Below, one piece after another: positions 1 to 64,000 of a stretch of 64,000 nt of DNA. The DNA is from a virus (Duplodnaviria; Caudoviricetes). The translations under genes and the position numbers were made by a program. Where the stretch lies: positions 32,001 through 96,000 of IMG/VR virus record IMGVR_UViG_3300012952_003952; one strand, written 5' to 3'. Within the stretch, counting starts at the first letter, position 1; each line of letters starts with the position of its first letter. Under the pieces are notes generated by a model. It had not been told where the DNA came from. It saw nothing but the letters and a program-made list of their open reading frames with translations, and made no database searches.

Positions 1-17
1 TGTGCAAGTCGACTATT

Positions 18-281
18 GTGAAAGGAAAAGAGCAGCTAGCTAGTATACCGAATCTTTCAGATATTAAGTTAGAAATTCCTGAATCGTTATCAGATTTACT
101 TACATCTTACAACGCGGACATAACCGTTTGGCAGCATGCGCAATTTATTTTGCGGCATCAAAAATGGGGGACTAAGATTATAATTCAGAGAGAAGAAAAT
201 GAAGAAGATGTTAGCGGTAAAATACTAATATTCGTGGGTCCTCGCCAGTTTAGAATGGAAAGTTTTCAAGAGAGCAGATAA
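18..281 (+). CDS. Hypothetical protein (start uncertain, near window edge)
   Basis: 87-aa ORF coupled to the next gene by a TAATG overlap; no recognisable motif. Confidence 0.55.
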   Translation: MKGKEQLASIPNLSDIKLEIPESLSDLLTSYNADITVWQHAQFILRHQKWGTKIIIQREENEEDVSGKILIFVGPRQFRMESFQESR

Positions 282-520
282 TGAAAAATAAAATATATGG
301 ATCAACACCAGAAGAACAGAAGCTAGAATCAGCAATAGAAGCTAGAGAGATCTCTCAAACCATTATGCAGCACGGAGTTACCCAATATCAAATTGCAAAA
401 ATAATATATTTACTATCTCTCGAGCTAGAGGATAGAAATGTTCTTTCTGATGTATCTAAGGCAATAATGCCTTTACTAAACGAAGAAAATAATAAAGATT
501 CTAATATCATCATTTCTTAA
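281..520 (+). CDS. Hypothetical small helical protein
   Basis: 79-aa ORF in operon with its neighbours; no recognisable motif. Confidence 0.65.
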   Translation: MKNKIYGSTPEEQKLESAIEAREISQTIMQHGVTQYQIAKIIYLLSLELEDRNVLSDVSKAIMPLLNEENNKDSNIIIS

Positions 521-531
521 AGGAGAAGAAG

Positions 532-729
532 ATGGCTAATAACGAAATTTTAGAAAAGTGGAGAGAGCTTAAAGTCTTAGTGGAAAGTCTAGAATTAGAT
601 GTACACAAACACGCTAACGGTAATTCTTCTGCTGGTGTAAGAGCTAGAAGAGGGTTAAGACTACTAAAAGGCGAGACGGCAAGTTTGGTTAAACTTTCTT
701 TATCACACGAGAAAGAAAAGAAATCTTGA
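532..729 (+). CDS. Histone H1-like (Hc1-family N-terminal domain) nucleoid protein
   Basis: Motif LVESLELD...GNSSAGVRARRGLRLLK matches the Hc1 GN.AAG.RAR helix-turn pattern. Strong SD AAGGAG at ~519-524. Confidence 0.7.
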   Translation: MANNEILEKWRELKVLVESLELDVHKHANGNSSAGVRARRGLRLLKGETASLVKLSLSHEKEKKS

Positions 730-739
730 CTTATTCTTA

Positions 740-1108
740 GGGCCCGAAACGGCTTCGACGGGGTAGGAGAGAACGAGAGTGCAGGTGGTCACACGAAATA
801 GCGGACCTTAAACGCGGTTTCAAAACTTTAATTGCCAATAACAATTATCACTTCGAATCTGCCCGCTTAGCGGCTTAATCGGTGGGGTTGCTTAAGACCT
901 TATTACCCAATTTAAGATAGCAGGTAGAGATCCTGCGAAATAAAAAAATCAGAACGGTTTCCTGGAAACAGGCGGGGCGCAACAGGTTGATAAGCGCAGG
1001 GTTAATCAACTACCTTTTCTAATTTGTGATAGTAAATTAGACAAACCTGTGAATGACTTGACTTTGAAGCTATTGCGGACGCGGGTTCGACTCCCGCCGG
1101 GTCCACCA
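740..1108 (+). ncRNA. ssrA: tmRNA (transfer-messenger RNA), one-piece, CCA encoded
   Basis: 5' GGGCCCG (740-746) pairs with CGGGTCC-A-CCA (to 1108) with the G3:U70 alanine determinant. 5' GGCTTCGACGGG. T-arm GCGGG-TTCGACT-CCCGC. Internal tag ORF ends in LAA-stop. Confidence 0.97.
834..878 (+). other. tmRNA proteolysis-tag reading frame ANNNYHFESARLAA*
   Basis: GCC AAT AAC AAT TAT CAC TTC GAA TCT GCC CGC TTA GCG GCT TAA after an AT-rich resume context (TTAATT). C-terminal LAA is the canonical ClpXP degron. Confidence 0.9.
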
Positions 1109-1127
1109 TTTATAAAATGTGAAAATA

Positions 1128-1136
1128 TGCTACAAT
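1128..1136 (+). promoter_or_regulatory. Possible extended -10 promoter (TGcTACAAT) giving a leaderless mRNA
   Basis: TG-n-TACAAT ends 6 nt before the ATG at 1143; no SD in between. Confidence 0.35.
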
Positions 1137-1142
1137 AGAATT

Positions 1143-1865
1143 ATGATTCCAAACCTTCCTAGAAAACAAGTGCAGCTTTTAAGCTTTTTGTTATTTGCAG
1201 CTGGAGCGCTTGTTATTATTGCCGGCGGGTGGCAGAACGAAGCTGCCCGGTCTGTAGGGATAACGCTGATGGCGGGATCTATATGGTTTATCATGATGGC
1301 TGAGTCTGTTCTTCTTGGGAAGGTCCAGACAGAAATGACTCGTGCGCTAGAATCATTTAGAAAGAAGCAAGAAGTTGAAATTCAAGACCTCCTCTATTTT
1401 CTTAGGCAATCTCGAATAGCAGCGTCACCACTCGAATCTATAGACGGAGCCAAAAAACTGTGTAGCACTATCCATTATCCGGCGATGGTTTTAACAATAA
1501 GCCATCAAATCATTAAAGCTAATGAAAAAATGCACAATCTCGTCGGGTGGGGTGAGGGCGAATTAAATGGAAAACCAGCCCATTTCATTAACGATCTAGT
1601 TGTAATGTCGAAGATTGGTGAGCGTTGCGCAATGCCTGAGCATGTAGACAAAAAAGCTATGATAACTCAATATGTTTACGTACACAGATCTGGAAAAAAA
1701 ATATTCGGCCAGATGGATGCAGCAAAAATTGGTGATGACGGATACTTTGTCGTGTTCCACCCTTCGAAAGACTGTGTTATTTCTTATGATGAAATTAGAA
1801 AAATGTCAATGCAAAAAGAAAACGACACTTATGATTCTGCCATAGCGGAATTTAAAAAATTATGA
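1143..1865 (+). CDS. Membrane-anchored PAS-domain protein without an output domain
   Basis: Two N-terminal hydrophobic helices, a coiled linker, then a PAS pattern (PAMVLT..HQIIKANEKMHNLVGW...ELNGK...YVHRSGKKIF). The ORF track starts at GTG 1119; ATG 1143 is preferred. Confidence 0.75.
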   Translation: MIPNLPRKQVQLLSFLLFAAGALVIIAGGWQNEAARSVGITLMAGSIWFIMMAESVLLGKVQTEMTRALESFRKKQEVEIQDLLYFLRQSRIAASPLESIDGAKKLCSTIHYPAMVLTISHQIIKANEKMHNLVGWGEGELNGKPAHFINDLVVMSKIGERCAMPEHVDKKAMITQYVYVHRSGKKIFGQMDAAKIGDDGYFVVFHPSKDCVISYDEIRKMSMQKENDTYDSAIAEFKKL

Positions 1866-1868
1866 TAG

Positions 1869-2120
1869 ATGGAAGACTATAATAAAGAAGACCGAATTAT
1901 GATAGCCGCTGTAGCTTCTGCAGTGGCTAGGGCTATACTCTATATTGGTTTATGTATTACTTTAGGCATATTACTTTCTAAGTGTTCAGTTAACTCTGAG
2001 ACCATTGTTCAGTGTGAAGAATCATGTGGGACAGATGGTATAAAAGAAGTTACTTCTTGGAGTTGTAAGTGTGGAGACAAAGAAGCAATGTCTGAGTCTC
2101 CTTGGGTATTGCCCAGGTAG
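1869..2120 (+). CDS. Small membrane protein with a Cys-rich C-terminal domain
   Basis: One long hydrophobic helix followed by a CEESC...CKC cysteine cluster. Confidence 0.6.
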   Translation: MEDYNKEDRIMIAAVASAVARAILYIGLCITLGILLSKCSVNSETIVQCEESCGTDGIKEVTSWSCKCGDKEAMSESPWVLPR

Positions 2121-2250
2121 CCAATAATTTATCTTTCTTATATTTAAACATAGAAAAGTGCATAATTAAGGGTGGAATGTGGCCTCTCGAACAAATAATC
2201 TCTTCGGAAGAGAGACTAAAAAAGAAAAAAAGAAAAAGAAGGATGTGACT

Positions 2251-3354
2251 ATGCCAATAGATCCAAAAGAAGAAAACCAAGAAGAACAAGTAGACGACAC
2301 CTATATCAATGCTCCAGATGCTGGAGATGATTTTGATTTTGTCATGGCTTATGATGATGATCCAGCTGAAGCTGATGAAAGACTGCTTCCTGATAACTCT
2401 GTTAGATCTGCTATATCTTGCGGGTTTATTGGAGTAGGCGGTGGCGGTGGAAAGCTAGCAAAAGCTTTCTTAGATCTTGGGTTCAATAAAACTATTTTAG
2501 TTAACACTACTCAGAAAGATCAACCTGGCGGATTAGACCCTTCTCATTTTGTCTTGGTTCCAGGCGCAGACGGAGTAGGAAAAGATATTACTCTTGGTAA
2601 AAAAGTCCTTCAAGAAAATAGTGCTTTTGTTGAAGACGCAGTTCGAACTAGACTTGGACAAGTAGACTGGCTTTTTGTCTGCGCTGGAGGAGGGGGAGGT
2701 ACCGGAAGTGCTAGCCATGAGCTGCACGGATCTCTTAGCCGTTATCTGTCTTCTATAGAGTCTAGCGGAAAGGTTGTCTACATAGTAACAAAGCCCACTG
2801 CACAAGAGATGCTAAATCCAACTATATCTAAAAATTACAAGTCTCTTATCGAAGATGTTAAAACCGTTCCCCACATTATTATTGATAATGAAAAACAGCT
2901 ACAGTTGTTAAGAGGAAAGGTCGGAATGATGAACATGTTCCCTGCAGCTAATAAGAATTTTGCCAAACTATTGTCGCAAGTTTTAAAATTAGCTGATGAA
3001 CACACTGACATCCAAACTTTTGACACTAAAGATCTAGAAAAATGTCTAAGTACCGATGGTAGAATAGTAGTCGGCAGTACTGTAGTAAGAGACGTTACTA
3101 GAAATGATCTTGGATCTCTAGTATATCAAGGTTGCTTAAGATCATCTCCATGTCCAAAACCTACAGGAAACGCAGCTACCGGAACGCTACTGCTAGTTGT
3201 AGATGGTCACATGGCTTCTGATCCGGATGTAAGTAGAAGACTAGAGTCTGCTTTTTCTTATGTTGGAGGAAGAGCTAGCACGTTGTTCTCTGGGGTCTAT
3301 GTGAAAGAGGGAATTCCAGGCCTCATTGCAATAACAATACTTGGTGGACTATAA
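2251..3354 (+). CDS. Tubulin/FtsZ-family GTPase (PhuZ/TubZ-like) with an acidic N-terminal extension
   Basis: GFIGVGGGGGK (T1), GADGVGKD, tubulin signature GGGGGTGS, IIIDNE, and T7-loop-like TFDTKD. The ORF track starts at GTG 2179; ATG 2251 has SD AAGGA 7 nt upstream. Confidence 0.9.
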   Translation: MPIDPKEENQEEQVDDTYINAPDAGDDFDFVMAYDDDPAEADERLLPDNSVRSAISCGFIGVGGGGGKLAKAFLDLGFNKTILVNTTQKDQPGGLDPSHFVLVPGADGVGKDITLGKKVLQENSAFVEDAVRTRLGQVDWLFVCAGGGGGTGSASHELHGSLSRYLSSIESSGKVVYIVTKPTAQEMLNPTISKNYKSLIEDVKTVPHIIIDNEKQLQLLRGKVGMMNMFPAANKNFAKLLSQVLKLADEHTDIQTFDTKDLEKCLSTDGRIVVGSTVVRDVTRNDLGSLVYQGCLRSSPCPKPTGNAATGTLLLVVDGHMASDPDVSRRLESAFSYVGGRASTLFSGVYVKEGIPGLIAITILGGL

Positions 3355-3355
3355 A

Positions 3356-3547
3356 ATGAAGATAAGATTTATAGAAGCTTTAAAAGCTAAAATGTCTACT
3401 AATGTTATAGAAGTCGAGTTAGAAGAAGAAGAGGAAATCACTGACGAAATCATAAAATCTTTGTATGAATTAAAAAATGCTTATGATTTGCCTACTGAAG
3501 AAGTAGAATATGCGGTGGCTTCTAGAAATATAAAGACTCACAATTGA
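3356..3547 (+). CDS. Small acidic hypothetical protein directly downstream of the tubulin
   Basis: ATG 1 nt after the tubulin stop; acidic run EVELEEEEEITDE. The ORF track starts at 3341. Confidence 0.55.
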   Translation: MKIRFIEALKAKMSTNVIEVELEEEEEITDEIIKSLYELKNAYDLPTEEVEYAVASRNIKTHN

Positions 3548-3789
3548 TTTAAAATAGAAAGATTTTTTAGTTTTTGAAATATAGATTTTTCTATTTGGCA
3601 GATTCTCATTCTTGTCACGCTAAAAATATCTCCAATCTCTTGGAGAGTATGCGGACCTTTTTTAGACGCTATTATGGTACAATTTTGATTCTCTTTAGAC
3701 GCTATCCAGTATTTGCAGGATGACTTCTTACAATTAAAAATGTGTCTTTCACATTCTTCAAAGCATATTTTATTTTTATTTTCTGGCAT
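3538..3789 (-). CDS. Stand-alone sigma-70 region-4 HTH protein with a Cys-rich N-terminus
   Basis: HTLQEIGDIFSVTRMRICQIEKSIFQKLK matches the sigma-4 TL.EIG...VTRERIRQIE..AL.KL consensus. Five Cys precede it. SD-like AGGGA upstream on the minus strand. Confidence 0.85.
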   Translation of the reverse strand: MPENKNKICFEECERHIFNCKKSSCKYWIASKENQNCTIIASKKGPHTLQEIGDIFSVTRMRICQIEKSIFQKLKNLSILNQL

Positions 3790-3865
3790 TCATGAATTCC
3801 CTAGTGTCATATTTATATTAACAAACATAATAACGGGTTTGAAATATGTACAGAGGAAATATTAT

Positions 3866-5161
3866 ATGAGTACTAGAAAAATGTTAGTGATCGACACCAG
3901 CGTTTTGCTTTATGACATGAAATCCATTCATTCTTTTCCTGGAAATGATGTTGTAATACCGTTAATAGTTTTAGATGAACTAGATAGGTTTAAAGAAAAA
4001 CCTGGTCTTTTAGGTGAATCTGCCAGATATGTTAATAGATTCTTAGATAACCTCAGAGAACACGGAAAGCTTGACCAAGGTATTACCATACCAGAATCGG
4101 ACCAAACAATCAGAGTGGCGCTGAAGACTCCCAGATATGACATGCTGAATGATTGGGATCAAGACAAAGGTGATAATAGAATAATTTCTATAGCCCTTGG
4201 TTTAAAAGACGAAAATAACAACGAAGATGTGGTGGTCAAAGTAGTCACTAAAGACATTAACCTTAGGGTTAAATGTGACGCTTTAGGAATCCACGCAGAA
4301 GATTATTTTGCTGACCATATCGATATCGAAACAGAAGGAGAATATAAAGGCTGGAGAGAAATAGCTTTAATGCCTGAACAAATAGACGATTTTTATTCTT
4401 CTAGTTTTGATGTTCCAAAAGATTTAAGTTTAATAGAAAATGAATTTATAGTAGCAAAAGCTGGAAGCAGTTCTTTCATAGCTTTACATAAAGACGGAAA
4501 ATTTAATAAACTAAATTCTAAAATAGAGTCAATATCTAAAATAGAACCAAAAAACAAAGAACAAAAGTTCGCCATTGAATCTTTATTACGAGAAGATATC
4601 CCGCTTGTGACCCTTACAGGGCTGGCTGGATCTGGAAAAACATTCTTAACTTTAATGGCCGCGCTTGAAGCTAGAAATAGAGGAGATTATTCTAGAATAG
4701 TTTTTACTCGCTCTCTACAAAGCGTTGGAAAAGATATGGGATACTTACCTGGAGACTTAAAAGAAAAAATGGCTCCTTGGCTAGCCCCTATAGTAGATAA
4801 CTTTAGACACGTTTTTAAAGATGTCACATATTTCGATATGATGATAGAGCGAGGCGAAATAGAGATCGCTCCTTTATCTTACATACGGGGACGGACTTTT
4901 AATGATAGTTTTGTTATTGTAGATGAAGCTCAAAATGCAACAATTCATGAGCTTAAAACTATTATAACAAGAATAGGAACAAATTCTAAAGTGGTTCTTT
5001 TAGGAGATACAGACCAAATAGATACTCCATACATTGGAAAAAATTCTAACGGTCTTAGCATTGTAATTAATAAATTTAAAAAGAGCCCGCTTCATGCTCA
5101 CGTTCATCTTGCAAGAGGTCAGAGATCAGAACTTGCATCTGCAGCCTCTAAAATTCTATAA
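3866..5161 (+). CDS. phoH: PIN-domain + PhoH ATPase (PhoH2/YlaK-like)
   Basis: N-terminal PIN LVIDTSVLL..., VLDELD, D...DNRII, VTKDINLR. Walker A GLAGSGKT, YIRGRTF, VDEAQN, LGDTDQID. SD GAGG before ATG 3866. Confidence 0.93.
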   Translation: MSTRKMLVIDTSVLLYDMKSIHSFPGNDVVIPLIVLDELDRFKEKPGLLGESARYVNRFLDNLREHGKLDQGITIPESDQTIRVALKTPRYDMLNDWDQDKGDNRIISIALGLKDENNNEDVVVKVVTKDINLRVKCDALGIHAEDYFADHIDIETEGEYKGWREIALMPEQIDDFYSSSFDVPKDLSLIENEFIVAKAGSSSFIALHKDGKFNKLNSKIESISKIEPKNKEQKFAIESLLREDIPLVTLTGLAGSGKTFLTLMAALEARNRGDYSRIVFTRSLQSVGKDMGYLPGDLKEKMAPWLAPIVDNFRHVFKDVTYFDMMIERGEIEIAPLSYIRGRTFNDSFVIVDEAQNATIHELKTIITRIGTNSKVVLLGDTDQIDTPYIGKNSNGLSIVINKFKKSPLHAHVHLARGQRSELASAASKIL

Positions 5162-5192
5162 ATGTAATAGTTATTAACTGGGAAATAAATAA

Positions 5193-5510
5193 ATGGCCAG
5201 AATCATAAATAAAAATCAACGTCGCAAAGTCTATCCTAGAGTTAGAAAAAGGCCGGTGTATGAAGATTGTGGTGGTGGTGGTGTTGATGTAGAAACTGCT
5301 ATTTTAACTTTTGCTGGAGAGAGTTCTGTAACTTATAGTTTCGTAAAAAGCTACCCCACATATTATCCAGCCGTTACGGTTGTTGCGGCAGGCAGTGACA
5401 ACAACATCAATTTATTTATTTCAAGTATCGATACAACTACAGTCACAATAAGTGCTAGCCAGCCATTTCATGGTACTGCACACTTGGTCGCTGTAGAGAG
5501 GTCAATATGA
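5193..5510 (+). CDS. Small beta-sandwich protein (H-type-lectin/tail-tip-like) with a basic N-terminus
   Basis: Pattern F...Y..YPAVTV...INLFISSI.TTTVTISAS..F.GTAHL; paralogous to the next gene. Confidence 0.5.
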   Translation: MARIINKNQRRKVYPRVRKRPVYEDCGGGGVDVETAILTFAGESSVTYSFVKSYPTYYPAVTVVAAGSDNNINLFISSIDTTTVTISASQPFHGTAHLVAVERSI

Positions 5511-5725
5511 TAGTTGAGGGTTCGGTAATTTCTTTTGCTGGAGAATCAAGCAAAATTCATGTCTTTGCAAAAACCCACAGCTCCTCACCGGTTGTGAGTT
5601 TAACGGCTGAAGGTTCTATAGCTGATGTGAATCTTTATGTTTCGAGTGTTAGTGTAGACCAAGTTACTATTGAAGCTAGTGAAGACTTCACAGGAAATGT
5701 TCATCTTCATGCTTGGTCTTCATAA
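5507..5725 (+). CDS. Small beta-sandwich protein, paralog of 5193-5510
   Basis: F...H..SPVVSLT...VNLYVSSVSVDQVTIEAS..FTGNVHL aligns with the upstream paralog; ATGA overlap. Confidence 0.5.
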   Translation: MIVEGSVISFAGESSKIHVFAKTHSSSPVVSLTAEGSIADVNLYVSSVSVDQVTIEASEDFTGNVHLHAWSS

Positions 5726-5774
5726 TTTTAAAGACATGTATCATATTTACTTAACAGATTAGTAAGGTAATAAA

Positions 5775-8700
5775 ATGGCATCCGATTTTAGAGCAGAAAG
5801 AACAAGAACAAACAGTATTATTTCTAGCGGCAGTTCACCAACGACTAAGCCGTTATTTTCGCTTTATCACTCCACTTCTGCGACTAACTTTACTGGTGGC
5901 ACAGCCACTGGACTTTTTGATGGTGTTGGTACTGATGTATACTCATTCTTTTCAGGATCTAAAGACCATAAAAATGTTTTAGGTTCTCGCGGGGTGACGC
6001 TATTTGGTGGAGATGTTGTAATATCTGGTACTCTTTACGCAGATAAACAAGTAATAGAAATAGACGAAACAGTAACTGGAAGCCTTACCGTTTCTGGCTC
6101 TCTTGTAGTTTCTCAAAGTATAGAAGCCGGCCAACACTTACACATAAATTCTTCTGGTGGCCCTTTTGGATACGCAAACTTTGGATCGGTAGCTTTGGCT
6201 TCTGGTTATGGTTTTAGAGCTGCTGGTGGTACGATGCAGTTCAAGAATACTGGCGGCGCATGGACCGCTATAGGAACTGGTACCGGAGGAAGCTCACTTT
6301 GGATGACAGGATCTGCCGGAGCAGTGACCGGTGGTGGAACATTACTCAACTGGGTATCTACTACTGGATCGATAGCAGTATCAGGATCTTATTTAGACCT
6401 TCACGGCTATATTCGAGAAATCGGTTACCAGACTACTAACTATCATAGGTTTAATAATAACGGGCAGAGCTTTAACGCTGAGGGTGTGAGTATGATGGAA
6501 CTATCATCACTCAGCGGTCAGAAGTTGATTCTGATAAATGCAGCTAACGCGAATGTTGATTTTCGTGTAGATTCTGCAAATAGAGACAAAGCCTTTTATG
6601 TCGATGCTGATTTAGACAGAGTTTCTATACTTTCTGGAGCTTTGAATACTGATGGAGAAGGCATTGATATTGCGTTCTTCGTATCTGGATCTAAGGGTGG
6701 AAAAGACGGAAAAGATCGAGGAGTCTCTCTCTTCGGCGGCGACTTAGTAACTTCAGGAACAGTTATTTCTAGAGGTGCTAACGGCGGCGCAATTACTGGT
6801 TCTATAACCAGAACTTCCGATGGTAAATCTTATATTGCCGCCGGCGCAAATATTACTATTACTTCTGGATCAGATGGACAGATATTAATTGCAGGCGCAG
6901 CAGGTGCAGCTCCTGAATGGACAGATGGCGGTGGCTTGACCGGTCCTCTTTACCCAGCCGGAAACAGTGGTGTACAAAATGTCGTTATTGGCGGTACAGG
7001 TTTAGCTAGCGCAGACATATTGCTTGGTAGCGCTGGGTCTGCAGAGTTTAACAAACAAGCTGGCGCCGGACAAGAATTTGTAGTTAGTACAGTTGGTAGA
7101 GGTTCTGCCATTCACGTTAAATCTTCGGATAATACCGTAGATATTCTATCCGGATCTGGGGTCACTGGTGGAGATGGCGCAGATGTTGCATTCTTCGTAT
7201 CTGGCTCTGTTTCAGGTAAAGACGGAAAAGATCGAGGAGTAGCAGTATTTGCAGGAGATCTATTAACTTCAGGAGTGCTCTACATAGAGGGAAGCAGAGA
7301 CTACCAAGGCGCGACATCAGCTGCCATAGTTTTAAATGACACACTTCACAGTCGAATAGTCTGGAACTCAGAATCTGATTCTAATACTCCAGATGCACAA
7401 ATCTGGGAGCAGAACGGAGATCTATATTTAAGCGCTTCAGATGAAATTGAATTGCAAAGCAACACTGCAACTTCCATCACCGGTTATGGTGATGTAAGGT
7501 ATGTAGCATTTTCCAGAACAGGCGGCACTCAAAGAAAAGCTATGTTCAATCCTTCGCGAAACGACGTTGACTTTGAGATTGCAAATTCTACAAACTATTA
7601 CGCCTTTAAGGTGGACGCTGCGGAAAACTGGATAAGCATTGATAAATTATCTTCTGAACCAATACCAGGTGTAGATGTTAATTTCTTCGTCTCTGGCTCT
7701 ACAACTGGAAAAGACGGAGCTGAACGTTCAGTATCTGTATTTGGCGGAGATTTAGTAACATCTGGTGTACTCTACGTAGAAGGAAATAGAGATTATCAAG
7801 GTGCAACATCTGCAGCTATTGTTTTAAACAGTGCTTTGCACAGTCGAATAGTCTGGAATTCAGAATCTGACTCCAACACTCCAGATGCACAAATTTGGGA
7901 ACAGGGCGGAAGTTTATACTTAAGCTCTTCAGATAATCTTTGGCTAGAGGCTAAAGATGCAATTCTGTTTGATGGCAATGGCGACAAGCGTTTCTTATCA
8001 ATGGACTCAGTCGGCAGTCAGTGGGGAAGTTATTTCAACATACAAAACAATGATCTAGATTTTAGAATTGGCAATACGACGCACGACAGAGCCTTTACTG
8101 TAGACGCTGCAGAAGGAACTGTAAATATTGATAGGAAAATTTCTGACGCGATCCCAGGCTCTGACGTTAACTTCTTCGTATCTGGATCGACCAAGGCAAG
8201 AGGTACTTCGACTAGGGGGGTTTCAGTATTCGGCGGAGACCTAATAATATCAGGTACTCTTTATGCTGATCGTCAAGTAATTGAGGTAGATGAAGCAGTA
8301 ACAGGAAGCCTCAGTGTATCTGGCTCTCTAGTAGTTTCTCAAAGCGCAACAGTCAACGATACAGTCACAGCATTGCTTGGTTTCTCTGGTTCACTTACTA
8401 GATTAACAGATGCAAGATCTTATATTGCCGCTGGAAGCAACATTACAGTTGCTTCTTCTTCAAATGGCCAAATTGTTATCAGCTCTACAGCTGGTGGAAC
8501 AATGTCTAGCTTCGGCCTTGTTGGAGACACTGGTAGTGCTCAATCCATTACAAATGGAAACAATTTAACGATTGCCGGTGGCACCGGTCTAATAACCACT
8601 GCTAGCGCCACGGACACCCTAACTATAGACTTAGATTACAATGGTACAGACAACTTTATAGATGCAGCTCCGAACTTAGAGGGCACCTCAATTAACGCTT

Positions 8701-11165
8701 CTGATAGTATAGTCTATCACGACCATACCGATGATAACGTTAAGAAAGGCCGGGTATCAGACTTACCATTCGCTTCTTCAGATACTACTTACACAGCTGG
8801 AGACGGCCTAGACCTTTCAGGAACTACATTTAGTACTGACTTAAAGAATGATGGCGGTCTTAAGATTGACTCTACTGAATTAGCGATAGACAATAACATT
8901 GTCGCCACCGTTTCTGGAACTTCATTCACCGGTGGAGTTAGAATAAGTTCTACTAATAATATTGCACCTCCAGTGCTTGGACTATTTGTTCAAGGAACAA
9001 TATCTGGATCTATTCACGAAACGCATGAAGGAAAATCTTACTTAGTTGCCGGTACCAACGTAACAATAGCTTCGTCCTCCAACGGTCAAGTAACAATTAG
9101 CTCTACCGCTGGTGGAACGGTTGATGGATCGGGAGTAGCAAATAGGGTCGCATATTGGTCTGACTCAGATACATTGACATCAGATGCTGACTTAACATTC
9201 GACGGAACCGACTTAGGTGTCGGTAACAAGATATTCCACGTAGGCGACGACAACACATTCATTTATTTTAACGATGATGACATAAATATCTCAGTCGGTG
9301 GCGTCAACATGGTTGACTTTACTGAGAACGCTGGATCGCAAGACGAAATAACTTTTAATGAAGCTGGTGCAGATCTTGACTTTAGAGTTGAATCAGATGA
9401 TAATCCCCACATGTTCTTTATCAATGCAAACGATAATAGAATCAGCATCGGTACTCAAGGAAATACTCCTGAAACTGTCGTTCATATTAAAGACACCTCT
9501 CCTGAAGTTAGAATACAGAGAGCCTTAAACGGACAGGACTCTACAATTAGTTTTGCTGGAGCAGCTGGAGTTCGTGGAAGCATGACCGGCCTCCAAGGCG
9601 GAACCAACGATATAGTTTTTGACACTTTTAACAGCACTACGCTGGAAGAAATAGCTAGATTTGGTGGCTTATATACCGGTGGTCCTTCCGGAAGACAAGT
9701 TATATTATTGTCCGGATCTACTATGCATGCTGGAGCAATGCAGCCTAGAGAAGCTTCTGATATCGCGTTCTTCGTGTCCGGTGCAATTAGCTCTAGAGGT
9801 TCTTCTACTTTAGGGGCCTCAGTATTTGGTGGCGATAATGTAATATCAGGAAGCTTAACAGTTCTTAACTCCGGAGTTGGTGGTGGTACTATATCTGGTT
9901 CTATTCACGAGACCGAAGATGGAATATCATATCTAATCGCAGGCACCAACGTCAGTATAGTATCTGCCTCAAATGGCCAGGTAACAATTTCTAGCACTGC
10001 CGGTGGTAGCGAATGGACGGATGGTGGATCATTCTTATACCCAACCGACAACTCTGGTGTAGAACATGTAGTTATCGGTGGAAACTCTTTAGTCAATGCT
10101 GATATCTTACTTGGAAGTGCAGGCGGCGCTGAATTTAACAAACAGCGCGCTGCAGCTTCTGATTTTACTGTTTCTACTCAAGATGACCAATACGCTCTCG
10201 TAGTTGATGGCGGCACTAATCAAGTCTGCATACACGATCCTGGGAATGCTACCCCTGGCAACTATGCAGGAGGGGAAGCTTCGTTCTATGTCTCAGGCGC
10301 AATAGGACTTTCTGGAGCTGGAGCTGGAAAAGCTATTTTTGGCGGTGACGCAGTCATAAGTGGTACTCTCCACATAAAAGGAAATTATAACTCAAGTGGA
10401 CCAAGCTCCGACGAAACCAGCTTAAGGCTTGATCATGGAATTGCTTTTGACGACGGAGACTCTTGGATATATGAGAACGGAGATGACTTATGGCTAGTAG
10501 GAAAAGTCGATACTAACTTAAGCGCTTCAGATGATATATTCATTGGATCTGGCGATACAACTTGTCTTACTACTGGTGGAAGCTTCTTAGCTAAGTCTGG
10601 TGGTGAATTAACAAATGGGTTCTTTATAACTGGTACCGACACTTGGATGCACGTTTCAGGAGCAATAGGAGGTCATTGTACATCTGGCTCAGCTGGAATT
10701 GTAAAGAGCACCGTTGCTTTCGGTGGCGATGTTGTAATATCTGGATCAATGAGAGCTAAGCAAATAGAAAATTATCGTGGCTCCTATAATAATGGTTCTA
10801 ATGCAGATCCAGATTACATCCCTCTTGGGCCCAGTGCCTCAGAGTCTTCAGTTGCTGGATATCTTCAGCATTCAGTTATGCCTTTTGCAGGAAGATTGGT
10901 GAAACTGAGTTGGAGACCAGAAAATGCACAACAAAATGCAGTTACTGCAACTGTTTTCAAGGGCGTGGACGGAAATGCCACCCCTGGTATCGGTGGAGAA
11001 TCTGTAACAGTAGCTGGTAAAGCTGGATTCAATACACACTCTTTCCACTTCCAGCAAGCTGTACATTTTAATGAAGGTGATATTTTTGCGATTGAAGTTA
11101 ATCCAGGATCTACGCCTGGAACAGTTACCTTTACAGCTACGTTTGAAATGGACATGTTCATCTAA
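5775..11165 (+). CDS. Giant G/S/T-rich modular virion fibre/adhesin-like protein (1796 aa)
   Basis: Eight FFVSG...F[GA]GD.V.SG modules and four SGSI....G.SY..AG.N.TI.S..NGQ modules. Fibre-like motifs YTAGDGLDLSGTTFS and GSGVANRVAYWSD. C-terminal beta-sandwich-like head. Confidence 0.75.
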   Translation: MASDFRAERTRTNSIISSGSSPTTKPLFSLYHSTSATNFTGGTATGLFDGVGTDVYSFFSGSKDHKNVLGSRGVTLFGGDVVISGTLYADKQVIEIDETVTGSLTVSGSLVVSQSIEAGQHLHINSSGGPFGYANFGSVALASGYGFRAAGGTMQFKNTGGAWTAIGTGTGGSSLWMTGSAGAVTGGGTLLNWVSTTGSIAVSGSYLDLHGYIREIGYQTTNYHRFNNNGQSFNAEGVSMMELSSLSGQKLILINAANANVDFRVDSANRDKAFYVDADLDRVSILSGALNTDGEGIDIAFFVSGSKGGKDGKDRGVSLFGGDLVTSGTVISRGANGGAITGSITRTSDGKSYIAAGANITITSGSDGQILIAGAAGAAPEWTDGGGLTGPLYPAGNSGVQNVVIGGTGLASADILLGSAGSAEFNKQAGAGQEFVVSTVGRGSAIHVKSSDNTVDILSGSGVTGGDGADVAFFVSGSVSGKDGKDRGVAVFAGDLLTSGVLYIEGSRDYQGATSAAIVLNDTLHSRIVWNSESDSNTPDAQIWEQNGDLYLSASDEIELQSNTATSITGYGDVRYVAFSRTGGTQRKAMFNPSRNDVDFEIANSTNYYAFKVDAAENWISIDKLSSEPIPGVDVNFFVSGSTTGKDGAERSVSVFGGDLVTSGVLYVEGNRDYQGATSAAIVLNSALHSRIVWNSESDSNTPDAQIWEQGGSLYLSSSDNLWLEAKDAILFDGNGDKRFLSMDSVGSQWGSYFNIQNNDLDFRIGNTTHDRAFTVDAAEGTVNIDRKISDAIPGSDVNFFVSGSTKARGTSTRGVSVFGGDLIISGTLYADRQVIEVDEAVTGSLSVSGSLVVSQSATVNDTVTALLGFSGSLTRLTDARSYIAAGSNITVASSSNGQIVISSTAGGTMSSFGLVGDTGSAQSITNGNNLTIAGGTGLITTASATDTLTIDLDYNGTDNFIDAAPNLEGTSINASDSIVYHDHTDDNVKKGRVSDLPFASSDTTYTAGDGLDLSGTTFSTDLKNDGGLKIDSTELAIDNNIVATVSGTSFTGGVRISSTNNIAPPVLGLFVQGTISGSIHETHEGKSYLVAGTNVTIASSSNGQVTISSTAGGTVDGSGVANRVAYWSDSDTLTSDADLTFDGTDLGVGNKIFHVGDDNTFIYFNDDDINISVGGVNMVDFTENAGSQDEITFNEAGADLDFRVESDDNPHMFFINANDNRISIGTQGNTPETVVHIKDTSPEVRIQRALNGQDSTISFAGAAGVRGSMTGLQGGTNDIVFDTFNSTTLEEIARFGGLYTGGPSGRQVILLSGSTMHAGAMQPREASDIAFFVSGAISSRGSSTLGASVFGGDNVISGSLTVLNSGVGGGTISGSIHETEDGISYLIAGTNVSIVSASNGQVTISSTAGGSEWTDGGSFLYPTDNSGVEHVVIGGNSLVNADILLGSAGGAEFNKQRAAASDFTVSTQDDQYALVVDGGTNQVCIHDPGNATPGNYAGGEASFYVSGAIGLSGAGAGKAIFGGDAVISGTLHIKGNYNSSGPSSDETSLRLDHGIAFDDGDSWIYENGDDLWLVGKVDTNLSASDDIFIGSGDTTCLTTGGSFLAKSGGELTNGFFITGTDTWMHVSGAIGGHCTSGSAGIVKSTVAFGGDVVISGSMRAKQIENYRGSYNNGSNADPDYIPLGPSASESSVAGYLQHSVMPFAGRLVKLSWRPENAQQNAVTATVFKGVDGNATPGIGGESVTVAGKAGFNTHSFHFQQAVHFNEGDIFAIEVNPGSTPGTVTFTATFEMDMFI
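7297..7900 (+). repeat. Internal direct duplication in the fibre gene (7297-7408 vs 7789-7900, 492-bp period)
   Basis: Both copies encode RDYQGATSAAIVLN..LHSRIVWNSESDSNTPDAQIWE; mismatches are mostly synonymous. A 23-bp repeat AAAGACGGAAAAGATCGAGGAGT also occurs at 6702 and 7218. Confidence 0.9.
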
Positions 11166-11396
11166 TACAGAACAGATAATCTGTAATCTACAGTCTATAA
11201 TATAAAGAATAAAGAATATATTCTACAGTTATAGATTAATCAGTATCAGTATCAGTCAGTATCAGTAATTCAGTAGAACAGTATTATAGTACTACAAAAA
11301 AAGACTATTGTACATTATTTTTTTTCTAAATAGTTTTCTATTATCAGCACAGTTATCAGTAAGTGCTCAAGTAGAATAAATCTAGAAGGAAAATTA
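11166..11396. repeat. Intergenic low-complexity CAGT/ATCAGT repeat region (origin/centromere-like)
   Basis: 11 CAGT copies, all on the + strand (11191-11360), with ATCAGT near-tandem at 11239-11266. Palindrome ACAGAT-A-ATCTGT (11172-11184), A- and T-tracts, and no CC/GG/CG until the SD of the next gene. Confidence 0.85.
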
Positions 11397-13343
11397 ATGT
11401 TTGGTAATTCATCGCCTTTTGAACAACCTCAAAAGCCAATTATTCAGATTCCAGCAGACGCTGATATAGTGTTTGTTTCAGACATGTTTGTTGAAGACTA
11501 TGTTGGAGGAGCTGAGTTAACTTCTGAGGCTTTAATAGAATCTTCTCCACTTAAAGTATTTAAGTTGCACAGTAAAGACGTAGATCTTAAATTATTAGAG
11601 CAGGGAGTTTCTAAATACTGGATATTTGGTAATTTTTCTGCTATGACTATGGAGTTAATACCTTCAATCGTAGCTAATATGAATTATTCTATTCTAGAAT
11701 ATGATTATAAATTTTGTAGGTACCGATCTCCTGAAAAACACGAATTCGAAACCGGTGAACCATGCGACTGCAAAGACGATATTCACGGTAAAGTAATTTC
11801 AGCTTTTTATTATGGCGCAAAGTCTTTATGGTGGATGTCAGAAAAGCAGCAAGAAATTTATACTTCAATGTATCCATTTCTAGATGAAAGAGAAAATGTA
11901 GTCCTCAGTAGCGTATTTAGTGATTCTTTCTTTTATGCTGTTAAGATACTGAAAGAAAAATATAAAGATAATGAAAGAAAGGGCTGGTTAGTTTTAGGAT
12001 CTAACAGTTGGATAAAGGGCGCTGACGATGCTGAGAAATGGTGCATCGATAATAACAAAGAGTACGAAGTAGTCTGGAACTTACCTTACGAAGAAATATT
12101 AGAAAAATTAGCTCAGTCTGAAGGTTTTGTTTATCTTCCAAAGGGCAATGATACATGCCCAAGAATGGTTATTGAAGCTAAGTTGCTTGGTTGCGATCTT
12201 GAATTGAATGAGTATGTCCAACATAAAGATGAAATTTGGTTTGACACACAAGATCCATTCGATACAGAAGCTTATCTTTACGCTGCTAGAGAAAGATTTT
12301 GGAATTCAATATTAGCAACAATGAATTATGTGCCAACTATATCAGGATATACCACTACTTTAAATTGCATCAAAAATGGATATCCATACGAAGCCTCAAT
12401 CAAGAGTATGCTTGGATTTTGTCAAGAAGTAATTGTAGTAGACGGTGGCAGTGACGATGGAACTTACGAACGGCTTAGAGAGCTAGAAAAAGAAGATAAT
12501 AGAATCAAGGTCAGTCTAGTTTTAAGAGATTGGAAAGATACAAGATTTGCAGTATATGACGGTTCTCAAAAAGCAGTTTCTAGAGATCAGTGTACCATGG
12601 ACTTTTGCTGGCAACAAGATGCAGACGAAATAGTGCATGAAGAAGACTATAAGAAAATTTTAGACATGGGAAGAAATTTCCCAAGACAATTCGACCTCTT
12701 ATCTTTACCAGTGATAGAATATTGGGGAAGCTCTGAAAAAGTTAGAGCTGACATCAATCCTTGGAAGTGGAGACTTTCTAAAAATAAAGATTACATAACT
12801 CACGGAATTCCAAAACAGCTTCGAAGAACCGATGAAGAAGGTAAGCTATATGCTCTTCCAGGCACTGATGGATGTGATTATATACACAAAGAAACATTTG
12901 AGCCAATACCGCACGCAGGATTTTATAACGAAGACATTCATAAAGTTAAGCTTATGGCTTTCGCTGGTGATGATAATGCATTTTTAGAGTATCAGGGTTG
13001 GTTTAATAGAGTTGTAGATCTTTTGCCAAGCGTACATCATTATTCTTGGATGGACATTGGAAGAAAAATTCGTACTTATAGAGACTACTGGTCTCAACAC
13101 TGGCAAAGTTTGTACGACATCCATCAAGAAGACACTCCAGAAAATAATATGTTTATGAATAAGTCGTGGAAAGACATATCAGAATCAGAAATAGACAAAT
13201 TAGCAGAAAAGCTTGCGCAAGAAATGGGCGGCTGGGTGTTTCATTCTAAAGTAGATTTCGATAATCCAACGCCTCATTTTTCTATAGAAAGAACTCAGCC
13301 AAAATTAGCTATAGAGCACTATATGAAGAAGGAAGAAAAGTGA
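11397..13343 (+). CDS. Bifunctional glycosyltransferase: GT-B (GT4-like) N-domain fused to a GT-A (GT2) C-domain
   Basis: GT-B signature DTCPRMVIEAKLLGC, then GT2 motifs EVIVVDGGSDDGT and WQQDADE. Confidence 0.8.
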   Translation: MFGNSSPFEQPQKPIIQIPADADIVFVSDMFVEDYVGGAELTSEALIESSPLKVFKLHSKDVDLKLLEQGVSKYWIFGNFSAMTMELIPSIVANMNYSILEYDYKFCRYRSPEKHEFETGEPCDCKDDIHGKVISAFYYGAKSLWWMSEKQQEIYTSMYPFLDERENVVLSSVFSDSFFYAVKILKEKYKDNERKGWLVLGSNSWIKGADDAEKWCIDNNKEYEVVWNLPYEEILEKLAQSEGFVYLPKGNDTCPRMVIEAKLLGCDLELNEYVQHKDEIWFDTQDPFDTEAYLYAARERFWNSILATMNYVPTISGYTTTLNCIKNGYPYEASIKSMLGFCQEVIVVDGGSDDGTYERLRELEKEDNRIKVSLVLRDWKDTRFAVYDGSQKAVSRDQCTMDFCWQQDADEIVHEEDYKKILDMGRNFPRQFDLLSLPVIEYWGSSEKVRADINPWKWRLSKNKDYITHGIPKQLRRTDEEGKLYALPGTDGCDYIHKETFEPIPHAGFYNEDIHKVKLMAFAGDDNAFLEYQGWFNRVVDLLPSVHHYSWMDIGRKIRTYRDYWSQHWQSLYDIHQEDTPENNMFMNKSWKDISESEIDKLAEKLAQEMGGWVFHSKVDFDNPTPHFSIERTQPKLAIEHYMKKEEK

Positions 13344-14074
13344 GCTTACAAAAAAGCAATAGATTTGTTTTTATTATGCCAGCATTTAATGCTATCGAAA
13401 CAATTAATAGAAGCATCTTATCAGTGTGGTTCCAAACACACCCCAACTGGAAAATCATTATAAGAGATGACCTTTCTACTGATGGTACCTTTGAAACCGT
13501 TCAAAATTTAAAAGCCCAACTTGGAATTTCAGATGAAAAAGTTAGTATTAAAAGAAACACAGAGAAAAAATGGGAAGTTGCCAACATTTTGGATATGCTC
13601 GACGATTGCGAGTCAGATGATATTATATGCCGACTTGATGCTGATGATTGGCTATGTGACTGTGATATTATTACTATATTGAACCACAGGTACAATGCAA
13701 TGGATGTCGACGCTGTTTGGACTAATCATCGATGGGGCTTCACAGGCAACAACATATCTTCTTTTCTTCCAAAAGAAGCAGATCCATATAAACACCCTTG
13801 GGTTTCTTCTCATTTAAAAACTTTTCGAAAGAAATTAATAGAAGAAGTAGATGATAAGAATTTTCGCGGTGAGGATGGAGAGTATTTTAAAAGAATAGGC
13901 GATCAAGCTATATATCTTCCAGTACTCAGAAATGCCGCAGGCCGATGGCACCACGAACCGATTTGCGCTTATCACTATACGATAGACATGAATCCTAAAA
14001 CCTTTCAGACTGAAGATGCAAAGTTTCAAAGAGATGAAGGGATATTCCTTCGCACACGTGGATACGTAGAATAA
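13340..14074 (+). CDS. Glycosyltransferase family 2
   Basis: FIMPAFNA, IRDDLSTDGT, RLDADDWL. Confidence 0.9.
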   Translation: MSLQKSNRFVFIMPAFNAIETINRSILSVWFQTHPNWKIIIRDDLSTDGTFETVQNLKAQLGISDEKVSIKRNTEKKWEVANILDMLDDCESDDIICRLDADDWLCDCDIITILNHRYNAMDVDAVWTNHRWGFTGNNISSFLPKEADPYKHPWVSSHLKTFRKKLIEEVDDKNFRGEDGEYFKRIGDQAIYLPVLRNAAGRWHHEPICAYHYTIDMNPKTFQTEDAKFQRDEGIFLRTRGYVE

Positions 14075-14078
14075 TTAA

Positions 14079-14984
14079 ATGAAATTACTAGTCAATAGAA
14101 AACCGGTAACAGGACCATGGGGTGGTGGAAACCACTTCATCAAAACTCTGCATGATAAAGCTAAAGATTATGATATAGACATTGTTCATCAGCTCCAAGA
14201 AGATCTAGATGGAATATTTTTAATTGATCCAAGGTATGATGAACTCGGCATTTCTATCAACGAAGTCATTAAATATAAAAATATTTTTCCAGACACTAAG
14301 ATCATCTATAGAGCAAATGAGTGTGATCAAAGGAAAGGAGAAAAAAATCAAATGGACCCGTGCATTAAAGCAATGGGTCAGATTTCAGATGCTTGCTTTT
14401 TTATCTCAGAGTGGATTCACAAATACCACATTGACCTTGATTGGAGATGCAGAAGAAATATTATTATTCCAAACGGAACCGATAAAAGTATTTTTAAACC
14501 ATCTCAAAGCAAAAAAGACAATAAGAAAATTAATTTAGTTACTCATCATTGGTCAAACAATTTTATGAAAGGCCACGATGTGTATGAAAAAGTTGATAAT
14601 TGGGTCAAGGATAGAGATGATTTTACCTTTACTTATATTGGTAGGAGCCATGCCCCTCTACCAAATTCAGACTTAATCGAGCCACTTTCAGGTCCAGAGT
14701 TAGGTAAGCTATTATCTTCATTTGATGTGTACATCTCAGCCTCTAGATGGGACCCTGGTCCTAACCACATTATAGAAAGTTTGGCTTGTGAACTACCTAC
14801 TTATGCGCATATAGATGGCGGTGGCGCTACAGAGTTTGTTGGTAATTCTCATGCATACAAAGATGCTGACGAGTTAATTTCTATTTTAGAGAAAAAAGAA
14901 TACCCCAACAACAAAAGATTTACTCCTAATGATTGGAACGAAGTAATAAAAGTATATCTTGAAAATATTTCTAGTCTATTATAG
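14079..14984 (+). CDS. Glycosyltransferase, GT4-like
   Basis: GPWGGG N-terminus, IIPNGTD, ASRWDPGPNHIIESLACELP. Confidence 0.85.
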   Translation: MKLLVNRKPVTGPWGGGNHFIKTLHDKAKDYDIDIVHQLQEDLDGIFLIDPRYDELGISINEVIKYKNIFPDTKIIYRANECDQRKGEKNQMDPCIKAMGQISDACFFISEWIHKYHIDLDWRCRRNIIIPNGTDKSIFKPSQSKKDNKKINLVTHHWSNNFMKGHDVYEKVDNWVKDRDDFTFTYIGRSHAPLPNSDLIEPLSGPELGKLLSSFDVYISASRWDPGPNHIIESLACELPTYAHIDGGGATEFVGNSHAYKDADELISILEKKEYPNNKRFTPNDWNEVIKVYLENISSLL

Positions 14985-14992
14985 AATTTAAA

Positions 14993-15781
14993 ATGTACGC
15001 TATATGTGGTGTTGGAAAATGGGGAACAAAAATACTAAAAGAGTTCCACAACAGTATAGAGTTTAAATACTTCTGTTGCAAGTCCGAAAGCACAGCAAAC
15101 AAAATAACTCAAGAATTTAAATTCATAAAAAGAGCATCTTTAGAAGAAATTTGTAGAGACAAAGAAGTCACCGATGTTATAGTTTGCGTTCCTATCGAAA
15201 AATTGTCGTATTTTGCGCTTAAACTCTTAGAGCACAATAAGAATATATTCCTAGAAAAGCCAGGAGCTGAGTCTTTTGAAAAAATAGAATCTATGATGAA
15301 AAGTTGCCGATCTGAAGTTTATGTAAATTATAAGTTTTTAAATCATCCAAAAGTTCAAACACTTAAAAAAGAAATCGAAGAAGGAAAGAAAATATGTTCG
15401 TTTAATATTGACTGGCAGAAATATGGTAGCTTTAACAACGACATTAGATTAAATCTTCTCACTCATATAATTTCTATTTTAAAATTTACGATGCCTAAAG
15501 AAGATTTCTACATGGAATACGCTAGTTTAAAAGATGATTCTCTGGTAGTGAGATGCTACTCTCAGAGTTGTAGAGGAAAAATATCTATTCTTCGTACTTC
15601 TAAAAAGAGAAAATTTTTATTTTTTCTCGAAGAAAAAAATGGCGCAACTAAAAAGATCGATCTGAATAGTGAAAATTTATTAAAAAATAGTGTAGAAAAA
15701 TATTTGAACAAAACAAATTTGGAAATTGGGTTAGATTTTTCTAGTGATGTATTAAAAGCGCTGGAGAAAATAAGAGCATGA
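14993..15781 (+). CDS. Gfo/Idh/MocA-family oxidoreductase
   Basis: Rossmann ICGVGKWG and the family motif IFLEKP. Confidence 0.75.
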   Translation: MYAICGVGKWGTKILKEFHNSIEFKYFCCKSESTANKITQEFKFIKRASLEEICRDKEVTDVIVCVPIEKLSYFALKLLEHNKNIFLEKPGAESFEKIESMMKSCRSEVYVNYKFLNHPKVQTLKKEIEEGKKICSFNIDWQKYGSFNNDIRLNLLTHIISILKFTMPKEDFYMEYASLKDDSLVVRCYSQSCRGKISILRTSKKRKFLFFLEEKNGATKKIDLNSENLLKNSVEKYLNKTNLEIGLDFSSDVLKALEKIRA

Positions 15782-16821
15782 AAATAGCTGTAATCGGTGC
15801 TGGGTTCTTTGGAGTTACTGTAGCTCTTAAGCTAGCTCAAGAAAATCATAAAGTTACTTTGTTCGACTTTCAAGACGATATTTTGACTTCTGCTTCTAGA
15901 ACTAATCAATTAAGATTACACAGGGGCTATCATTACCCTAGAAGCAAAGAAACTGTAAGATCTCTTTTAGACTCTCTTCCAAAATTTTTAGACTACTATG
16001 GTGCTGCTGCCATCAAAGATTATGAACATTACTATGCTATAGCAAAAGAAGGTTCTCGAGTAAACAAAGAAGATTACTTAAGTTTTCTAAATTCTTTCAA
16101 TCTAGAATATGAAGAAGTTACTAAAAATAATTTTGCTATAGACTCTTCTATGGAAGTGGTTATTAGGGCTAAAGAGTCTCTTTTAGATTATCACAAAATA
16201 TACGAAATTTGTAAAGAGAGAATTTTATCTTCAAGTCTAACGCTCGAGCTTAATACCGAGTTTAAAGAAGAGATGGTTCTTTCTTTTGATAAAGTCATCA
16301 ATTGTACTTATTCTTCTATTAATTCGCTGACTCCCTGGGAAAAAAGAAGAGAATATCAATTTGAAGTTTGTGAAAAAATATGCGTTCACCCACCTAAAAA
16401 TCTACAGGGTGTTAGCTTAGTCGTTATGGACGGACCATTTATGTGCATTGACCCCTATGGAAAGACTGGCAAGTCGCTTTTAGGAAATGTCGTCCATGCA
16501 ATTCACACTTCTAATATTGGACATAACCCTATTGTTCCTGAGCATTTAAAGCCTTATCTAAATAAGGGTATAGTAAACGTAAAAGAGATTTCTAATTTTG
16601 ATAAATTTATGCAATCTGGAAAAAATTATATTGCAAACTTTGACAGGTGCGAATATTTTGGATCGATGTTTACTGTAAGAGCTGTGTTGCCGTATAAAGA
16701 TGAAAGTGACGAACGCCCGACTATTGTGACTAAGATGGACAGTAATGTAATTAACATATTTTCAGGAAAAATTGACACTTGTGTGCAAGCAGCAGACGAT
16801 GTATTGGAGATAATAAAATGA
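15778..16821 (+). CDS. FAD-dependent oxidoreductase (DAO-like)
   Basis: KIAVIGAGFFG dinucleotide-binding motif; ASRTNQLRLHRGYHYPRS. Confidence 0.85.
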   Translation: MKIAVIGAGFFGVTVALKLAQENHKVTLFDFQDDILTSASRTNQLRLHRGYHYPRSKETVRSLLDSLPKFLDYYGAAAIKDYEHYYAIAKEGSRVNKEDYLSFLNSFNLEYEEVTKNNFAIDSSMEVVIRAKESLLDYHKIYEICKERILSSSLTLELNTEFKEEMVLSFDKVINCTYSSINSLTPWEKRREYQFEVCEKICVHPPKNLQGVSLVVMDGPFMCIDPYGKTGKSLLGNVVHAIHTSNIGHNPIVPEHLKPYLNKGIVNVKEISNFDKFMQSGKNYIANFDRCEYFGSMFTVRAVLPYKDESDERPTIVTKMDSNVINIFSGKIDTCVQAADDVLEIIK

Positions 16822-17744
16822 AAATTCATTTTTCAAATGTAAACTTTTCTTCTCGAACGGGCCCGAACTCATTCGCTAGCAGGCTAGCTGACCAATTCGA
16901 GAAAATGAATCATGACGTTATAGAAAGTGCCGATGATCAGTACGATATTTTCTTAGCATTTATAGAGCCAGCCTCACTTCCTAGAAAGGGTTCTAAATTT
17001 ATTCATAGGCTGGATGGAATATGGTTTAAACCAGAACAGTTTGAATCGCACAACAAACTTATAAAGTGGAGCTATCAAAGAGCTGATAGCGTTATCTGCA
17101 TTTCAGAGTTTAATAAAAATATGGCTGCTCACCACTGGGGATCTCGAGACAATGTCAAGGTTATAAATAACGGAATAGAGATAATTCCAGCCCCTGTTGT
17201 GAATAAGGAACTTCAGTCACGGCAACTAGAATATGATAATAGATTTATCTGTTCAGCAAATTGGCATAAACAAAAGCGCCTAAAGAGTAATATAGAATTT
17301 TTTAAAAAATTTAGAGAAGAGCATCCAGATCAAAATAGTTGTTTAGCAGTTTTAGGAAATTCACCTGATTATGTTATTGAAGACAGAGATATATGGTACG
17401 CTGGAAGCTTACCTCATGATCTATGTCTACAGCTATTCAGAGATTCTGATTGGATGCTTCACTTAGCATGGATCGATCATTGTCCAAATTCTGTTGTTGA
17501 AGCACTGTCACAAAACTGTGGAATTGTCTGCGCTGATTCAGGAGGAACAAAAGAAATTGTTGGTAATAACGGAGTGATTGTTCCGGAAATAGAACCGTAT
17601 GCGTATCAATTAGCAGATTATGATAGCCCACCAGATATCGATATATCAAAAATCGAACTCCCAGAAAATTTAGAAATAGATAACTCTATTTTAGATATTA
17701 GAAAAATAGCTGCAAGATATATCAAAGTCTTCAAGGACGCGTAA
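16818..17744 (+). CDS. Glycosyltransferase family 4
   Basis: VINNGI, WHKQKRL, DHCPNSVVEALSQNCGIVC. ATG 16818 overlaps the upstream stop (ORF track 16779). Confidence 0.88.
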   Translation: MKIHFSNVNFSSRTGPNSFASRLADQFEKMNHDVIESADDQYDIFLAFIEPASLPRKGSKFIHRLDGIWFKPEQFESHNKLIKWSYQRADSVICISEFNKNMAAHHWGSRDNVKVINNGIEIIPAPVVNKELQSRQLEYDNRFICSANWHKQKRLKSNIEFFKKFREEHPDQNSCLAVLGNSPDYVIEDRDIWYAGSLPHDLCLQLFRDSDWMLHLAWIDHCPNSVVEALSQNCGIVCADSGGTKEIVGNNGVIVPEIEPYAYQLADYDSPPDIDISKIELPENLEIDNSILDIRKIAARYIKVFKDA

Positions 17745-18595
17745 TGGGATTGGGAGGTTACTTATTTTGGACTGCTGTAGCTAGAGAAATAAGCGAAAAG
17801 TCGTTTGGAGGAAATTCTCAAATTAAGTTTCTTCCAATTGAAGCATGCAACAATGGAATAATTAAGTTAATAAAAAGCGAAATATTCGCTAATAATCCTA
17901 GATTTTTCCAAGAGTTTACCGATAGTGAGTTTGCTTTTCCTTTAGTTTTAAACAACCAGGAATTAAATTACTGTAAGAGAGATACTCCGGAAAGAGCTTA
18001 TCATCGATATGACAAGCATGTGGTTGCTCAAATTTGTGAATATTACGGAATACAAAATCCAAGAACTAACTGCGAAATATACTTTTCAGAGCAAGAAATT
18101 AATAAAACAGATAAACTGCTTGCTGGTCTAAAAGACTTTGTCGTCATTGAGCCTCAGTCTAATGATGAATATTCAAAAAATAAAGTTTACCCATTTGAAA
18201 AATGGCAAAATATAACAAACAAATTATTGGCCGAAGGAATCAGTGTAGTACAAGTGGGCAGAACGACGGGCGACAAAAATCTTTCTGGAGCTATTAATCT
18301 CACTGGCCAAACTAGTTTTAAAGAAGCTGCGCAAGTAATATCTCGTTCTAAAATGTTTATATCATCAGAAGGCGGCTTAATGCATGCAGCAAATGGCTGT
18401 GGAGTAAAATCTATAATAATTTACACCGGTTATATTCATCCAAGAATGACTGGATATTCTGAGAATATTAACATCTGGATAAACCACGGTCCTGAGCCGT
18501 GTGGAATGAAAATGAAGTGCATAGACTGCCAAACTGCAGTAGCAAACCACGACGAAAACGAAATTGTCGAACTTATTAAGGAACATTTAAAATGA
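17744..18595 (+). CDS. Glycosyltransferase family 9 (heptosyltransferase-like)
   Basis: NLTGQTSFKEAAQVISRSKMFISSEGGLMHAA matches the GT9 D/ESG.MH.A motif; adjacent to the ADP-heptose genes. Confidence 0.8.
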   Translation: MGLGGYLFWTAVAREISEKSFGGNSQIKFLPIEACNNGIIKLIKSEIFANNPRFFQEFTDSEFAFPLVLNNQELNYCKRDTPERAYHRYDKHVVAQICEYYGIQNPRTNCEIYFSEQEINKTDKLLAGLKDFVVIEPQSNDEYSKNKVYPFEKWQNITNKLLAEGISVVQVGRTTGDKNLSGAINLTGQTSFKEAAQVISRSKMFISSEGGLMHAANGCGVKSIIIYTGYIHPRMTGYSENINIWINHGPEPCGMKMKCIDCQTAVANHDENEIVELIKEHLK

Positions 18596-19554
18596 TTGTT
18601 GTTACCGGCGGATGCGGATTTATTGGATCTAGAATTTTAGAAGAGCTATTCAAGAGAGGCTATAATGAGAAAGTCGTAGTTGTAGATTATCTTAATGACG
18701 ACAATGTCAAGAAAATTTCTAAATTCTCAATCTATGATTGGATGGAGCCAGATTATTTTTTGTCTAACTCACGTAAACTAATAAAAGATGCAGATTGTAT
18801 TTTCCATCAAGGAGCAATTACTGATACTACACATCCTAATCCTAAAGAAGTTATGCGAATGAACTACAACTATACGAAAAGTTTAATTTCTTCTTGCATT
18901 GTCAATAAAACTAAAATAGTATATGCATCTTCAGCTGCAATTTATGGCCATGGCGAAAATGGATTTAAAGAAGAAGAAGATTGTGAGGCGCCTCTAAATG
19001 TTTATGGATTTTCAAAATCTCTTGTAGATAATTGGCTAAGACAAAGTAAGATTTTTTCTACAAACTATGAAATATATGGTTTGAGATATTTTAACGTTTA
19101 TGGAATGGGAGAAGAGCATAAATTAGGAATGAGTTCTCCTGTTTATAAATTTTTTAATGATGCTATATCTCTAGACAAAGACATAAAGATATTCAAGGGT
19201 TCCCATAAATTTTATAGAGATTTTGTAGCAGTAGAAGATGTAGTAAACGTAAATTTATCTTGCGCTTTTGGAGAAATAGATCCTGGAATTTATAATGTTG
19301 GATCTGGTAAAAAGATCTCTTTTAAAAAAGTAGCTAAGATAACTCAAGAACACTTCTCAGAAGAAGAAGTGGATATATCCACAATAGATTTTCCAGAAAA
19401 ATTAAAAGGTAGATATCAAGATAATACCCATGCTAATTTAGTGAAACTGAGATCAGCAGGCTATAAAGAAAAAATGATCGATCCAGAAGTTGGAATCAAG
19501 AAATATCTTTTAGATTTAGATTTGGCTAGAAAAAATGAAGACAGTATTTACTAA
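18592..19554 (+). CDS. hldD: ADP-L-glycero-D-manno-heptose 6-epimerase
   Basis: IVVTGGCGFIGS, FHQGAITDTT, YASSAAIYG, PLNVYGFSK, GLRYFNVYG, and RDFVAVED match RfaD/HldD. Confidence 0.85.
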   Translation: MIVVTGGCGFIGSRILEELFKRGYNEKVVVVDYLNDDNVKKISKFSIYDWMEPDYFLSNSRKLIKDADCIFHQGAITDTTHPNPKEVMRMNYNYTKSLISSCIVNKTKIVYASSAAIYGHGENGFKEEEDCEAPLNVYGFSKSLVDNWLRQSKIFSTNYEIYGLRYFNVYGMGEEHKLGMSSPVYKFFNDAISLDKDIKIFKGSHKFYRDFVAVEDVVNVNLSCAFGEIDPGIYNVGSGKKISFKKVAKITQEHFSEEEVDISTIDFPEKLKGRYQDNTHANLVKLRSAGYKEKMIDPEVGIKKYLLDLDLARKNEDSIY

Positions 19555-19927
19555 TGGTTGTTTCGACATTGTCCACCGGGGGCATTTAGAGCTTTTAGAA
19601 TACTGTAAAACTATTGGAGAAAAAGTTATAGTAGGAATTAATTCTGACCAAAGTGTAAGAAGTTTAAAAGGTTCAAACCGGCCGATAAACGCACAGGAAG
19701 ATAGGAAATTTCTTTTAGAGTCTTTAGTATACGTTGACGAAGTTATAGTTTTTGACGAAGAAACTCCCTTAGAGCTTATAAAAAATATAAAACCAGATAT
19801 AATTGTCAAGGGTGGTGATTATTCTCCTGAAGAAGTAGTGGGCCACAAGTTAGCTAAAGTTGTAATTTTTGAGACAGTAGATGGATATTCAACAACTAAA
19901 ATCGTTAAAAGTATTAGTGATAGGTGA
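19535..19927 (+). CDS. rfaE2: D-glycero-beta-D-manno-heptose 1-phosphate adenylyltransferase (RfaE domain II)
   Basis: VFTNGCFDIVHRGH (HxGH), GINSDQSV..LKG..RP, VKGGDY, GYSTT. Confidence 0.92.
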   Translation: MKTVFTNGCFDIVHRGHLELLEYCKTIGEKVIVGINSDQSVRSLKGSNRPINAQEDRKFLLESLVYVDEVIVFDEETPLELIKNIKPDIIVKGGDYSPEEVVGHKLAKVVIFETVDGYSTTKIVKSISDR

Positions 19928-20666
19928 AGCCTGCACAGATCGATATCATGTCGGAACATGCGATAGACTAAGCCCTGAATTCCCTGTACCTGTGTTTAAA
20001 AATAAAAAAAGTTTTGATAATCCTGGGATGGCTTCTAACGTTTTTGCTGGATTTTTAAATTTAGGAATAAGCGCCGATCTTGTATCTCAGCAGAAACCAT
20101 GCTTAAAAGAAAGATATATTGACGAAAAAACTGGATACCACTTACTAAGAGTAGATAGTTTTGACGAAGTAGAAAAACTTTCTGATTCTGAAATTAGAAA
20201 CGTAGATCTAAATCAATATTCTTGTTTAGTAATTTCTGATTACGGAAAAGGATTTTTAAGCGAAGAAATAGCTTTTTATTTAAGAGAAAATTTTAAAGGG
20301 CCAATTTTTGTAGACACAAAAAAGAAAGATCTTTCTTGCTTTTCTAATTGTATAGTGAAAATAAACGAAATAGAAAGAGCTTCACTTATAAACCCAAACC
20401 CAAAAACAAAACTTGTCACTACTTTAGGTCCTCGAGGAGCAGAATATGAGGGTGAAATTTATAGCCCCAATTTTGAAAGAAGAGTATTTGATGTTTGCGG
20501 TGCCGGAGATACTTTCTTAACTGCGCTAGTAATAGGGTATATGATGTATGGAGATGTTAGGGCTTCTATTCCACTAGCAAATTATTGCGCAGGAATAGCT
20601 GTTGAGTCTCGTGGAACTTATAAAATAACTGCCCAAGATTTACTGGAGTATAAAAATGCCATTTGA
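19881..20666 (+). CDS. rfaE1: Heptose-7-phosphate kinase (RfaE domain I, PfkB family)
   Basis: VLVIGE..D, RLSPEFPVPV, ISDYGKG, VFDVCGAGDTF. Confidence 0.88.
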   Translation: MDIQQLKSLKVLVIGEACTDRYHVGTCDRLSPEFPVPVFKNKKSFDNPGMASNVFAGFLNLGISADLVSQQKPCLKERYIDEKTGYHLLRVDSFDEVEKLSDSEIRNVDLNQYSCLVISDYGKGFLSEEIAFYLRENFKGPIFVDTKKKDLSCFSNCIVKINEIERASLINPNPKTKLVTTLGPRGAEYEGEIYSPNFERRVFDVCGAGDTFLTALVIGYMMYGDVRASIPLANYCAGIAVESRGTYKITAQDLLEYKNAI

Positions 20667-21537
20667 TACTGTAATTAGCGTGCTTACGTTTTGTGATTCA
20701 GAAAAAATGACTGAAAGATATGAAATGATGAAAAAAGCCCTTCCAACTCTTGAAGCGCTATCAAAAGACCCATCAGTATTTTTAATGCTTTGGGACAATG
20801 GTTCTAGCGATGATGTGAAAGACTATTTAAAAACTCTAGATTTTTTCAACTTTCAATATTTTTCTCAGCATAATCTCTATGATGTTCCAGTATTAAGAGC
20901 AATTTCTGAAACAGCAAAAATTTTAAATGCAAAATATGTTTGCCATGTTGAAGATGATTTAGAGTTAATGGAACCTGAGTGTATTCCTTCTTTGAAAAAG
21001 TTTCTACAAGATCACGAAGACGTAGGTGGAATAAGATTATTAAAATTTGATTACTACAACCAGAGAAAATATGATAAAAGAAATTCTTCGAAAGATGTAG
21101 ATCGCTCTAATTTCATGACGCTTAGAAATATTGTAGACGGCTCATCTTTAAGCTGGAGTGATCCTATCGAAGTGGGAAAATACAAGTTCTTTAAAGTTAA
21201 TTGGCACTGGTATAATTTTCCTATATTTGCTAAATCAGATGTATTCAGTAAAGTTGTAATTGACGGTGATGTAGAACCACTTCAAGCGCAAGAAGGCAGA
21301 ATGGCCGAGCAGTTTAACAACCTAAATCTAAAACTAGCAATTCTAAACGGTGGAGTATTTAATCACTTGGGGACTTTTAACCAAAAAGGCTCTGCAAGAT
21401 TGTTTGTAAGAGATAATATGGTAAACAGAAAAGAAACAACTGGCCAGTTTCCTTGTCTTAAAGATGAAGATATAACAAGTTCTGTTGAAAATTTTAAGCT
21501 TTCTCTTAATGAGTTTTTAAAAAATGAATATTCCTAA
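20656..21537 (+). CDS. GT-A (GT2-like) glycosyltransferase
   Basis: LWDNGSSD and VCHVEDD (DxD-like) motifs. Confidence 0.65.
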   Translation: MPFDTVISVLTFCDSEKMTERYEMMKKALPTLEALSKDPSVFLMLWDNGSSDDVKDYLKTLDFFNFQYFSQHNLYDVPVLRAISETAKILNAKYVCHVEDDLELMEPECIPSLKKFLQDHEDVGGIRLLKFDYYNQRKYDKRNSSKDVDRSNFMTLRNIVDGSSLSWSDPIEVGKYKFFKVNWHWYNFPIFAKSDVFSKVVIDGDVEPLQAQEGRMAEQFNNLNLKLAILNGGVFNHLGTFNQKGSARLFVRDNMVNRKETTGQFPCLKDEDITSSVENFKLSLNEFLKNEYS

Positions 21538-21949
21538 ACTACAAAAACTACAGACATTCACAACTGGCGAAGGAGAAATGGTTCCAATTTATAAAGATTG
21601 GGAAGATTGGCATTCGGGTTATATTCCAAAAATGGCTTATATAACCTCCATTGCGCCAAACACCTCAAAGGGGCCGATACTTCATCTTAAGCGAAGAGGC
21701 TTTATGATGGCCTTTCGAGGAGAAGTAGTGGTAGAGTGTTTAGTGGGTGGTGAAATAAGAAAGTACGAATTAAGAAACAGCGAAAATGAAAAGTATGTTC
21801 TTATGATTCCTGCTGGAACTCCTAATAAAATATGTAATTTAGCTAAAGAAGAAGCTATAATTTTGAACTTACCTGACAGGGCATGGCGCCCAGATGACGA
21901 AGATACAGAAAAATTTAATGACTGGGAAGATTACTATGGGAAGACTTGA
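21524..21949 (+). CDS. Cupin sugar epimerase/isomerase (RmlC/FdtA-like)
   Basis: KGPILH...LMIPAG..N cupin pattern; directly upstream of rmlB-rmlA. Confidence 0.65.
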   Translation: MNIPKLQKLQTFTTGEGEMVPIYKDWEDWHSGYIPKMAYITSIAPNTSKGPILHLKRRGFMMAFRGEVVVECLVGGEIRKYELRNSENEKYVLMIPAGTPNKICNLAKEEAIILNLPDRAWRPDDEDTEKFNDWEDYYGKT

Positions 21950-22901
21950 TAAAAAATTAACATTCGTTGTTACTGGCGGACTGGGATTTATAGGAAGCCA
22001 CTTTGTAGACAAGGTATTAGCGGCAGGACATAGAGTGATAAACTATGACAAAGAAACTTATGCTGCTCATACTGAGCTAGAATTTAAAGGTGAATATGAG
22101 TATATTAAAGCTGATATAGCAGAAATTAAATCAATACCTTACTGTGACATAATAGTAAATTTTGCTGCAGAGTCTCATGTAGATAATTCTATAGAAGATA
22201 GTTTTTGTTTTGTTAAGTCTAACATACTTGGAGTCTATAATATTCTAGAATTGCTGAAAAACAAAAAAATTGACAGTCTTGTCTCAGCGTGGGAGTATAA
22301 CTATCCGATATTCTTGCAAATTAGTACAGATGAAGTTTTTGGAGATATCGAAGAAGGGTTTTTTGAAGAAGAAGCCGTTCACACGCCAAGCAACCCCTAT
22401 TCTGCAACAAAATCTGCAGCAGAACAACTAGTAGTTTCTTGGGGTAGAACTTTTGATATTCCATTTCTTATCTCGAGAACCACTAACAACTATGGACCAA
22501 GACAAAATTCAGAAAAATTAATTCCTCGAGCTATTACAGACATATTAAAAGGGGCAAAAGTACCTATTCACGGTGGCGGATCATACGTCAGAAATTGGAT
22601 TCATGTAGAAGATAATGTCGATGCGATATTAAAAATAATTGATTCTGGAACTATTAACGAATATTACCACATAGCTTCTGACGAAGAGTATTCTGTAAAG
22701 CAAATAGTAGAAATGATTTGTGAAAAAATGAGCGTTGAATATGATGAAGTTACTGACCCTTCTATGGATAGATCAGGAGCCGATGTTCGGTATGCTTTAA
22801 ATTGCGATAAGCTTAAAGCTTTAGGGTGGAAGCAAAACAAGCACCTCAAAACTTCTATAGAAGAAACCATAAAATACTATAAAAATTCAAGAGAGAAATA
22901 A
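21936..22901 (+). CDS. rmlB: dTDP-glucose 4,6-dehydratase
   Basis: VTGGLGFIGSHF, DKETYA, FAAESHVDNSI, ISTDEV, PSNPYSATK, TNNYGPRQ. The ORF track starts at 21894. Confidence 0.9.
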   Translation: MGRLDKKLTFVVTGGLGFIGSHFVDKVLAAGHRVINYDKETYAAHTELEFKGEYEYIKADIAEIKSIPYCDIIVNFAAESHVDNSIEDSFCFVKSNILGVYNILELLKNKKIDSLVSAWEYNYPIFLQISTDEVFGDIEEGFFEEEAVHTPSNPYSATKSAAEQLVVSWGRTFDIPFLISRTTNNYGPRQNSEKLIPRAITDILKGAKVPIHGGGSYVRNWIHVEDNVDAILKIIDSGTINEYYHIASDEEYSVKQIVEMICEKMSVEYDEVTDPSMDRSGADVRYALNCDKLKALGWKQNKHLKTSIEETIKYYKNSREK

Positions 22902-23626
22902 TGAGAAAAGGTGTTATACTAGCAGGTGGAACTGGCTCTAGACTATCCCCACTTACGGATGTTACAAACAAGCATCTGCTTCCAGTTGGTAAAAGACCGA
23001 TGATACTTCATCTTGTTTCAAAAATGACAGAAGTTGGAATCACTGAAATAATGGTCGTTACCGGCACTGAGCATATGGGTGATATGATTTCTTTGCTTGG
23101 AAGTGGAAAAAAATATGGGTGCTCTTTTACTTTTAAAGTCCAAGAACAAGCTCATGGAATAGCTGATGCTTTAAGACTTTCTAAAGAGTTTGTGAATGGA
23201 GAAAAATTTTTAGTTCTTTTAGGAGACAATATGTTTGAAGATAGTCTTTCTAGACATGTTGGCAACTTTGAAAATTCTGATTTTCCATGCTTTATGCTTT
23301 TGAAAAAAGTTCCTGATCCAGAAAGATACGGGGTTGCCGTTATAGAAGATGGGAATCTAAAATCTGCAATTGAAAAGCCAAAAAAGTTTATATCAGATTT
23401 ATGCATCACTGGAATCTATATGTACGACAGTTCTGTCTTTGAAAGAATAGAAAATTTAATTCCTTCTTCTAGAGGAGAATATGAAATTACAGAATTGAAC
23501 CACCAATACATTAAAGATGGACTTGCTGGTTATGATACTCTTGTTGGATGGTGGACAGATGCAGGAACATTTAGTTCTTATCAAAAAGCAAACACTTTAA
23601 TGTCATATGCATTGGAGAATGGCTAA
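22901..23626 (+). CDS. rmlA: Glucose-1-phosphate thymidylyltransferase
   Basis: GVILAGGTGSRL.PLT...NKHLLPV, LGDN, EKP, RGEYEIT, WWTDAGT. Confidence 0.9.
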   Translation: MRKGVILAGGTGSRLSPLTDVTNKHLLPVGKRPMILHLVSKMTEVGITEIMVVTGTEHMGDMISLLGSGKKYGCSFTFKVQEQAHGIADALRLSKEFVNGEKFLVLLGDNMFEDSLSRHVGNFENSDFPCFMLLKKVPDPERYGVAVIEDGNLKSAIEKPKKFISDLCITGIYMYDSSVFERIENLIPSSRGEYEITELNHQYIKDGLAGYDTLVGWWTDAGTFSSYQKANTLMSYALENG

Positions 23627-24444
23627 TGATTTCTGTGTATGGTTCTTCTGGGTTTATAGGTTCTAATTTCTGTAGTTTATATGCAGAAAAAATAATAAAA
23701 GTACCTAGAGATTCTAGAGAGCCATTTTCGAAAGATATTTTATATTTTATTAGTACTACCGACAACTATAGCGTATTTTCAGACCCAACCATTGATGTGA
23801 AAACTAATTTGCTAGTCCTTACAGAGACTTTGGCCTGTATCAAAGAGAAAGCTGAGACTTTTAATTTTATTAGTTCTTGGTTTGTATATGGTGAAACAGA
23901 GCTTCCAGCTAAAGAAAATTCTATTTGTTCTCCTAGAGGATTTTATTCTATTACCAAATTATGTGCTGAGCAATTAGTCGAATCATATTGTAAAACTCAT
24001 AAAATTCCTTATAGAATTATTAGACTTTGTAACGTTTATGGAAAGGGAGACCCAGGTGTTTCTAAAAAGAAAAATGCTCTGCAATTTTTAATTGAAAGAC
24101 TAAAGAAAGACGAATCAATTCAGCTTTATAACGGTGGAGACTTTGTAAGAGACTATATGCATGTTGACGATGTATCAAGAGCTATAAACTGTGTTATTGA
24201 AACAGGGCCTCTCGACTCAGTGATAAACGTTGGGTGTGGAGAGCCAATAAAATTTAAAGAGATAATAGATTTAGCAGTAAAAATTTTAGATTCAAAAAGT
24301 GAAATAACAAATATCGAGCCTCCAGACTTTCATAAACTAGTGCAAGTCAAAGACATGTATTTAGATATTGAAAAACTACGAAGCTTAAATTTTAATCCAA
24401 AAATAAAAATAGAAGAAGGTATAAAAGAGTTATGTCAAGCTTAA
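23626..24444 (+). CDS. NAD-dependent sugar epimerase/reductase (extended SDR)
   Basis: VYGSSGFIGS, YSITK (YxxxK), RLCNVYG, RDYMHVDD. Confidence 0.85.
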   Translation: MISVYGSSGFIGSNFCSLYAEKIIKVPRDSREPFSKDILYFISTTDNYSVFSDPTIDVKTNLLVLTETLACIKEKAETFNFISSWFVYGETELPAKENSICSPRGFYSITKLCAEQLVESYCKTHKIPYRIIRLCNVYGKGDPGVSKKKNALQFLIERLKKDESIQLYNGGDFVRDYMHVDDVSRAINCVIETGPLDSVINVGCGEPIKFKEIIDLAVKILDSKSEITNIEPPDFHKLVQVKDMYLDIEKLRSLNFNPKIKIEEGIKELCQA

Positions 24445-25748
24445 AAGAAAAAATCCAAGAATTCTTAAAAAGCTTAGAAACTGACGGTGGTTTACCTCAG
24501 TACATCACTGGGCCGAAAAACAAAAAGAATACCAAAATGCCGAAAGTGCTGTATTCAGGTCCTGTGTGGGATAAAGAAGAGCTTTCAGCTGCGATAGAAA
24601 CTATTGTTAGCTCAAACTGGCTAGCTTCTGGAGAAAATGTTCGAAAGTTTGAAGTTCAGTTTTCTAGATACATTGACTCTAAATTTTCTGTAATGGTTAA
24701 CTCAGGATCTTCAGCTAACTTAGCGATGATTTGCGCTTTGAAAAAACACTATGGTTGGAAAGATGGAGATGAGATCATTGTATCGTGCGTAGGTTTTCCC
24801 ACGACTATTAATCCTATAATTCAGAATAATCTAAAGCCAGTTTTTGTAGACATATCTTGGGAAGACTTAAATTGGAATTTAGATGAAGTTGAAAACAAAA
24901 TTACTGATAGGACTGTTGCTGTTATTTCTTCTCCTGTTTTAGGTAACCCCTATGATTTAGACAGGCTTTCAGAAATTTGCGAAAAGAATTCTGTTAAAAT
25001 GATTGGAGATAACTGTGACACTCTAGGCACCAAGTGGAAGGGCAAGCATTTTTCTTCTTATTTTGTGGCTAGTAGCTGTTCATTTTATCCAGCTCACCAT
25101 ATCTCCACCGGCGAAGGCGGGATGGTTTCTTCAGATAATCCAGATATTATTAAAACCGCTAGAAGTTTTGCTTGGTGGGGAAGAGATTGTTATTGCGTAG
25201 GGTCAGCAAATCTTCTCTCATGCGGAAGTTGTGGAAATAGATTTGATAAATGGCTTGACGCATATGACGGAGTAGTAGATCACAAATATATTTTTGTAAA
25301 TCAAGGCTACAATTTAAAACCTTTAGATATGCAGGGTTCAGTAGGCTCAGTTCAACTTAAAAAGCTTCCTATGATTCATGAAAAAAGAAGATATTTTAAA
25401 GCTGAAATAGAAAAAATATTAAGCCGTATCGGTGGTTTAAGAATTCCTGGTGAATTAGAAAATTCCGAAACTAGTTGGTTTGGTGTTCCGATAATATGTG
25501 AATCTGGAGATTTAAAAAGAAGGCTAGTAGATCACTTAGAAAGCTCCGGAGTTCAAACTAGAAATTATTTTGCTGGAAATATATTAATGCATCCCGCATA
25601 TTCTCACATTGATGATTATAAGAAATATCCGATAGCTTCTAAAGTTTTAGATCAAGTGTTTTTTATGGGCTGTTCTCCAAATTATACAGAAGACACTTTA
25701 GAAAAAATTTCTAGTGTCATACAAAAATTTATAGAGAATGAAAAATGA
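24432..25748 (+). CDS. rfbH: NDP-4-keto-6-deoxyglucose 3-dehydratase (E1/RfbH/DdhC family)
   Basis: SFYPAHHISTGEGG has His in place of the aminotransferase Lys. Fe-S cluster motif GRDCYC...SCGSC; DHKY, GYNLKP, TRNYFAGN. Confidence 0.85.
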   Translation: MSSLKEKIQEFLKSLETDGGLPQYITGPKNKKNTKMPKVLYSGPVWDKEELSAAIETIVSSNWLASGENVRKFEVQFSRYIDSKFSVMVNSGSSANLAMICALKKHYGWKDGDEIIVSCVGFPTTINPIIQNNLKPVFVDISWEDLNWNLDEVENKITDRTVAVISSPVLGNPYDLDRLSEICEKNSVKMIGDNCDTLGTKWKGKHFSSYFVASSCSFYPAHHISTGEGGMVSSDNPDIIKTARSFAWWGRDCYCVGSANLLSCGSCGNRFDKWLDAYDGVVDHKYIFVNQGYNLKPLDMQGSVGSVQLKKLPMIHEKRRYFKAEIEKILSRIGGLRIPGELENSETSWFGVPIICESGDLKRRLVDHLESSGVQTRNYFAGNILMHPAYSHIDDYKKYPIASKVLDQVFFMGCSPNYTEDTLEKISSVIQKFIENEK

Positions 25749-26668
25749 ACGTATTAATAACAGGTTGTGCAGGTTTTATCGGAAGCCACGCTGTAGAAGA
25801 ATTTTTATTGCATGGTCATAATGTAGTTGGAGTTGATTCTATGACTTATGCGGCCGATCGCAATAATATGTCTTCTTTTATAGATGATATAGAATTTTTC
25901 CATGCAGACATTTGTAATACTGATTTAATGAGAAAGCTAGTAGAAGAATATAAAATAGATTGGATAATAAATTTTGCTGCTGAATCTCATGTAGATAATT
26001 CCATAAAAGGATGTGAGCAGTTTATTAAATCTAATATCGTCGGAGTTAACTCTCTTTTAATGGTGTGCAAAGAATTTGAGTGCAATATACTTCATATATC
26101 GACAGATGAAGTTTATGGATCGATAAAATCAGGATCTTTTGTAGAAACTGATGTTTTAAATCCAAAAAATCCATATTCCGCCACAAAAGCTGCAGCAGAA
26201 CACTTAGTAAATTCTTATAGTAACACTTATGGAGTTCAACAGATTATCATTAGAATGAGCAACAACTTTGGCCCAAGACAGCATAGAGAAAAATTAGTGC
26301 CGACGATACTTTCTACTCTTTTATCTGGAAAAAAGATCCCAGTGTACGGCGATGGTAAAAATGTGAGAGACTGGTTTTATGTAAAAGACAGCGTAAAAAT
26401 GGTGTATAAAGTTTTTGATAATGGATCTCTTGGAGAAATATACAACTTGACTCACTGCAATGAGATGACTAATTTAGAAATTATAAACACAATATGCGAG
26501 CTTTGCGATAAAAATCCTGAAGCTAATATAGAATTTGTTAAAGACCGCCCTGGCCATGATTTCAGATATTCTATTTCTAATAAAAAAGTTAAACTGCTTG
26601 GAATCGATAAACCAACAGATTTTCGTGAAGCAGTAAAACAAACAATAGACGCTTGGAGAAAAAAATGA
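25745..26668 (+). CDS. rmlB: Second NDP-glucose 4,6-dehydratase (RmlB-like)
   Basis: ITGCAGFIGSH, FAAESHVDNSI, ISTDEVYG, NPYSATK, RDWFYVKD. Confidence 0.85.
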   Translation: MNVLITGCAGFIGSHAVEEFLLHGHNVVGVDSMTYAADRNNMSSFIDDIEFFHADICNTDLMRKLVEEYKIDWIINFAAESHVDNSIKGCEQFIKSNIVGVNSLLMVCKEFECNILHISTDEVYGSIKSGSFVETDVLNPKNPYSATKAAAEHLVNSYSNTYGVQQIIIRMSNNFGPRQHREKLVPTILSTLLSGKKIPVYGDGKNVRDWFYVKDSVKMVYKVFDNGSLGEIYNLTHCNEMTNLEIINTICELCDKNPEANIEFVKDRPGHDFRYSISNKKVKLLGIDKPTDFREAVKQTIDAWRKK

Positions 26669-27810
26669 AAAATTATCCTCTGTTTAAAGTCCATTTAGAT
26701 ACTGAAGATGTCTTATCTAGACTAAGAAAAGTGTTTGATTCAGGTATTATAAATGAAGGCGCACAAGTAACAGAGTTAACTGAAAAGCTTTGTAAAAATC
26801 TAGAAACAGAAAATTTAGTTTTGGTTAATTCTTGCACCAGCGCTATAGCTATGGCACTAAAACTATCAGGTGTAAATCCAGGTGATGAAGTAATCTCAAC
26901 TTCAATGACATGCGTAGCTACTAACTCAGTAATAAGCTGGCTAGGTGCAAAAGTAGTCTGGGCAGATATCGATAGTCAAACTGGAAACATAGACCCTTCA
27001 GAGATAGAAAGTAAGATAACAGAAAAAACTAAAGCTGTAATATGCGTCGATTGGTCAGGTATACCTTGCAAGTTTAAAGAATTGCAAGCTGTTTGTCGAA
27101 AAAATAAAATCAAGTTAATCCAAGATGCTGCCCATGCATTTGGTAGCCTGTATGAAGGTAAACCAGTTTGCCACTACTCGGATTATACTTGCTATAGCTT
27201 TCAAGCCATTAAGCACTTTACAACTGGCGATGGTGGTGCGATAGTTTGCTTGAATGATGATGACGTACCACGAGCTCGAGCAATGAAATGGTATGGTTTT
27301 GACAGAAAAACTTTGAAAGATAAAGATGGAAACTGGAAAGGTCGTCGCTGGAATGTCGACATTCAAGAGATTGGATCTAAGTTTAACATGAATAATATTT
27401 CTGCAGTAATGGGAATTTCTAATCTAGACCACGCAGATAAAATTGTGCGCCAGCATAAATCTAACGCAGCTGTTTATAATAAACTGCTAGAAAGCAATGA
27501 AGATGTCAAGCCGTTGTTGGTGGACAAAAATATGGATCCAGCTTATTGGATTTATACTATAGTATTATCTGGCGGAATAGATCGAGAAAAACTGATAGAA
27601 AATCTTAAGCTTAAAGGTGTTCACACAGATACTGTGCATGTCCCAAATCACCCCTACGATTGTTTTTCTGATAGTTTTTGTAAGTTACCTCAAACAGAAT
27701 ATTTCGGGGACAGACAGCTTTGTCTGCCTTGCGGCTGGTGGCTTAATGAACAAGACATAGAAGACATTTATAATATTTTAATAAGCACTATAGAAACAGC
27801 TAGGGTCTAA
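26665..27810 (+). CDS. DegT/DnrJ/EryC1/StrS sugar aminotransferase
   Basis: VNSCTSA, IQDAAHAFG, SFQAIKHFTTGDGG (PLP lysine present). The ORF track starts at 26653. Confidence 0.9.
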   Translation: MKNYPLFKVHLDTEDVLSRLRKVFDSGIINEGAQVTELTEKLCKNLETENLVLVNSCTSAIAMALKLSGVNPGDEVISTSMTCVATNSVISWLGAKVVWADIDSQTGNIDPSEIESKITEKTKAVICVDWSGIPCKFKELQAVCRKNKIKLIQDAAHAFGSLYEGKPVCHYSDYTCYSFQAIKHFTTGDGGAIVCLNDDDVPRARAMKWYGFDRKTLKDKDGNWKGRRWNVDIQEIGSKFNMNNISAVMGISNLDHADKIVRQHKSNAAVYNKLLESNEDVKPLLVDKNMDPAYWIYTIVLSGGIDREKLIENLKLKGVHTDTVHVPNHPYDCFSDSFCKLPQTEYFGDRQLCLPCGWWLNEQDIEDIYNILISTIETARV

Positions 27811-27811
27811 T

Positions 27812-28603
27812 ATGTCGAAAGTTTCTAACAAGAAATGTTGCAAAGTAGCTCCCTTCTATTTTGGAAAAAATAGAAGAGCAGATCCAAGAACGTGGGAGCA
27901 AGGAAAGAGTCTTTTAGAATACAGGCTGGCAAATGAATCTAGCGTAGATCCTGGAGTAGAAGTAGATCTTATAATAGTCAACAATGTGCAAGATTCTAAA
28001 GAGGCTGTAGATTATTTAAATTCTATAGATGGAAAAAAGACAAAAACTGGAAAAATAAGAGTTTTGCACAGAGAGAATATTGGTATTTCTTTTGGAGCAT
28101 ATAATCACGCATTTGAAAATTTTAGAGATGATTACGACTATTGGCTATTTTTAGAAGATGACTTATTTACCAATTTAGAAAATTACTACGCACAATTTCT
28201 AGAACAACTAGAAGAAGATGATAATTTAGCTTATGTCGCTTTGGTCGGCGTAGGATCTCAAAATACTCCATCTGCTCATGCTCACAATGGAGCTGGTTGT
28301 ACTTCAAAAAAATATCTAGATTTAATTTATGATGAAAGAGGTAGTCTTCCCTACCATAATGCGCCTGGTCTTCCGTCTCCCGATACTACTAACACCGCAC
28401 AACGACAAGCTTTTTGGAAAAAGCACTGTATTGGTGGAGAAGTAGCTTTTACTAATGCGTACGTCCAAAAGGGTTATAGGATTGAAAAGTTTAGAGGTGA
28501 AAAACCTTATATTCGCTGGATCAAGGGAAATAGCGAAAGAGGCGATTTGAGAGATTGGGGAAGATGTGACTTTGTTCATGACAAGCCATACGACTTTATG
28601 TGA
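27812..28603 (+). CDS. Putative GT-A glycosyltransferase (rhamnosyltransferase-like)
   Basis: RENIGISFGAY...YDYWLFLEDD resembles the R.N.G.DFG...YDY..F.EDD pattern of GT-A enzymes. Confidence 0.5.
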   Translation: MSKVSNKKCCKVAPFYFGKNRRADPRTWEQGKSLLEYRLANESSVDPGVEVDLIIVNNVQDSKEAVDYLNSIDGKKTKTGKIRVLHRENIGISFGAYNHAFENFRDDYDYWLFLEDDLFTNLENYYAQFLEQLEEDDNLAYVALVGVGSQNTPSAHAHNGAGCTSKKYLDLIYDERGSLPYHNAPGLPSPDTTNTAQRQAFWKKHCIGGEVAFTNAYVQKGYRIEKFRGEKPYIRWIKGNSERGDLRDWGRCDFVHDKPYDFM

Positions 28604-28607
28604 TGCT

Positions 28608-29357
28608 ATGAGTATAGAAGAAAATGCAAAATCTGCTGCTTCCTCCATTTTAAAAGATGGTTGTTTTTCTGAAGTCCAAAATTGGATATCTGCAAAAGAG
28701 TGCGACGATATTGCAAATAAAGTTCGAGAGATCATAAGCAAATATGATTTACTTAAAACCGCAGAATATGATGATTTGATTATTGCTAATCATACGAAGC
28801 AAAAAGAATTAACTGGAAAACTAGGAGACTACCCAAAACCTACAATAGTGACTAGAGGCAGCTCAGGTTATGATTTAAACGTTACAGAGATATTCAATTC
28901 ACAAAAGCTGATTCCAGTACCAGGAGAAATATCTAATTTCATTAAAAATGTAGTTAAAAATATGGGTCACCAAGATGCAAAAATAGAGTATTCAATTTAT
29001 GTTAATAAAGGATCCTCTCAAGCAAGAGGTTTCCATCGTGATTCTCCAATGTACGAAAAATCTTCTAAGAGACTTTATAAGCTTTTTGTCTATATGACAG
29101 ACGTGCCGACTATAGATTACGGCCCTCATGCCTATATTCCAGGTACCCACAGGCAAGAAGCATCTACACGATATGCGAATCAACTCATTGGAAACTATAC
29201 AGACCCCAATGAGTATGATTTAGATTTAAACCCTAAAATTTTCACCGGCCCCAAAGGTACAATGGTAATGACGACTCAAGCTGGAATGCATAGAGCAATG
29301 CCTCAAACTGGAGAAAACGAAAGGATTGTTTTGGTCTGTAAAATTCGTCCATTCTGA
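28608..29357 (+). CDS. 2-oxoglutarate/Fe(II) dioxygenase (PhyH-like)
   Basis: HxD motif GFHRD, KLFVYMTDV...GP..YIPGTH, distal His and Arg (MHRA...RIVL). The ORF track starts at 28566. Confidence 0.75.
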   Translation: MSIEENAKSAASSILKDGCFSEVQNWISAKECDDIANKVREIISKYDLLKTAEYDDLIIANHTKQKELTGKLGDYPKPTIVTRGSSGYDLNVTEIFNSQKLIPVPGEISNFIKNVVKNMGHQDAKIEYSIYVNKGSSQARGFHRDSPMYEKSSKRLYKLFVYMTDVPTIDYGPHAYIPGTHRQEASTRYANQLIGNYTDPNEYDLDLNPKIFTGPKGTMVMTTQAGMHRAMPQTGENERIVLVCKIRPF

Positions 29358-29364
29358 GGTTAAA

Positions 29365-29961
29365 ATGAGTGTTTGCGTAGTTGGTAATTCTGGAAATTTA
29401 CTAGATGAAGAGATGGGATCAAAAATAGATTCTTGCGATGTGGTAATAAGAATACAAAAGTTTAGAACAAAAGGTCTTGAAGTTCATGTAGGTTCGAAGA
29501 CTACTGTGGTTGCTTTTGCATGGTGTAGCCCTGATAAGATAAGAGATTGGACAAACTATGCCTCTATAAATCTAGAAGAAGTTACTCTTTGGAGCACGTT
29601 CCCCCTTCAAGGCAGGAGATATAATACGGCAATGGAAATCCTCGGTCACACGAATATTTTGCAGCCTAATCCAGAGTCTTATCAAAAAATTATAAATGAT
29701 CTCTATTCTGATTTTTGGATAAAAAAGCCAAGCTCTGGTATTTCTAGTTTGATGCTGGCTATGGAGCAATTTCCAGATCATGATATCTACATTTGCGGTT
29801 TTGATGACAAAATTGAAAAAGACCATTATTATGACGCTACCCATATAGACAAGCTTGATCCAGGAATGACGGTTTCTGGACACAATTGGGAAGCTGAATG
29901 GAAGTATATTGGTGGTCTTTTACGCTCTGGAAAAATATCACATATCAGGGAAAAGAAATGA
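29365..29961 (+). CDS. GT29 sialyltransferase-like protein, soluble
   Basis: Sialylmotif L CVVGNSGNL...GSKIDSCDVVIR, motif S PSSGISSLMLAM...IYICGF, motif III HYYD, motif VS HNWEAE (H-x4-E). No TM anchor. The ORF track starts at 29326. Confidence 0.85.
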   Translation: MSVCVVGNSGNLLDEEMGSKIDSCDVVIRIQKFRTKGLEVHVGSKTTVVAFAWCSPDKIRDWTNYASINLEEVTLWSTFPLQGRRYNTAMEILGHTNILQPNPESYQKIINDLYSDFWIKKPSSGISSLMLAMEQFPDHDIYICGFDDKIEKDHYYDATHIDKLDPGMTVSGHNWEAEWKYIGGLLRSGKISHIREKK

Positions 29962-30932
29962 AGAAGATAGAAACAGTTCCTATAGACTTAATACGAATAG
30001 ACTTAAGAGACGATATTAATTTAAGAACTTACGTTCTTTTAAAAAGAGCAAGACAGCTTTATTTAGCTTTCTGCCAAGGCCTCAAAAATTACGGTTTAAA
30101 TCCAAAATCTTATGAAGCATTTCTAGATTTATATCAAGATATTAGAGTAAATGGAATTGATATTCCCATAAAAGCTCAAAAAATAAATGGACAATATTAT
30201 GTTGAAGACGGTGCGCATAGGCTGTCTATAGCTCGAGCACTTGGAATGTCAACAATAAAGGTTGAAATAGTAACAAATTGTGGAATACCTTCAGTGTTCA
30301 TAGCAGCTCCTAGAACCATTAGTACGCCATTCAATGTTGACACTAATAATCCAAGAATTTTAAAAATGTTCGAGACCATCAGCCACGGCGAAGTTGAAAA
30401 GTTTGTTAATTTAAACATACCTACCGACCAAGAAAAAATTCCAATGACAGGTGCTGCTGTCTTCTGGCCGACATGCTACAGCTTATGGCCAGAAATGTTA
30501 GAAGAAGTTAAAAGATTTCACAAAGTAAAAAAAGTTTTAGAAATAGATTGCAAAGACGAATCAACGCATCAGTCTATGATATTAGATTTTTATAAGTCTG
30601 ATGATGTTGCTCCTTGGAAAGTGGAAGCAAAATTCCCTTACTGTTCTCAAGCCCCAAGAAAATTTTTGTTGATAGAATTTAATATTGAAGATGCTAGACA
30701 TAGAATTAAAGGAAAAACAGGAAATGAAATCTCTATGGCTATAGAAGACTTAAAGGGGTATGTACGTTCAAATTATAGATCTAGAGTTCCAAACTACCCA
30801 ACAAATGGAACACCAGATCTATTGATTCATGCTGGAGATAATGAATATCAAACTGGAGAAATTTTAAAAACTCCAGAGAGATTTAAAGATAAAGACGGAG
30901 TGGAGATTAAACCCTATGGAAATGTTTCTTAA
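29958..30932 (+). CDS. ParB/Srx-like domain fused to a putative NDK-like domain
   Basis: YYVEDGAHRLSIARALG (ParB/Srx GxHR motif). C-half AVFWPT...LIHAGDN resembles the NDK IKPD...HGSD spacing. The ORF track starts at 29898. Confidence 0.65.
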   Translation: MKKIETVPIDLIRIDLRDDINLRTYVLLKRARQLYLAFCQGLKNYGLNPKSYEAFLDLYQDIRVNGIDIPIKAQKINGQYYVEDGAHRLSIARALGMSTIKVEIVTNCGIPSVFIAAPRTISTPFNVDTNNPRILKMFETISHGEVEKFVNLNIPTDQEKIPMTGAAVFWPTCYSLWPEMLEEVKRFHKVKKVLEIDCKDESTHQSMILDFYKSDDVAPWKVEAKFPYCSQAPRKFLLIEFNIEDARHRIKGKTGNEISMAIEDLKGYVRSNYRSRVPNYPTNGTPDLLIHAGDNEYQTGEILKTPERFKDKDGVEIKPYGNVS

Positions 30933-31530
30933 ACTAACGACATTGTTTTCTTCTATTGAAGACCTAAGATATTTTGTCACTAAAATAGATACCCCATTTT
31001 TTAATGACAAATTTCCAGAAGAATATCCTATCGGTAGAGATGTCGATATTATTTGCCACCCAGACGACTTAGCAAAAATTGTTCAGCTCTCAAATGAAAT
31101 AATACACGAAGAGCCTAATTTTTCTAAACACTTAATACAAGATAACGAAAATCACATAAGGTTTAGACTACACGCCCCAAGATATTTTATGAGATTAAAT
31201 CCTAGACCTTACGACAAATTAATAAATGGTTATCCAATGACTAAGCTACATTTTCAAGTAGACATATCTACAACAAAAGAAAAAGATTTCGAAGTGTTTA
31301 CAGCTGAATTTTTAGATTCTATTTTCGATAATTTTTCTATGAGAAATGGGGTGAAAATTTTAGACCCAGTGCGAGAGTCTACTTTAAGAATGGTTTATTG
31401 GAAAAATTCTCCTAAGTCTACTCACCACTTAGAGTATCTTCAAAAAAATGCTTCTTTGCAAATTCTCGAGAATATTAAAGATGGTGAATTTAAAGATTCA
31501 TGTGAAAGCATTTTGACGAGAATATTGTAG
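30916..31530 (+). CDS. Putative nucleotidyltransferase (Pol-beta/LicD-like)
   Basis: GRDVDIICH (G.D.D) plus a distal FQVDI motif. Confidence 0.5.
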   Translation: MEMFLKLTTLFSSIEDLRYFVTKIDTPFFNDKFPEEYPIGRDVDIICHPDDLAKIVQLSNEIIHEEPNFSKHLIQDNENHIRFRLHAPRYFMRLNPRPYDKLINGYPMTKLHFQVDISTTKEKDFEVFTAEFLDSIFDNFSMRNGVKILDPVRESTLRMVYWKNSPKSTHHLEYLQKNASLQILENIKDGEFKDSCESILTRIL

Positions 31531-31532
31531 AA

Positions 31533-32180
31533 ATGTACTGGTTTGTTATTCCTGCTCGAAAAGGCTCTAAAGAATTCCCATTCAAGAATAGAAAGCTTTT
31601 CAAATATACTGCTGATATAATTCCAAAGCACTTGAAAAATCAAGTTGTAGTTTCTTCTGACGACGAAAAAATTTTAGAGCTCTCTGAAGATTATAATTTT
31701 AAAACTTTGAAAAGAGAAGAAAAGTTAGCTACGGATACAGCCAACACTAGAGATGTTCTTATAGACGTAGTAGAAAAACTTAAAATACCAAAAGAAGACT
31801 TTGTTGTCCTTCTATATCTTGTTTATCCAGATCGAAAGTGGGCTGATATTGCAAGAGGAATGTCTTTTATAGAAGAAAAAAATGCTTCTTCTCTTCTTTG
31901 CAGAAAAGAAATAGAACTTACTCCATATTTGATGATGTTTGAAGAAGAAGACAATAAAGCTACGAAAGTTATTAACCACGATCTTTCCAGAAGGCAAGAT
32001 TATAGAAAGTGTTTTTCTTTATCACACTACGTTGCAATATTCAAGTCTAAAGAATTATATTTGCTCGATACAAATCTATGGAACAGAGATACAATATTTC
32101 TATCGATAGATTCTTGGGTTGACATAGACACAAGAGAAAATCTTGATGATTTTTTAGGCAACAATGAAGTTAGTAGATAA
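31533..32180 (+). CDS. neuA: CMP-nonulosonate synthetase (acylneuraminate cytidylyltransferase family)
   Basis: FVIPARKGSK...KN, VVSSDD, R...LATD, VDIDT..D. Confidence 0.85.
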   Translation: MYWFVIPARKGSKEFPFKNRKLFKYTADIIPKHLKNQVVVSSDDEKILELSEDYNFKTLKREEKLATDTANTRDVLIDVVEKLKIPKEDFVVLLYLVYPDRKWADIARGMSFIEEKNASSLLCRKEIELTPYLMMFEEEDNKATKVINHDLSRRQDYRKCFSLSHYVAIFKSKELYLLDTNLWNRDTIFLSIDSWVDIDTRENLDDFLGNNEVSR

Positions 32181-32880
32181 AAATGCTCTCGTTACAGGAG
32201 CCACTGGAGGCTTAGGCAAAGAAATAGCTTTGTCTCTTGCTGCATCTGGATGCAGAGTTTTTATCACTGGAAGAAATAAAAAAGATTTAGAAAGTTTAGC
32301 TAATAATCTCGGACCATTATGTTTAGGCCACCTTGTTTCTGATTTAGAGCAAGAAAAAGAAATAGAGTTATTAGCTATAGCAGCCAATAGAGCGGCTAAT
32401 TTTAAATCTGGGGTTATTGATATTCTAATCAATTGTGCTGGAGTTTTTCCAGTTGGAGAAGTTTTAAATACTTCTTTTGAAGATTTTAACTCTTGCTTTA
32501 ATATTAATGTAAGAGCTCCATTTTTTCTTTCTAAATTACTTTATCCAAACATGAAGTCTTCCAAATGGGGAAGAATTGTTAACGTTGGTTCTTCTTCTGC
32601 GTATGGTGGTTTTGCTGGAACTTCTGTTTACTGTGCTTCTAAACATGCGCTTTTAGGAGCTTCTAGAGCGATGTATAACGAATTTAAAGAAAGCGGAGTA
32701 CGGGTGTTTTCTGTTTCTCCTGGTTCTATTCAGACACCAATGGGAAAGAAAGTACTAAACCAAGATTACTCTACTTTTATGAGCCCTGCTGAAATATCTA
32801 AGTTTATTTGTGAATTAATTTCTTACGACTCAAACATGATAGCAGAAGAGATTAGGCTTAACAGGGTTATTATCAGATGA
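32164..32880 (+). CDS. Classical SDR oxidoreductase
   Basis: VTGATGGLG, INCAGV, YCASK. Confidence 0.9.
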   Translation: MKLVDKNALVTGATGGLGKEIALSLAASGCRVFITGRNKKDLESLANNLGPLCLGHLVSDLEQEKEIELLAIAANRAANFKSGVIDILINCAGVFPVGEVLNTSFEDFNSCFNINVRAPFFLSKLLYPNMKSSKWGRIVNVGSSSAYGGFAGTSVYCASKHALLGASRAMYNEFKESGVRVFSVSPGSIQTPMGKKVLNQDYSTFMSPAEISKFICELISYDSNMIAEEIRLNRVIIR

Positions 32881-33653
32881 GCTATTTAGAAAAAATGTTT
32901 TCTCTAGACAATAAAGTCGCAATAGTTACTGGAGCAGCAAGAGGAAATGGCAAAGCGATAGCTGAAGGTTTATTAAAAGCAGGCGCTAAAGTTTATATAG
33001 TTGATATTTTAGAGCAGACACTAAAGACTTGTTCAGATTTCAAGAGCGCTGGTTTTACTAAAGTCGAATATGAAATTTTAGATTTGTCTGATTTTAAAAA
33101 ATTGGAATCTTTCATAGATAAAGTTTATTCTGAAAACAAAAGAATAGATATTCTAGTTAATAATGCAGGAGTATCTTACTCGAAAGATACGCTAAGCTAT
33201 CCAGAAGCAATGTGGGATTATACCCATGCCATTAATTTAAAAGCGCCTTATAAATTATCAAAACTAGTTTCTCGATATATGATTAAAGGCGGAGGTGGAT
33301 CTATTATTAATATCACTAGTTTAAATTCTGAGCTAGCTTTTCCAAACAATCCAGCATATGTTGCTTCGAAAGGAGCTTTAAAACAGCTTACTAAATCTTT
33401 TGCCTTAGACTTAGGAAAGTTTAATATAAGGTGTAACAACGTTGGTCCAGGTTACATGAAAACAGAAATGAATAAAGTAAGTTGGAAAGATTTAGAAAAG
33501 AGAAAAGCTAGATCAGATAAAACCGTTTTAGGTCGTTGGGGAGACCCAGAAGATTTATCCGGCTTAGTGGTGTTTTTAAGTTCGGATTCATCGAGCTACA
33601 TTACCGGACAAGACATATACGTGGACGGTGGATGGCTCATAAAAGGTATATAG
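32877..33653 (+). CDS. Classical SDR oxidoreductase
   Basis: VTGAARGNG, VNNAG, YVASK, GPGYMKT, ITGQDIYVDGG. Confidence 0.9.
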   Translation: MSYLEKMFSLDNKVAIVTGAARGNGKAIAEGLLKAGAKVYIVDILEQTLKTCSDFKSAGFTKVEYEILDLSDFKKLESFIDKVYSENKRIDILVNNAGVSYSKDTLSYPEAMWDYTHAINLKAPYKLSKLVSRYMIKGGGGSIINITSLNSELAFPNNPAYVASKGALKQLTKSFALDLGKFNIRCNNVGPGYMKTEMNKVSWKDLEKRKARSDKTVLGRWGDPEDLSGLVVFLSSDSSSYITGQDIYVDGGWLIKGI

Positions 33654-33654
33654 A

Positions 33655-34116
33655 ATGAACGAAAAAGAATATAGCGAAGGCGAATATGGCAATCCAGATT
33701 TAATGTGGGCCGACAATTGTCATGACGCCGTAGAAATATCTGGTAAGAAAGTTGCTTTTTTCTGTGATTCTACTTGTATTGTGTGCACCATGTGTTCTAA
33801 TATAGCTCCAAACAATTTTAGGTTAAGCGATAATGCAGATCACGATATATGCTACAGCCAGCCAAAAGATGAAGAAGAGCTAGATAAATGCTATGAAGCT
33901 CTAACGAATTGTCCAGTTGGAGCTATCGGCCATAATGCTTTTGATAGAAAAGAAGAAATGACTAAAGCTTTCCCCATCGGCCATCGCTTTGCACCTACAA
34001 AATATGATGGAAATGGAAACCTTATAGATCCCACTATGAAATCTTCAGGTACTAGAGAGTATTTAGGATCTACAAAAAAGTCTTTTTGGACTAAGTTTAT
34101 GGGGTGGATTAAATGA
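33655..34116 (+). CDS. Single-cluster ferredoxin with terminal extensions
   Basis: CIVCTMC...AP..F...CPVGAIG (CxxCxxC...CP). Confidence 0.85.
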   Translation: MNEKEYSEGEYGNPDLMWADNCHDAVEISGKKVAFFCDSTCIVCTMCSNIAPNNFRLSDNADHDICYSQPKDEEELDKCYEALTNCPVGAIGHNAFDRKEEMTKAFPIGHRFAPTKYDGNGNLIDPTMKSSGTREYLGSTKKSFWTKFMGWIK

Positions 34117-34158
34117 TAGAGGTAATATTTATAGCTAACAGCAGAGTCGAGGGATTGT

Positions 34159-35898
34159 ATGACAAAAAAAGCTAAAGTAATGTTTGTTAACCCGATAGTG
34201 GGTGTAGATGAGGGTGTATTGCCTATGGGGCCTGGTATATTAGTTGCAGGCTTGAGACAGGAAGGCCACACAGTAAAAGTATTTGATACCACCCAGTGGA
34301 AGATAGTTTCCGGCCATAGATCATCCGACCACGGCCCGAAAGAAATTAACGAAAAGTACCTTAACTTTGTTCCTGTTACCGCCGGCCATAAAGTTCCTCC
34401 AAAAGTTGTTAAGACAGAAGATGAAGTACTAAATTTATTTCGTGATACAGTCAAAGAGTTTAATCCAGACGTAATTGCTTTTACGGTTCTCTGTAGCCAT
34501 AACTGGGGAATGACAAAACTTCTCATGGAGCGCGCTGGAAAAACTAACGCTAAAGTAATTTTAGGCGGAAAGCATATTATAACAATGGGCAAGGAGCTCA
34601 TACAGACTCCATGGGTTGACGCATGTTGTTTAGGAGATGGAGAGTTAGCTCTTCCTGAATTCGTAAATAATGTTATAAATGGAGAAGACTATAGCAAAAC
34701 TTTAAATCTATCAGTTAAAATAGACGGAAAAATAATTCAGAACCCTCTAGACAAGCTAAACAGAATGGAAGACATTCCGTTTCCAGATTGGACCGATTAC
34801 GATGACAGGCTATTTTATAAGCCTCTTCGTGGCAGAATGTACCGTTATGGATATGTAGAAATAAGCAGAGGTTGCCCATTTAGATGCCCATATTGTCACA
34901 ATGAAAAAGAGCACGATATTTTTGCGGGTCTTGGAAAATTCATGAGGAATAAGCCGATTCCGAAAGTTATTGAAGAGCTGCAATGGATGAAAGACACGTA
35001 TGGAATCGAGATAGTTAAATTTTTAGATGAAGAATTTTTAGCTAAGCCAAAAAAATATCTTAAAGAGTTTGCCAAAGAGTATAAAAAGTTAAACCTCCCG
35101 TTCTTGCTAATGTGTCGACCAGAAAGAATGACTAAAGAAAATGCTGAAATGTTAGCAGACATGGGCTGCGTGCAAGCTTCTATTGGAGTTGAGTCTGGAA
35201 ACGAGTATATCAGAAAAGAAATTTATAAGCGAGGAATGGACAACGAAGTCATGATTCAGGGCTTTAAGAATTTTAGAGATGCTGGAATTTGTACTACTTC
35301 GCTAAACATGATCGGTGGACCATACGAAGATGCAGAAATGATTTTTGATACCATCGAACTTAATAGACATTTGAAAGCTGATGATGTACTTTGTAGTGTT
35401 TTCCAACCATATCGTGGTACTTCTCTTAGAGACCTTTGTATTAAAGAAGGGTTTATGACCGATGATGAAGAGTGCGAAGAAACGACGTTGGAAAATTCAG
35501 TCCTTACAATGCCTCAAATTACGCATGAAGAAATTTGGGGGTTTAGAAGAACGTTTGCTCTTTATATAAGAGCGCCCAAGATTCTTTATCCATTAATTGG
35601 GCTTTACCGCAAGTGGGATAATAAATTTACTCGAATGATTTTCAATGTTCTTTCTAAGCGTTATGGAAAACGAAATGGAGTAACGTACGTCGGCCACGGT
35701 GGAAATGGCAGAGGCTGGACCGAGCGACCTTTTGCTGAAGAAACAGAAAAGCAAGCTCAACTTAGAAAAAAGAAAGAAATGTTTATAGACTATGAGCAGT
35801 CTACTGAATTTACAAAGGGCTATGGCGACCTGTCCCAGCAAGATTGGGAAAAGATTCAGCATTTGGCACAGAAAAAAGAAGAAGCTTCAGCAAAATAA
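34159..35898 (+). CDS. Cobalamin-binding radical SAM enzyme (class B methyltransferase-like)
   Basis: N-terminal B12-binding-like domain (ILGGKH...GDGE), SRGCPFRCPYC, FLDEEF, GVESG. Confidence 0.88.
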   Translation: MTKKAKVMFVNPIVGVDEGVLPMGPGILVAGLRQEGHTVKVFDTTQWKIVSGHRSSDHGPKEINEKYLNFVPVTAGHKVPPKVVKTEDEVLNLFRDTVKEFNPDVIAFTVLCSHNWGMTKLLMERAGKTNAKVILGGKHIITMGKELIQTPWVDACCLGDGELALPEFVNNVINGEDYSKTLNLSVKIDGKIIQNPLDKLNRMEDIPFPDWTDYDDRLFYKPLRGRMYRYGYVEISRGCPFRCPYCHNEKEHDIFAGLGKFMRNKPIPKVIEELQWMKDTYGIEIVKFLDEEFLAKPKKYLKEFAKEYKKLNLPFLLMCRPERMTKENAEMLADMGCVQASIGVESGNEYIRKEIYKRGMDNEVMIQGFKNFRDAGICTTSLNMIGGPYEDAEMIFDTIELNRHLKADDVLCSVFQPYRGTSLRDLCIKEGFMTDDEECEETTLENSVLTMPQITHEEIWGFRRTFALYIRAPKILYPLIGLYRKWDNKFTRMIFNVLSKRYGKRNGVTYVGHGGNGRGWTERPFAEETEKQAQLRKKKEMFIDYEQSTEFTKGYGDLSQQDWEKIQHLAQKKEEASAK

Positions 35899-35918
35899 TT
35901 TTCTGAAAAAATGAACTA

Positions 35919-35960
35919 CTGAGCAAAAGCTTGTATAATAACAATATGGCTTTTGCTCAG
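35919..35960. promoter_or_regulatory. Perfect 12-bp inverted repeat enclosing a TATAAT box upstream of neuB
   Basis: CTGAGCAAAAGC (35919-35930) and GCTTTTGCTCAG (35949-35960) flank TTG-TATAAT-AACAATATG. Confidence 0.6.
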
Positions 35961-35997
35961 AGTCTTTATTTGAGCTTTAAACTAATTGGAGATTTGT

Positions 35998-36861
35998 ATG
36001 TTTAATCCTTATAGGTCTAATAGACCCAACCCATTCATTATTGCTGAAGTGGGAATTAATCATAATGGTGATATAGATTTAGCAAAAAAGCTTATTGATG
36101 TTGCTGTTGATTCTGGTTGCGACGCTGTAAAGTTTCAAAAGAGAGACGTAGAAACAGTGTACACAGAAAAATATTTAGACGGTCATCGAGAAAGCCCTTG
36201 GGGAACTACTCAAAGAGAACAAAAAGAAGGCTTAGAGTTTTCTAAAGAACAATATGAAGAAATAGACAGGTACTGTAAGTCTCAAGGAATTATGTGGACA
36301 GCTTCTGCTTGGGATGAAAAGAGTCAAGATTTTATAAATGAAATGAACGTACCTTTTAATAAGGTTGCTTCTGCGATGGTTACGAAAATAGACTTCTTAG
36401 AAAAAGTAGCCGCTGAAGGAAAGCATGCTTTTGTTTCTACTGGGATGTGCACGATGTCAGATATTGATAAGGCTGTAAAAGTCTTCAAGTCTGCCGGCTG
36501 TCCTTTTACTCTTTTCCACACAGTTTCGACATATCCTTGTAACGATGTTGATTGTAACGTAAAAATGATAGAAACACTTCAAGAAGTGTATGGTTGTCCA
36601 GTTGGATATAGCGGTCACGAACGAGGCTTGCTGCCTTCTATCTTGGCAGTTTCTCTTGGGGCTGTAGCTTTAGAAAGACACATCACGCTTGACCGTACAA
36701 TGTATGGATCAGATCAATCAGCTTCTCTAGAGCCAGAAGGTTTACGTAGACTAGTGAGAGATACGCGCCACGTAAGAGCAACTATGGGAACTGGAGAAAA
36801 GACATATTCTTCAGAAGAGAGGCAAGTTTCAGAAAAGTTGAGGTATTTTGAAAGTGAGTGA
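35998..36861 (+). CDS. neuB: Nonulosonate (sialic acid/KDN-type) synthase lacking the C-terminal SAF/AFP domain
   Basis: IIAEVGINHNGD, AVKFQK, HTVSTYP, GYSGHE, ERHITLDR..YGSDQSASLEP. The ORF track starts at 35986. Confidence 0.92.
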   Translation: MFNPYRSNRPNPFIIAEVGINHNGDIDLAKKLIDVAVDSGCDAVKFQKRDVETVYTEKYLDGHRESPWGTTQREQKEGLEFSKEQYEEIDRYCKSQGIMWTASAWDEKSQDFINEMNVPFNKVASAMVTKIDFLEKVAAEGKHAFVSTGMCTMSDIDKAVKVFKSAGCPFTLFHTVSTYPCNDVDCNVKMIETLQEVYGCPVGYSGHERGLLPSILAVSLGAVALERHITLDRTMYGSDQSASLEPEGLRRLVRDTRHVRATMGTGEKTYSSEERQVSEKLRYFESE

Positions 36862-37243
36862 AAAGGAAGCTAGATTTCTTCCTAGAAAAACCAAGCTAGA
36901 CATGACTCATGTTGATAAAGGCTGGGGCTGGGAGAGGTGGATTTGTAATGGTCCAGAATATTGTGGAAAACTTTTATTTTTTAATGAAGGCAAACGTTGT
37001 TCTTGGCATGTGCATAGATTGAAAGATGAAGTCTTTTATCTTCAGTCTGGAAAGATGATGATATACTATTCAGAAGACGATGATCTAACCACCGCTAATC
37101 AACTAGTACTTCTTCCTGGCGAAAATTTTCATGTTTATCGAGGGCTAAGACATCAAATGGTCGCGCTAGAAGATAGCGAACTGTTCGAATTCTCAACTCA
37201 GCACTTTGATAGTGATAGCTACAGAATTATAAAGGGTGATTAA
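36848..37243 (+). CDS. Cupin sugar(-phosphate) isomerase (PMI/lyxose-isomerase-like)
   Basis: VDKGWGWE.W, CSWHVH..KDEVFY, RHQM..LEDS.LFEFST cupin metal motifs. Confidence 0.75.
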   Translation: MKVSEKEARFLPRKTKLDMTHVDKGWGWERWICNGPEYCGKLLFFNEGKRCSWHVHRLKDEVFYLQSGKMMIYYSEDDDLTTANQLVLLPGENFHVYRGLRHQMVALEDSELFEFSTQHFDSDSYRIIKGD

Positions 37244-37548
37244 TGATTTATTACGTAGATATCGATGAGACAATATGCGAATACGAAGAGGGAAAGAGAG
37301 AATATCCTCTAGCAAATCCAGTCAAAAAAAATATTAAAAAGATAAACAGCCTTTATGATGCTGGTCATACCATTGTGTATTGGACAGCTAGAGGAGCGAC
37401 TACGGGTATTGATTGGACAGACTTAACTTTAACCCAACTAAAAGAATGGGGAGCTAAATATACGGAAGCTAAATTGGGAAAACCCAATTATGATGTCTTT
37501 ATATGCGATAAGGCTATAAACACTTTAGATTTTTTTAATGGTGAATAA
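37243..37548 (+). CDS. Minimal HAD phosphatase (capsule-biosynthesis phosphatase-like)
   Basis: VDIDETIC (DxDxT), YWTARG, GKP..D.FICDKA. Confidence 0.8.
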   Translation: MIYYVDIDETICEYEEGKREYPLANPVKKNIKKINSLYDAGHTIVYWTARGATTGIDWTDLTLTQLKEWGAKYTEAKLGKPNYDVFICDKAINTLDFFNGE

Positions 37549-38583
37549 ATGAGAGTTTTAGTTACGGGTTCTGGAGGATTGATAGGTAGTGAAGCAGCCG
37601 AATATTTTTTAGCAGATCCTCAAAATATTGTCATGGGCATGGATAATAACATGCGTATGGTTTTCTTCGGACCAGGTGGAGACGTAAGCTCCACTATTCT
37701 AAGACTTTCAGCTTATAAAAATTATAGGCATAGAAATATTGACATAACAAATAAAACCTCAGTAGATGAAGCTATTTCATTGTTTGAGCCTGACCTTTTA
37801 ATTCACTGTGCCGCACAACCAAGCCATGATAAAGCTGCTGATATTCCTCATTTAGATTTTTCTGTTAACGCTAATGGAACTTTAAATCTTTTAGAATCAT
37901 TCAGAAATCACTGCAGTCCATCTTCTGTTTTTATACAAGTCAGTACTAATAAAGTTTATGGTGACGGCCCTAATCACCTTAATTTAATAGAGGGTCAAAC
38001 AAGATATGATTTTGCCGATGAAAAATATAAGAATGGCATAGCTGAAGATTTTTCTATTGATAATTGTCTGCACTCTCTTTTTGGGGCCTCTAAGGTTGCT
38101 GGAGACATTCTAGCTCAAGAGTATGGTAGATATTTTGGTTTAAATGTCGGAATCTTCAGAGGAGGCTGTCTGACCGGTCCGCAACATGCTGGGGTAGAGC
38201 TTCACGGTTTCCTTTCTTACATTATAAAATGTGCAAAATCTGAAAAGCCATACACTATTTTTGGGTATAAGGGAAAACAAGTTCGAGACCAAATTCATTG
38301 TTATGATGTCGTTAGAGCTTTTGAAGAATTTGCAGCCAATCCACGTCAAGGAGAAGTCTATAACTTAGGTGGTGGAGTCAAAAATAGTGCTTCTGTTTTA
38401 GAGATAATAAATCTAATACAAGAGGTGTCAGGAGACGAATTAAACTATTCGCTTTCAGAAAAAGCTAGAATAGGCGACCATATTTGCTATTATACCGACA
38501 TGTCTAAATTTAAATCTCATTATCCTTCTTGGTCTATGAAATATGATTTGAATACGATAGTAGAGGAAATGGTAAATGGATAA
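37549..38583 (+). CDS. NDP-sugar epimerase, CDP-paratose 2-epimerase (RfbE)-like
   Basis: VTGSGGLIG, HCAAQPSHD, STNKVYGD, SLFGASK, RGGCLTGP.HAGVELHGFLSY, GKQVRDQIH. Confidence 0.8.
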   Translation: MRVLVTGSGGLIGSEAAEYFLADPQNIVMGMDNNMRMVFFGPGGDVSSTILRLSAYKNYRHRNIDITNKTSVDEAISLFEPDLLIHCAAQPSHDKAADIPHLDFSVNANGTLNLLESFRNHCSPSSVFIQVSTNKVYGDGPNHLNLIEGQTRYDFADEKYKNGIAEDFSIDNCLHSLFGASKVAGDILAQEYGRYFGLNVGIFRGGCLTGPQHAGVELHGFLSYIIKCAKSEKPYTIFGYKGKQVRDQIHCYDVVRAFEEFAANPRQGEVYNLGGGVKNSASVLEIINLIQEVSGDELNYSLSEKARIGDHICYYTDMSKFKSHYPSWSMKYDLNTIVEEMVNG

Positions 38584-39673
38584 GTGCAAAACTTTAGAGT
38601 TTGATAAATTTAAAGGCTTATCTGAAATTTACGAAGAAATTTGGGGATCTCGAGAAAGTCGCTCTCTTTCCAGGAATAGAAAAATAGAGTTTTTAAAAGT
38701 AATCTATCCTAAAGTTACAATGATGGCACTCATGGAAAACCATGGTGGCTTCTGCCCACCTACGGGAAACTATTCAGAATCAGATTTAGATTTAATTTTA
38801 CAAAAGCTTGAATCATATCCATTTCGATTAGCTGAAAATTTAGATTACGTTATAGATTTTGGCTCTGGTTTAGGCGCTTATTCAACTGCAGCTATAGAGC
38901 TCGGGATAGCAAAAAATATTTTAATGCTAGATGGAAGCAAGAAAGCTTTAGATGCATATGAAGATAGGCTGATAAAAACTGAAAATTTATTACTTTCACC
39001 AGAAAAAATAATTTCTAAAGTTACTAAATGCCACGTAAATTTAAACTATTTGGATTCCCTGATAGAGTTTTCAGGTTATAATAAAGCGGATCTAGTTTTT
39101 TCTAGATACGTTTTAATGCACACTGCAAACCCATTTTTATCAATATACAACATGACTCGTTTGTGTAAGTTAGGTGGAACAATTGCGTTTAATATCTTTT
39201 TGCCACAAGCAGTTCCTCCAGTAGTTAGAGAAGAAAGAATTTTTACTAAGCAGATATTGATTGAAAAAAAGTTAGAAGTTTTAAATAGCTTAGGAAAATT
39301 ACACGATTCAGATAAAAAATGCACTATAGAAGATTTTTTATCGAAAAAAGCTCTACCAGATTCATCATTCGACAAAATAAGAGATTTCTATAACAAATAT
39401 TTGATTCCAAAATATGGAATTGATTTAGTAGAAACTAAGTGCTTTCATGCAGAAAACTCAACCACTCCGTATATCCACACACCTAGCAAAGATTGTTTAG
39501 AACATTTTTTGTATGAAACCATGAAACTTCTTCCCCGCGATTCCCCAATAAAGTCATCTTCAGAGCCTGGAGTTCCAGAAGCAGAATATTGGGGATCTTT
39601 TAAAGTTACTGAAGAAACTTTAAAAACAACAGAAGATCAAATTCCAACTATAGAAATTGGTGCACCATTTTAG
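38576..39673 (+). CDS. Class I SAM-dependent methyltransferase
   Basis: VIDFGSGLG, ADLVFSRYVLMH...LCKLGG. Confidence 0.75.
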   Translation: MDKCKTLEFDKFKGLSEIYEEIWGSRESRSLSRNRKIEFLKVIYPKVTMMALMENHGGFCPPTGNYSESDLDLILQKLESYPFRLAENLDYVIDFGSGLGAYSTAAIELGIAKNILMLDGSKKALDAYEDRLIKTENLLLSPEKIISKVTKCHVNLNYLDSLIEFSGYNKADLVFSRYVLMHTANPFLSIYNMTRLCKLGGTIAFNIFLPQAVPPVVREERIFTKQILIEKKLEVLNSLGKLHDSDKKCTIEDFLSKKALPDSSFDKIRDFYNKYLIPKYGIDLVETKCFHAENSTTPYIHTPSKDCLEHFLYETMKLLPRDSPIKSSSEPGVPEAEYWGSFKVTEETLKTTEDQIPTIEIGAPF

Positions 39674-39762
39674 CCACTCTTCGAACAAGAAGATAAAAAA
39701 AGTTTTAACTCGAGCACATTTATGAATAAGTTTTTTAATAAAATTATAGACCTGAGAGAAAC

Positions 39763-40788
39763 ATGACCGATTTACCAAAAGTATCTGTTGGCTTTGTTAA
39801 TTGCAATAGACTTCACTATCTTAAAAGTTGTGTAGAGTCTTTTTTATATTGCACGCAAGAATACAATAACAAAGAACTTATAATCATAGACAATAATTCA
39901 GTAGAAGAAGGCACAGAAGAGTATCTGGCAGAAAAAGAAAGCCAGGGATTTATGATAATACGAAAAGACTATCGAGATCCTTCTAATGAATTTGCCACCG
40001 CGCTAAATGAAATAGTTAAGGTTTCTACTGGAGACTATGTAGCAATACTTCAGGGAGATATGCAATTTATCCTAAAGGGAAAATGGCTTCAAGATTACGT
40101 GTCTTTAATGACAATGCATAGTCTTCAAATTGGATGCATCTCTTTCGATGCGCAAAGAAAAGTAACTCATAACGCAAATCAGCTTTCTACACCAATTACA
40201 ATAAACGAAAAATTTAATTTTGTCGCTGATTTAAGTCGTCCCCCGCTGGCAGGAGCTGCAGACGCTTTCTATTCTAGAGAAGTTTTAGAAAAGATATTTC
40301 CTTGGGAAACTAAAAACTCTAGCCACGAAGGTTCCGATGATTCAGAAACTAAAATGCTCCAAAAAGTAGCAGCGCTAGTTTATAGAAATAAACTTAAATG
40401 GAAAACGATACTCCCAGTTATGCCAGTCGCTGCAGCAATCTATACAGATCCTCGAGGAACTAATGCTAGAGTTAGAGGAAATCGTCGATATGGAGTCTAT
40501 TGGCCTCCAAAATCTGATTTTAGATATTACGAAATTTTAGACTACGATCAATTAGCAGGTGATCAAAAAATGCTCAGGGAAAATCCATGGAGTATTGAAG
40601 AAGTAATTAAGCCGATTGGTTTTCATGCGCCAATAGATCAAAATGGATCTTGGTTAAAGAATCCAATCCGACCAGAAACAGCTCAGCCTGGTGACTGGGT
40701 AGAACTAGACTATTTTGATTATTCTAAAACTGATCCTCTTACGACGAGCGAAGAAGATAAATTTTTAGAAGAATGGCTAAACAGTTAA
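39763..40788 (+). CDS. Glycosyltransferase family 2
   Basis: VSVGFVNCNR..YL..C.ES, IIIDNNS..GT, STGDYV.ILQGD. Confidence 0.8.
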   Translation: MTDLPKVSVGFVNCNRLHYLKSCVESFLYCTQEYNNKELIIIDNNSVEEGTEEYLAEKESQGFMIIRKDYRDPSNEFATALNEIVKVSTGDYVAILQGDMQFILKGKWLQDYVSLMTMHSLQIGCISFDAQRKVTHNANQLSTPITINEKFNFVADLSRPPLAGAADAFYSREVLEKIFPWETKNSSHEGSDDSETKMLQKVAALVYRNKLKWKTILPVMPVAAAIYTDPRGTNARVRGNRRYGVYWPPKSDFRYYEILDYDQLAGDQKMLRENPWSIEEVIKPIGFHAPIDQNGSWLKNPIRPETAQPGDWVELDYFDYSKTDPLTTSEEDKFLEEWLNS

Positions 40789-40802
40789 ATTTGGAGTTTT
40801 AA

Positions 40803-42440
40803 ATGAAGATAGCAGGACTTTGGTCAGGACACGACTGTTCTTTTTGCGTTTTAGAAGATGGAAAACCAGTAATTCACGCAGAATACGAAAGATACAATAG
40901 AGAGAAGTCACCACCGGGAGATTCAGCAAATTTTATGTTTGAGCGGTACCCTGAGTGGCCCTCAATAACTCATTATGCTTCTGTATATCCAAAAAAGAAG
41001 CTTGCCGAAAGAGAAGTATCTTTTTCAGTTCTAAAAAATCACGTTGAAGCCAACGGAGGAGAGCTTTATTTTTGCTCTCACCACAAAGCCCATGCCGCAA
41101 ACGCTTTTTATTCTAGTAACTTTGAAAAATCTATAATCGTTACTATGGATGGTGGTGGAGTAGAAGACGACCGAGGTGGAGAATCTGCATGCTCTATTTG
41201 GAGAGGAGATGGAACAGAATTAAAACACCTCAAAACTTTCCGGCCGCAAGAAATTAATATTGGCGGAGTTTGGACCCGAGTAACTAGATATGTTTTCAAA
41301 CTACAAAACGGCTGGCCTCGAGGAGGACAAGAAGGTTCCATTATGGCAATGGCTGCATTCGGAGATCCGGAACCCTGGAAAGAAGATTGTTGGAATTGGC
41401 TAACTAAAGACAAAATGTCAGCAGGTTTTAAGCCGCCGACCCAACCAATTGGAGCTACTTCTGACAAAGATCCAACTCACCCGTATTTAGAGCCGTGGGC
41501 AGCTCATGCTAGAATATCGGAGCAGAATCGATTTGATATAGCTGCAGGTTTACAAGATGCCACTGAAGCACTCATAAGACAGATTATTGAATATGCCTTA
41601 AGCTTCGATGCAGACATTGACTCTATTTGCTTAGCAGGTGGAGTAACATTAAACTCTGTTGCGATGGGTAAACTACTAAAATGGTTTCCAAAATTAAAAA
41701 GAGTTTATATACCTCCGGTGCCCTATGACGGTGGTCTTTGCATAGGCGCTGCTCAGGTATTGTGGCATGAAAAGTTAGGTAACCCAAGAATTACTTGGGA
41801 GCATAATTTTACTCCCTATCTAGGAGAAGCCTGGACAGAAGATCATTTTAAGCAAGTTCTAGAAGATCGAAAAGAAGAAATCGAAGTGTCAGATTCTAGC
41901 ACCGAAGATGTTGTTTCTAAACTAAAGGATGGAAACATTGTTTCAGTTTTCAATGGTGCTTCAGAATCAGGTCGCAGAGCTTTAGGAAATAGAAGTATTC
42001 TCGTAGATCCCAGGTCTTCAACCATGAAAGATACTATCAACGAAAAAGTAAAACACCGTCAATGGTATCGTCCATTTGCTCCATCCATACTAGAGTCCGA
42101 AGCTAGAGATTGGTTCGAAGATTACCAAGAAAGTCCATACATGCAGTTTGTTTTAAAGTTCAAAGAAGATAAAGTAGATTTAGTACCTGCAGTAGTCCAT
42201 TTAGACGGAACTGCGCGACTCCAAACAGTTAGAGAAACTGACAACAAGTGGTACTATGATTTTCTAAAAGCTTGGCAAAAAGATACTGGGATTCCAATTA
42301 TACTCAATACTAGTTTTAATGATAGGGAACCTATTTGCGAAAATGTAGAGCATGCTCTAAACTGCTTTTTAGGAACTAATATAGATTACCTCTATTTTCC
42401 AGAGTATAAAAAGATATTGAAGAGAAAGGAAACAGAATAA
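40803..42440 (+). CDS. Carbamoyltransferase (NodU/CmcH/TobZ family)
   Basis: GHDCS, HHKAHAA.AFY.S.F, MDGGG, LAGGV.LN, E.GRRALGNRSIL, K.RQWYRPFAPS, H.DGTARLQTV, LNTSFN. Confidence 0.93.
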   Translation: MKIAGLWSGHDCSFCVLEDGKPVIHAEYERYNREKSPPGDSANFMFERYPEWPSITHYASVYPKKKLAEREVSFSVLKNHVEANGGELYFCSHHKAHAANAFYSSNFEKSIIVTMDGGGVEDDRGGESACSIWRGDGTELKHLKTFRPQEINIGGVWTRVTRYVFKLQNGWPRGGQEGSIMAMAAFGDPEPWKEDCWNWLTKDKMSAGFKPPTQPIGATSDKDPTHPYLEPWAAHARISEQNRFDIAAGLQDATEALIRQIIEYALSFDADIDSICLAGGVTLNSVAMGKLLKWFPKLKRVYIPPVPYDGGLCIGAAQVLWHEKLGNPRITWEHNFTPYLGEAWTEDHFKQVLEDRKEEIEVSDSSTEDVVSKLKDGNIVSVFNGASESGRRALGNRSILVDPRSSTMKDTINEKVKHRQWYRPFAPSILESEARDWFEDYQESPYMQFVLKFKEDKVDLVPAVVHLDGTARLQTVRETDNKWYYDFLKAWQKDTGIPIILNTSFNDREPICENVEHALNCFLGTNIDYLYFPEYKKILKRKETE

Positions 42441-43291
42441 TGCGAAAAACTATTGGCATCATCGGCCAAGGATTCGTAGGATCTTCTGTTAAAGAAGGGC
42501 TAAAAAATTCTTACGAAATAGAAACTTATGATTTAATTTCTGATAAATCAACTGTAGAGTCAGTTGGAGAATTAGTTTGGAAATCTGACGTCATTTTTGT
42601 TTGTTTGCCGACGCCAATGAGAAAAGATGGAAGCTGTGATACTAGAATTATCGAAGGCGCTCTAAGAGAAATAGATAACTGCTTATCAGAAATGGGAAAA
42701 AGCAAATTATTGATTACTAAGTCTACTGTCCCACCAAACACTCACAATGATTGGAGCAGTAAGTACGAAAATTTGAATCTTGTATTTAATCCTGAATTTC
42801 TCACCGAAGCAAATGCTGCAGAAGATTTTAAAAATCAAAATAGAATAGTTTTAGGCGGCCACCCATCTAATTGTAGCGAAGCTCAAGAGATGTTTTCCAA
42901 AGTTTTTCCGAACGTTGATTATTTCTGCACAACTTTTGTTACTTCTGAACTAATAAAATATTTCATCAACTGCTTTCTTGCGACTAAAGTATCCTTTGCA
43001 AATGAATTTTATCAAATATGCGATTCACTAAATGCTGATTATTCAAGAGTAGTAGATGGAGCCTTATTAGATAAAAGAATAGGGACATCTCATTTAAGCG
43101 TTCCTGGACCAGATGGAGATTTTGGATTTGGCGGCCACTGTTTTCCGAAAGATCTTAACGCAATGATATATACGGCTAGTACCCTTGACATCTTTCCAAC
43201 TGTTTTAAAAGCTGCTAAAGCTAAAAATTCAGAAGTTAGAAACAACAAAGACTGGGAATTGATGAAAGGACGAGCAGTAAGTGATGATTGA
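42440..43291 (+). CDS. UDP-glucose/GDP-mannose dehydrogenase family, lacking the C-terminal domain
   Basis: IGQGFVG, KSTVPP, FNPEFLTE, GFGGHCFPKD; only 283 aa. Confidence 0.85.
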   Translation: MRKTIGIIGQGFVGSSVKEGLKNSYEIETYDLISDKSTVESVGELVWKSDVIFVCLPTPMRKDGSCDTRIIEGALREIDNCLSEMGKSKLLITKSTVPPNTHNDWSSKYENLNLVFNPEFLTEANAAEDFKNQNRIVLGGHPSNCSEAQEMFSKVFPNVDYFCTTFVTSELIKYFINCFLATKVSFANEFYQICDSLNADYSRVVDGALLDKRIGTSHLSVPGPDGDFGFGGHCFPKDLNAMIYTASTLDIFPTVLKAAKAKNSEVRNNKDWELMKGRAVSDD

Positions 43292-44174
43292 TAAAGATAA
43301 GAAAATTTTAGTAACTGGCGGTCTTGGATTTGTAGGTTCTAATTTAGTAGATGAACTAATTTCTTTTGGCTGTAAAGATATTACTGTTATAGACGATCTT
43401 TCTTCTGAGTCTTCATCTTCGTCATACATGAGAAGTGGCGTAAAATATTTCGAAAGAGATATTGTTGATTTACCTATCATGGAAAAAGAATTAAAAAACT
43501 TTGACGTTGTTTTTCATCTTGCTGCTTTAGCCAGGTTGCAACCTTCATTTTCAGACCCGACAAGATATTTTCAAGTCAACTCATTAGCTACTTTTTATCT
43601 TTTAGATTATTTAAGAAGAAATAATCCTGAAGCCAAGGTTGTTTACGCGGGTTCTAGCACCGCGTTTGGTGGAACACTTTTAAACCCGTATGCTTTTGCA
43701 AAACACACGGGTGAAGATATCTGCAGGCTATTTTCTAAAAATTATGACATGAACACTGCTGTTGCTAGATTTTTTAATGTTTATGGCCCACGCCAGCCGA
43801 TTACTGGAGAGTGGGCTACTGTTATAGGAAAATTTGAGCAACAGTATCTCAACGGAGAACCTTTGACTGTCGTAGGAGATGGAACTCAAAAAAGAGACTT
43901 CACACATATTTCAGATATAATTTCCGGATTAATATGTTTAGCTAACGGAAATCACAAAGGAGAAATATTTTCTCTCGGAACCGGTCAGAATTACCCTCTA
44001 TTTGAAGTAGCGTTTGCGTTTAAGGATAATATTAAGTTTATTCCTCCAAGACCAGGAGAGGCCAAAGAGACCCTTGCAGATATATCAGCTATGACAAACG
44101 CTACAGACTGGAAGCCTGAATCTAATTTAATGGAATACATAGCTAAATTTAAAAAAGAGAATCTATACAATTAG
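43281..44174 (+). CDS. NAD-dependent epimerase/dehydratase (GalE/WbpP-like)
   Basis: VTGGLGFVGS, HLAALAR, NPYAFAK, RFFNVYGPRQ, RDFTHI. Confidence 0.88.
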   Translation: MMIDKDKKILVTGGLGFVGSNLVDELISFGCKDITVIDDLSSESSSSSYMRSGVKYFERDIVDLPIMEKELKNFDVVFHLAALARLQPSFSDPTRYFQVNSLATFYLLDYLRRNNPEAKVVYAGSSTAFGGTLLNPYAFAKHTGEDICRLFSKNYDMNTAVARFFNVYGPRQPITGEWATVIGKFEQQYLNGEPLTVVGDGTQKRDFTHISDIISGLICLANGNHKGEIFSLGTGQNYPLFEVAFAFKDNIKFIPPRPGEAKETLADISAMTNATDWKPESNLMEYIAKFKKENLYN

Positions 44175-44200
44175 CCACTCTGTATATAAGATTTTATATA

Positions 44201-45022
44201 ATGAGTTTTCCAACCGAAAAGCCGCATATTTCTTATTCAGAAGTCAAGAATTGGAAAGAATGCCCATACAGACATAAGCTAGCCTATATAGACAAGATTG
44301 ATTTAGGATCTCCTTCTCCTTATTTAGATTTTGGAACTAACGTCCACGAAGGATGTGAAAGTTTTTTAAATAGTGGGACCATCCCTAGAGAAAAACTTTT
44401 AACCAATATTAGAGACGCTTGGAAAAAGCACGGATTCGACAACCCAGAATGGTATGAAAAAATGCCAAAATGGTATAAGCACGTTCCAGTAGATGAATGG
44501 TGCGAATGGGCTTCTAATATGTGGGATGATGTTCCAAGCTTTTTAGATAAAGAATTTCCAGGTTGGGAGCGCGTTAGTGCTGAAGAAATGCTTTATGAAG
44601 AAATAGAAAATCATGACGTGAAATTCAAGGGTTTCATAGATGCTATTATTAAAGTGCCTAGAAAAAATGGGACATACAAATACTGGATTATTGATTGGAA
44701 AACTGCAAAATCTTATGGCTGGGATAAACGTAAAAGCCGTGATTTTATGATGCAAGCCCAACTTGTTTTGTATAAACATTATTGGGCAACTAAAAATAAT
44801 ATTCCATTCAAAGATGTTGGTTGCGCTTTTGTGCTTTTAAAACGAGGCGGAAAACCAGGAAATATGTGCGGAATACTAAAAGTTTCAGCCGGTCCAAAAG
44901 CGCTAGAACAAGCTAACAAGATGGTTAATAGCATGATAAAAAACGTGTACAGAGGATTTTTTGTTAAAAATAGAATGAGCTGTACTTTTTGCGATTACAA
45001 AGATACAGAGCATTGTACTTAA
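44201..45022 (+). CDS. PD-(D/E)XK nuclease, Cas4/AddB-like with an Fe-S staple
   Basis: ISYS....W..CP, FKGFIDAII...IIDWKT, QL..Y, C-terminal CTFCDY....C. Confidence 0.88.
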   Translation: MSFPTEKPHISYSEVKNWKECPYRHKLAYIDKIDLGSPSPYLDFGTNVHEGCESFLNSGTIPREKLLTNIRDAWKKHGFDNPEWYEKMPKWYKHVPVDEWCEWASNMWDDVPSFLDKEFPGWERVSAEEMLYEEIENHDVKFKGFIDAIIKVPRKNGTYKYWIIDWKTAKSYGWDKRKSRDFMMQAQLVLYKHYWATKNNIPFKDVGCAFVLLKRGGKPGNMCGILKVSAGPKALEQANKMVNSMIKNVYRGFFVKNRMSCTFCDYKDTEHCT

Positions 45023-45043
45023 CAAATTACGATAAAGTTGCAT

Positions 45044-45072
45044 GGGCCATTTTTACCGAGTGGCCCTTTTTT
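45044..45072 (+). terminator. Intrinsic terminator
   Basis: GGGCCA / TGGCCC stem (45044-45066) followed by six T, 22 nt after the nuclease stop. Confidence 0.7.
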
Positions 45073-45110
45073 ATTAAAATAGATTAGTCTGGAAGAGGTT
45101 TTAACATCAG

Positions 45111-46367
45111 ATGAAAAAGAAAAAGAAAATATTACTATTATCTGACCACGCTCTAAGCACGTCAGGTGTAGGTACTCAAAGTAGACATTTAATAAATGGT
45201 TTGATGACTAAGTATCCGGGTGAGTGGAGCGTGAGGCAATTTGGAGCGGCTATAAAACATGAAAATTATGATGTAGTCCAAGTTACTGAAGACTTCATTA
45301 TAAAGCCAATAGACGGCTTCGGCAATCCAGATATGATCAGGTTAGCTTTAATTACAGAAAAGCCAGATATATTAATGTTGTTTACAGATCCTCGTTTTTT
45401 CGTGTGGCTCTGGGAAATGGAAGATGAAATTCATCAAATTTGCCCGATTGTTTACTGGCATGTGTGGGACAATTACCCATATCCAGATTTTAACACTCCG
45501 TTTTATGAATCAACAGATTTAATAAATTGCCACTCTCATCTAACTTATGAGATGGTAAGTGAAAAATTTCCGGAAAAAACTAATTTTGTTCCTCACGCAC
45601 TTCCGCCTGATTTGTTCTTCCCATTACCTAAAGAAGAAAAATTAAATCTAAAAGAACAAGCTCTTGGAAAAGATAAGAAAGACGACTTTGTCGTATTTTG
45701 GATGAATAGAAATGCTAGAAGAAAAAGAACAAATGATGTTTTAGAAGCTTGGAGCATTTTTGTTAAAAACCTTGAAGAAAAACATGGCAAACGCGACGTA
45801 ACTCTTTTAATGCATACAGACCCCAACGATAACGAAGGTCCAAACCTATACTCTACTGCTGATTTATTTGGAATACAAGACACCGTAATGTTTTCTACAC
45901 ATAGAGTTGGGTTTGAGCAAATAAACATGATGCATAACATATCGGATGCGTGCTTGAATATAAGTTACGCCGAAGGTTTTGGGTTGGCTACTTTAGAGGC
46001 CATGCAAGCTGGAACTCCTATCATAGCTCAAAAAACCGGTGGCTTAACTAGGCAAGTTGTTGATCACCGTGACGGTAGTGAAAATGGAGTTGCTCTAGAC
46101 GTAGATTTAAGAACTCTTGTAGGCTCTCAACAAGTTCCATACATTTACGAAGATTATTGTTCTAACGAAAACATTGCAGAGGCAATAATGAAATTGTATG
46201 AAAAAACACCAGAAGAAAAAGAAGAGCTATCTCAAAAAGTTTTAGATTATGTCAATTCAGAATTTTCTTTTGATAAAACGATAGAGCTTTGGCATGAAAC
46301 TTTAGTTGAAACTTTAGAAAATTGGGAAACAAGAAGAGACCGTAAATTCTTAGGAGAAATAAAGTGA
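45111..46367 (+). CDS. Glycosyltransferase family 4
   Basis: SDHALSTSGVG, NRNARRK, EGFGLATLEAMQAGTPII. Confidence 0.9.
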   Translation: MKKKKKILLLSDHALSTSGVGTQSRHLINGLMTKYPGEWSVRQFGAAIKHENYDVVQVTEDFIIKPIDGFGNPDMIRLALITEKPDILMLFTDPRFFVWLWEMEDEIHQICPIVYWHVWDNYPYPDFNTPFYESTDLINCHSHLTYEMVSEKFPEKTNFVPHALPPDLFFPLPKEEKLNLKEQALGKDKKDDFVVFWMNRNARRKRTNDVLEAWSIFVKNLEEKHGKRDVTLLMHTDPNDNEGPNLYSTADLFGIQDTVMFSTHRVGFEQINMMHNISDACLNISYAEGFGLATLEAMQAGTPIIAQKTGGLTRQVVDHRDGSENGVALDVDLRTLVGSQQVPYIYEDYCSNENIAEAIMKLYEKTPEEKEELSQKVLDYVNSEFSFDKTIELWHETLVETLENWETRRDRKFLGEIK

Positions 46368-47521
46368 AAAAACGCGTATTGTTTAGAGGGCCGTTGCTTA
46401 CACTTTCTGGATATGGAGTTCATAGCAGGCAAGTATTTCAATGGCTAGACTCTAGAGAAGATTTTGAAGTGAAGAGCCAAGTTCTCCCATGGGGAATTAC
46501 TCCTTGGATTCTTGACGGGAATAGGCAAAACGGCCTAATTGGAAAAATATTCGAATCTACTAACTTAGATAATTTATCTGGTTTCGACTACTCTTTTCAA
46601 GTGCAGCTTCCAAACGAGTGGGATCCTTCGCTAGCTAATTTTAATGTTGGAATAACTGCCGCAGTAGAAACAGATAGATGCAGCCCGCAGTGGATAGAAG
46701 CGTGTAATAAAATGGACCACATTGTAGTTCCTTCTGAACACACTAAAAAAGTTTTAGAAAACTCAGGCCCACTCTCGGTGCCAGTTACAGTAGTACCAGA
46801 GAGCTATCCGGACGGCTTAATTCCATCTGGAGAATCTTTAGGTCTCGATACTGATTTTAATTTTTTAATGTTTGGTCAGATTACTGGAAACAATCCTTGG
46901 AACGATAGAAAAAACACTTACTTTTGTCTTAAGTGGCTTTGCGAAATTTTTAAAGATGATCCTGACGTTGGGATAGTAATTAAGACAAATCACGGAAAAA
47001 ATACTAAAGTAGACAGAAAATTAACTCAGTCGATGTTAAAAAATCTCTTAAGCGAATGCAGGACAGGAGAGTATCCAAAAGTTTATTTGTTACACGGAGA
47101 ATTAACAGAAGAAGAAATAGCAGATGTTTATTCAGATGAATCTATAAAAGCTTTAGTGGCGCCTTCAAGAGGCGAAGGTTATGGTTTACCACTTTTAGAA
47201 GCAGCTGCATGTTCTCTGCCGGTAATAGCAACAAACTGGTCCGGACATCTAGACTTCTTAAATAAAGGAAAGTTTATAAAATTAAACTATGAACTAAAAC
47301 CAATCCATGAAAGTAGAGTAGATAACGCAATATTTTTAAACGGTTTTCGGTGGGCTGAAGTTTCAGAAGAAGATTTTAAAAAGAAGGTTTCTAAGTTTAG
47401 AAAAGCAAGCTCAATTCCTAAAGAATGGGCGAAAGATTTATCTTCTACTATCCGAGAAGAATATTCGCAAGATGCTATTTCTGAAAGATATAATTTGTTA
47501 TTGAGAGAATTAAATAAGTGA
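46364..47521 (+). CDS. Glycosyltransferase family 4
   Basis: GP....SGYGVHSR, RKN, GEGYGLPLLEAAACSLPVIAT.WSGH.DF. Confidence 0.9.
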   Translation: MKKRVLFRGPLLTLSGYGVHSRQVFQWLDSREDFEVKSQVLPWGITPWILDGNRQNGLIGKIFESTNLDNLSGFDYSFQVQLPNEWDPSLANFNVGITAAVETDRCSPQWIEACNKMDHIVVPSEHTKKVLENSGPLSVPVTVVPESYPDGLIPSGESLGLDTDFNFLMFGQITGNNPWNDRKNTYFCLKWLCEIFKDDPDVGIVIKTNHGKNTKVDRKLTQSMLKNLLSECRTGEYPKVYLLHGELTEEEIADVYSDESIKALVAPSRGEGYGLPLLEAAACSLPVIATNWSGHLDFLNKGKFIKLNYELKPIHESRVDNAIFLNGFRWAEVSEEDFKKKVSKFRKASSIPKEWAKDLSSTIREEYSQDAISERYNLLLRELNK

Positions 47522-47820
47522 CTACTTTAACGACAGTGCTAATAATTGCAGCGTCAATAATGGCTCCTGTACTAGTGGTGTCGCTATATTACAATTTTAA
47601 ATTTGGAGTATTGATTTTAAAATATGTAGATCAACTAGAAGAAACACTTGACGTGTTTGATGAAAATTATTCTCGTATTTCAGAAGTTACAGAAATGCCA
47701 GTATTTTATGACAGTCCACAAATTAGGGCCGTTATACAAGATATTGGAAACTGTCGCGACAGTATTTTAAAAGCAGCTAATATTTTGGGTAAAGTTGAAG
47801 AAGAAGAAGAAGAAGTTTGA
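47518..47820 (+). CDS. Small membrane-anchored coiled-coil protein
   Basis: N-terminal hydrophobic helix, helical body and acidic tail. Confidence 0.6.
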   Translation: MTTLTTVLIIAASIMAPVLVVSLYYNFKFGVLILKYVDQLEETLDVFDENYSRISEVTEMPVFYDSPQIRAVIQDIGNCRDSILKAANILGKVEEEEEEV

Positions 47821-47830
47821 TGGAGTTTCT

Positions 47831-48568
47831 GTGGAAAAGAAAAAAAGAAAAAAGAGAGTAATAAGAAGAAGAAAAAAAGGTTCAACAACGAAGCTTTATT
47901 TTGACGAAAACACTCAGAAAGCAATTTGCGAATTTCAGCAAACGGAATCTGCAGATGATCGTGGGGAAATATACAAAGATAGAATTTCACCAGCTTTTAA
48001 TAAATTGGCTGAAAATTTAATTTTAATTTATGGATTTGCTAAAAAGGGAGAGAACTTCGGAGTTTTAAAAAATGATTGTGTTACCTTCATGTATGAAACT
48101 TTATACAAGTTTGATAATTCTAGAGGAACAAAAGCATTTTCTTATTTTAATGTTGTCGCAAAAAATTGGCTTATATTAAACTCAAGAAGAAGAAAGAAGA
48201 TTACCGGTTCACACGTCAGTATGGAAGATGCTTCTAGCTTAAGTGCTAACGACAAAATAGCTATAGCAAGCTCTCAAATAGCGCCTAGTCCAGACGACTT
48301 AATGATAGATGAAGAATTTAAAGCAGAAATAATGATTATTCTTCGGCAAATACAAGATAAAGTAGATGGAAAAAATGAAGTAGCTTGTATAAACGCTATT
48401 ATAAAAATATTCGAAATGGTAGACCAGCTAGATTTCTTAAACAAGAGGGCTATCTTTGTTTATGTAAGAGATATTTCTGGACTGAATTCAAAACAGTTAT
48501 CTGCTTCAATGTCGTCTATTAGAAAGCTTTATAGAGAGCTAAAAGCAGAAGATCCATTTTTTATGTAG
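47831..48568 (+). CDS. Phage RNA-polymerase sigma factor, T4 gp55-like (late)
   Basis: LYF......AI..., KLAENLI, ..LYKFD..RG.KAFSYF.VVAKN.LI resembles the gp55 KF...NPFAYFT region. GTG 47831 follows SD GGAG (ORF track 47795). Confidence 0.7.
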   Translation: MEKKKRKKRVIRRRKKGSTTKLYFDENTQKAICEFQQTESADDRGEIYKDRISPAFNKLAENLILIYGFAKKGENFGVLKNDCVTFMYETLYKFDNSRGTKAFSYFNVVAKNWLILNSRRRKKITGSHVSMEDASSLSANDKIAIASSQIAPSPDDLMIDEEFKAEIMIILRQIQDKVDGKNEVACINAIIKIFEMVDQLDFLNKRAIFVYVRDISGLNSKQLSASMSSIRKLYRELKAEDPFFM

Positions 48569-48576
48569 GAAAAAAC

Positions 48577-48939
48577 ATGAACCCTCAAGAAGACGTTCTT
48601 AAGAGAATAAAAGAAAAAGAAAATAAGATAAAGCAGTTTGGAGATTTGCTTGATTCTCTTACTAGCACCGAAGATAAAAAGAAGATGCTCTGGAAAGAGA
48701 TCTACGAAAACGCAGTTACAGATAGGGAAAATGCATATATACTTTTTCATGAAGTATATTCTCTGATGTCTCAAACACCGTCAGAGCATATCTCTGTGGG
48801 CCCTATCATGAACAAATATTTAGAAAGAATGAATAAAGCTAATGACCAACTTCTTAAATTAGCTGAGCTTATTTCTAAAGCTGAAGAGCAAAGTTCTAAA
48901 ATAGATCCAGAAGACATATTTTCAAAAATAAGCGATTAG
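48577..48939 (+). CDS. Hypothetical helical protein
   Basis: 120 aa, predicted all-helical; lies between the sigma and baseplate genes. Confidence 0.65.
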   Translation: MNPQEDVLKRIKEKENKIKQFGDLLDSLTSTEDKKKMLWKEIYENAVTDRENAYILFHEVYSLMSQTPSEHISVGPIMNKYLERMNKANDQLLKLAELISKAEEQSSKIDPEDIFSKISD

Positions 48940-48948
48940 GAGAAAGAA

Positions 48949-50640
48949 ATGGGAGACTCAAGAGTCAGAATGCTCGGCCGAAATTCGGTCCAAGGGCAAA
49001 TGGAAGGTTCTGCACCTCCAGCATCTAGAGTCCTTTATAGAGGGGTAGTAGTTGATTGTATTCAAGATCCTCTATCTTACGACGAATTTAGAAGAGGGAT
49101 GGATGAAGTTATCGTTGCAAACCCTCAATTTATATCGACAGCGCCTAGAAACAGCATTATAGTGCAACCTATATCTGATGGAATGTCTAAATCTACTGGA
49201 AATCTTTTAGCTTATCCATTTTTTCCTCCTCACATTTGCATGCCTGTTAAACCAGGAGAACAAGTTTGGTTGATGGGTGAAAAAGCTGGTGATTTGGGTA
49301 GTTTGCCATATTGGATTGCAAGGTGCCCTGAGCCACTACAGGTTGATGATGTAAATTATACGCATGGAGATCGAAAGCTCGCCATGAACACCGCTTTGTC
49401 TACTAGCGAAGAATTAGCAGCAGTACAAGGTACAGCACCAATTAAGCTACCAGGCTTTAATAATGGAGATGGTACGCCCAACGGTTCTACTATACCAGAC
49501 ATAGCCGCAACTTTAGCTATAGACCCCGAAGATGGCTATGACTTCATTATGCGTACCTCGTTTTGGAATGAGTATCTCTCTCAAGAGCCCGTACCTAGAT
49601 TTAGTAAAAGACCACAAGATTTAGTACTTCAAGGTTCTAACAATACAGCAATTATCTTAGGAGAAGATCGAGGTTGGGGATTTGCTAATGATGCTCGCCC
49701 AGATAATGCTGAATTAAGAACTGCGCCAGTAGGTCTAGGCGGAGTAGTTCCGTCTGAAGAAGCTGGAAGCATGGCCCCATTTAATGGAACAATAGACATC
49801 GTCGCAGGAAGAGGGAGATTTTTACCGGCTAATCCTACCTTGACTGGTTCTATTGGAGACTCTCCAGATAAAACTTCTACAGCGCCTAGAACAATAGAAA
49901 ACCAGAGAGGGTTTCAAGAAGCAGACAAAGATCCAGTTTCCAATAATTTAAATCCGCAAGAGGCTGCAGATGAAGGAGATCCAGATTTCAAAGACGACTC
50001 TTCTAGAGTTTATGTCAGCATGCATACTGCAGGAGATAAAAATTTTGGAATTGATACAAAAGGAGGAAACTTAGCTTCGCCGTTTGAGGGGGAGTTTTCC
50101 GATATAGAAGAAGAGCCTTTTGTTATAATGTGCTCAGATAATGTTCGTATTGTAGCTAGAAAAAATGCAGACCATGACATTAACGGCAGTATTAGAATAG
50201 TAAAACAAGGAGCTTTAAACGACGATCATGCATGTATTGTTTTACAGCCAGATGGTACAATACAAATTAGCGGAAACAAGATATACATGGGCAGAGTAAA
50301 AGATAATGAAGATCGCCCAGGCGGCGAAGGTGCACTTCCAAGAGCGTTAGACGGCGGTCTTGGCTCGGGCCCAGATGGGTCTCAAACAGGAACCGGAAGG
50401 CTGGCAGCAACTAGCAGACTAGCAAACCCCATGGTTAGATATTACCAATTAGAGCACATGATTCATTTACTATGCGATGGAATACTCAGTTTTTCTGCAA
50501 TAGTGAAAACTCATTCTACTCCGGGCTTCGGTGCACCGTCACCTCAGTTGAATGCCGCCGCGGACGCGTTAGCAGGTACAGCTACCCAAGCTAAAGCTCT
50601 AGTGACCACGTTGGCTTCAGAAAGAATATTTGGCGAATAA
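48949..50640 (+). CDS. Baseplate hub/spike protein (gp5/VgrG-like)
   Basis: N-terminal OB-like PFFPP....PVKPGEQVWL, D.VLQGSNNTAIILG, C-terminal beta-repeat (IVLQPDGTIQISGNKIYMG); upstream of the gp25/gp6 genes. Confidence 0.65.
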   Translation: MGDSRVRMLGRNSVQGQMEGSAPPASRVLYRGVVVDCIQDPLSYDEFRRGMDEVIVANPQFISTAPRNSIIVQPISDGMSKSTGNLLAYPFFPPHICMPVKPGEQVWLMGEKAGDLGSLPYWIARCPEPLQVDDVNYTHGDRKLAMNTALSTSEELAAVQGTAPIKLPGFNNGDGTPNGSTIPDIAATLAIDPEDGYDFIMRTSFWNEYLSQEPVPRFSKRPQDLVLQGSNNTAIILGEDRGWGFANDARPDNAELRTAPVGLGGVVPSEEAGSMAPFNGTIDIVAGRGRFLPANPTLTGSIGDSPDKTSTAPRTIENQRGFQEADKDPVSNNLNPQEAADEGDPDFKDDSSRVYVSMHTAGDKNFGIDTKGGNLASPFEGEFSDIEEEPFVIMCSDNVRIVARKNADHDINGSIRIVKQGALNDDHACIVLQPDGTIQISGNKIYMGRVKDNEDRPGGEGALPRALDGGLGSGPDGSQTGTGRLAATSRLANPMVRYYQLEHMIHLLCDGILSFSAIVKTHSTPGFGAPSPQLNAAADALAGTATQAKALVTTLASERIFGE

Positions 50641-50662
50641 TTAATATAAAAGGAAGTGAAAA

Positions 50663-51196
50663 ATGGGAGAAACGTTAAATAAATTTATGGCGGCTGGCGA
50701 TGCTCTACACCAGGGTTCAAAAACACTCGTAGCCGGCGCCGGCGCGCTCGGAATGGGAGGAGCAGGAGCAATCGCAGAATGGGCTGGTGCTCCAGGCGCA
50801 ATAGAGGGTTTTACTGAAGACGCTCTATCGCGCGCTGATGAGGTCTCTTCTGCTCAACTTGCCGGGATGTTGGGCGAGGGCAATGAAGTTCCATCTGTTG
50901 CTCCTGGAGGACAGGTTGGCGCTAAAGTCCAGGGTGAATTTTGGGCCATCGACATGCCGAAGGAAGTAAAGCGCGTCATAACTGATGGTTCGAAGCCCAA
51001 TGGTGAAGGAGGCCCAAATTTAACTGCGTATACGCAGTTTATAATTTCAAATGTTTTGAAATGTATAACAAACAGTATGCTAACTGGCCCGGTATCATTT
51101 GCAGGAATGGGATTTTCGGTTGGTTCTCCAATGATGCATATTGTTATTATTCCGTTTGGAGATGCCCAGTTAAATCCGATGAATATCATTATTTAA
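50663..51196 (+). CDS. Hypothetical G/A-rich structural protein
   Basis: 177 aa with an SD, inside the baseplate cluster. Confidence 0.5.
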   Translation: MGETLNKFMAAGDALHQGSKTLVAGAGALGMGGAGAIAEWAGAPGAIEGFTEDALSRADEVSSAQLAGMLGEGNEVPSVAPGGQVGAKVQGEFWAIDMPKEVKRVITDGSKPNGEGGPNLTAYTQFIISNVLKCITNSMLTGPVSFAGMGFSVGSPMMHIVIIPFGDAQLNPMNIII

Positions 51197-51262
51197 ATTA
51201 TGCGCCTTTAAAACTACAGAGGGGAATAATTAATACAGAAGTAAAAAATAGAGGTGTTTTAT

Positions 51263-51748
51263 ATGTCTAACGCAAGGACCTATAGTTTTAAAGCAGTCGG
51301 AGAGACTCTAGAGGAATATGGTCAAACTAGAAGAACTGATGTGACTTCGAAGCCTCCCCTGGGAATAAAAACACCACTCCAGCTGGACTATGACTTTGGC
51401 CAGCTTTTTGAAATGCACTACAACGTTGGCGACATGATAAAAGATAATCTTAGAAATCTTATCTTGACAAATCATGGAGAAAGAGTGAACATGTATGATT
51501 TTGGAGCTAACTTGCAAGAATTGGTTATGGAACTTGGTAGTGAGTCAGCTGACAAAGAAGCTATGTCTAGAATTCTTAAAGCGGCAAATAAATACATGCC
51601 GTTTATACAGTTAACTGATTTTAATGCATTTTCTGAACCTCGTCAGGGCGGCGGCCCAGCTGTAAAAGGTATAAGAATAACATATTCTGTTCCAGTTGCC
51701 AAGATGGGCACACAGGCGATGGAAGTAATCCTGTATATGGGTGGATAA
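51263..51748 (+). CDS. Baseplate wedge subunit, gp25/GPW-like
   Basis: IKDNLRNLILTNHGER...DFGANL..L..E...I...KYMPFI matches the gp25 consensus. The ORF track starts at 51254. Confidence 0.88.
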   Translation: MSNARTYSFKAVGETLEEYGQTRRTDVTSKPPLGIKTPLQLDYDFGQLFEMHYNVGDMIKDNLRNLILTNHGERVNMYDFGANLQELVMELGSESADKEAMSRILKAANKYMPFIQLTDFNAFSEPRQGGGPAVKGIRITYSVPVAKMGTQAMEVILYMGG

Positions 51749-51750
51749 AA

Positions 51751-53598
51751 ATGGCAGTAGACTCTTCAAAACTAATAGCAAAACAAGCTCAAAAATCTTA
51801 TCTAGCAAAAGACTTTGTTAATTTCCGAGCTGAATTAATTCAGTACGCGAAAACTTTCTTTCCTGACAAGATTCAAGATTTTTCTGAAGCTAGCTTAGGC
51901 GGGCTTTTAATGGAAATGGCAGCCTATGTTGGCGACACGATGTCGTTTTACTTAGATTACCAGTTTAATGAGCTTAATCCAATTACTGCTATTGAACCCT
52001 CTAATATAGTTTCTCATGCTAAAAATGCCGGTGTCCCAGTCACAGGCGCAGCACCATCAGTAGTCTTGTTAACAGTTTATATTGCAGTTCCAGCAACTCT
52101 TAAAGACAATGGAGACTATGTCCCGCAGAGCAATGCTCTTCCAATAATAAAAAAGGACACTCAAACAAAATCTAATACTGGAATTGTTTTTACTTTAGTA
52201 GAAGATTGTAACTTCGGAGAAGTTGATGATTATGGTAATCTAAAATGCACATATATTACTTCAGAAGTAGATGATGCCAATAATCCGATCACGTTTATTC
52301 TTACTAAAGAAGTGACTTGTATCTCTGGAAAAATTATAGTAGAAACATTCTCTATTCCCAACGTTTTAAAACCTTTTAGAAAACTTACGCTAAGCAATCA
52401 AGACGTAAGCAAAATAATTAGAGTAAAAGATACAGACAAACACATTTATTACGAAGTTGAATCTTTAGCTGAGGATAATATCTTTAGAGCAGTAAAAAAT
52501 TTAGATGATGAAAAAGAGTTAGTTACATCTAATTTAGAAGTAGTTCCAGCTCCATACCGATATACTAGAGCAACAGATTTTAGAACTCGATTAACTAGTA
52601 TCCAATTTGGTGGTGGTGATGCCGAAGCTCCAGATGACGATATTATTCCAGATCTTTCTGTTTTGGCATTACCTCTTTATGGAACCAAAACAATGCCTCG
52701 GTTTTCTATTGACCCCAACGCTTTATTAAGAACTTCTACTTTGGGAATAGCGCCAATTAACACCACTATAGAAGTTACGTATCGTTATGGAGGTGGAAAG
52801 ACACACAACGTACCTCCAGAAACAATTAGAACTATAAATTCTTTAAACATTATGTTTCCAGAAAATCCACCAAAATCTATTCAAGACAGTGTTATACAAT
52901 CGCTTGACGTTTCTAATACGGATTCTGCAGCTGGAGGAGCCGCACCACTAACCATAGAAAATCTTAAAGCCTTAATCCAGTCTTCAAGAAACCAGCAAGC
53001 TAGAATTGTAACTCAACAAGATCTTTTAGCTAGAATATATACACTTCCAACTGAGTTTGGAAGAGTGTATCGTGCGGGAATTCATCATAATCCGGATAAT
53101 CCACTTTCTTCTAATTTATACGTTATTTCTAGAGATATATCTGGAAATCTAGCTATCAGTCCAGACGCTTTAAAGATAAATATTTCTACTTATCTTAATG
53201 AATTTAGGCTCGTATCAGACGCAGTAGATATTTTAGACGCAACTGTAATAAATTATGGAGTTAACTTTTCTATAGTTTGTTCTCCAGATGCTAACAAAAG
53301 TACAGTGGTTCAAAATGTTATAAATGCGATCAAGGAAGTTTCAGAGATGAAATATTTTCAAATTGACCAACCAATTGTTGAAAGCGATGTAATAAATGCT
53401 GTTATAAATACAGAAGGTGTTTTATCTTTGGTAGAGCTTCAATTTAAAAATTACTCCGGCCAAGTCGGCCTAAACAAATTTAGCGATTATGATTTCGATT
53501 TAGAAGCAAACAAACATAAAGGCTTAATAGTTGGCCCAGAAGGAGCTATTTTCGAAATGAAATATCCAGATTCTGTAATATTAGGAACAGCTCAGTAG
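51751..53598 (+). CDS. Baseplate wedge protein, T4 gp6/P2 J-like
   Basis: KDFVNFRAELIQY...DFSEAS.G.LL.EMAAYVGD..SFYLD.Q.NE, YRYGGG...NV, Q.RIVT..D...R. Confidence 0.88.
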   Translation: MAVDSSKLIAKQAQKSYLAKDFVNFRAELIQYAKTFFPDKIQDFSEASLGGLLMEMAAYVGDTMSFYLDYQFNELNPITAIEPSNIVSHAKNAGVPVTGAAPSVVLLTVYIAVPATLKDNGDYVPQSNALPIIKKDTQTKSNTGIVFTLVEDCNFGEVDDYGNLKCTYITSEVDDANNPITFILTKEVTCISGKIIVETFSIPNVLKPFRKLTLSNQDVSKIIRVKDTDKHIYYEVESLAEDNIFRAVKNLDDEKELVTSNLEVVPAPYRYTRATDFRTRLTSIQFGGGDAEAPDDDIIPDLSVLALPLYGTKTMPRFSIDPNALLRTSTLGIAPINTTIEVTYRYGGGKTHNVPPETIRTINSLNIMFPENPPKSIQDSVIQSLDVSNTDSAAGGAAPLTIENLKALIQSSRNQQARIVTQQDLLARIYTLPTEFGRVYRAGIHHNPDNPLSSNLYVISRDISGNLAISPDALKINISTYLNEFRLVSDAVDILDATVINYGVNFSIVCSPDANKSTVVQNVINAIKEVSEMKYFQIDQPIVESDVINAVINTEGVLSLVELQFKNYSGQVGLNKFSDYDFDLEANKHKGLIVGPEGAIFEMKYPDSVILGTAQ

Positions 53599-53605
53599 GG
53601 TAAAA

Positions 53606-55141
53606 ATGTATTTAATTTTAACAGCTAGCAAAAGCACTTACATCACTAATAAGATCATTGACAACAAATTTAGAGCTACAGATGCGAATGTGGGAAAAGC
53701 TGGAACATTAGATCTTTTTAAACTTTACAATGAATCTACACTTACTGGATCAACAGATCCAATTGAGCTATCTAGAATTCTTTTAAAGTTCAATCTAGAT
53801 TCTCTTCAAAATTTAACTGCATCTAATATAGACATAGGCTCTAGCACTTTTAGAGCAAGATTAAAACTTTTCGATGTCTACGCAGGTCAAGGTGTTCCTA
53901 AAAATTTTAAAGCAGTAGTGTACCCGCTTTCAAGATCTTTCGATGAGGGTGTAGGTAGAGACGTATCAGCTTTTCAAGATATAGATGTTGCTAATTTTAT
54001 TACTTCTTCTTACTCAAACTCTACAGCAAATGCTTGGTTTGTTTCAGGAGCAAATCGAGGTGGTCTATTAAATTCGAATGACATAGACTATATTTCTTCT
54101 GGAAGCTTAGGCTCAGGCGTAGTAGATTTTGGAAAAGTTCAGCTTTTTAAAGAGGGAAATGAAGATTTAGATATTGATATAACAAGTATTATTTCTGGAA
54201 CTTTGGCAGGAAGTATTCCGAATCGAGGATTGCGTATATCTTTTAGTGGATCTCAAGAAACAGATACAAAGACGAGATTTGTCAAGCGGTTTGGCTCGAG
54301 GCATGTCTCCGATCCATTTAAAGCCCCACAGCTTCATATTAGCTATGACGATAGTATAATAGATCACCACGAAGATTTTATTTTTGACGTGAGTGGATCT
54401 CTATTTTTAAACAATTTCCATCGTGGAACTCCAGCAAACATTTTATCTGGTGCTGCAGCTTCAGAGTTATCTGGAAACAATTGCATTATGCTAAGATTAG
54501 AAAAGCAAGACTTGTCTCTTTATTTTACTGGATCTCAGCACACTGAAGGAACGGACTCTACCGGCGCAAAAGGCTTATATTCGGCTTCTTTTGCGGTTTC
54601 TTTAAACAATACTTCTAAAGTTAATAAAACTCAAAAACTTTTAGATTTAGCATATAAGAGCGGCTCAGTAACCTTTGATGAGTATTGGACGTCAGTAGAT
54701 GGTAACGTTGGCTACCATACAGGAAGCGTAGAAATAAAGCTTCCGTATAGGACTTCGTACAATTATTCACCTGCCGATCTGTATTTTCACTTTATGAATA
54801 TGGAGCCAAAGTACGACAAATTAGATGTTACTCGAATCAACGTTTTTGTTAGGAATTTTGAAACTAAAGATAAAGCTAGCAAACTTCCATATGAAAGAAA
54901 AAGTATAATTTTATCGAAAGTTTATTACAGAATAAGAAATTTAGACACTGGAACTATAGTTGTTCCTTTTGAATCGGCAACTGGAGGAACAAAGCTTTCG
55001 GCAAATAGTTCGGGATTAAGCTTTGAACTACGTTGTGAGTCACTTCCTCCCGGTCATATTTATACTATAGATTTATTAGTAAAAGATTTTGACCAACACA
55101 GAATATACGAATCTGCAAGTCCAAAATTTAAGGTTAGCTAA
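53606..55141 (+). CDS. Structural protein with a DNRLRE/CBM-like N-terminal domain
   Basis: ASKSTYI...SRILLKF.L...ARLKL...YPLS..FDEG.G...NRGLRI..P.L.ISYDD pattern. Confidence 0.55.
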   Translation: MYLILTASKSTYITNKIIDNKFRATDANVGKAGTLDLFKLYNESTLTGSTDPIELSRILLKFNLDSLQNLTASNIDIGSSTFRARLKLFDVYAGQGVPKNFKAVVYPLSRSFDEGVGRDVSAFQDIDVANFITSSYSNSTANAWFVSGANRGGLLNSNDIDYISSGSLGSGVVDFGKVQLFKEGNEDLDIDITSIISGTLAGSIPNRGLRISFSGSQETDTKTRFVKRFGSRHVSDPFKAPQLHISYDDSIIDHHEDFIFDVSGSLFLNNFHRGTPANILSGAAASELSGNNCIMLRLEKQDLSLYFTGSQHTEGTDSTGAKGLYSASFAVSLNNTSKVNKTQKLLDLAYKSGSVTFDEYWTSVDGNVGYHTGSVEIKLPYRTSYNYSPADLYFHFMNMEPKYDKLDVTRINVFVRNFETKDKASKLPYERKSIILSKVYYRIRNLDTGTIVVPFESATGGTKLSANSSGLSFELRCESLPPGHIYTIDLLVKDFDQHRIYESASPKFKVS

Positions 55142-58100
55142 TGGCAAAACGCCCGACCAGCTTTTATACTAAAGGCGGATTATTTTCCCCGCGATTAGTA
55201 ACAAAAATCGCTCAAGAAGATCCTACGATTTTATCCCAAGATACAACTGCGCTTTCTGGATCTTTGATAGGCGGAAATTCTTGGAAGTTTGACGGCCCGG
55301 GCGCTCCATTTAAAAGCACGCAGCAAATACCAATTGACTGGTCTCAATTTTTAAACCATACTTTTTTTAATTCTGCAGAGTCTAAAGTAAACGTAACATT
55401 TGACACAATAATCAACTATTTTCCTTTTGATGGAAATACAGCTCAAACTGATAAATTCTTAGAAAATCTTACTGGATTTGAGAAGTGGGTATATGATAAA
55501 TGGCCAAAACACCTTGGCTGGTTATTTTTCTCGGGCTCTGCAGGTCACGCTTCTTCCGATGTGGGCAGCTATATTAAAGTCAAAGACGTTGCTGGCGTTT
55601 TATATCCATCGCTCTCTAAAAGAAAAGATGCAGCCACAGTTTTAGACCCTAAGTCAAAAAGTTTTTCTTTGGAATTTTATATTCATGTACCCAAAGAAGC
55701 CAATGGCCGTCAAGTAATCTTTCAAAAAAAGGGCGACTCAGGTGGCAATTGGGCTGGCGGGTTTACTATCGGACTTTTACCCGCGGGCGCAGTACAACGC
55801 CCAGCTATTAAGTTTTTAGTATCTAGTGGCACAACAGTTCAGAGCTGTATAATGCCTATAAGACGTGGCGGATTCCGACACATCGCATGTGTGTTTGATC
55901 GTCAAACAACTTCATTCCCGCAACTAAAAATGTATCTATCTGGAAAATTGATGGCTACTTCATCTATTATTGCTAGCATTGGTCCATTTGCGGGTGGGGC
56001 GCAAGATTTATTAATAGGTTCCGGTTCACACCATATCAATTTCCAGCCGGCAGAAACATTTTCAGGCTCTATAGACGAGTTTAAGTTTTATCACGGACTA
56101 AGGACAGAGTATACGATTATGACACAAATGTCGGCATCTGCTCAGCCTTCTCCAAAATTAAAACTTTATTTTAAATTCAATGAAGGCACTGGATCTTATC
56201 CTAATAATAATGTTTGCTTAGATTCTTCCGGCAACTCTCTTCATTCTAGAATAGAAAATTTTTCTAAATACGCCACAGCTACATCTAATTTAAGAGATTT
56301 ACGGAATTTAAAACACCCGATAATTTATGAAGATCGATCTTTGAGTCCAGTGTTATTTCCTGCTCAACCAGACGTTGTAGCTTTAAACACTGATCTAATG
56401 GGCTCAGCCAGTTTATACGACGCTAACAACCCCAACTTAATAACTAAGCTGATACCCCAGCATTATTTAGTAGAAGCTTCTGCCGCCGAGGGATATGATG
56501 ATGAGTATGCGGGAAGAGGAGATGCTTTTTCTTACGTTAAAGATTTCCCTGGCGGCGGTAAAATGGGGTCACCTCAAATTATAGCAAGTGTTCTTTTTTC
56601 TTGGGCTAAATTTTTTGATGAGATGAAAATTTATTTAGACCAATTCGGCGATCTCTTAAAAATGGATTATGATAGCGAGGGAACTGTTTCAGACCAAATG
56701 CTTATGTTTTTTGCCAATTACTATGGATTTGATTTGCCTACAAACTTTGCAAATTCTGATATAGCTCAATTTCATTTTGGTAAAAATTTAAACTATGAAC
56801 CATCTTTATCTTCTACTACTTTAAGAGTAATCCAAAACCAAGTATGGAGAAGGATCTTAGTAAATATACAGCACATTATTAGGTCTAAAGGAACCATTCA
56901 TGGAGTGAAAGCTCTGCTAAGAGCAGCTGGTATAAACCCAGAAAATAATTTTAGATTTAGAGAATTTGGAGGATCTAGAACTATAACAACGGCAGACTCT
57001 AGAAGAAAACTAACGCAAGTTTCTAAAATGATTAGTATGACTGGTTCTCTTTCTACTTTTCGATCTCCGTTCTTAAGTGGTTCTAGAGTAGAGGTCGGCT
57101 GGCCAACCCCTCAAGGCACATTTGTTCAAAAAGATAAATTTTCTCCTCACGGTATATCAAATGCAGCTTCAGATGGACTTTTTACTACAGCTTCTTGGAC
57201 TTATGAAGGAATATATTCTTTTGGAAACTTAGTGCAAGATACGCCACCAACTCAAAGCTTAGTAAGAATGTATGTGAGCGGAACTCATGCTTCTACGTCT
57301 AAAGGAGCGTGTATATTAAACGTTGTTGCTTGCGGTACAGGAAGCGGAATTTACGAATCTGGATCCGTTAATCTTTTTGTGAGATCTGGCATATCCGATA
57401 CCGCCTCTACTTTAGAATTAAAGATTAACGGCGCAAATATCTTTGATGGAGATAAGTGGCATCTAGCTGTAGGAAGAGATATTGGTACCTCTACTGGTTC
57501 ATATGCATCTGCTTCTTACTTTTTAAGAGTTGGAAAACAGAATGGTGGCAACATAACAGAATACCACACTACACAGTCTTACTTTGAAGCTGCCGTGCCA
57601 ACTCAAGATGTATTCAGTACTATATCAGACCATTATAACTTTTCTGGAAGTTACTTTGTAGTAGGGTCTTCTTCTTTTTATGGTACTTCTGGAAACAAAT
57701 TTTTAGATTCAACATCAAAAGTAACAAATGCCCTAGCCAGAATAGGAAAAACTGCTGGGCATGTTGCGCAAGTAAGATTTTGGACTTTAGCTTTGAGCCA
57801 CGAAGAAACCAAAGAACACATTAGAAACTTTAAATCTTTAGGCGTAAAAGACCCTCTAACTAATTTTAGTTTTACTAATGATGTAACAGGAGCATTTGAA
57901 AAACTTAGGATAAATGCTGCTCTAGATCAGCAAGTCACTAAGTCAGACGCTTTTGGGAAAATAGCACTCTTTGACTACAGCCAAAACAACCACCATCTTT
58001 CTGGAACTATGTTCCAAGCTTCGAAAAGAGTGATAAACCCAGAACACTTTAGTTATTCTATATTAGACCCTAAGTGGGATGAGAGATCAGCAGAAAATAA

Positions 58101-58629
58101 AATAAGAGTAGCTGGATTTTTAAAGGATTCAAATATACAAGAGTTTAATACTTTGAAAGCTCCAGTAAGAAAAGTTAATCCATCAATCGCGCAATACGAC
58201 GACACTAGATTTAGTATAGAGGTTTCTGCAGTGAGAGCCCTTAATGAAGATATTGTTTTGTTACTTTCTTCTTTAGATTGGTTTAATAACGCTATAGGAG
58301 CTCCAGAGCTCCAGTTTGCAGAAAGTTATCCCGAGCTAGAAAAATTAAGAAGAGTGTATTTTAATAGACTAGATGGAAAACTTAATTTTAAGCAGTTGTT
58401 TGAATTTTTTAAATGGTTTGATGATTCTCTTTCCCTATTGGTTGAAAGGCTTATTCCAAGGCACACTAATTTCTTAGGAATAAACTTTGTTATTGAACCT
58501 CATATGCTAGAAAGAGCAAAGCACAATTATGCTTCTCAAGCTTCTATTTATCTTGGTGAAAATGATAGAAGAGGTTTAGATACTGAACTGCTTCTTAGAC
58601 AAATAGTTATCACGTTGAGGAAATTCTAA
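55141..58629 (+). CDS. Large baseplate/tail protein with LamG-like domains and a gp7/P2-I-like segment
   Basis: SFSLEFYI...RHIACVFDR...LYLSG...FSGSIDEFKFY (LamG). L.FFANYYGF...IRSKGTIHGVKALLRAAGI (baseplate). A second LamG-like region with WHLAVGR. Confidence 0.7.
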   Translation: MAKRPTSFYTKGGLFSPRLVTKIAQEDPTILSQDTTALSGSLIGGNSWKFDGPGAPFKSTQQIPIDWSQFLNHTFFNSAESKVNVTFDTIINYFPFDGNTAQTDKFLENLTGFEKWVYDKWPKHLGWLFFSGSAGHASSDVGSYIKVKDVAGVLYPSLSKRKDAATVLDPKSKSFSLEFYIHVPKEANGRQVIFQKKGDSGGNWAGGFTIGLLPAGAVQRPAIKFLVSSGTTVQSCIMPIRRGGFRHIACVFDRQTTSFPQLKMYLSGKLMATSSIIASIGPFAGGAQDLLIGSGSHHINFQPAETFSGSIDEFKFYHGLRTEYTIMTQMSASAQPSPKLKLYFKFNEGTGSYPNNNVCLDSSGNSLHSRIENFSKYATATSNLRDLRNLKHPIIYEDRSLSPVLFPAQPDVVALNTDLMGSASLYDANNPNLITKLIPQHYLVEASAAEGYDDEYAGRGDAFSYVKDFPGGGKMGSPQIIASVLFSWAKFFDEMKIYLDQFGDLLKMDYDSEGTVSDQMLMFFANYYGFDLPTNFANSDIAQFHFGKNLNYEPSLSSTTLRVIQNQVWRRILVNIQHIIRSKGTIHGVKALLRAAGINPENNFRFREFGGSRTITTADSRRKLTQVSKMISMTGSLSTFRSPFLSGSRVEVGWPTPQGTFVQKDKFSPHGISNAASDGLFTTASWTYEGIYSFGNLVQDTPPTQSLVRMYVSGTHASTSKGACILNVVACGTGSGIYESGSVNLFVRSGISDTASTLELKINGANIFDGDKWHLAVGRDIGTSTGSYASASYFLRVGKQNGGNITEYHTTQSYFEAAVPTQDVFSTISDHYNFSGSYFVVGSSSFYGTSGNKFLDSTSKVTNALARIGKTAGHVAQVRFWTLALSHEETKEHIRNFKSLGVKDPLTNFSFTNDVTGAFEKLRINAALDQQVTKSDAFGKIALFDYSQNNHHLSGTMFQASKRVINPEHFSYSILDPKWDERSAENKIRVAGFLKDSNIQEFNTLKAPVRKVNPSIAQYDDTRFSIEVSAVRALNEDIVLLLSSLDWFNNAIGAPELQFAESYPELEKLRRVYFNRLDGKLNFKQLFEFFKWFDDSLSLLVERLIPRHTNFLGINFVIEPHMLERAKHNYASQASIYLGENDRRGLDTELLLRQIVITLRKF

Positions 58630-61400
58630 TGCCAAGTTCTGTTTATCCTCCGATGTCAGCTTCATACAGCTACATACAGGGGCACAACGTTAAGAATTAC
58701 GAAATATTTTCTCAGCGCTTGATTGGAGTGTTAGGAAGAAGCGATAGATCTAAAATGGTGTCAATGACGTCTCACAAGTACGTTACTCCGTTCGGCACCG
58801 ATGTAACTGGTTCTAAAATAATAAACCAAACATCTGATTCTTATTTTGACGATTCTTTATATCAGCAAGGTGGAGTAACTGTATTCGAGGGCTTGGGCAC
58901 TCAACAGTTTGCAGTTGCGACGATAACAATCTTATCAGGTGCCGCTTGGCAATCTGATGGATATGTAGACATTAGATTATATGACACTAACGTGTCTGGC
59001 TCCTGGACAGAAGGTTATATAAGCGCTTACGGAACAGGGCCCCAAGACTTAACAGCGATGACCGGATCTACAGTTGATTGGGATACACAATTAATTGCAG
59101 ATTCTGATGGAGCTGGATTTGCCGGAGGAATGAGGTTTTGGGGACTTAGAGAAGTCAGTACGTCCATAGATTCAGACCCTAGATTTAATCCATATTTTTA
59201 CTTAACTGGAAGTGTACTTCGCCGAGAAGATTTAACTAGTGGAACAGAATATGAAAAAACCGCAGTAATAGCAGCGCACCAAAATATTACTGGCTCGAGA
59301 ATTATAGCGTTAAACTTATATCAAAAAATTAGCCGGTCTTTAAATGACCCCTTATCTCCATTTCATACGCTTCCTCTTCATGTTAGCCTAAGTGGAGTAA
59401 GTGCTTCTTCAGACCCTTCTACACAGTATCTAGGGAGCACTATTACGCTTTCGGTTTCTAAAGAAGGAAAAGAAACAGACCCATCTCTTAACTCCGGCCT
59501 TTCGCCATGGTTAACCGGCTCTATGATGCGGTTTAACATAGGCGTTACTTCCAGTTACGCTCCATATAATATCCAAGTTTCATCTGCTCCAGCTGGATAC
59601 AAGACATTAAGTTTTTCTTCTAATATCGGTTTACCATCTTGGTCTGAATCTAGCGGTTCTTTGAAGATGCTGCCACAATACAATTTAGAAAGAAACAATT
59701 TTGGCTATTCAGAATCTCAAACGTTCACACCTTTCGTCGACAAGACTACTCTTTTAGGGTTTGGAGCTAGCACAAGTGGAAAAGATAATCTTCATCTTGA
59801 CCTGCAAGAATATGTTCCATACTATCGTTCAGTAGTAGACCCAGTCACTGGAGAGACGACTACTGAACCTTGGACCATCACTGATCGATGGCGCGGCCTG
59901 GATGGAGATCCTCATATCTCCCACCGGCCTGTTTTAGCCCGCATGGCTGGTTTTGCATCTGCTCCGCCTAACCCCGGAGCCGCGGTGACAGGCTTCAGCC
60001 GCAGAACAAGGGTTATGACAGGGTCTGCAAATCCTTTTCACCTCGGATTATTTTATACAGTTAATCAATTTATTTCTGGGGCTGAAATAAATTATGGAAC
60101 TAAAGACAAGCCAAAATACAAATACACTGAGGGTTTAAGGTGGATCGATGGTGATTATGACATTGAAAATCTTGACGGAATAAGCTATGGACAGGCGACT
60201 CAGTTTGACATGAATGGAGTTATAGAGCCTTTAGATATTAGAAAAGAAATAACTGGAGACCATTTATGTATAGGCGATTTTTACGATCCAATACATAATA
60301 CACTCAAGGGGACTCTTAGTTCTACCGATAGAGTTTTAAATCATCTTGGAATAACGCAACCTATTGGCGAAACTTATAATATTGTAAAAGATACTAAAAT
60401 CACTCCATTTGAATACATTGATAATGGCGCAGACATATATGGTTTACATCTTACCGTACCTCCACTAGCAGTTCAAACTCCAAAAACTATAGAGTGGACT
60501 TTTAATCGCAAGTTTGATTTGAGGGAAGCTAGCGTCTCTGGTGATATTTCAGATGAAGATTTGGAAACTATTTCACGAGACTATGATTGGGTTGAAACGA
60601 TGACATCAAACCCGCCAAGATTTGTCTTGCAAGAAGGAAAACATAATACTCCGACCGGATATGAATATACCAATCTCGGCTACATGAGACCGCTTTCATT
60701 GGAAGACTTCAACGACTATGAAGATCCATATGCTTTCGGATTTTTTCCAGTGGGCACAAGCTACTCTTTCAAAGCCGATTCTGGACTAGTCGATCCAGAG
60801 GTTATAGCTTGGCACGCTAAACAAGCAATAAATAGTTCGAGCCTCGGCCAATATTTAACAGCTTCTCTTGGCTCGCAATATAGAAGTTCTAATACCGTTT
60901 ATATTACACCAGTCACAGCTTCTAGTGGTTGGAATGATAACATACACTTGAGGAACCCTGCAGATGATCTCTTTGGGTTTGATAAATGGGCTTTTACTGA
61001 AAAAGCAAGAAGTAAATCCATTGGAGGGTCTTTTCTAGACTATTCTCCATATCTAAACTTAGATGACCTTTCAGCTAATCCAGACCCCTTTTATGAAACA
61101 GAGTCTAATTCAGAGTATTTAGAAACGCTAACAAGATCTACTGATAAAGAGCTTCAATATGTTATAGCTGCAAAGCGTGAACTCTATAACTCTGTAAAAA
61201 TATTTCAAGCTTCCGGTTACGATAGTGCCACACCTTGGGATTGCACTTACTTCCTCGGCACAGTTTATTTTCGTAATGAACGTATTTTTGATGATCCAAA
61301 ACCATTTTCAAGTCATGAAAAATCAACTCCAAAAGGAATTGTTTATGAAAACACAATTTTTGGATATGATTCAGTAGTATATGGAGGTTACAAAAAATGA
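58629..61400 (+). CDS. Large hypothetical structural protein (S/T/G-rich)
   Basis: 923 aa, translationally coupled within the baseplate operon. Confidence 0.6.
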   Translation: MPSSVYPPMSASYSYIQGHNVKNYEIFSQRLIGVLGRSDRSKMVSMTSHKYVTPFGTDVTGSKIINQTSDSYFDDSLYQQGGVTVFEGLGTQQFAVATITILSGAAWQSDGYVDIRLYDTNVSGSWTEGYISAYGTGPQDLTAMTGSTVDWDTQLIADSDGAGFAGGMRFWGLREVSTSIDSDPRFNPYFYLTGSVLRREDLTSGTEYEKTAVIAAHQNITGSRIIALNLYQKISRSLNDPLSPFHTLPLHVSLSGVSASSDPSTQYLGSTITLSVSKEGKETDPSLNSGLSPWLTGSMMRFNIGVTSSYAPYNIQVSSAPAGYKTLSFSSNIGLPSWSESSGSLKMLPQYNLERNNFGYSESQTFTPFVDKTTLLGFGASTSGKDNLHLDLQEYVPYYRSVVDPVTGETTTEPWTITDRWRGLDGDPHISHRPVLARMAGFASAPPNPGAAVTGFSRRTRVMTGSANPFHLGLFYTVNQFISGAEINYGTKDKPKYKYTEGLRWIDGDYDIENLDGISYGQATQFDMNGVIEPLDIRKEITGDHLCIGDFYDPIHNTLKGTLSSTDRVLNHLGITQPIGETYNIVKDTKITPFEYIDNGADIYGLHLTVPPLAVQTPKTIEWTFNRKFDLREASVSGDISDEDLETISRDYDWVETMTSNPPRFVLQEGKHNTPTGYEYTNLGYMRPLSLEDFNDYEDPYAFGFFPVGTSYSFKADSGLVDPEVIAWHAKQAINSSSLGQYLTASLGSQYRSSNTVYITPVTASSGWNDNIHLRNPADDLFGFDKWAFTEKARSKSIGGSFLDYSPYLNLDDLSANPDPFYETESNSEYLETLTRSTDKELQYVIAAKRELYNSVKIFQASGYDSATPWDCTYFLGTVYFRNERIFDDPKPFSSHEKSTPKGIVYENTIFGYDSVVYGGYKK

Positions 61401-64000
61401 AAAGAGATTTTAGAACCTCGGAAGTTCCAGACTTAAATGAAAACTTCAGAAACTACAATAGCGGAACTAGTCTTTTAGCTTATTATAAATTTTCTCAATA
61501 TGATACTACCACTAATCAAGTGGCAGACTTTTGCAAAGATACCAGCATAGATCCCCTAACATACGAATCGACTGTCTTGTCGCACGCAAAATTAGTAGAA
61601 TCTAATCCATACCAAGGCAGAGCTGACCTAAAGTCGGTATCTTTAAGAAAGGCTCAAAAGCAGTGTTTTAGACTTCCATACGTTACCCTTTCAGAAAGGA
61701 TTGCTTCTAACCAAATACCAATCACCATCGCGGGTTGGGCTCAAATGCCAGACATCTCTGGAGACGGCGACGCAAATCTCGGGATACTCACATCTATTGC
61801 TGCTGGCACAGTTTTTAATACTACTAATGGAAACTTTAAATTTGTGTATGCGCCAGCTACTAAAAAATTCGAATTTGGTCTAGTTTTAACTACTTCTTCT
61901 GCTGGCGTATCTACTATTATCGTTCCGACAGTGTCAATCTTTGATATATCTAAACCTGTTTCGTCTGGCGATTGGTTTCATTTCGCTATTAGGGTAAAAA
62001 GTACGATTGCTACTACTGACGCAACTGGTGCAGATATTGGCGACATTATTTCTATATTCATAAATGGAGAAAATGTTACAGATGCCCCTAGCTGTACCGG
62101 CGGAGATTCGGGAGGAGGCACTAAATTTGCTGGTGCAAATTCATTTATATTAAAATCTACCGATGTTATCGTAGGAAAAGGACCTTCAGACACGACTGCG
62201 GTTGCACAATTTTCTACAATAAACTTTCATGAACTGGCATTTTGGACCTCGGCTTTAGCAGAAGGTGAAATATTATCTCTATATGAAGCTGCAAAAATGT
62301 TTGCAGGTAGTGGTGTTTTAAGCTTACCACCAAAAGTTCAAATAGACAATAGAGAAAACAATACAGTAGTTAATCCAATAGTTTTAGCCAACGTAGACAA
62401 TCTTAATAATGTTACTACCGCTTCTTTTTTTGATGATACGACAGTAAGATTATTCGATTCAACTTCCATAAATTATTCTGCAGGTATACCAAGACACAGT
62501 CGGCTAATTACTGCTTCGGTAGCTTCTCCTAGCCAAGAACCAGATATTTATTTAAACTCAGGATTAAGAGTTCCGAACTCACCTTACGGATGCCCTTCTG
62601 GGTCTTATGTTTTTGGAAATGCTACTATAAATACAGCAGACAGCGAAGCGTTATCTGTCGATTCTACTTATCCTGGAGTTGGAACTCAATATACAGGCGA
62701 TCGCCCATTTACTCAGCAGAGGTACGGAAAAGGTTATAGTTGGGATATTAAAGAATCTCCAGCCCCCTTTCATCCGTTTAATGACACCGAAGTTTTGGAT
62801 GATAGATTTTCTATTTGGAAAGAAGATTCTCTTATTGGGCCCTCATTTGATGTAAACAGAGATAGCCAACACTACTTAGATTATAAATTAGATTTGCCTA
62901 CTACTTCTTCACGTCGAGGCCGGTCTATAATACCGATAACGCTTAAAAATAGTACTATTTTAGATGCTACTAGATACGACGTTTTAAATCAACAAGACCC
63001 CCAAGGGCCTACCGATGCTAGTAATACAGGATTCTATTATTGGAACTGGAAATCAAAACGCTGGAATCAAAAAGGTAATACTATCGAAGATGGTACGACT
63101 GGAGTCTATCACTTCAGGCTTCTCGCTGAAAGATATTATAGGTGGGACTGGAGCACCGGTTCAGCTAGTGTCTTCGGCTATGGTTTCTTCGATTGTCCTT
63201 CCACTCCAAGAAAGCTTGTAGTTTCTTATTCAGACGGAACATCATATTTAGCAGGCCAAACAGGAGGCCAGCAAAGCTATAGAAAATGTTCTCCTGCTTT
63301 TGCTGGATTTGAATCAATTCCCAGGCAGTTTTATCCAGGGCCAAAAGAAACAAATGGTCTTTTTAGAACTTCTTCTTTAATACTAACAGCCAGCTATCCA
63401 GCTTTCCTCACGTCTTCCTTATATGCTGGCCAGCCAATGATGCAATATGGGGCTCCGCAAAACACTACTTATTTTGCTAAAGAGGCGGAAAGACTTAAAC
63501 TCAGCAATTATATTCAAGCCCCCTTTATTTTAGAAAAAGCAATCCTAACTCTCACGGTTGAAGGTAGAAGAACTTATTCTAATAGAGACAGGTTTCCTGC
63601 CAATAGCTACCCTCAAGATGACTACGTATTTTTCCTATACCGACAAGCAACTGTTGGAAACGATATAAAGCAGCAATTGTCTTCTAGCGATCGTTATCTT
63701 ATATGCAGTGGAAATGTTGCAGTATACGCAGAAGATTGTTGGGATTCAGACTCCAGCGGAAGTATAGCGGGAGGAGGAATATTAGGAGTTAAATATAGCG
63801 ATAAATTTGGTCATCTATTTAAACCGGTAAACTCGCCCGCAGTTTCTTTAAAATTGCTTACCGAGGTGACAGGCGGGATCTTTGATCCTGGGAGTCTTAA
63901 AAATTCCAACAGGAACCGGCCATATCCAGCTAGTCACACGGAAGATCGAGCAGCCTTTGAAGTCACCACTGGACAAAAATCTGTAGAAGTTGTAATGACT
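61397..64000 (+). CDS. Large structural protein with an N-terminal LamG-like domain, truncated by the window end (not in the supplied ORF track)
   Basis: ATG 61397 overlaps the upstream TGA. I translated the frame by hand (MKRDFRTSEVPD...DWFHFAIRV...ELAFWTSAL...QKSVEVVMT) and found no stop to 64000. Confidence 0.8.
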   Translation, partial: MKRDFRTSEVPDLNENFRNYNSGTSLLAYYKFSQYDTTTNQVADFCKDTSIDPLTYESTVLSHAKLVESNPYQGRADLKSVSLRKAQKQCFRLPYVTLSERIASNQIPITIAGWAQMPDISGDGDANLGILTSIAAGTVFNTTNGNFKFVYAPATKKFEFGLVLTTSSAGVSTIIVPTVSIFDISKPVSSGDWFHFAIRVKSTIATTDATGADIGDIISIFINGENVTDAPSCTGGDSGGGTKFAGANSFILKSTDVIVGKGPSDTTAVAQFSTINFHELAFWTSALAEGEILSLYEAAKMFAGSGVLSLPPKVQIDNRENNTVVNPIVLANVDNLNNVTTASFFDDTTVRLFDSTSINYSAGIPRHSRLITASVASPSQEPDIYLNSGLRVPNSPYGCPSGSYVFGNATINTADSEALSVDSTYPGVGTQYTGDRPFTQQRYGKGYSWDIKESPAPFHPFNDTEVLDDRFSIWKEDSLIGPSFDVNRDSQHYLDYKLDLPTTSSRRGRSIIPITLKNSTILDATRYDVLNQQDPQGPTDASNTGFYYWNWKSKRWNQKGNTIEDGTTGVYHFRLLAERYYRWDWSTGSASVFGYGFFDCPSTPRKLVVSYSDGTSYLAGQTGGQQSYRKCSPAFAGFESIPRQFYPGPKETNGLFRTSSLILTASYPAFLTSSLYAGQPMMQYGAPQNTTYFAKEAERLKLSNYIQAPFILEKAILTLTVEGRRTYSNRDRFPANSYPQDDYVFFLYRQATVGNDIKQQLSSSDRYLICSGNVAVYAEDCWDSDSSGSIAGGGILGVKYSDKFGHLFKPVNSPAVSLKLLTEVTGGIFDPGSLKNSNRNRPYPASHTEDRAAFEVTTGQKSVEVVMT

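Follow-up and report, generated by a model that had tools for sequence, protein, structure and literature searches.

The closest described route to an acidic sugar of the kind considered here is the CMP-Kdn pathway of Bacteroides thetaiotaomicron (BT1713-BT1715) and Prymnesium parvum, in which a NeuB-family synthase acts on an aldose phosphate (BT1714 and P. parvum use Man-6-P), a HAD phosphatase and CMP activation follow, and there is no NeuC (PMC6200933). A SAF-less NeuB is also found in the Streptomyces teichulosonic-acid locus SCO4873-SCO4882 (SCO4880 NeuA, SCO4881 NeuB; PMC3479208, PMC13011467). The polymer contains Kdn. The ADP-L-glycero-beta-D-manno-heptose pathway (GmhA, HldE, GmhB, HldD) has a cyanophage form (T4-GC 304-308 in P-SSM2, S-SM2 and S-SSM7, with the same genes in S-CAM3), while the AfhF/RB69 gp51 phosphatase of T4-like phages removes the terminal phosphate of arabinose-1,5-bisphosphate and serves UDP-arabinose synthesis for DNA modification (PMC13326640; PDB 9iqw). 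Finally, mass spectrometry of Magnetospirillum gryphiswaldense shows that CMP-activated ulosonic acids with a C10 marker fragment exist and have no assigned pathway (PMC8157484; bioRxiv 10.64898/2026.04.20.719630). That compound carries two N-acetyl groups and a Leg/Pse-like redox state, and we have no evidence that it comes from the cassette described below.

Three overlapping genes in a phage glycan island

We analysed a 64,000-nucleotide stretch of DNA (hereafter the window; positions 32,001 to 96,000 of IMG/VR record IMGVR_UViG_3300012952_003952) from a giant marine bacteriophage. The record is a linear 242-kb fragment of a T4-like jumbo phage, estimated by CheckV to be 57% complete. A search of sequencing runs listed one marine metagenome that holds the stretch and may be its source, and no RNA dataset. 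A sequence-only reading of the window had described a triplet of overlapping genes for a SAF-less NeuB, a cupin and a minimal HAD phosphatase without NeuC, and this observation was confirmed. The relevant genes are as follows.

17744..18595 (+), GT9 heptosyltransferase-family gene of the heptose branch (Glyco_transf_9 E 1e-15)
18592..19554 (+), HldD, ADP-glycero-manno-heptose 6-epimerase of the heptose branch (TIGR02197 303.8 bits, above the 274.6 cut-off)
19535..19927 (+), HldE domain II / HldC heptose-1-P adenylyltransferase of the heptose branch (TIGR02199 E 3e-48, below cut-off; phrog_7878)
19881..20666 (+), HldE domain I / HldA heptose-7-P kinase of the heptose branch (TIGR02198 E 4e-35, below cut-off; phrog_8133)
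29365..29961 (+), GT29 (sialyltransferase-family) glycosyltransferase, candidate acceptor step (Glyco_transf_29 E 6e-19); GT29 precedes NeuA-NeuB in several related phages
31533..32180 (+), NeuA-type CMP-ulosonate synthetase (PseF model E 2e-16, below cut-off); closest relatives sit beside NeuB in related phages
32164..32880 (+), SDR oxidoreductase 1 (tailoring; adh_short); best relatives, 47-58% identical, lie in phage NeuB loci of this clade
32877..33653 (+), SDR oxidoreductase 2 (tailoring; adh_short_C2); best relatives, 53-59% identical, lie in phage NeuB loci of this clade
33655..34116 (+), ferredoxin, probable electron donor to the radical SAM enzyme (Fer4_13 E 2e-12); no relative in the other loci fetched
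34159..35898 (+), B12-binding radical SAM protein (Radical_SAM and B12-binding), possible methyltransferase, with no link to this pathway shown; best relatives 31-35% in two cellular loci of the NeuB clade
35998..36861 (+), SAF-less NeuB-family synthase (287 aa), probable aldose-phosphate + PEP condensing enzyme
36854..37243 (+), metal-binding cupin (129 aa), probable sedoheptulose-7-P isomerase and stand-in for GmhA
37243..37548 (+), capless HAD phosphatase (101 aa), AfhF/RB69 gp51 family; probable omega-phosphatase for the ulosonate phosphate, possibly also for heptose-1,7-bisphosphate

The NeuB gene starts at an ATG after a GGAG site. Its product matches Pfam NeuB (PF03102) at E 1e-72 over residues 36-272 (244.6 bits against a cut-off of 22.1) and ends 5 residues after a conserved KLRYF end, with no SAF domain. 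The model is a TIM barrel matching 6ncs and 1xuu (Foldseek TM 0.82-0.84), and the metal and PEP ligands of N. meningitidis NeuB are retained: E17, H207, E226, H228 and D239 align with E25, H215, E234, H236 and D247, and the K53, Q55 and K129 equivalents are also kept. The protein does not, however, qualify as a bacterial Neu5Ac, Leg or Pse synthase, since it scores far below the NeuB_NnaB (255.8 against 399.65 bits) and PseI (191 against 340.25 bits) cut-offs, the position of E134 is Met127, and without a SAF domain there is no R314 equivalent from it (PMC8208679). Long SAF-bearing NeuBs form the outgroup in our trees. An ordinary Neu/Leg/Pse synthase using an unphosphorylated amino sugar or ManNAc-6-P, supplied by the host or by a gene in the unsequenced part of the genome, is therefore very unlikely, although the island does have DegT-type aminotransferases and dehydratases.

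The cupin is read from a GTG (a TTG at 36848 is possible), overlaps the NeuB stop by 8 nt and matches phrog_7851 at E 2e-56; H52, E59 and H100 are invariant, and H54 is kept in at least 90%, of 31 homologues. It is not a SIS-fold protein and can only be an analogue of GmhA. Fold searches could not name its substrate, the top rows (CapF, KdgF, auxin-binding protein, phosphomannose isomerase (PMI), D-lyxose isomerase) differing by little. The HAD shares one base with the cupin stop (TAATG), and the next ATG follows at 37549. It matches phrog_1238 at E 3e-26 and PDB 9iqw at E 6.5e-10, and is 37% identical to RB69 gp51 over 98 residues. All motifs but one are kept: D6, D8 and K80 are invariant, T48 and D89 are each found in 137 of 139 relatives, and the first Asp of motif IV (D88) is Cys here, as in 33 of 139. 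None of the DNA-modification context of AfhF is in this island. The phage label 'phosphoheptose isomerase' sits on the HAD, which has phosphatase motifs, and the labels on the cupin ('nucleotidyltransferase', 'cysteine dioxygenase') are not supported.

The sequence-only reading had itself proposed a search for neuC, gmhA and gmhB elsewhere in the genome, and had named a co-regulated neuC elsewhere as evidence against its view. Profile searches of the 242-kb record returned no match to PF02350 (NeuC/WecB), TIGR00441 (GmhA), TIGR00213 (GmhB) or TIGR01670 (KdsC); the HAD itself gave only a weak match to EcbF-BcbF (E 0.006). Since the record is a fragment, absence from the whole virus is not shown, but a complete 293-kb close relative also has no PF02350 or GmhA match, and no linked hydrolysing UDP-sugar 2-epimerase (NeuC/LegG) was found in the complete relative G574. 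The earlier reading did not state that this is a phage, where a missing precursor gene means little by itself, and we did not take the lack of neuC as evidence by itself, relying instead on cellular loci and a complete relative. The adjacency of the genes is not chance: NeuB-cupin adjacency recurs in relatives at 80-89% NeuB identity, and the full NeuB-cupin-HAD order recurs at 62-64% (locus L281).

Gene neighbourhoods of the NeuB clade and the cupin

In a maximum-likelihood tree the window's NeuB lies in a clade of its own ('c135'; support 100/99), apart from the actinobacterial (Streptomyces-type) Kdn-linked and phage Kdn-type groups. The actinobacterial SAF-less NeuBs, which sit beside a NeuA-KdsC fusion, are 46-51% identical to it and share the same SGHE and C-terminal basic end. 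They are SCO4881 orthologues. The clade swaps two tyrosines of the sugar-side loop for Gln/Asn (Gln/Gln in place of Tyr/Tyr in the window's protein), and a GmhA match was found in only 3 of the 12 actinobacterial genomes against about 54 of 73 for this clade. Of the Kdn-linked synthases only the Streptomyces-type group was compared; BT1714 and the P. parvum enzyme were not placed in the tree, and attempts to reach BT1714, by gene order from locus L270 and through a 'Muribaculaceae' genome, gave other loci (from L270, other NeuB-NeuA-KdsC loci). Genome G320 was left out of all trees and sequence comparisons.

In 80 cellular loci of this NeuB group we found a GmhA-like protein in 35 (21 within 600 bp of NeuB; 7 as KdsC-GmhA fusions) and a KdsC/BT1713-type phosphatase in 44, but HldE-I and NeuC in only 1 each, the latter within a separate block. 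The small HAD was found in 8 loci and together with KdsC in 1; it replaces KdsC nearly exclusively. The GmhA-like proteins keep the GmhA motifs but score below the TIGR00441 cut-off (160-202 against 209) and may have shifted substrate. Of 30 such draft genomes, 11 have neither HldE-I nor GmhB (HddA-type kinases were not searched in the cellular genomes), while 10 of 38 draft genomes of the clade without a local GmhA show none elsewhere. These neighbourhoods, together with the adjacent HAD and the NeuA 3.8 kb upstream in the window, lend good support to a NeuC-independent, phosphorylated route.

In phages, the cupin and HAD take the slots of GmhA and KdsC. The cupin was found in 23 of 38 dereplicated phage loci of this clade, compared with 2 of 16 Kdn-type and 0 of 10 intermediate loci (Fisher p 0.002, uncorrected for kinship). 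GmhA was found in 2 of the 38, never together with the cupin, and HldE-I in 1, while 13 have neither isomerase. Four of the 38 loci carry both types of NeuB, which suggests different products. The cupin recurs in at least four separate phage lineages of the clade, and islands seen from flank to flank (contigs G534 and G567) hold NeuB, cupin and HAD without HldE. Cassettes with the same gene order end either in GmhA (locus L310) or in cupin (L292, L298). A tree that includes cupin-seeded loci was not used for rates, which were taken only from this NeuB-seeded set and from the flank-seeded set below.

The cupin also fills the GmhA slot of ADP-heptose modules. Four of four complete cyanophages (P-SSM2, S-SM2, S-CAM3 and S-SSM7) have HldE-I, HldE-II, HldD, HAD and cupin, and no GmhA or NeuB; the window's cupin and HAD are 54-70% and 42-54% identical, respectively, to the cyanophage genes. 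In 28 contigs of the window's lineage picked by an unrelated flanking gene, the cupin is on all 9 with HldE and on none of the other 19. That it is a fixed island gene unrelated to content was rejected, as strong copies lie on only 9 of these 28 contigs. Weak 'GmhA' hits of 60-110 bits in phage islands are a different, divergent SIS protein and were not counted. The cupin tree does not split by context, and the window's clade (0.98) holds NeuB-adjacent and HldE-adjacent copies, for example that of locus L037 at 80% identity. The window has its own heptose module at 17744-20666, with split HldE, HldD and GT9, but here GmhA and GmhB are replaced by unrelated folds, and the cupin-HAD pair lies 17 kb away and is coupled to NeuB.

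None of the 9 HldE contigs has NeuB, and in G574 a HAD-cupin fusion follows a different (Kdn-type) NeuB, so the slot outlasted a NeuB swap. It might therefore be argued that the cupin and HAD serve only the ADP-heptose branch, their place after NeuB being an accident of island shuffling, with NeuB drawing its substrate from the host. We consider this unlikely because close relatives keep NeuB-cupin adjacency in whole islands that lack HldE, because the enrichment is clade-specific in at least four lineages, and because the window's HAD lies outside the main HldE-linked HAD clade (1.00, n=39) and among NeuB-adjacent HADs.

A candidate route to a ten-carbon ulosonic acid

The interpretation offered by the sequence-only reading, in which the cupin makes mannose-6-P, NeuB makes KDN-9-P, the HAD dephosphorylates it, NeuA activates it and GT29 transfers it, was supported in part. 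The phosphorylated route is supported, as is its stated alternative that cupin and HAD stand in for the missing GmhA and GmhB of the heptose pathway; mannose-6-P and KDN are not supported as first choice. The two alternatives instead merge. In our preferred model the triplet is the isomerase-synthase-phosphatase core of a phosphorylated ulosonic-acid pathway, the phage version of the cellular GmhA-KdsC-short-NeuB cassette. The cupin would isomerise host sedoheptulose-7-P to D-glycero-D-manno-heptose-7-P, the GmhA reaction (a likely step), and this product would also feed the HldE/HldD/GT9 branch. NeuB would then condense it with PEP to a 3-deoxy-dec-2-ulosonate 10-phosphate, i.e. KDN-9-P lengthened by one carbon; that its substrate is an aldose phosphate is very likely, but that this is heptose-7-P is only about as likely as not. 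The HAD would probably remove the terminal phosphate, and may also perform the GmhB step, as no other candidate was found in the record. NeuA would make the CMP-sugar, the two SDRs (perhaps also the B12 radical SAM enzyme) would tailor it, and GT29 would transfer it to an acceptor that is not known, most likely virion proteins or the host surface. The SDRs belong to the same cassette, so the end product is probably modified further. In comparison with the CMP-Kdn pathway, the phosphatase is AfhF-type rather than KdsC-type, there is a dedicated isomerase, and two SDRs tailor the product. What the analysis demonstrates are the genes, folds, conserved catalytic residues, tree position and co-occurrence; every reaction is inferred, no enzyme having been assayed, and the model as a whole, which rests on guilt by association, is about as likely as not to be correct.

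KDN is not excluded, but is the less likely product. In its favour, the nearest characterised logic is the Kdn route, the NeuB is 46-51% identical to the actinobacterial SAF-less NeuBs that sit beside a NeuA-KdsC fusion, and two complete phages (G572, G575) carry the cupin with Kdn-type NeuB only, and no HldE, HldD over cut-off or GHMP kinase; in G572 the cupin lies just upstream of a GDP-mannose dehydratase pair, which suits a mannose-6-P role. Conversion of Fru-6-P to Man-6-P and of S7P to heptose-7-P are stereochemically the same reaction, so one enzyme may do both. As to whether the cupin is itself a type II PMI, no PF01050 hit was listed at E<=1, residues 358-433 of TIGR01479 (the PMI domain) were matched weakly at E 0.004, and the fold match to Thermococcus PMI (Z 14.2, rmsd 2.1, 106 aligned) was tied with many other cupins, which does not settle the point either way; formation of KDN-9-P from Man-6-P and PEP was not measured. 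Against KDN, Kdn-type NeuBs mostly do without the cupin while this clade mostly has it, cells pair the clade with a GmhA-type rather than a PMI-type isomerase, the clade is separate with different loop residues and coexists with Kdn-type NeuB in four islands, and the cupin is required in heptose modules where HldD needs a heptose.

It is also possible, though unlikely, that the aldose phosphate is another one: arabinose-5-P (Kdo type), an epimeric hexose or heptose phosphate, or an octose phosphate. The HAD's characterised relative acts in an arabinose-phosphate pathway, a ketose-phosphate 3-epimerase-like TIM barrel that could change the substrate is in 35/80 cellular and 13/80 phage loci, and split transketolase genes occur in some. 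However, the window has neither the TIM epimerase nor an island transketolase, and the isomerase partner in cells is GmhA-type rather than KdsD-type. Replacement of KdsA (Kdo-8-P synthase) by the short NeuB in Gastranaerophilales-type loci was considered and rejected, since all five genomes tested with a related NeuB-KdsC pair have KdsA over cut-off.

No sugar of the exact structure proposed is reported in the papers searched, and we found no paper on a cupin heptose isomerase, on GmhA with NeuB, or on cyanophage heptose genes, although the reach of that literature search means this is not proof of novelty. A broader reading, held tentatively and rated slightly less likely than not, is that this NeuB clade, spread over many bacterial phyla, archaea and marine jumbo phages, is a family of 3-deoxy-deculosonate-10-phosphate synthases fed with heptose-7-P. 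In this view phages rebuilt the cassette several times with their own cupin isomerase and AfhF-type phosphatase, and this phage splits one heptose-7-P pool between ADP-heptose and a CMP-activated ten-carbon acid for its own glycans.

The Kdo (C8) and sialic-acid/KDN (C9) series has no assigned C10 pathway, although C10 marker ions have been reported without one. The phage data give a second, independent pointer, in that two unrelated isomerase folds (SIS GmhA in cells, cupin in phages) each serve both the heptose pathway and this NeuB clade. This turns a vague 'KDN-like' label on thousands of short NeuBs into a three-enzyme test with small, soluble-looking proteins. It would also establish a new fold for the GmhA reaction, correct phage annotations in which the gene labelled phosphoheptose isomerase is the phosphatase, and show that marine jumbo phages make their own acidic glycans. 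If the product proves to be KDN, the result is still a phage-encoded phosphorylated route with two non-orthologous replacements.

The phage glycan island and its overlapping triplet

The window lies in a 241,978-base IMG/VR virus record, which is linear and has a CheckV completeness of 57%. Two Gp23 capsid genes and baseplate wedge genes make it a T4-like jumbo phage, and its only full holder among sequencing runs is a marine metagenome. The capsid genes, which lie outside the window (record positions 139110-142965), are a tandem pair of closely similar Gp23-type major capsid genes (636 and 627 aa), followed by two similar large ORFs, probably sheath genes, at 146705 and 149929. About 25 short to medium ORFs beginning with the same basic N-terminal motif (MKITKRQL-like) form two arrays at record positions 8334-17095 and 230125-232278. 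A second small cluster, also outside the window (record positions 190355-197323), contains an inositol-1-phosphate-synthase-like ORF (by its N-terminus), a HAD-like ORF, an NAD-dependent epimerase, a thymidine-kinase-like ORF and a second, distant cupin (66 bits), and is possibly a nucleotide- or DNA-modification module. Within the window, the region from about 11.4 to 47.5 kb is one co-oriented glycan island between a PhoH-like gene and an exonuclease-like gene, followed by baseplate genes. The features of the window considered here are as follows.

5775-11165, a 1796-aa Ser/Gly-rich repetitive ORF directly upstream of the island, fibre-like and a candidate acceptor for the glycans
17744-20666, GT9, HldD (over the profile cut-off), HldE-II and HldE-I
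21524-27810, a dTDP/CDP deoxy- and amino-sugar block with FdtA-like cupin, RmlB-like, RmlA, RfbH-like and DegT-type genes
29958-30932, a 324-aa ORF between GT29 and NeuA with weak ParB-like PHROG matches in its N-terminal part and no explained function
32164-33653, two SDRs
35998-36861, NeuB, without a SAF domain
36854-37243, the cupin
37243-37548, the HAD

The sequence-only reading had described a triplet of overlapping NeuB, cupin and HAD genes without NeuC, and this observation is confirmed as described: the three genes overlap by 8 and 1 bases. That reading had also asked whether neuC, gmhA or gmhB might be present elsewhere in the genome, and searches of the whole record for NeuC/WecB, GmhA, GmhB and KdsC gave nothing.

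The synthase clade and its cellular partners

The synthase keeps the metal and PEP ligands of Neisseria meningitidis NeuB but scores far below the NeuB_NnaB and PseI models, and the E134 position is Met (residue roles from PMC8208679). At least 8,000 relatives of similar length exist. A 216-sequence tree and a 45-sequence maximum-likelihood tree place it in a clade which we call c135 (support 100/99), apart from two other groups: actinobacterial SAF-less NeuBs next to a NeuA-KdsC fusion, which we take to be the SCO4881 type, and a phage group that shares their signature. BT1714, the Prymnesium parvum enzyme and NANS were not included in the tree. The two other groups have tyrosines at positions 72 and 75 (numbering of the window's NeuB) of the sugar-side loop and Trp at 236, while c135 mostly has Gln or Asn, Gln and Tyr; that these substitutions enlarge the pocket is a guess. 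Four of 38 phage loci hold both types of NeuB.

In 80 cellular loci from many bacterial phyla and archaea, the partners of this clade are NeuA (56), a KdsC/BT1713-type phosphatase (44), a GmhA-like isomerase (35), a TIM-barrel epimerase (35), aminotransferases and SDR pairs, with HldE-I and NeuC each occurring once. GmhA lies within 600 bases of NeuB in 21 loci, and in 7 loci it is fused to KdsC. These proteins keep the GmhA motifs but fall just under the TIGR00441 cut-off. Of 30 such genomes, all of which are drafts, 11 show neither HldE-I nor GmhB, and several with HldE have a second GmhA. Of 38 clade genomes without a local GmhA, 19 have a strong one elsewhere, 9 a weak one and 10 none, while 3 of 12 actinobacterial controls have one. 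On this basis, we infer that the clade works on an aldose phosphate supplied by a GmhA-type isomerase and finished by a phosphatase.

In L249 and L268 (loci of uncultured Eubacterium) the short NeuB copies have degenerate active-site motifs, with the conserved Gln and the GSDQ motif altered, and lie in a housekeeping context; they are possible pseudo-enzymes. In five further loci (L262, L267, L269, L270 and L275) a NeuB-KdsC pair with no NeuA or isomerase nearby occupies a conserved housekeeping site in Gastranaerophilales-type genomes, L270 being titled Muribaculaceae but having the same gene order. These genomes have KdsA, so the pair does not replace it.

The HAD and the cupin

The HAD has intact catalytic motifs and is 37% identical to RB69 gp51, whose aligned part equals PDB 9iqw. 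Its counterpart AfhF removes the terminal phosphate of arabinose-1,5-bisphosphate (PMC13326640). In cells the HAD stands where KdsC is missing: the two are found in 8 and 44 loci, respectively, alone or together, and both in only 1. In phages it accompanies both NeuB types (19/38 c135 loci and 12/16 Kdn-type loci). A separate HAD clade (support 1.00) is tied to HldE, and the window's HAD is outside it, among NeuB-adjacent copies and a few HldE-linked ones. It fits an ulosonate-phosphate phosphatase that may double as GmhB.

The cupin has a His-His-Glu-His metal site and a cupin fold. Structure does not name its substrate, and it is the context that points to a role as a probable GmhA analogue. 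Four complete cultured cyanophages carry the cupin with HAD, HldE-I, HldE-II and HldD, and have no GmhA and no NeuB. In 28 contigs of the window's lineage, chosen by an unrelated flanking gene, it is on all 9 with HldE and none of the other 19, which include one Kdn-type and three long-NeuB islands. In NeuB-seeded phage loci it goes with c135 (23/38), seldom with Kdn-type NeuB alone (2/16), and never with GmhA, although the p-values ignore kinship. Only 9 of 49 NeuB-bearing phage records have HldE-I, while 36 have a strong cupin. Close relatives keep the NeuB-cupin adjacency in whole islands without HldE, and cassettes of equal order end in GmhA in one virus and in the cupin in others. The pairing arose in at least four phage lineages, and the cupin tree does not split by context.

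Two complete phages, however, have the cupin with only a Kdn-type NeuB and no heptose kinase, in one case beside GDP-mannose dehydratase genes. The cupin may therefore also make Man-6-P, and KDN, the product favoured by the sequence-only reading, stays possible, if less likely. In the complete relative G574, HAD and cupin are fused into one 237-aa protein directly after a Kdn-type NeuB (positions 3022-3735 of its locus L401), but this phage also has HldE; cupin-containing proteins of 223-225 aa also appear among the homologues. A divergent SIS protein with a HAD-like ORF and a CTP_transf_3 gene recurs in islands of this phage lineage, with or without NeuB (locus L032, positions 3494-5182, and the islands of genomes G630, G640 and G648), and represents a separate, unexplained module. 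Among the control genomes, Caulobacter vibrioides matches the HldE-I and GmhB models but neither TIGR00441 nor the phage cupin, so it may use a third kind of sedoheptulose-7-P isomerase.

A possible heptose-fed route to a ten-carbon acid

The triplet is real, conserved and non-canonical. The interpretation offered by the sequence-only reading is partly supported, in that a phosphorylated route is very likely, whereas KDN as its product is not the favoured outcome. The pathway logic is already known from the Bacteroides and Prymnesium Kdn route (PMC6200933), but membership of that family is not supported by tree position, for which only the Streptomyces-type group was compared. C10 ulosonic acids have been seen by mass spectrometry without a pathway (PMC8157484; SugarBase preprint), but that compound is an amino sugar and is not linked to this cassette.

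The genes, their conserved motifs, tree positions and co-occurrence are what our analysis shows; no activity is shown, and the reactions are inferred from these associations. We infer that two unrelated isomerase folds each serve both the heptose pathway and this NeuB clade, for which the simplest common product is D-glycero-D-manno-heptose-7-P. A NeuB condensation with PEP adds three carbons (established mechanism), which would give a ten-carbon 3-deoxy-ulosonate phosphate, an outcome that we consider about as likely as not. The two SDRs belong to the same cassette, so the sugar that is transferred, to an acceptor not identified here, is probably modified further.
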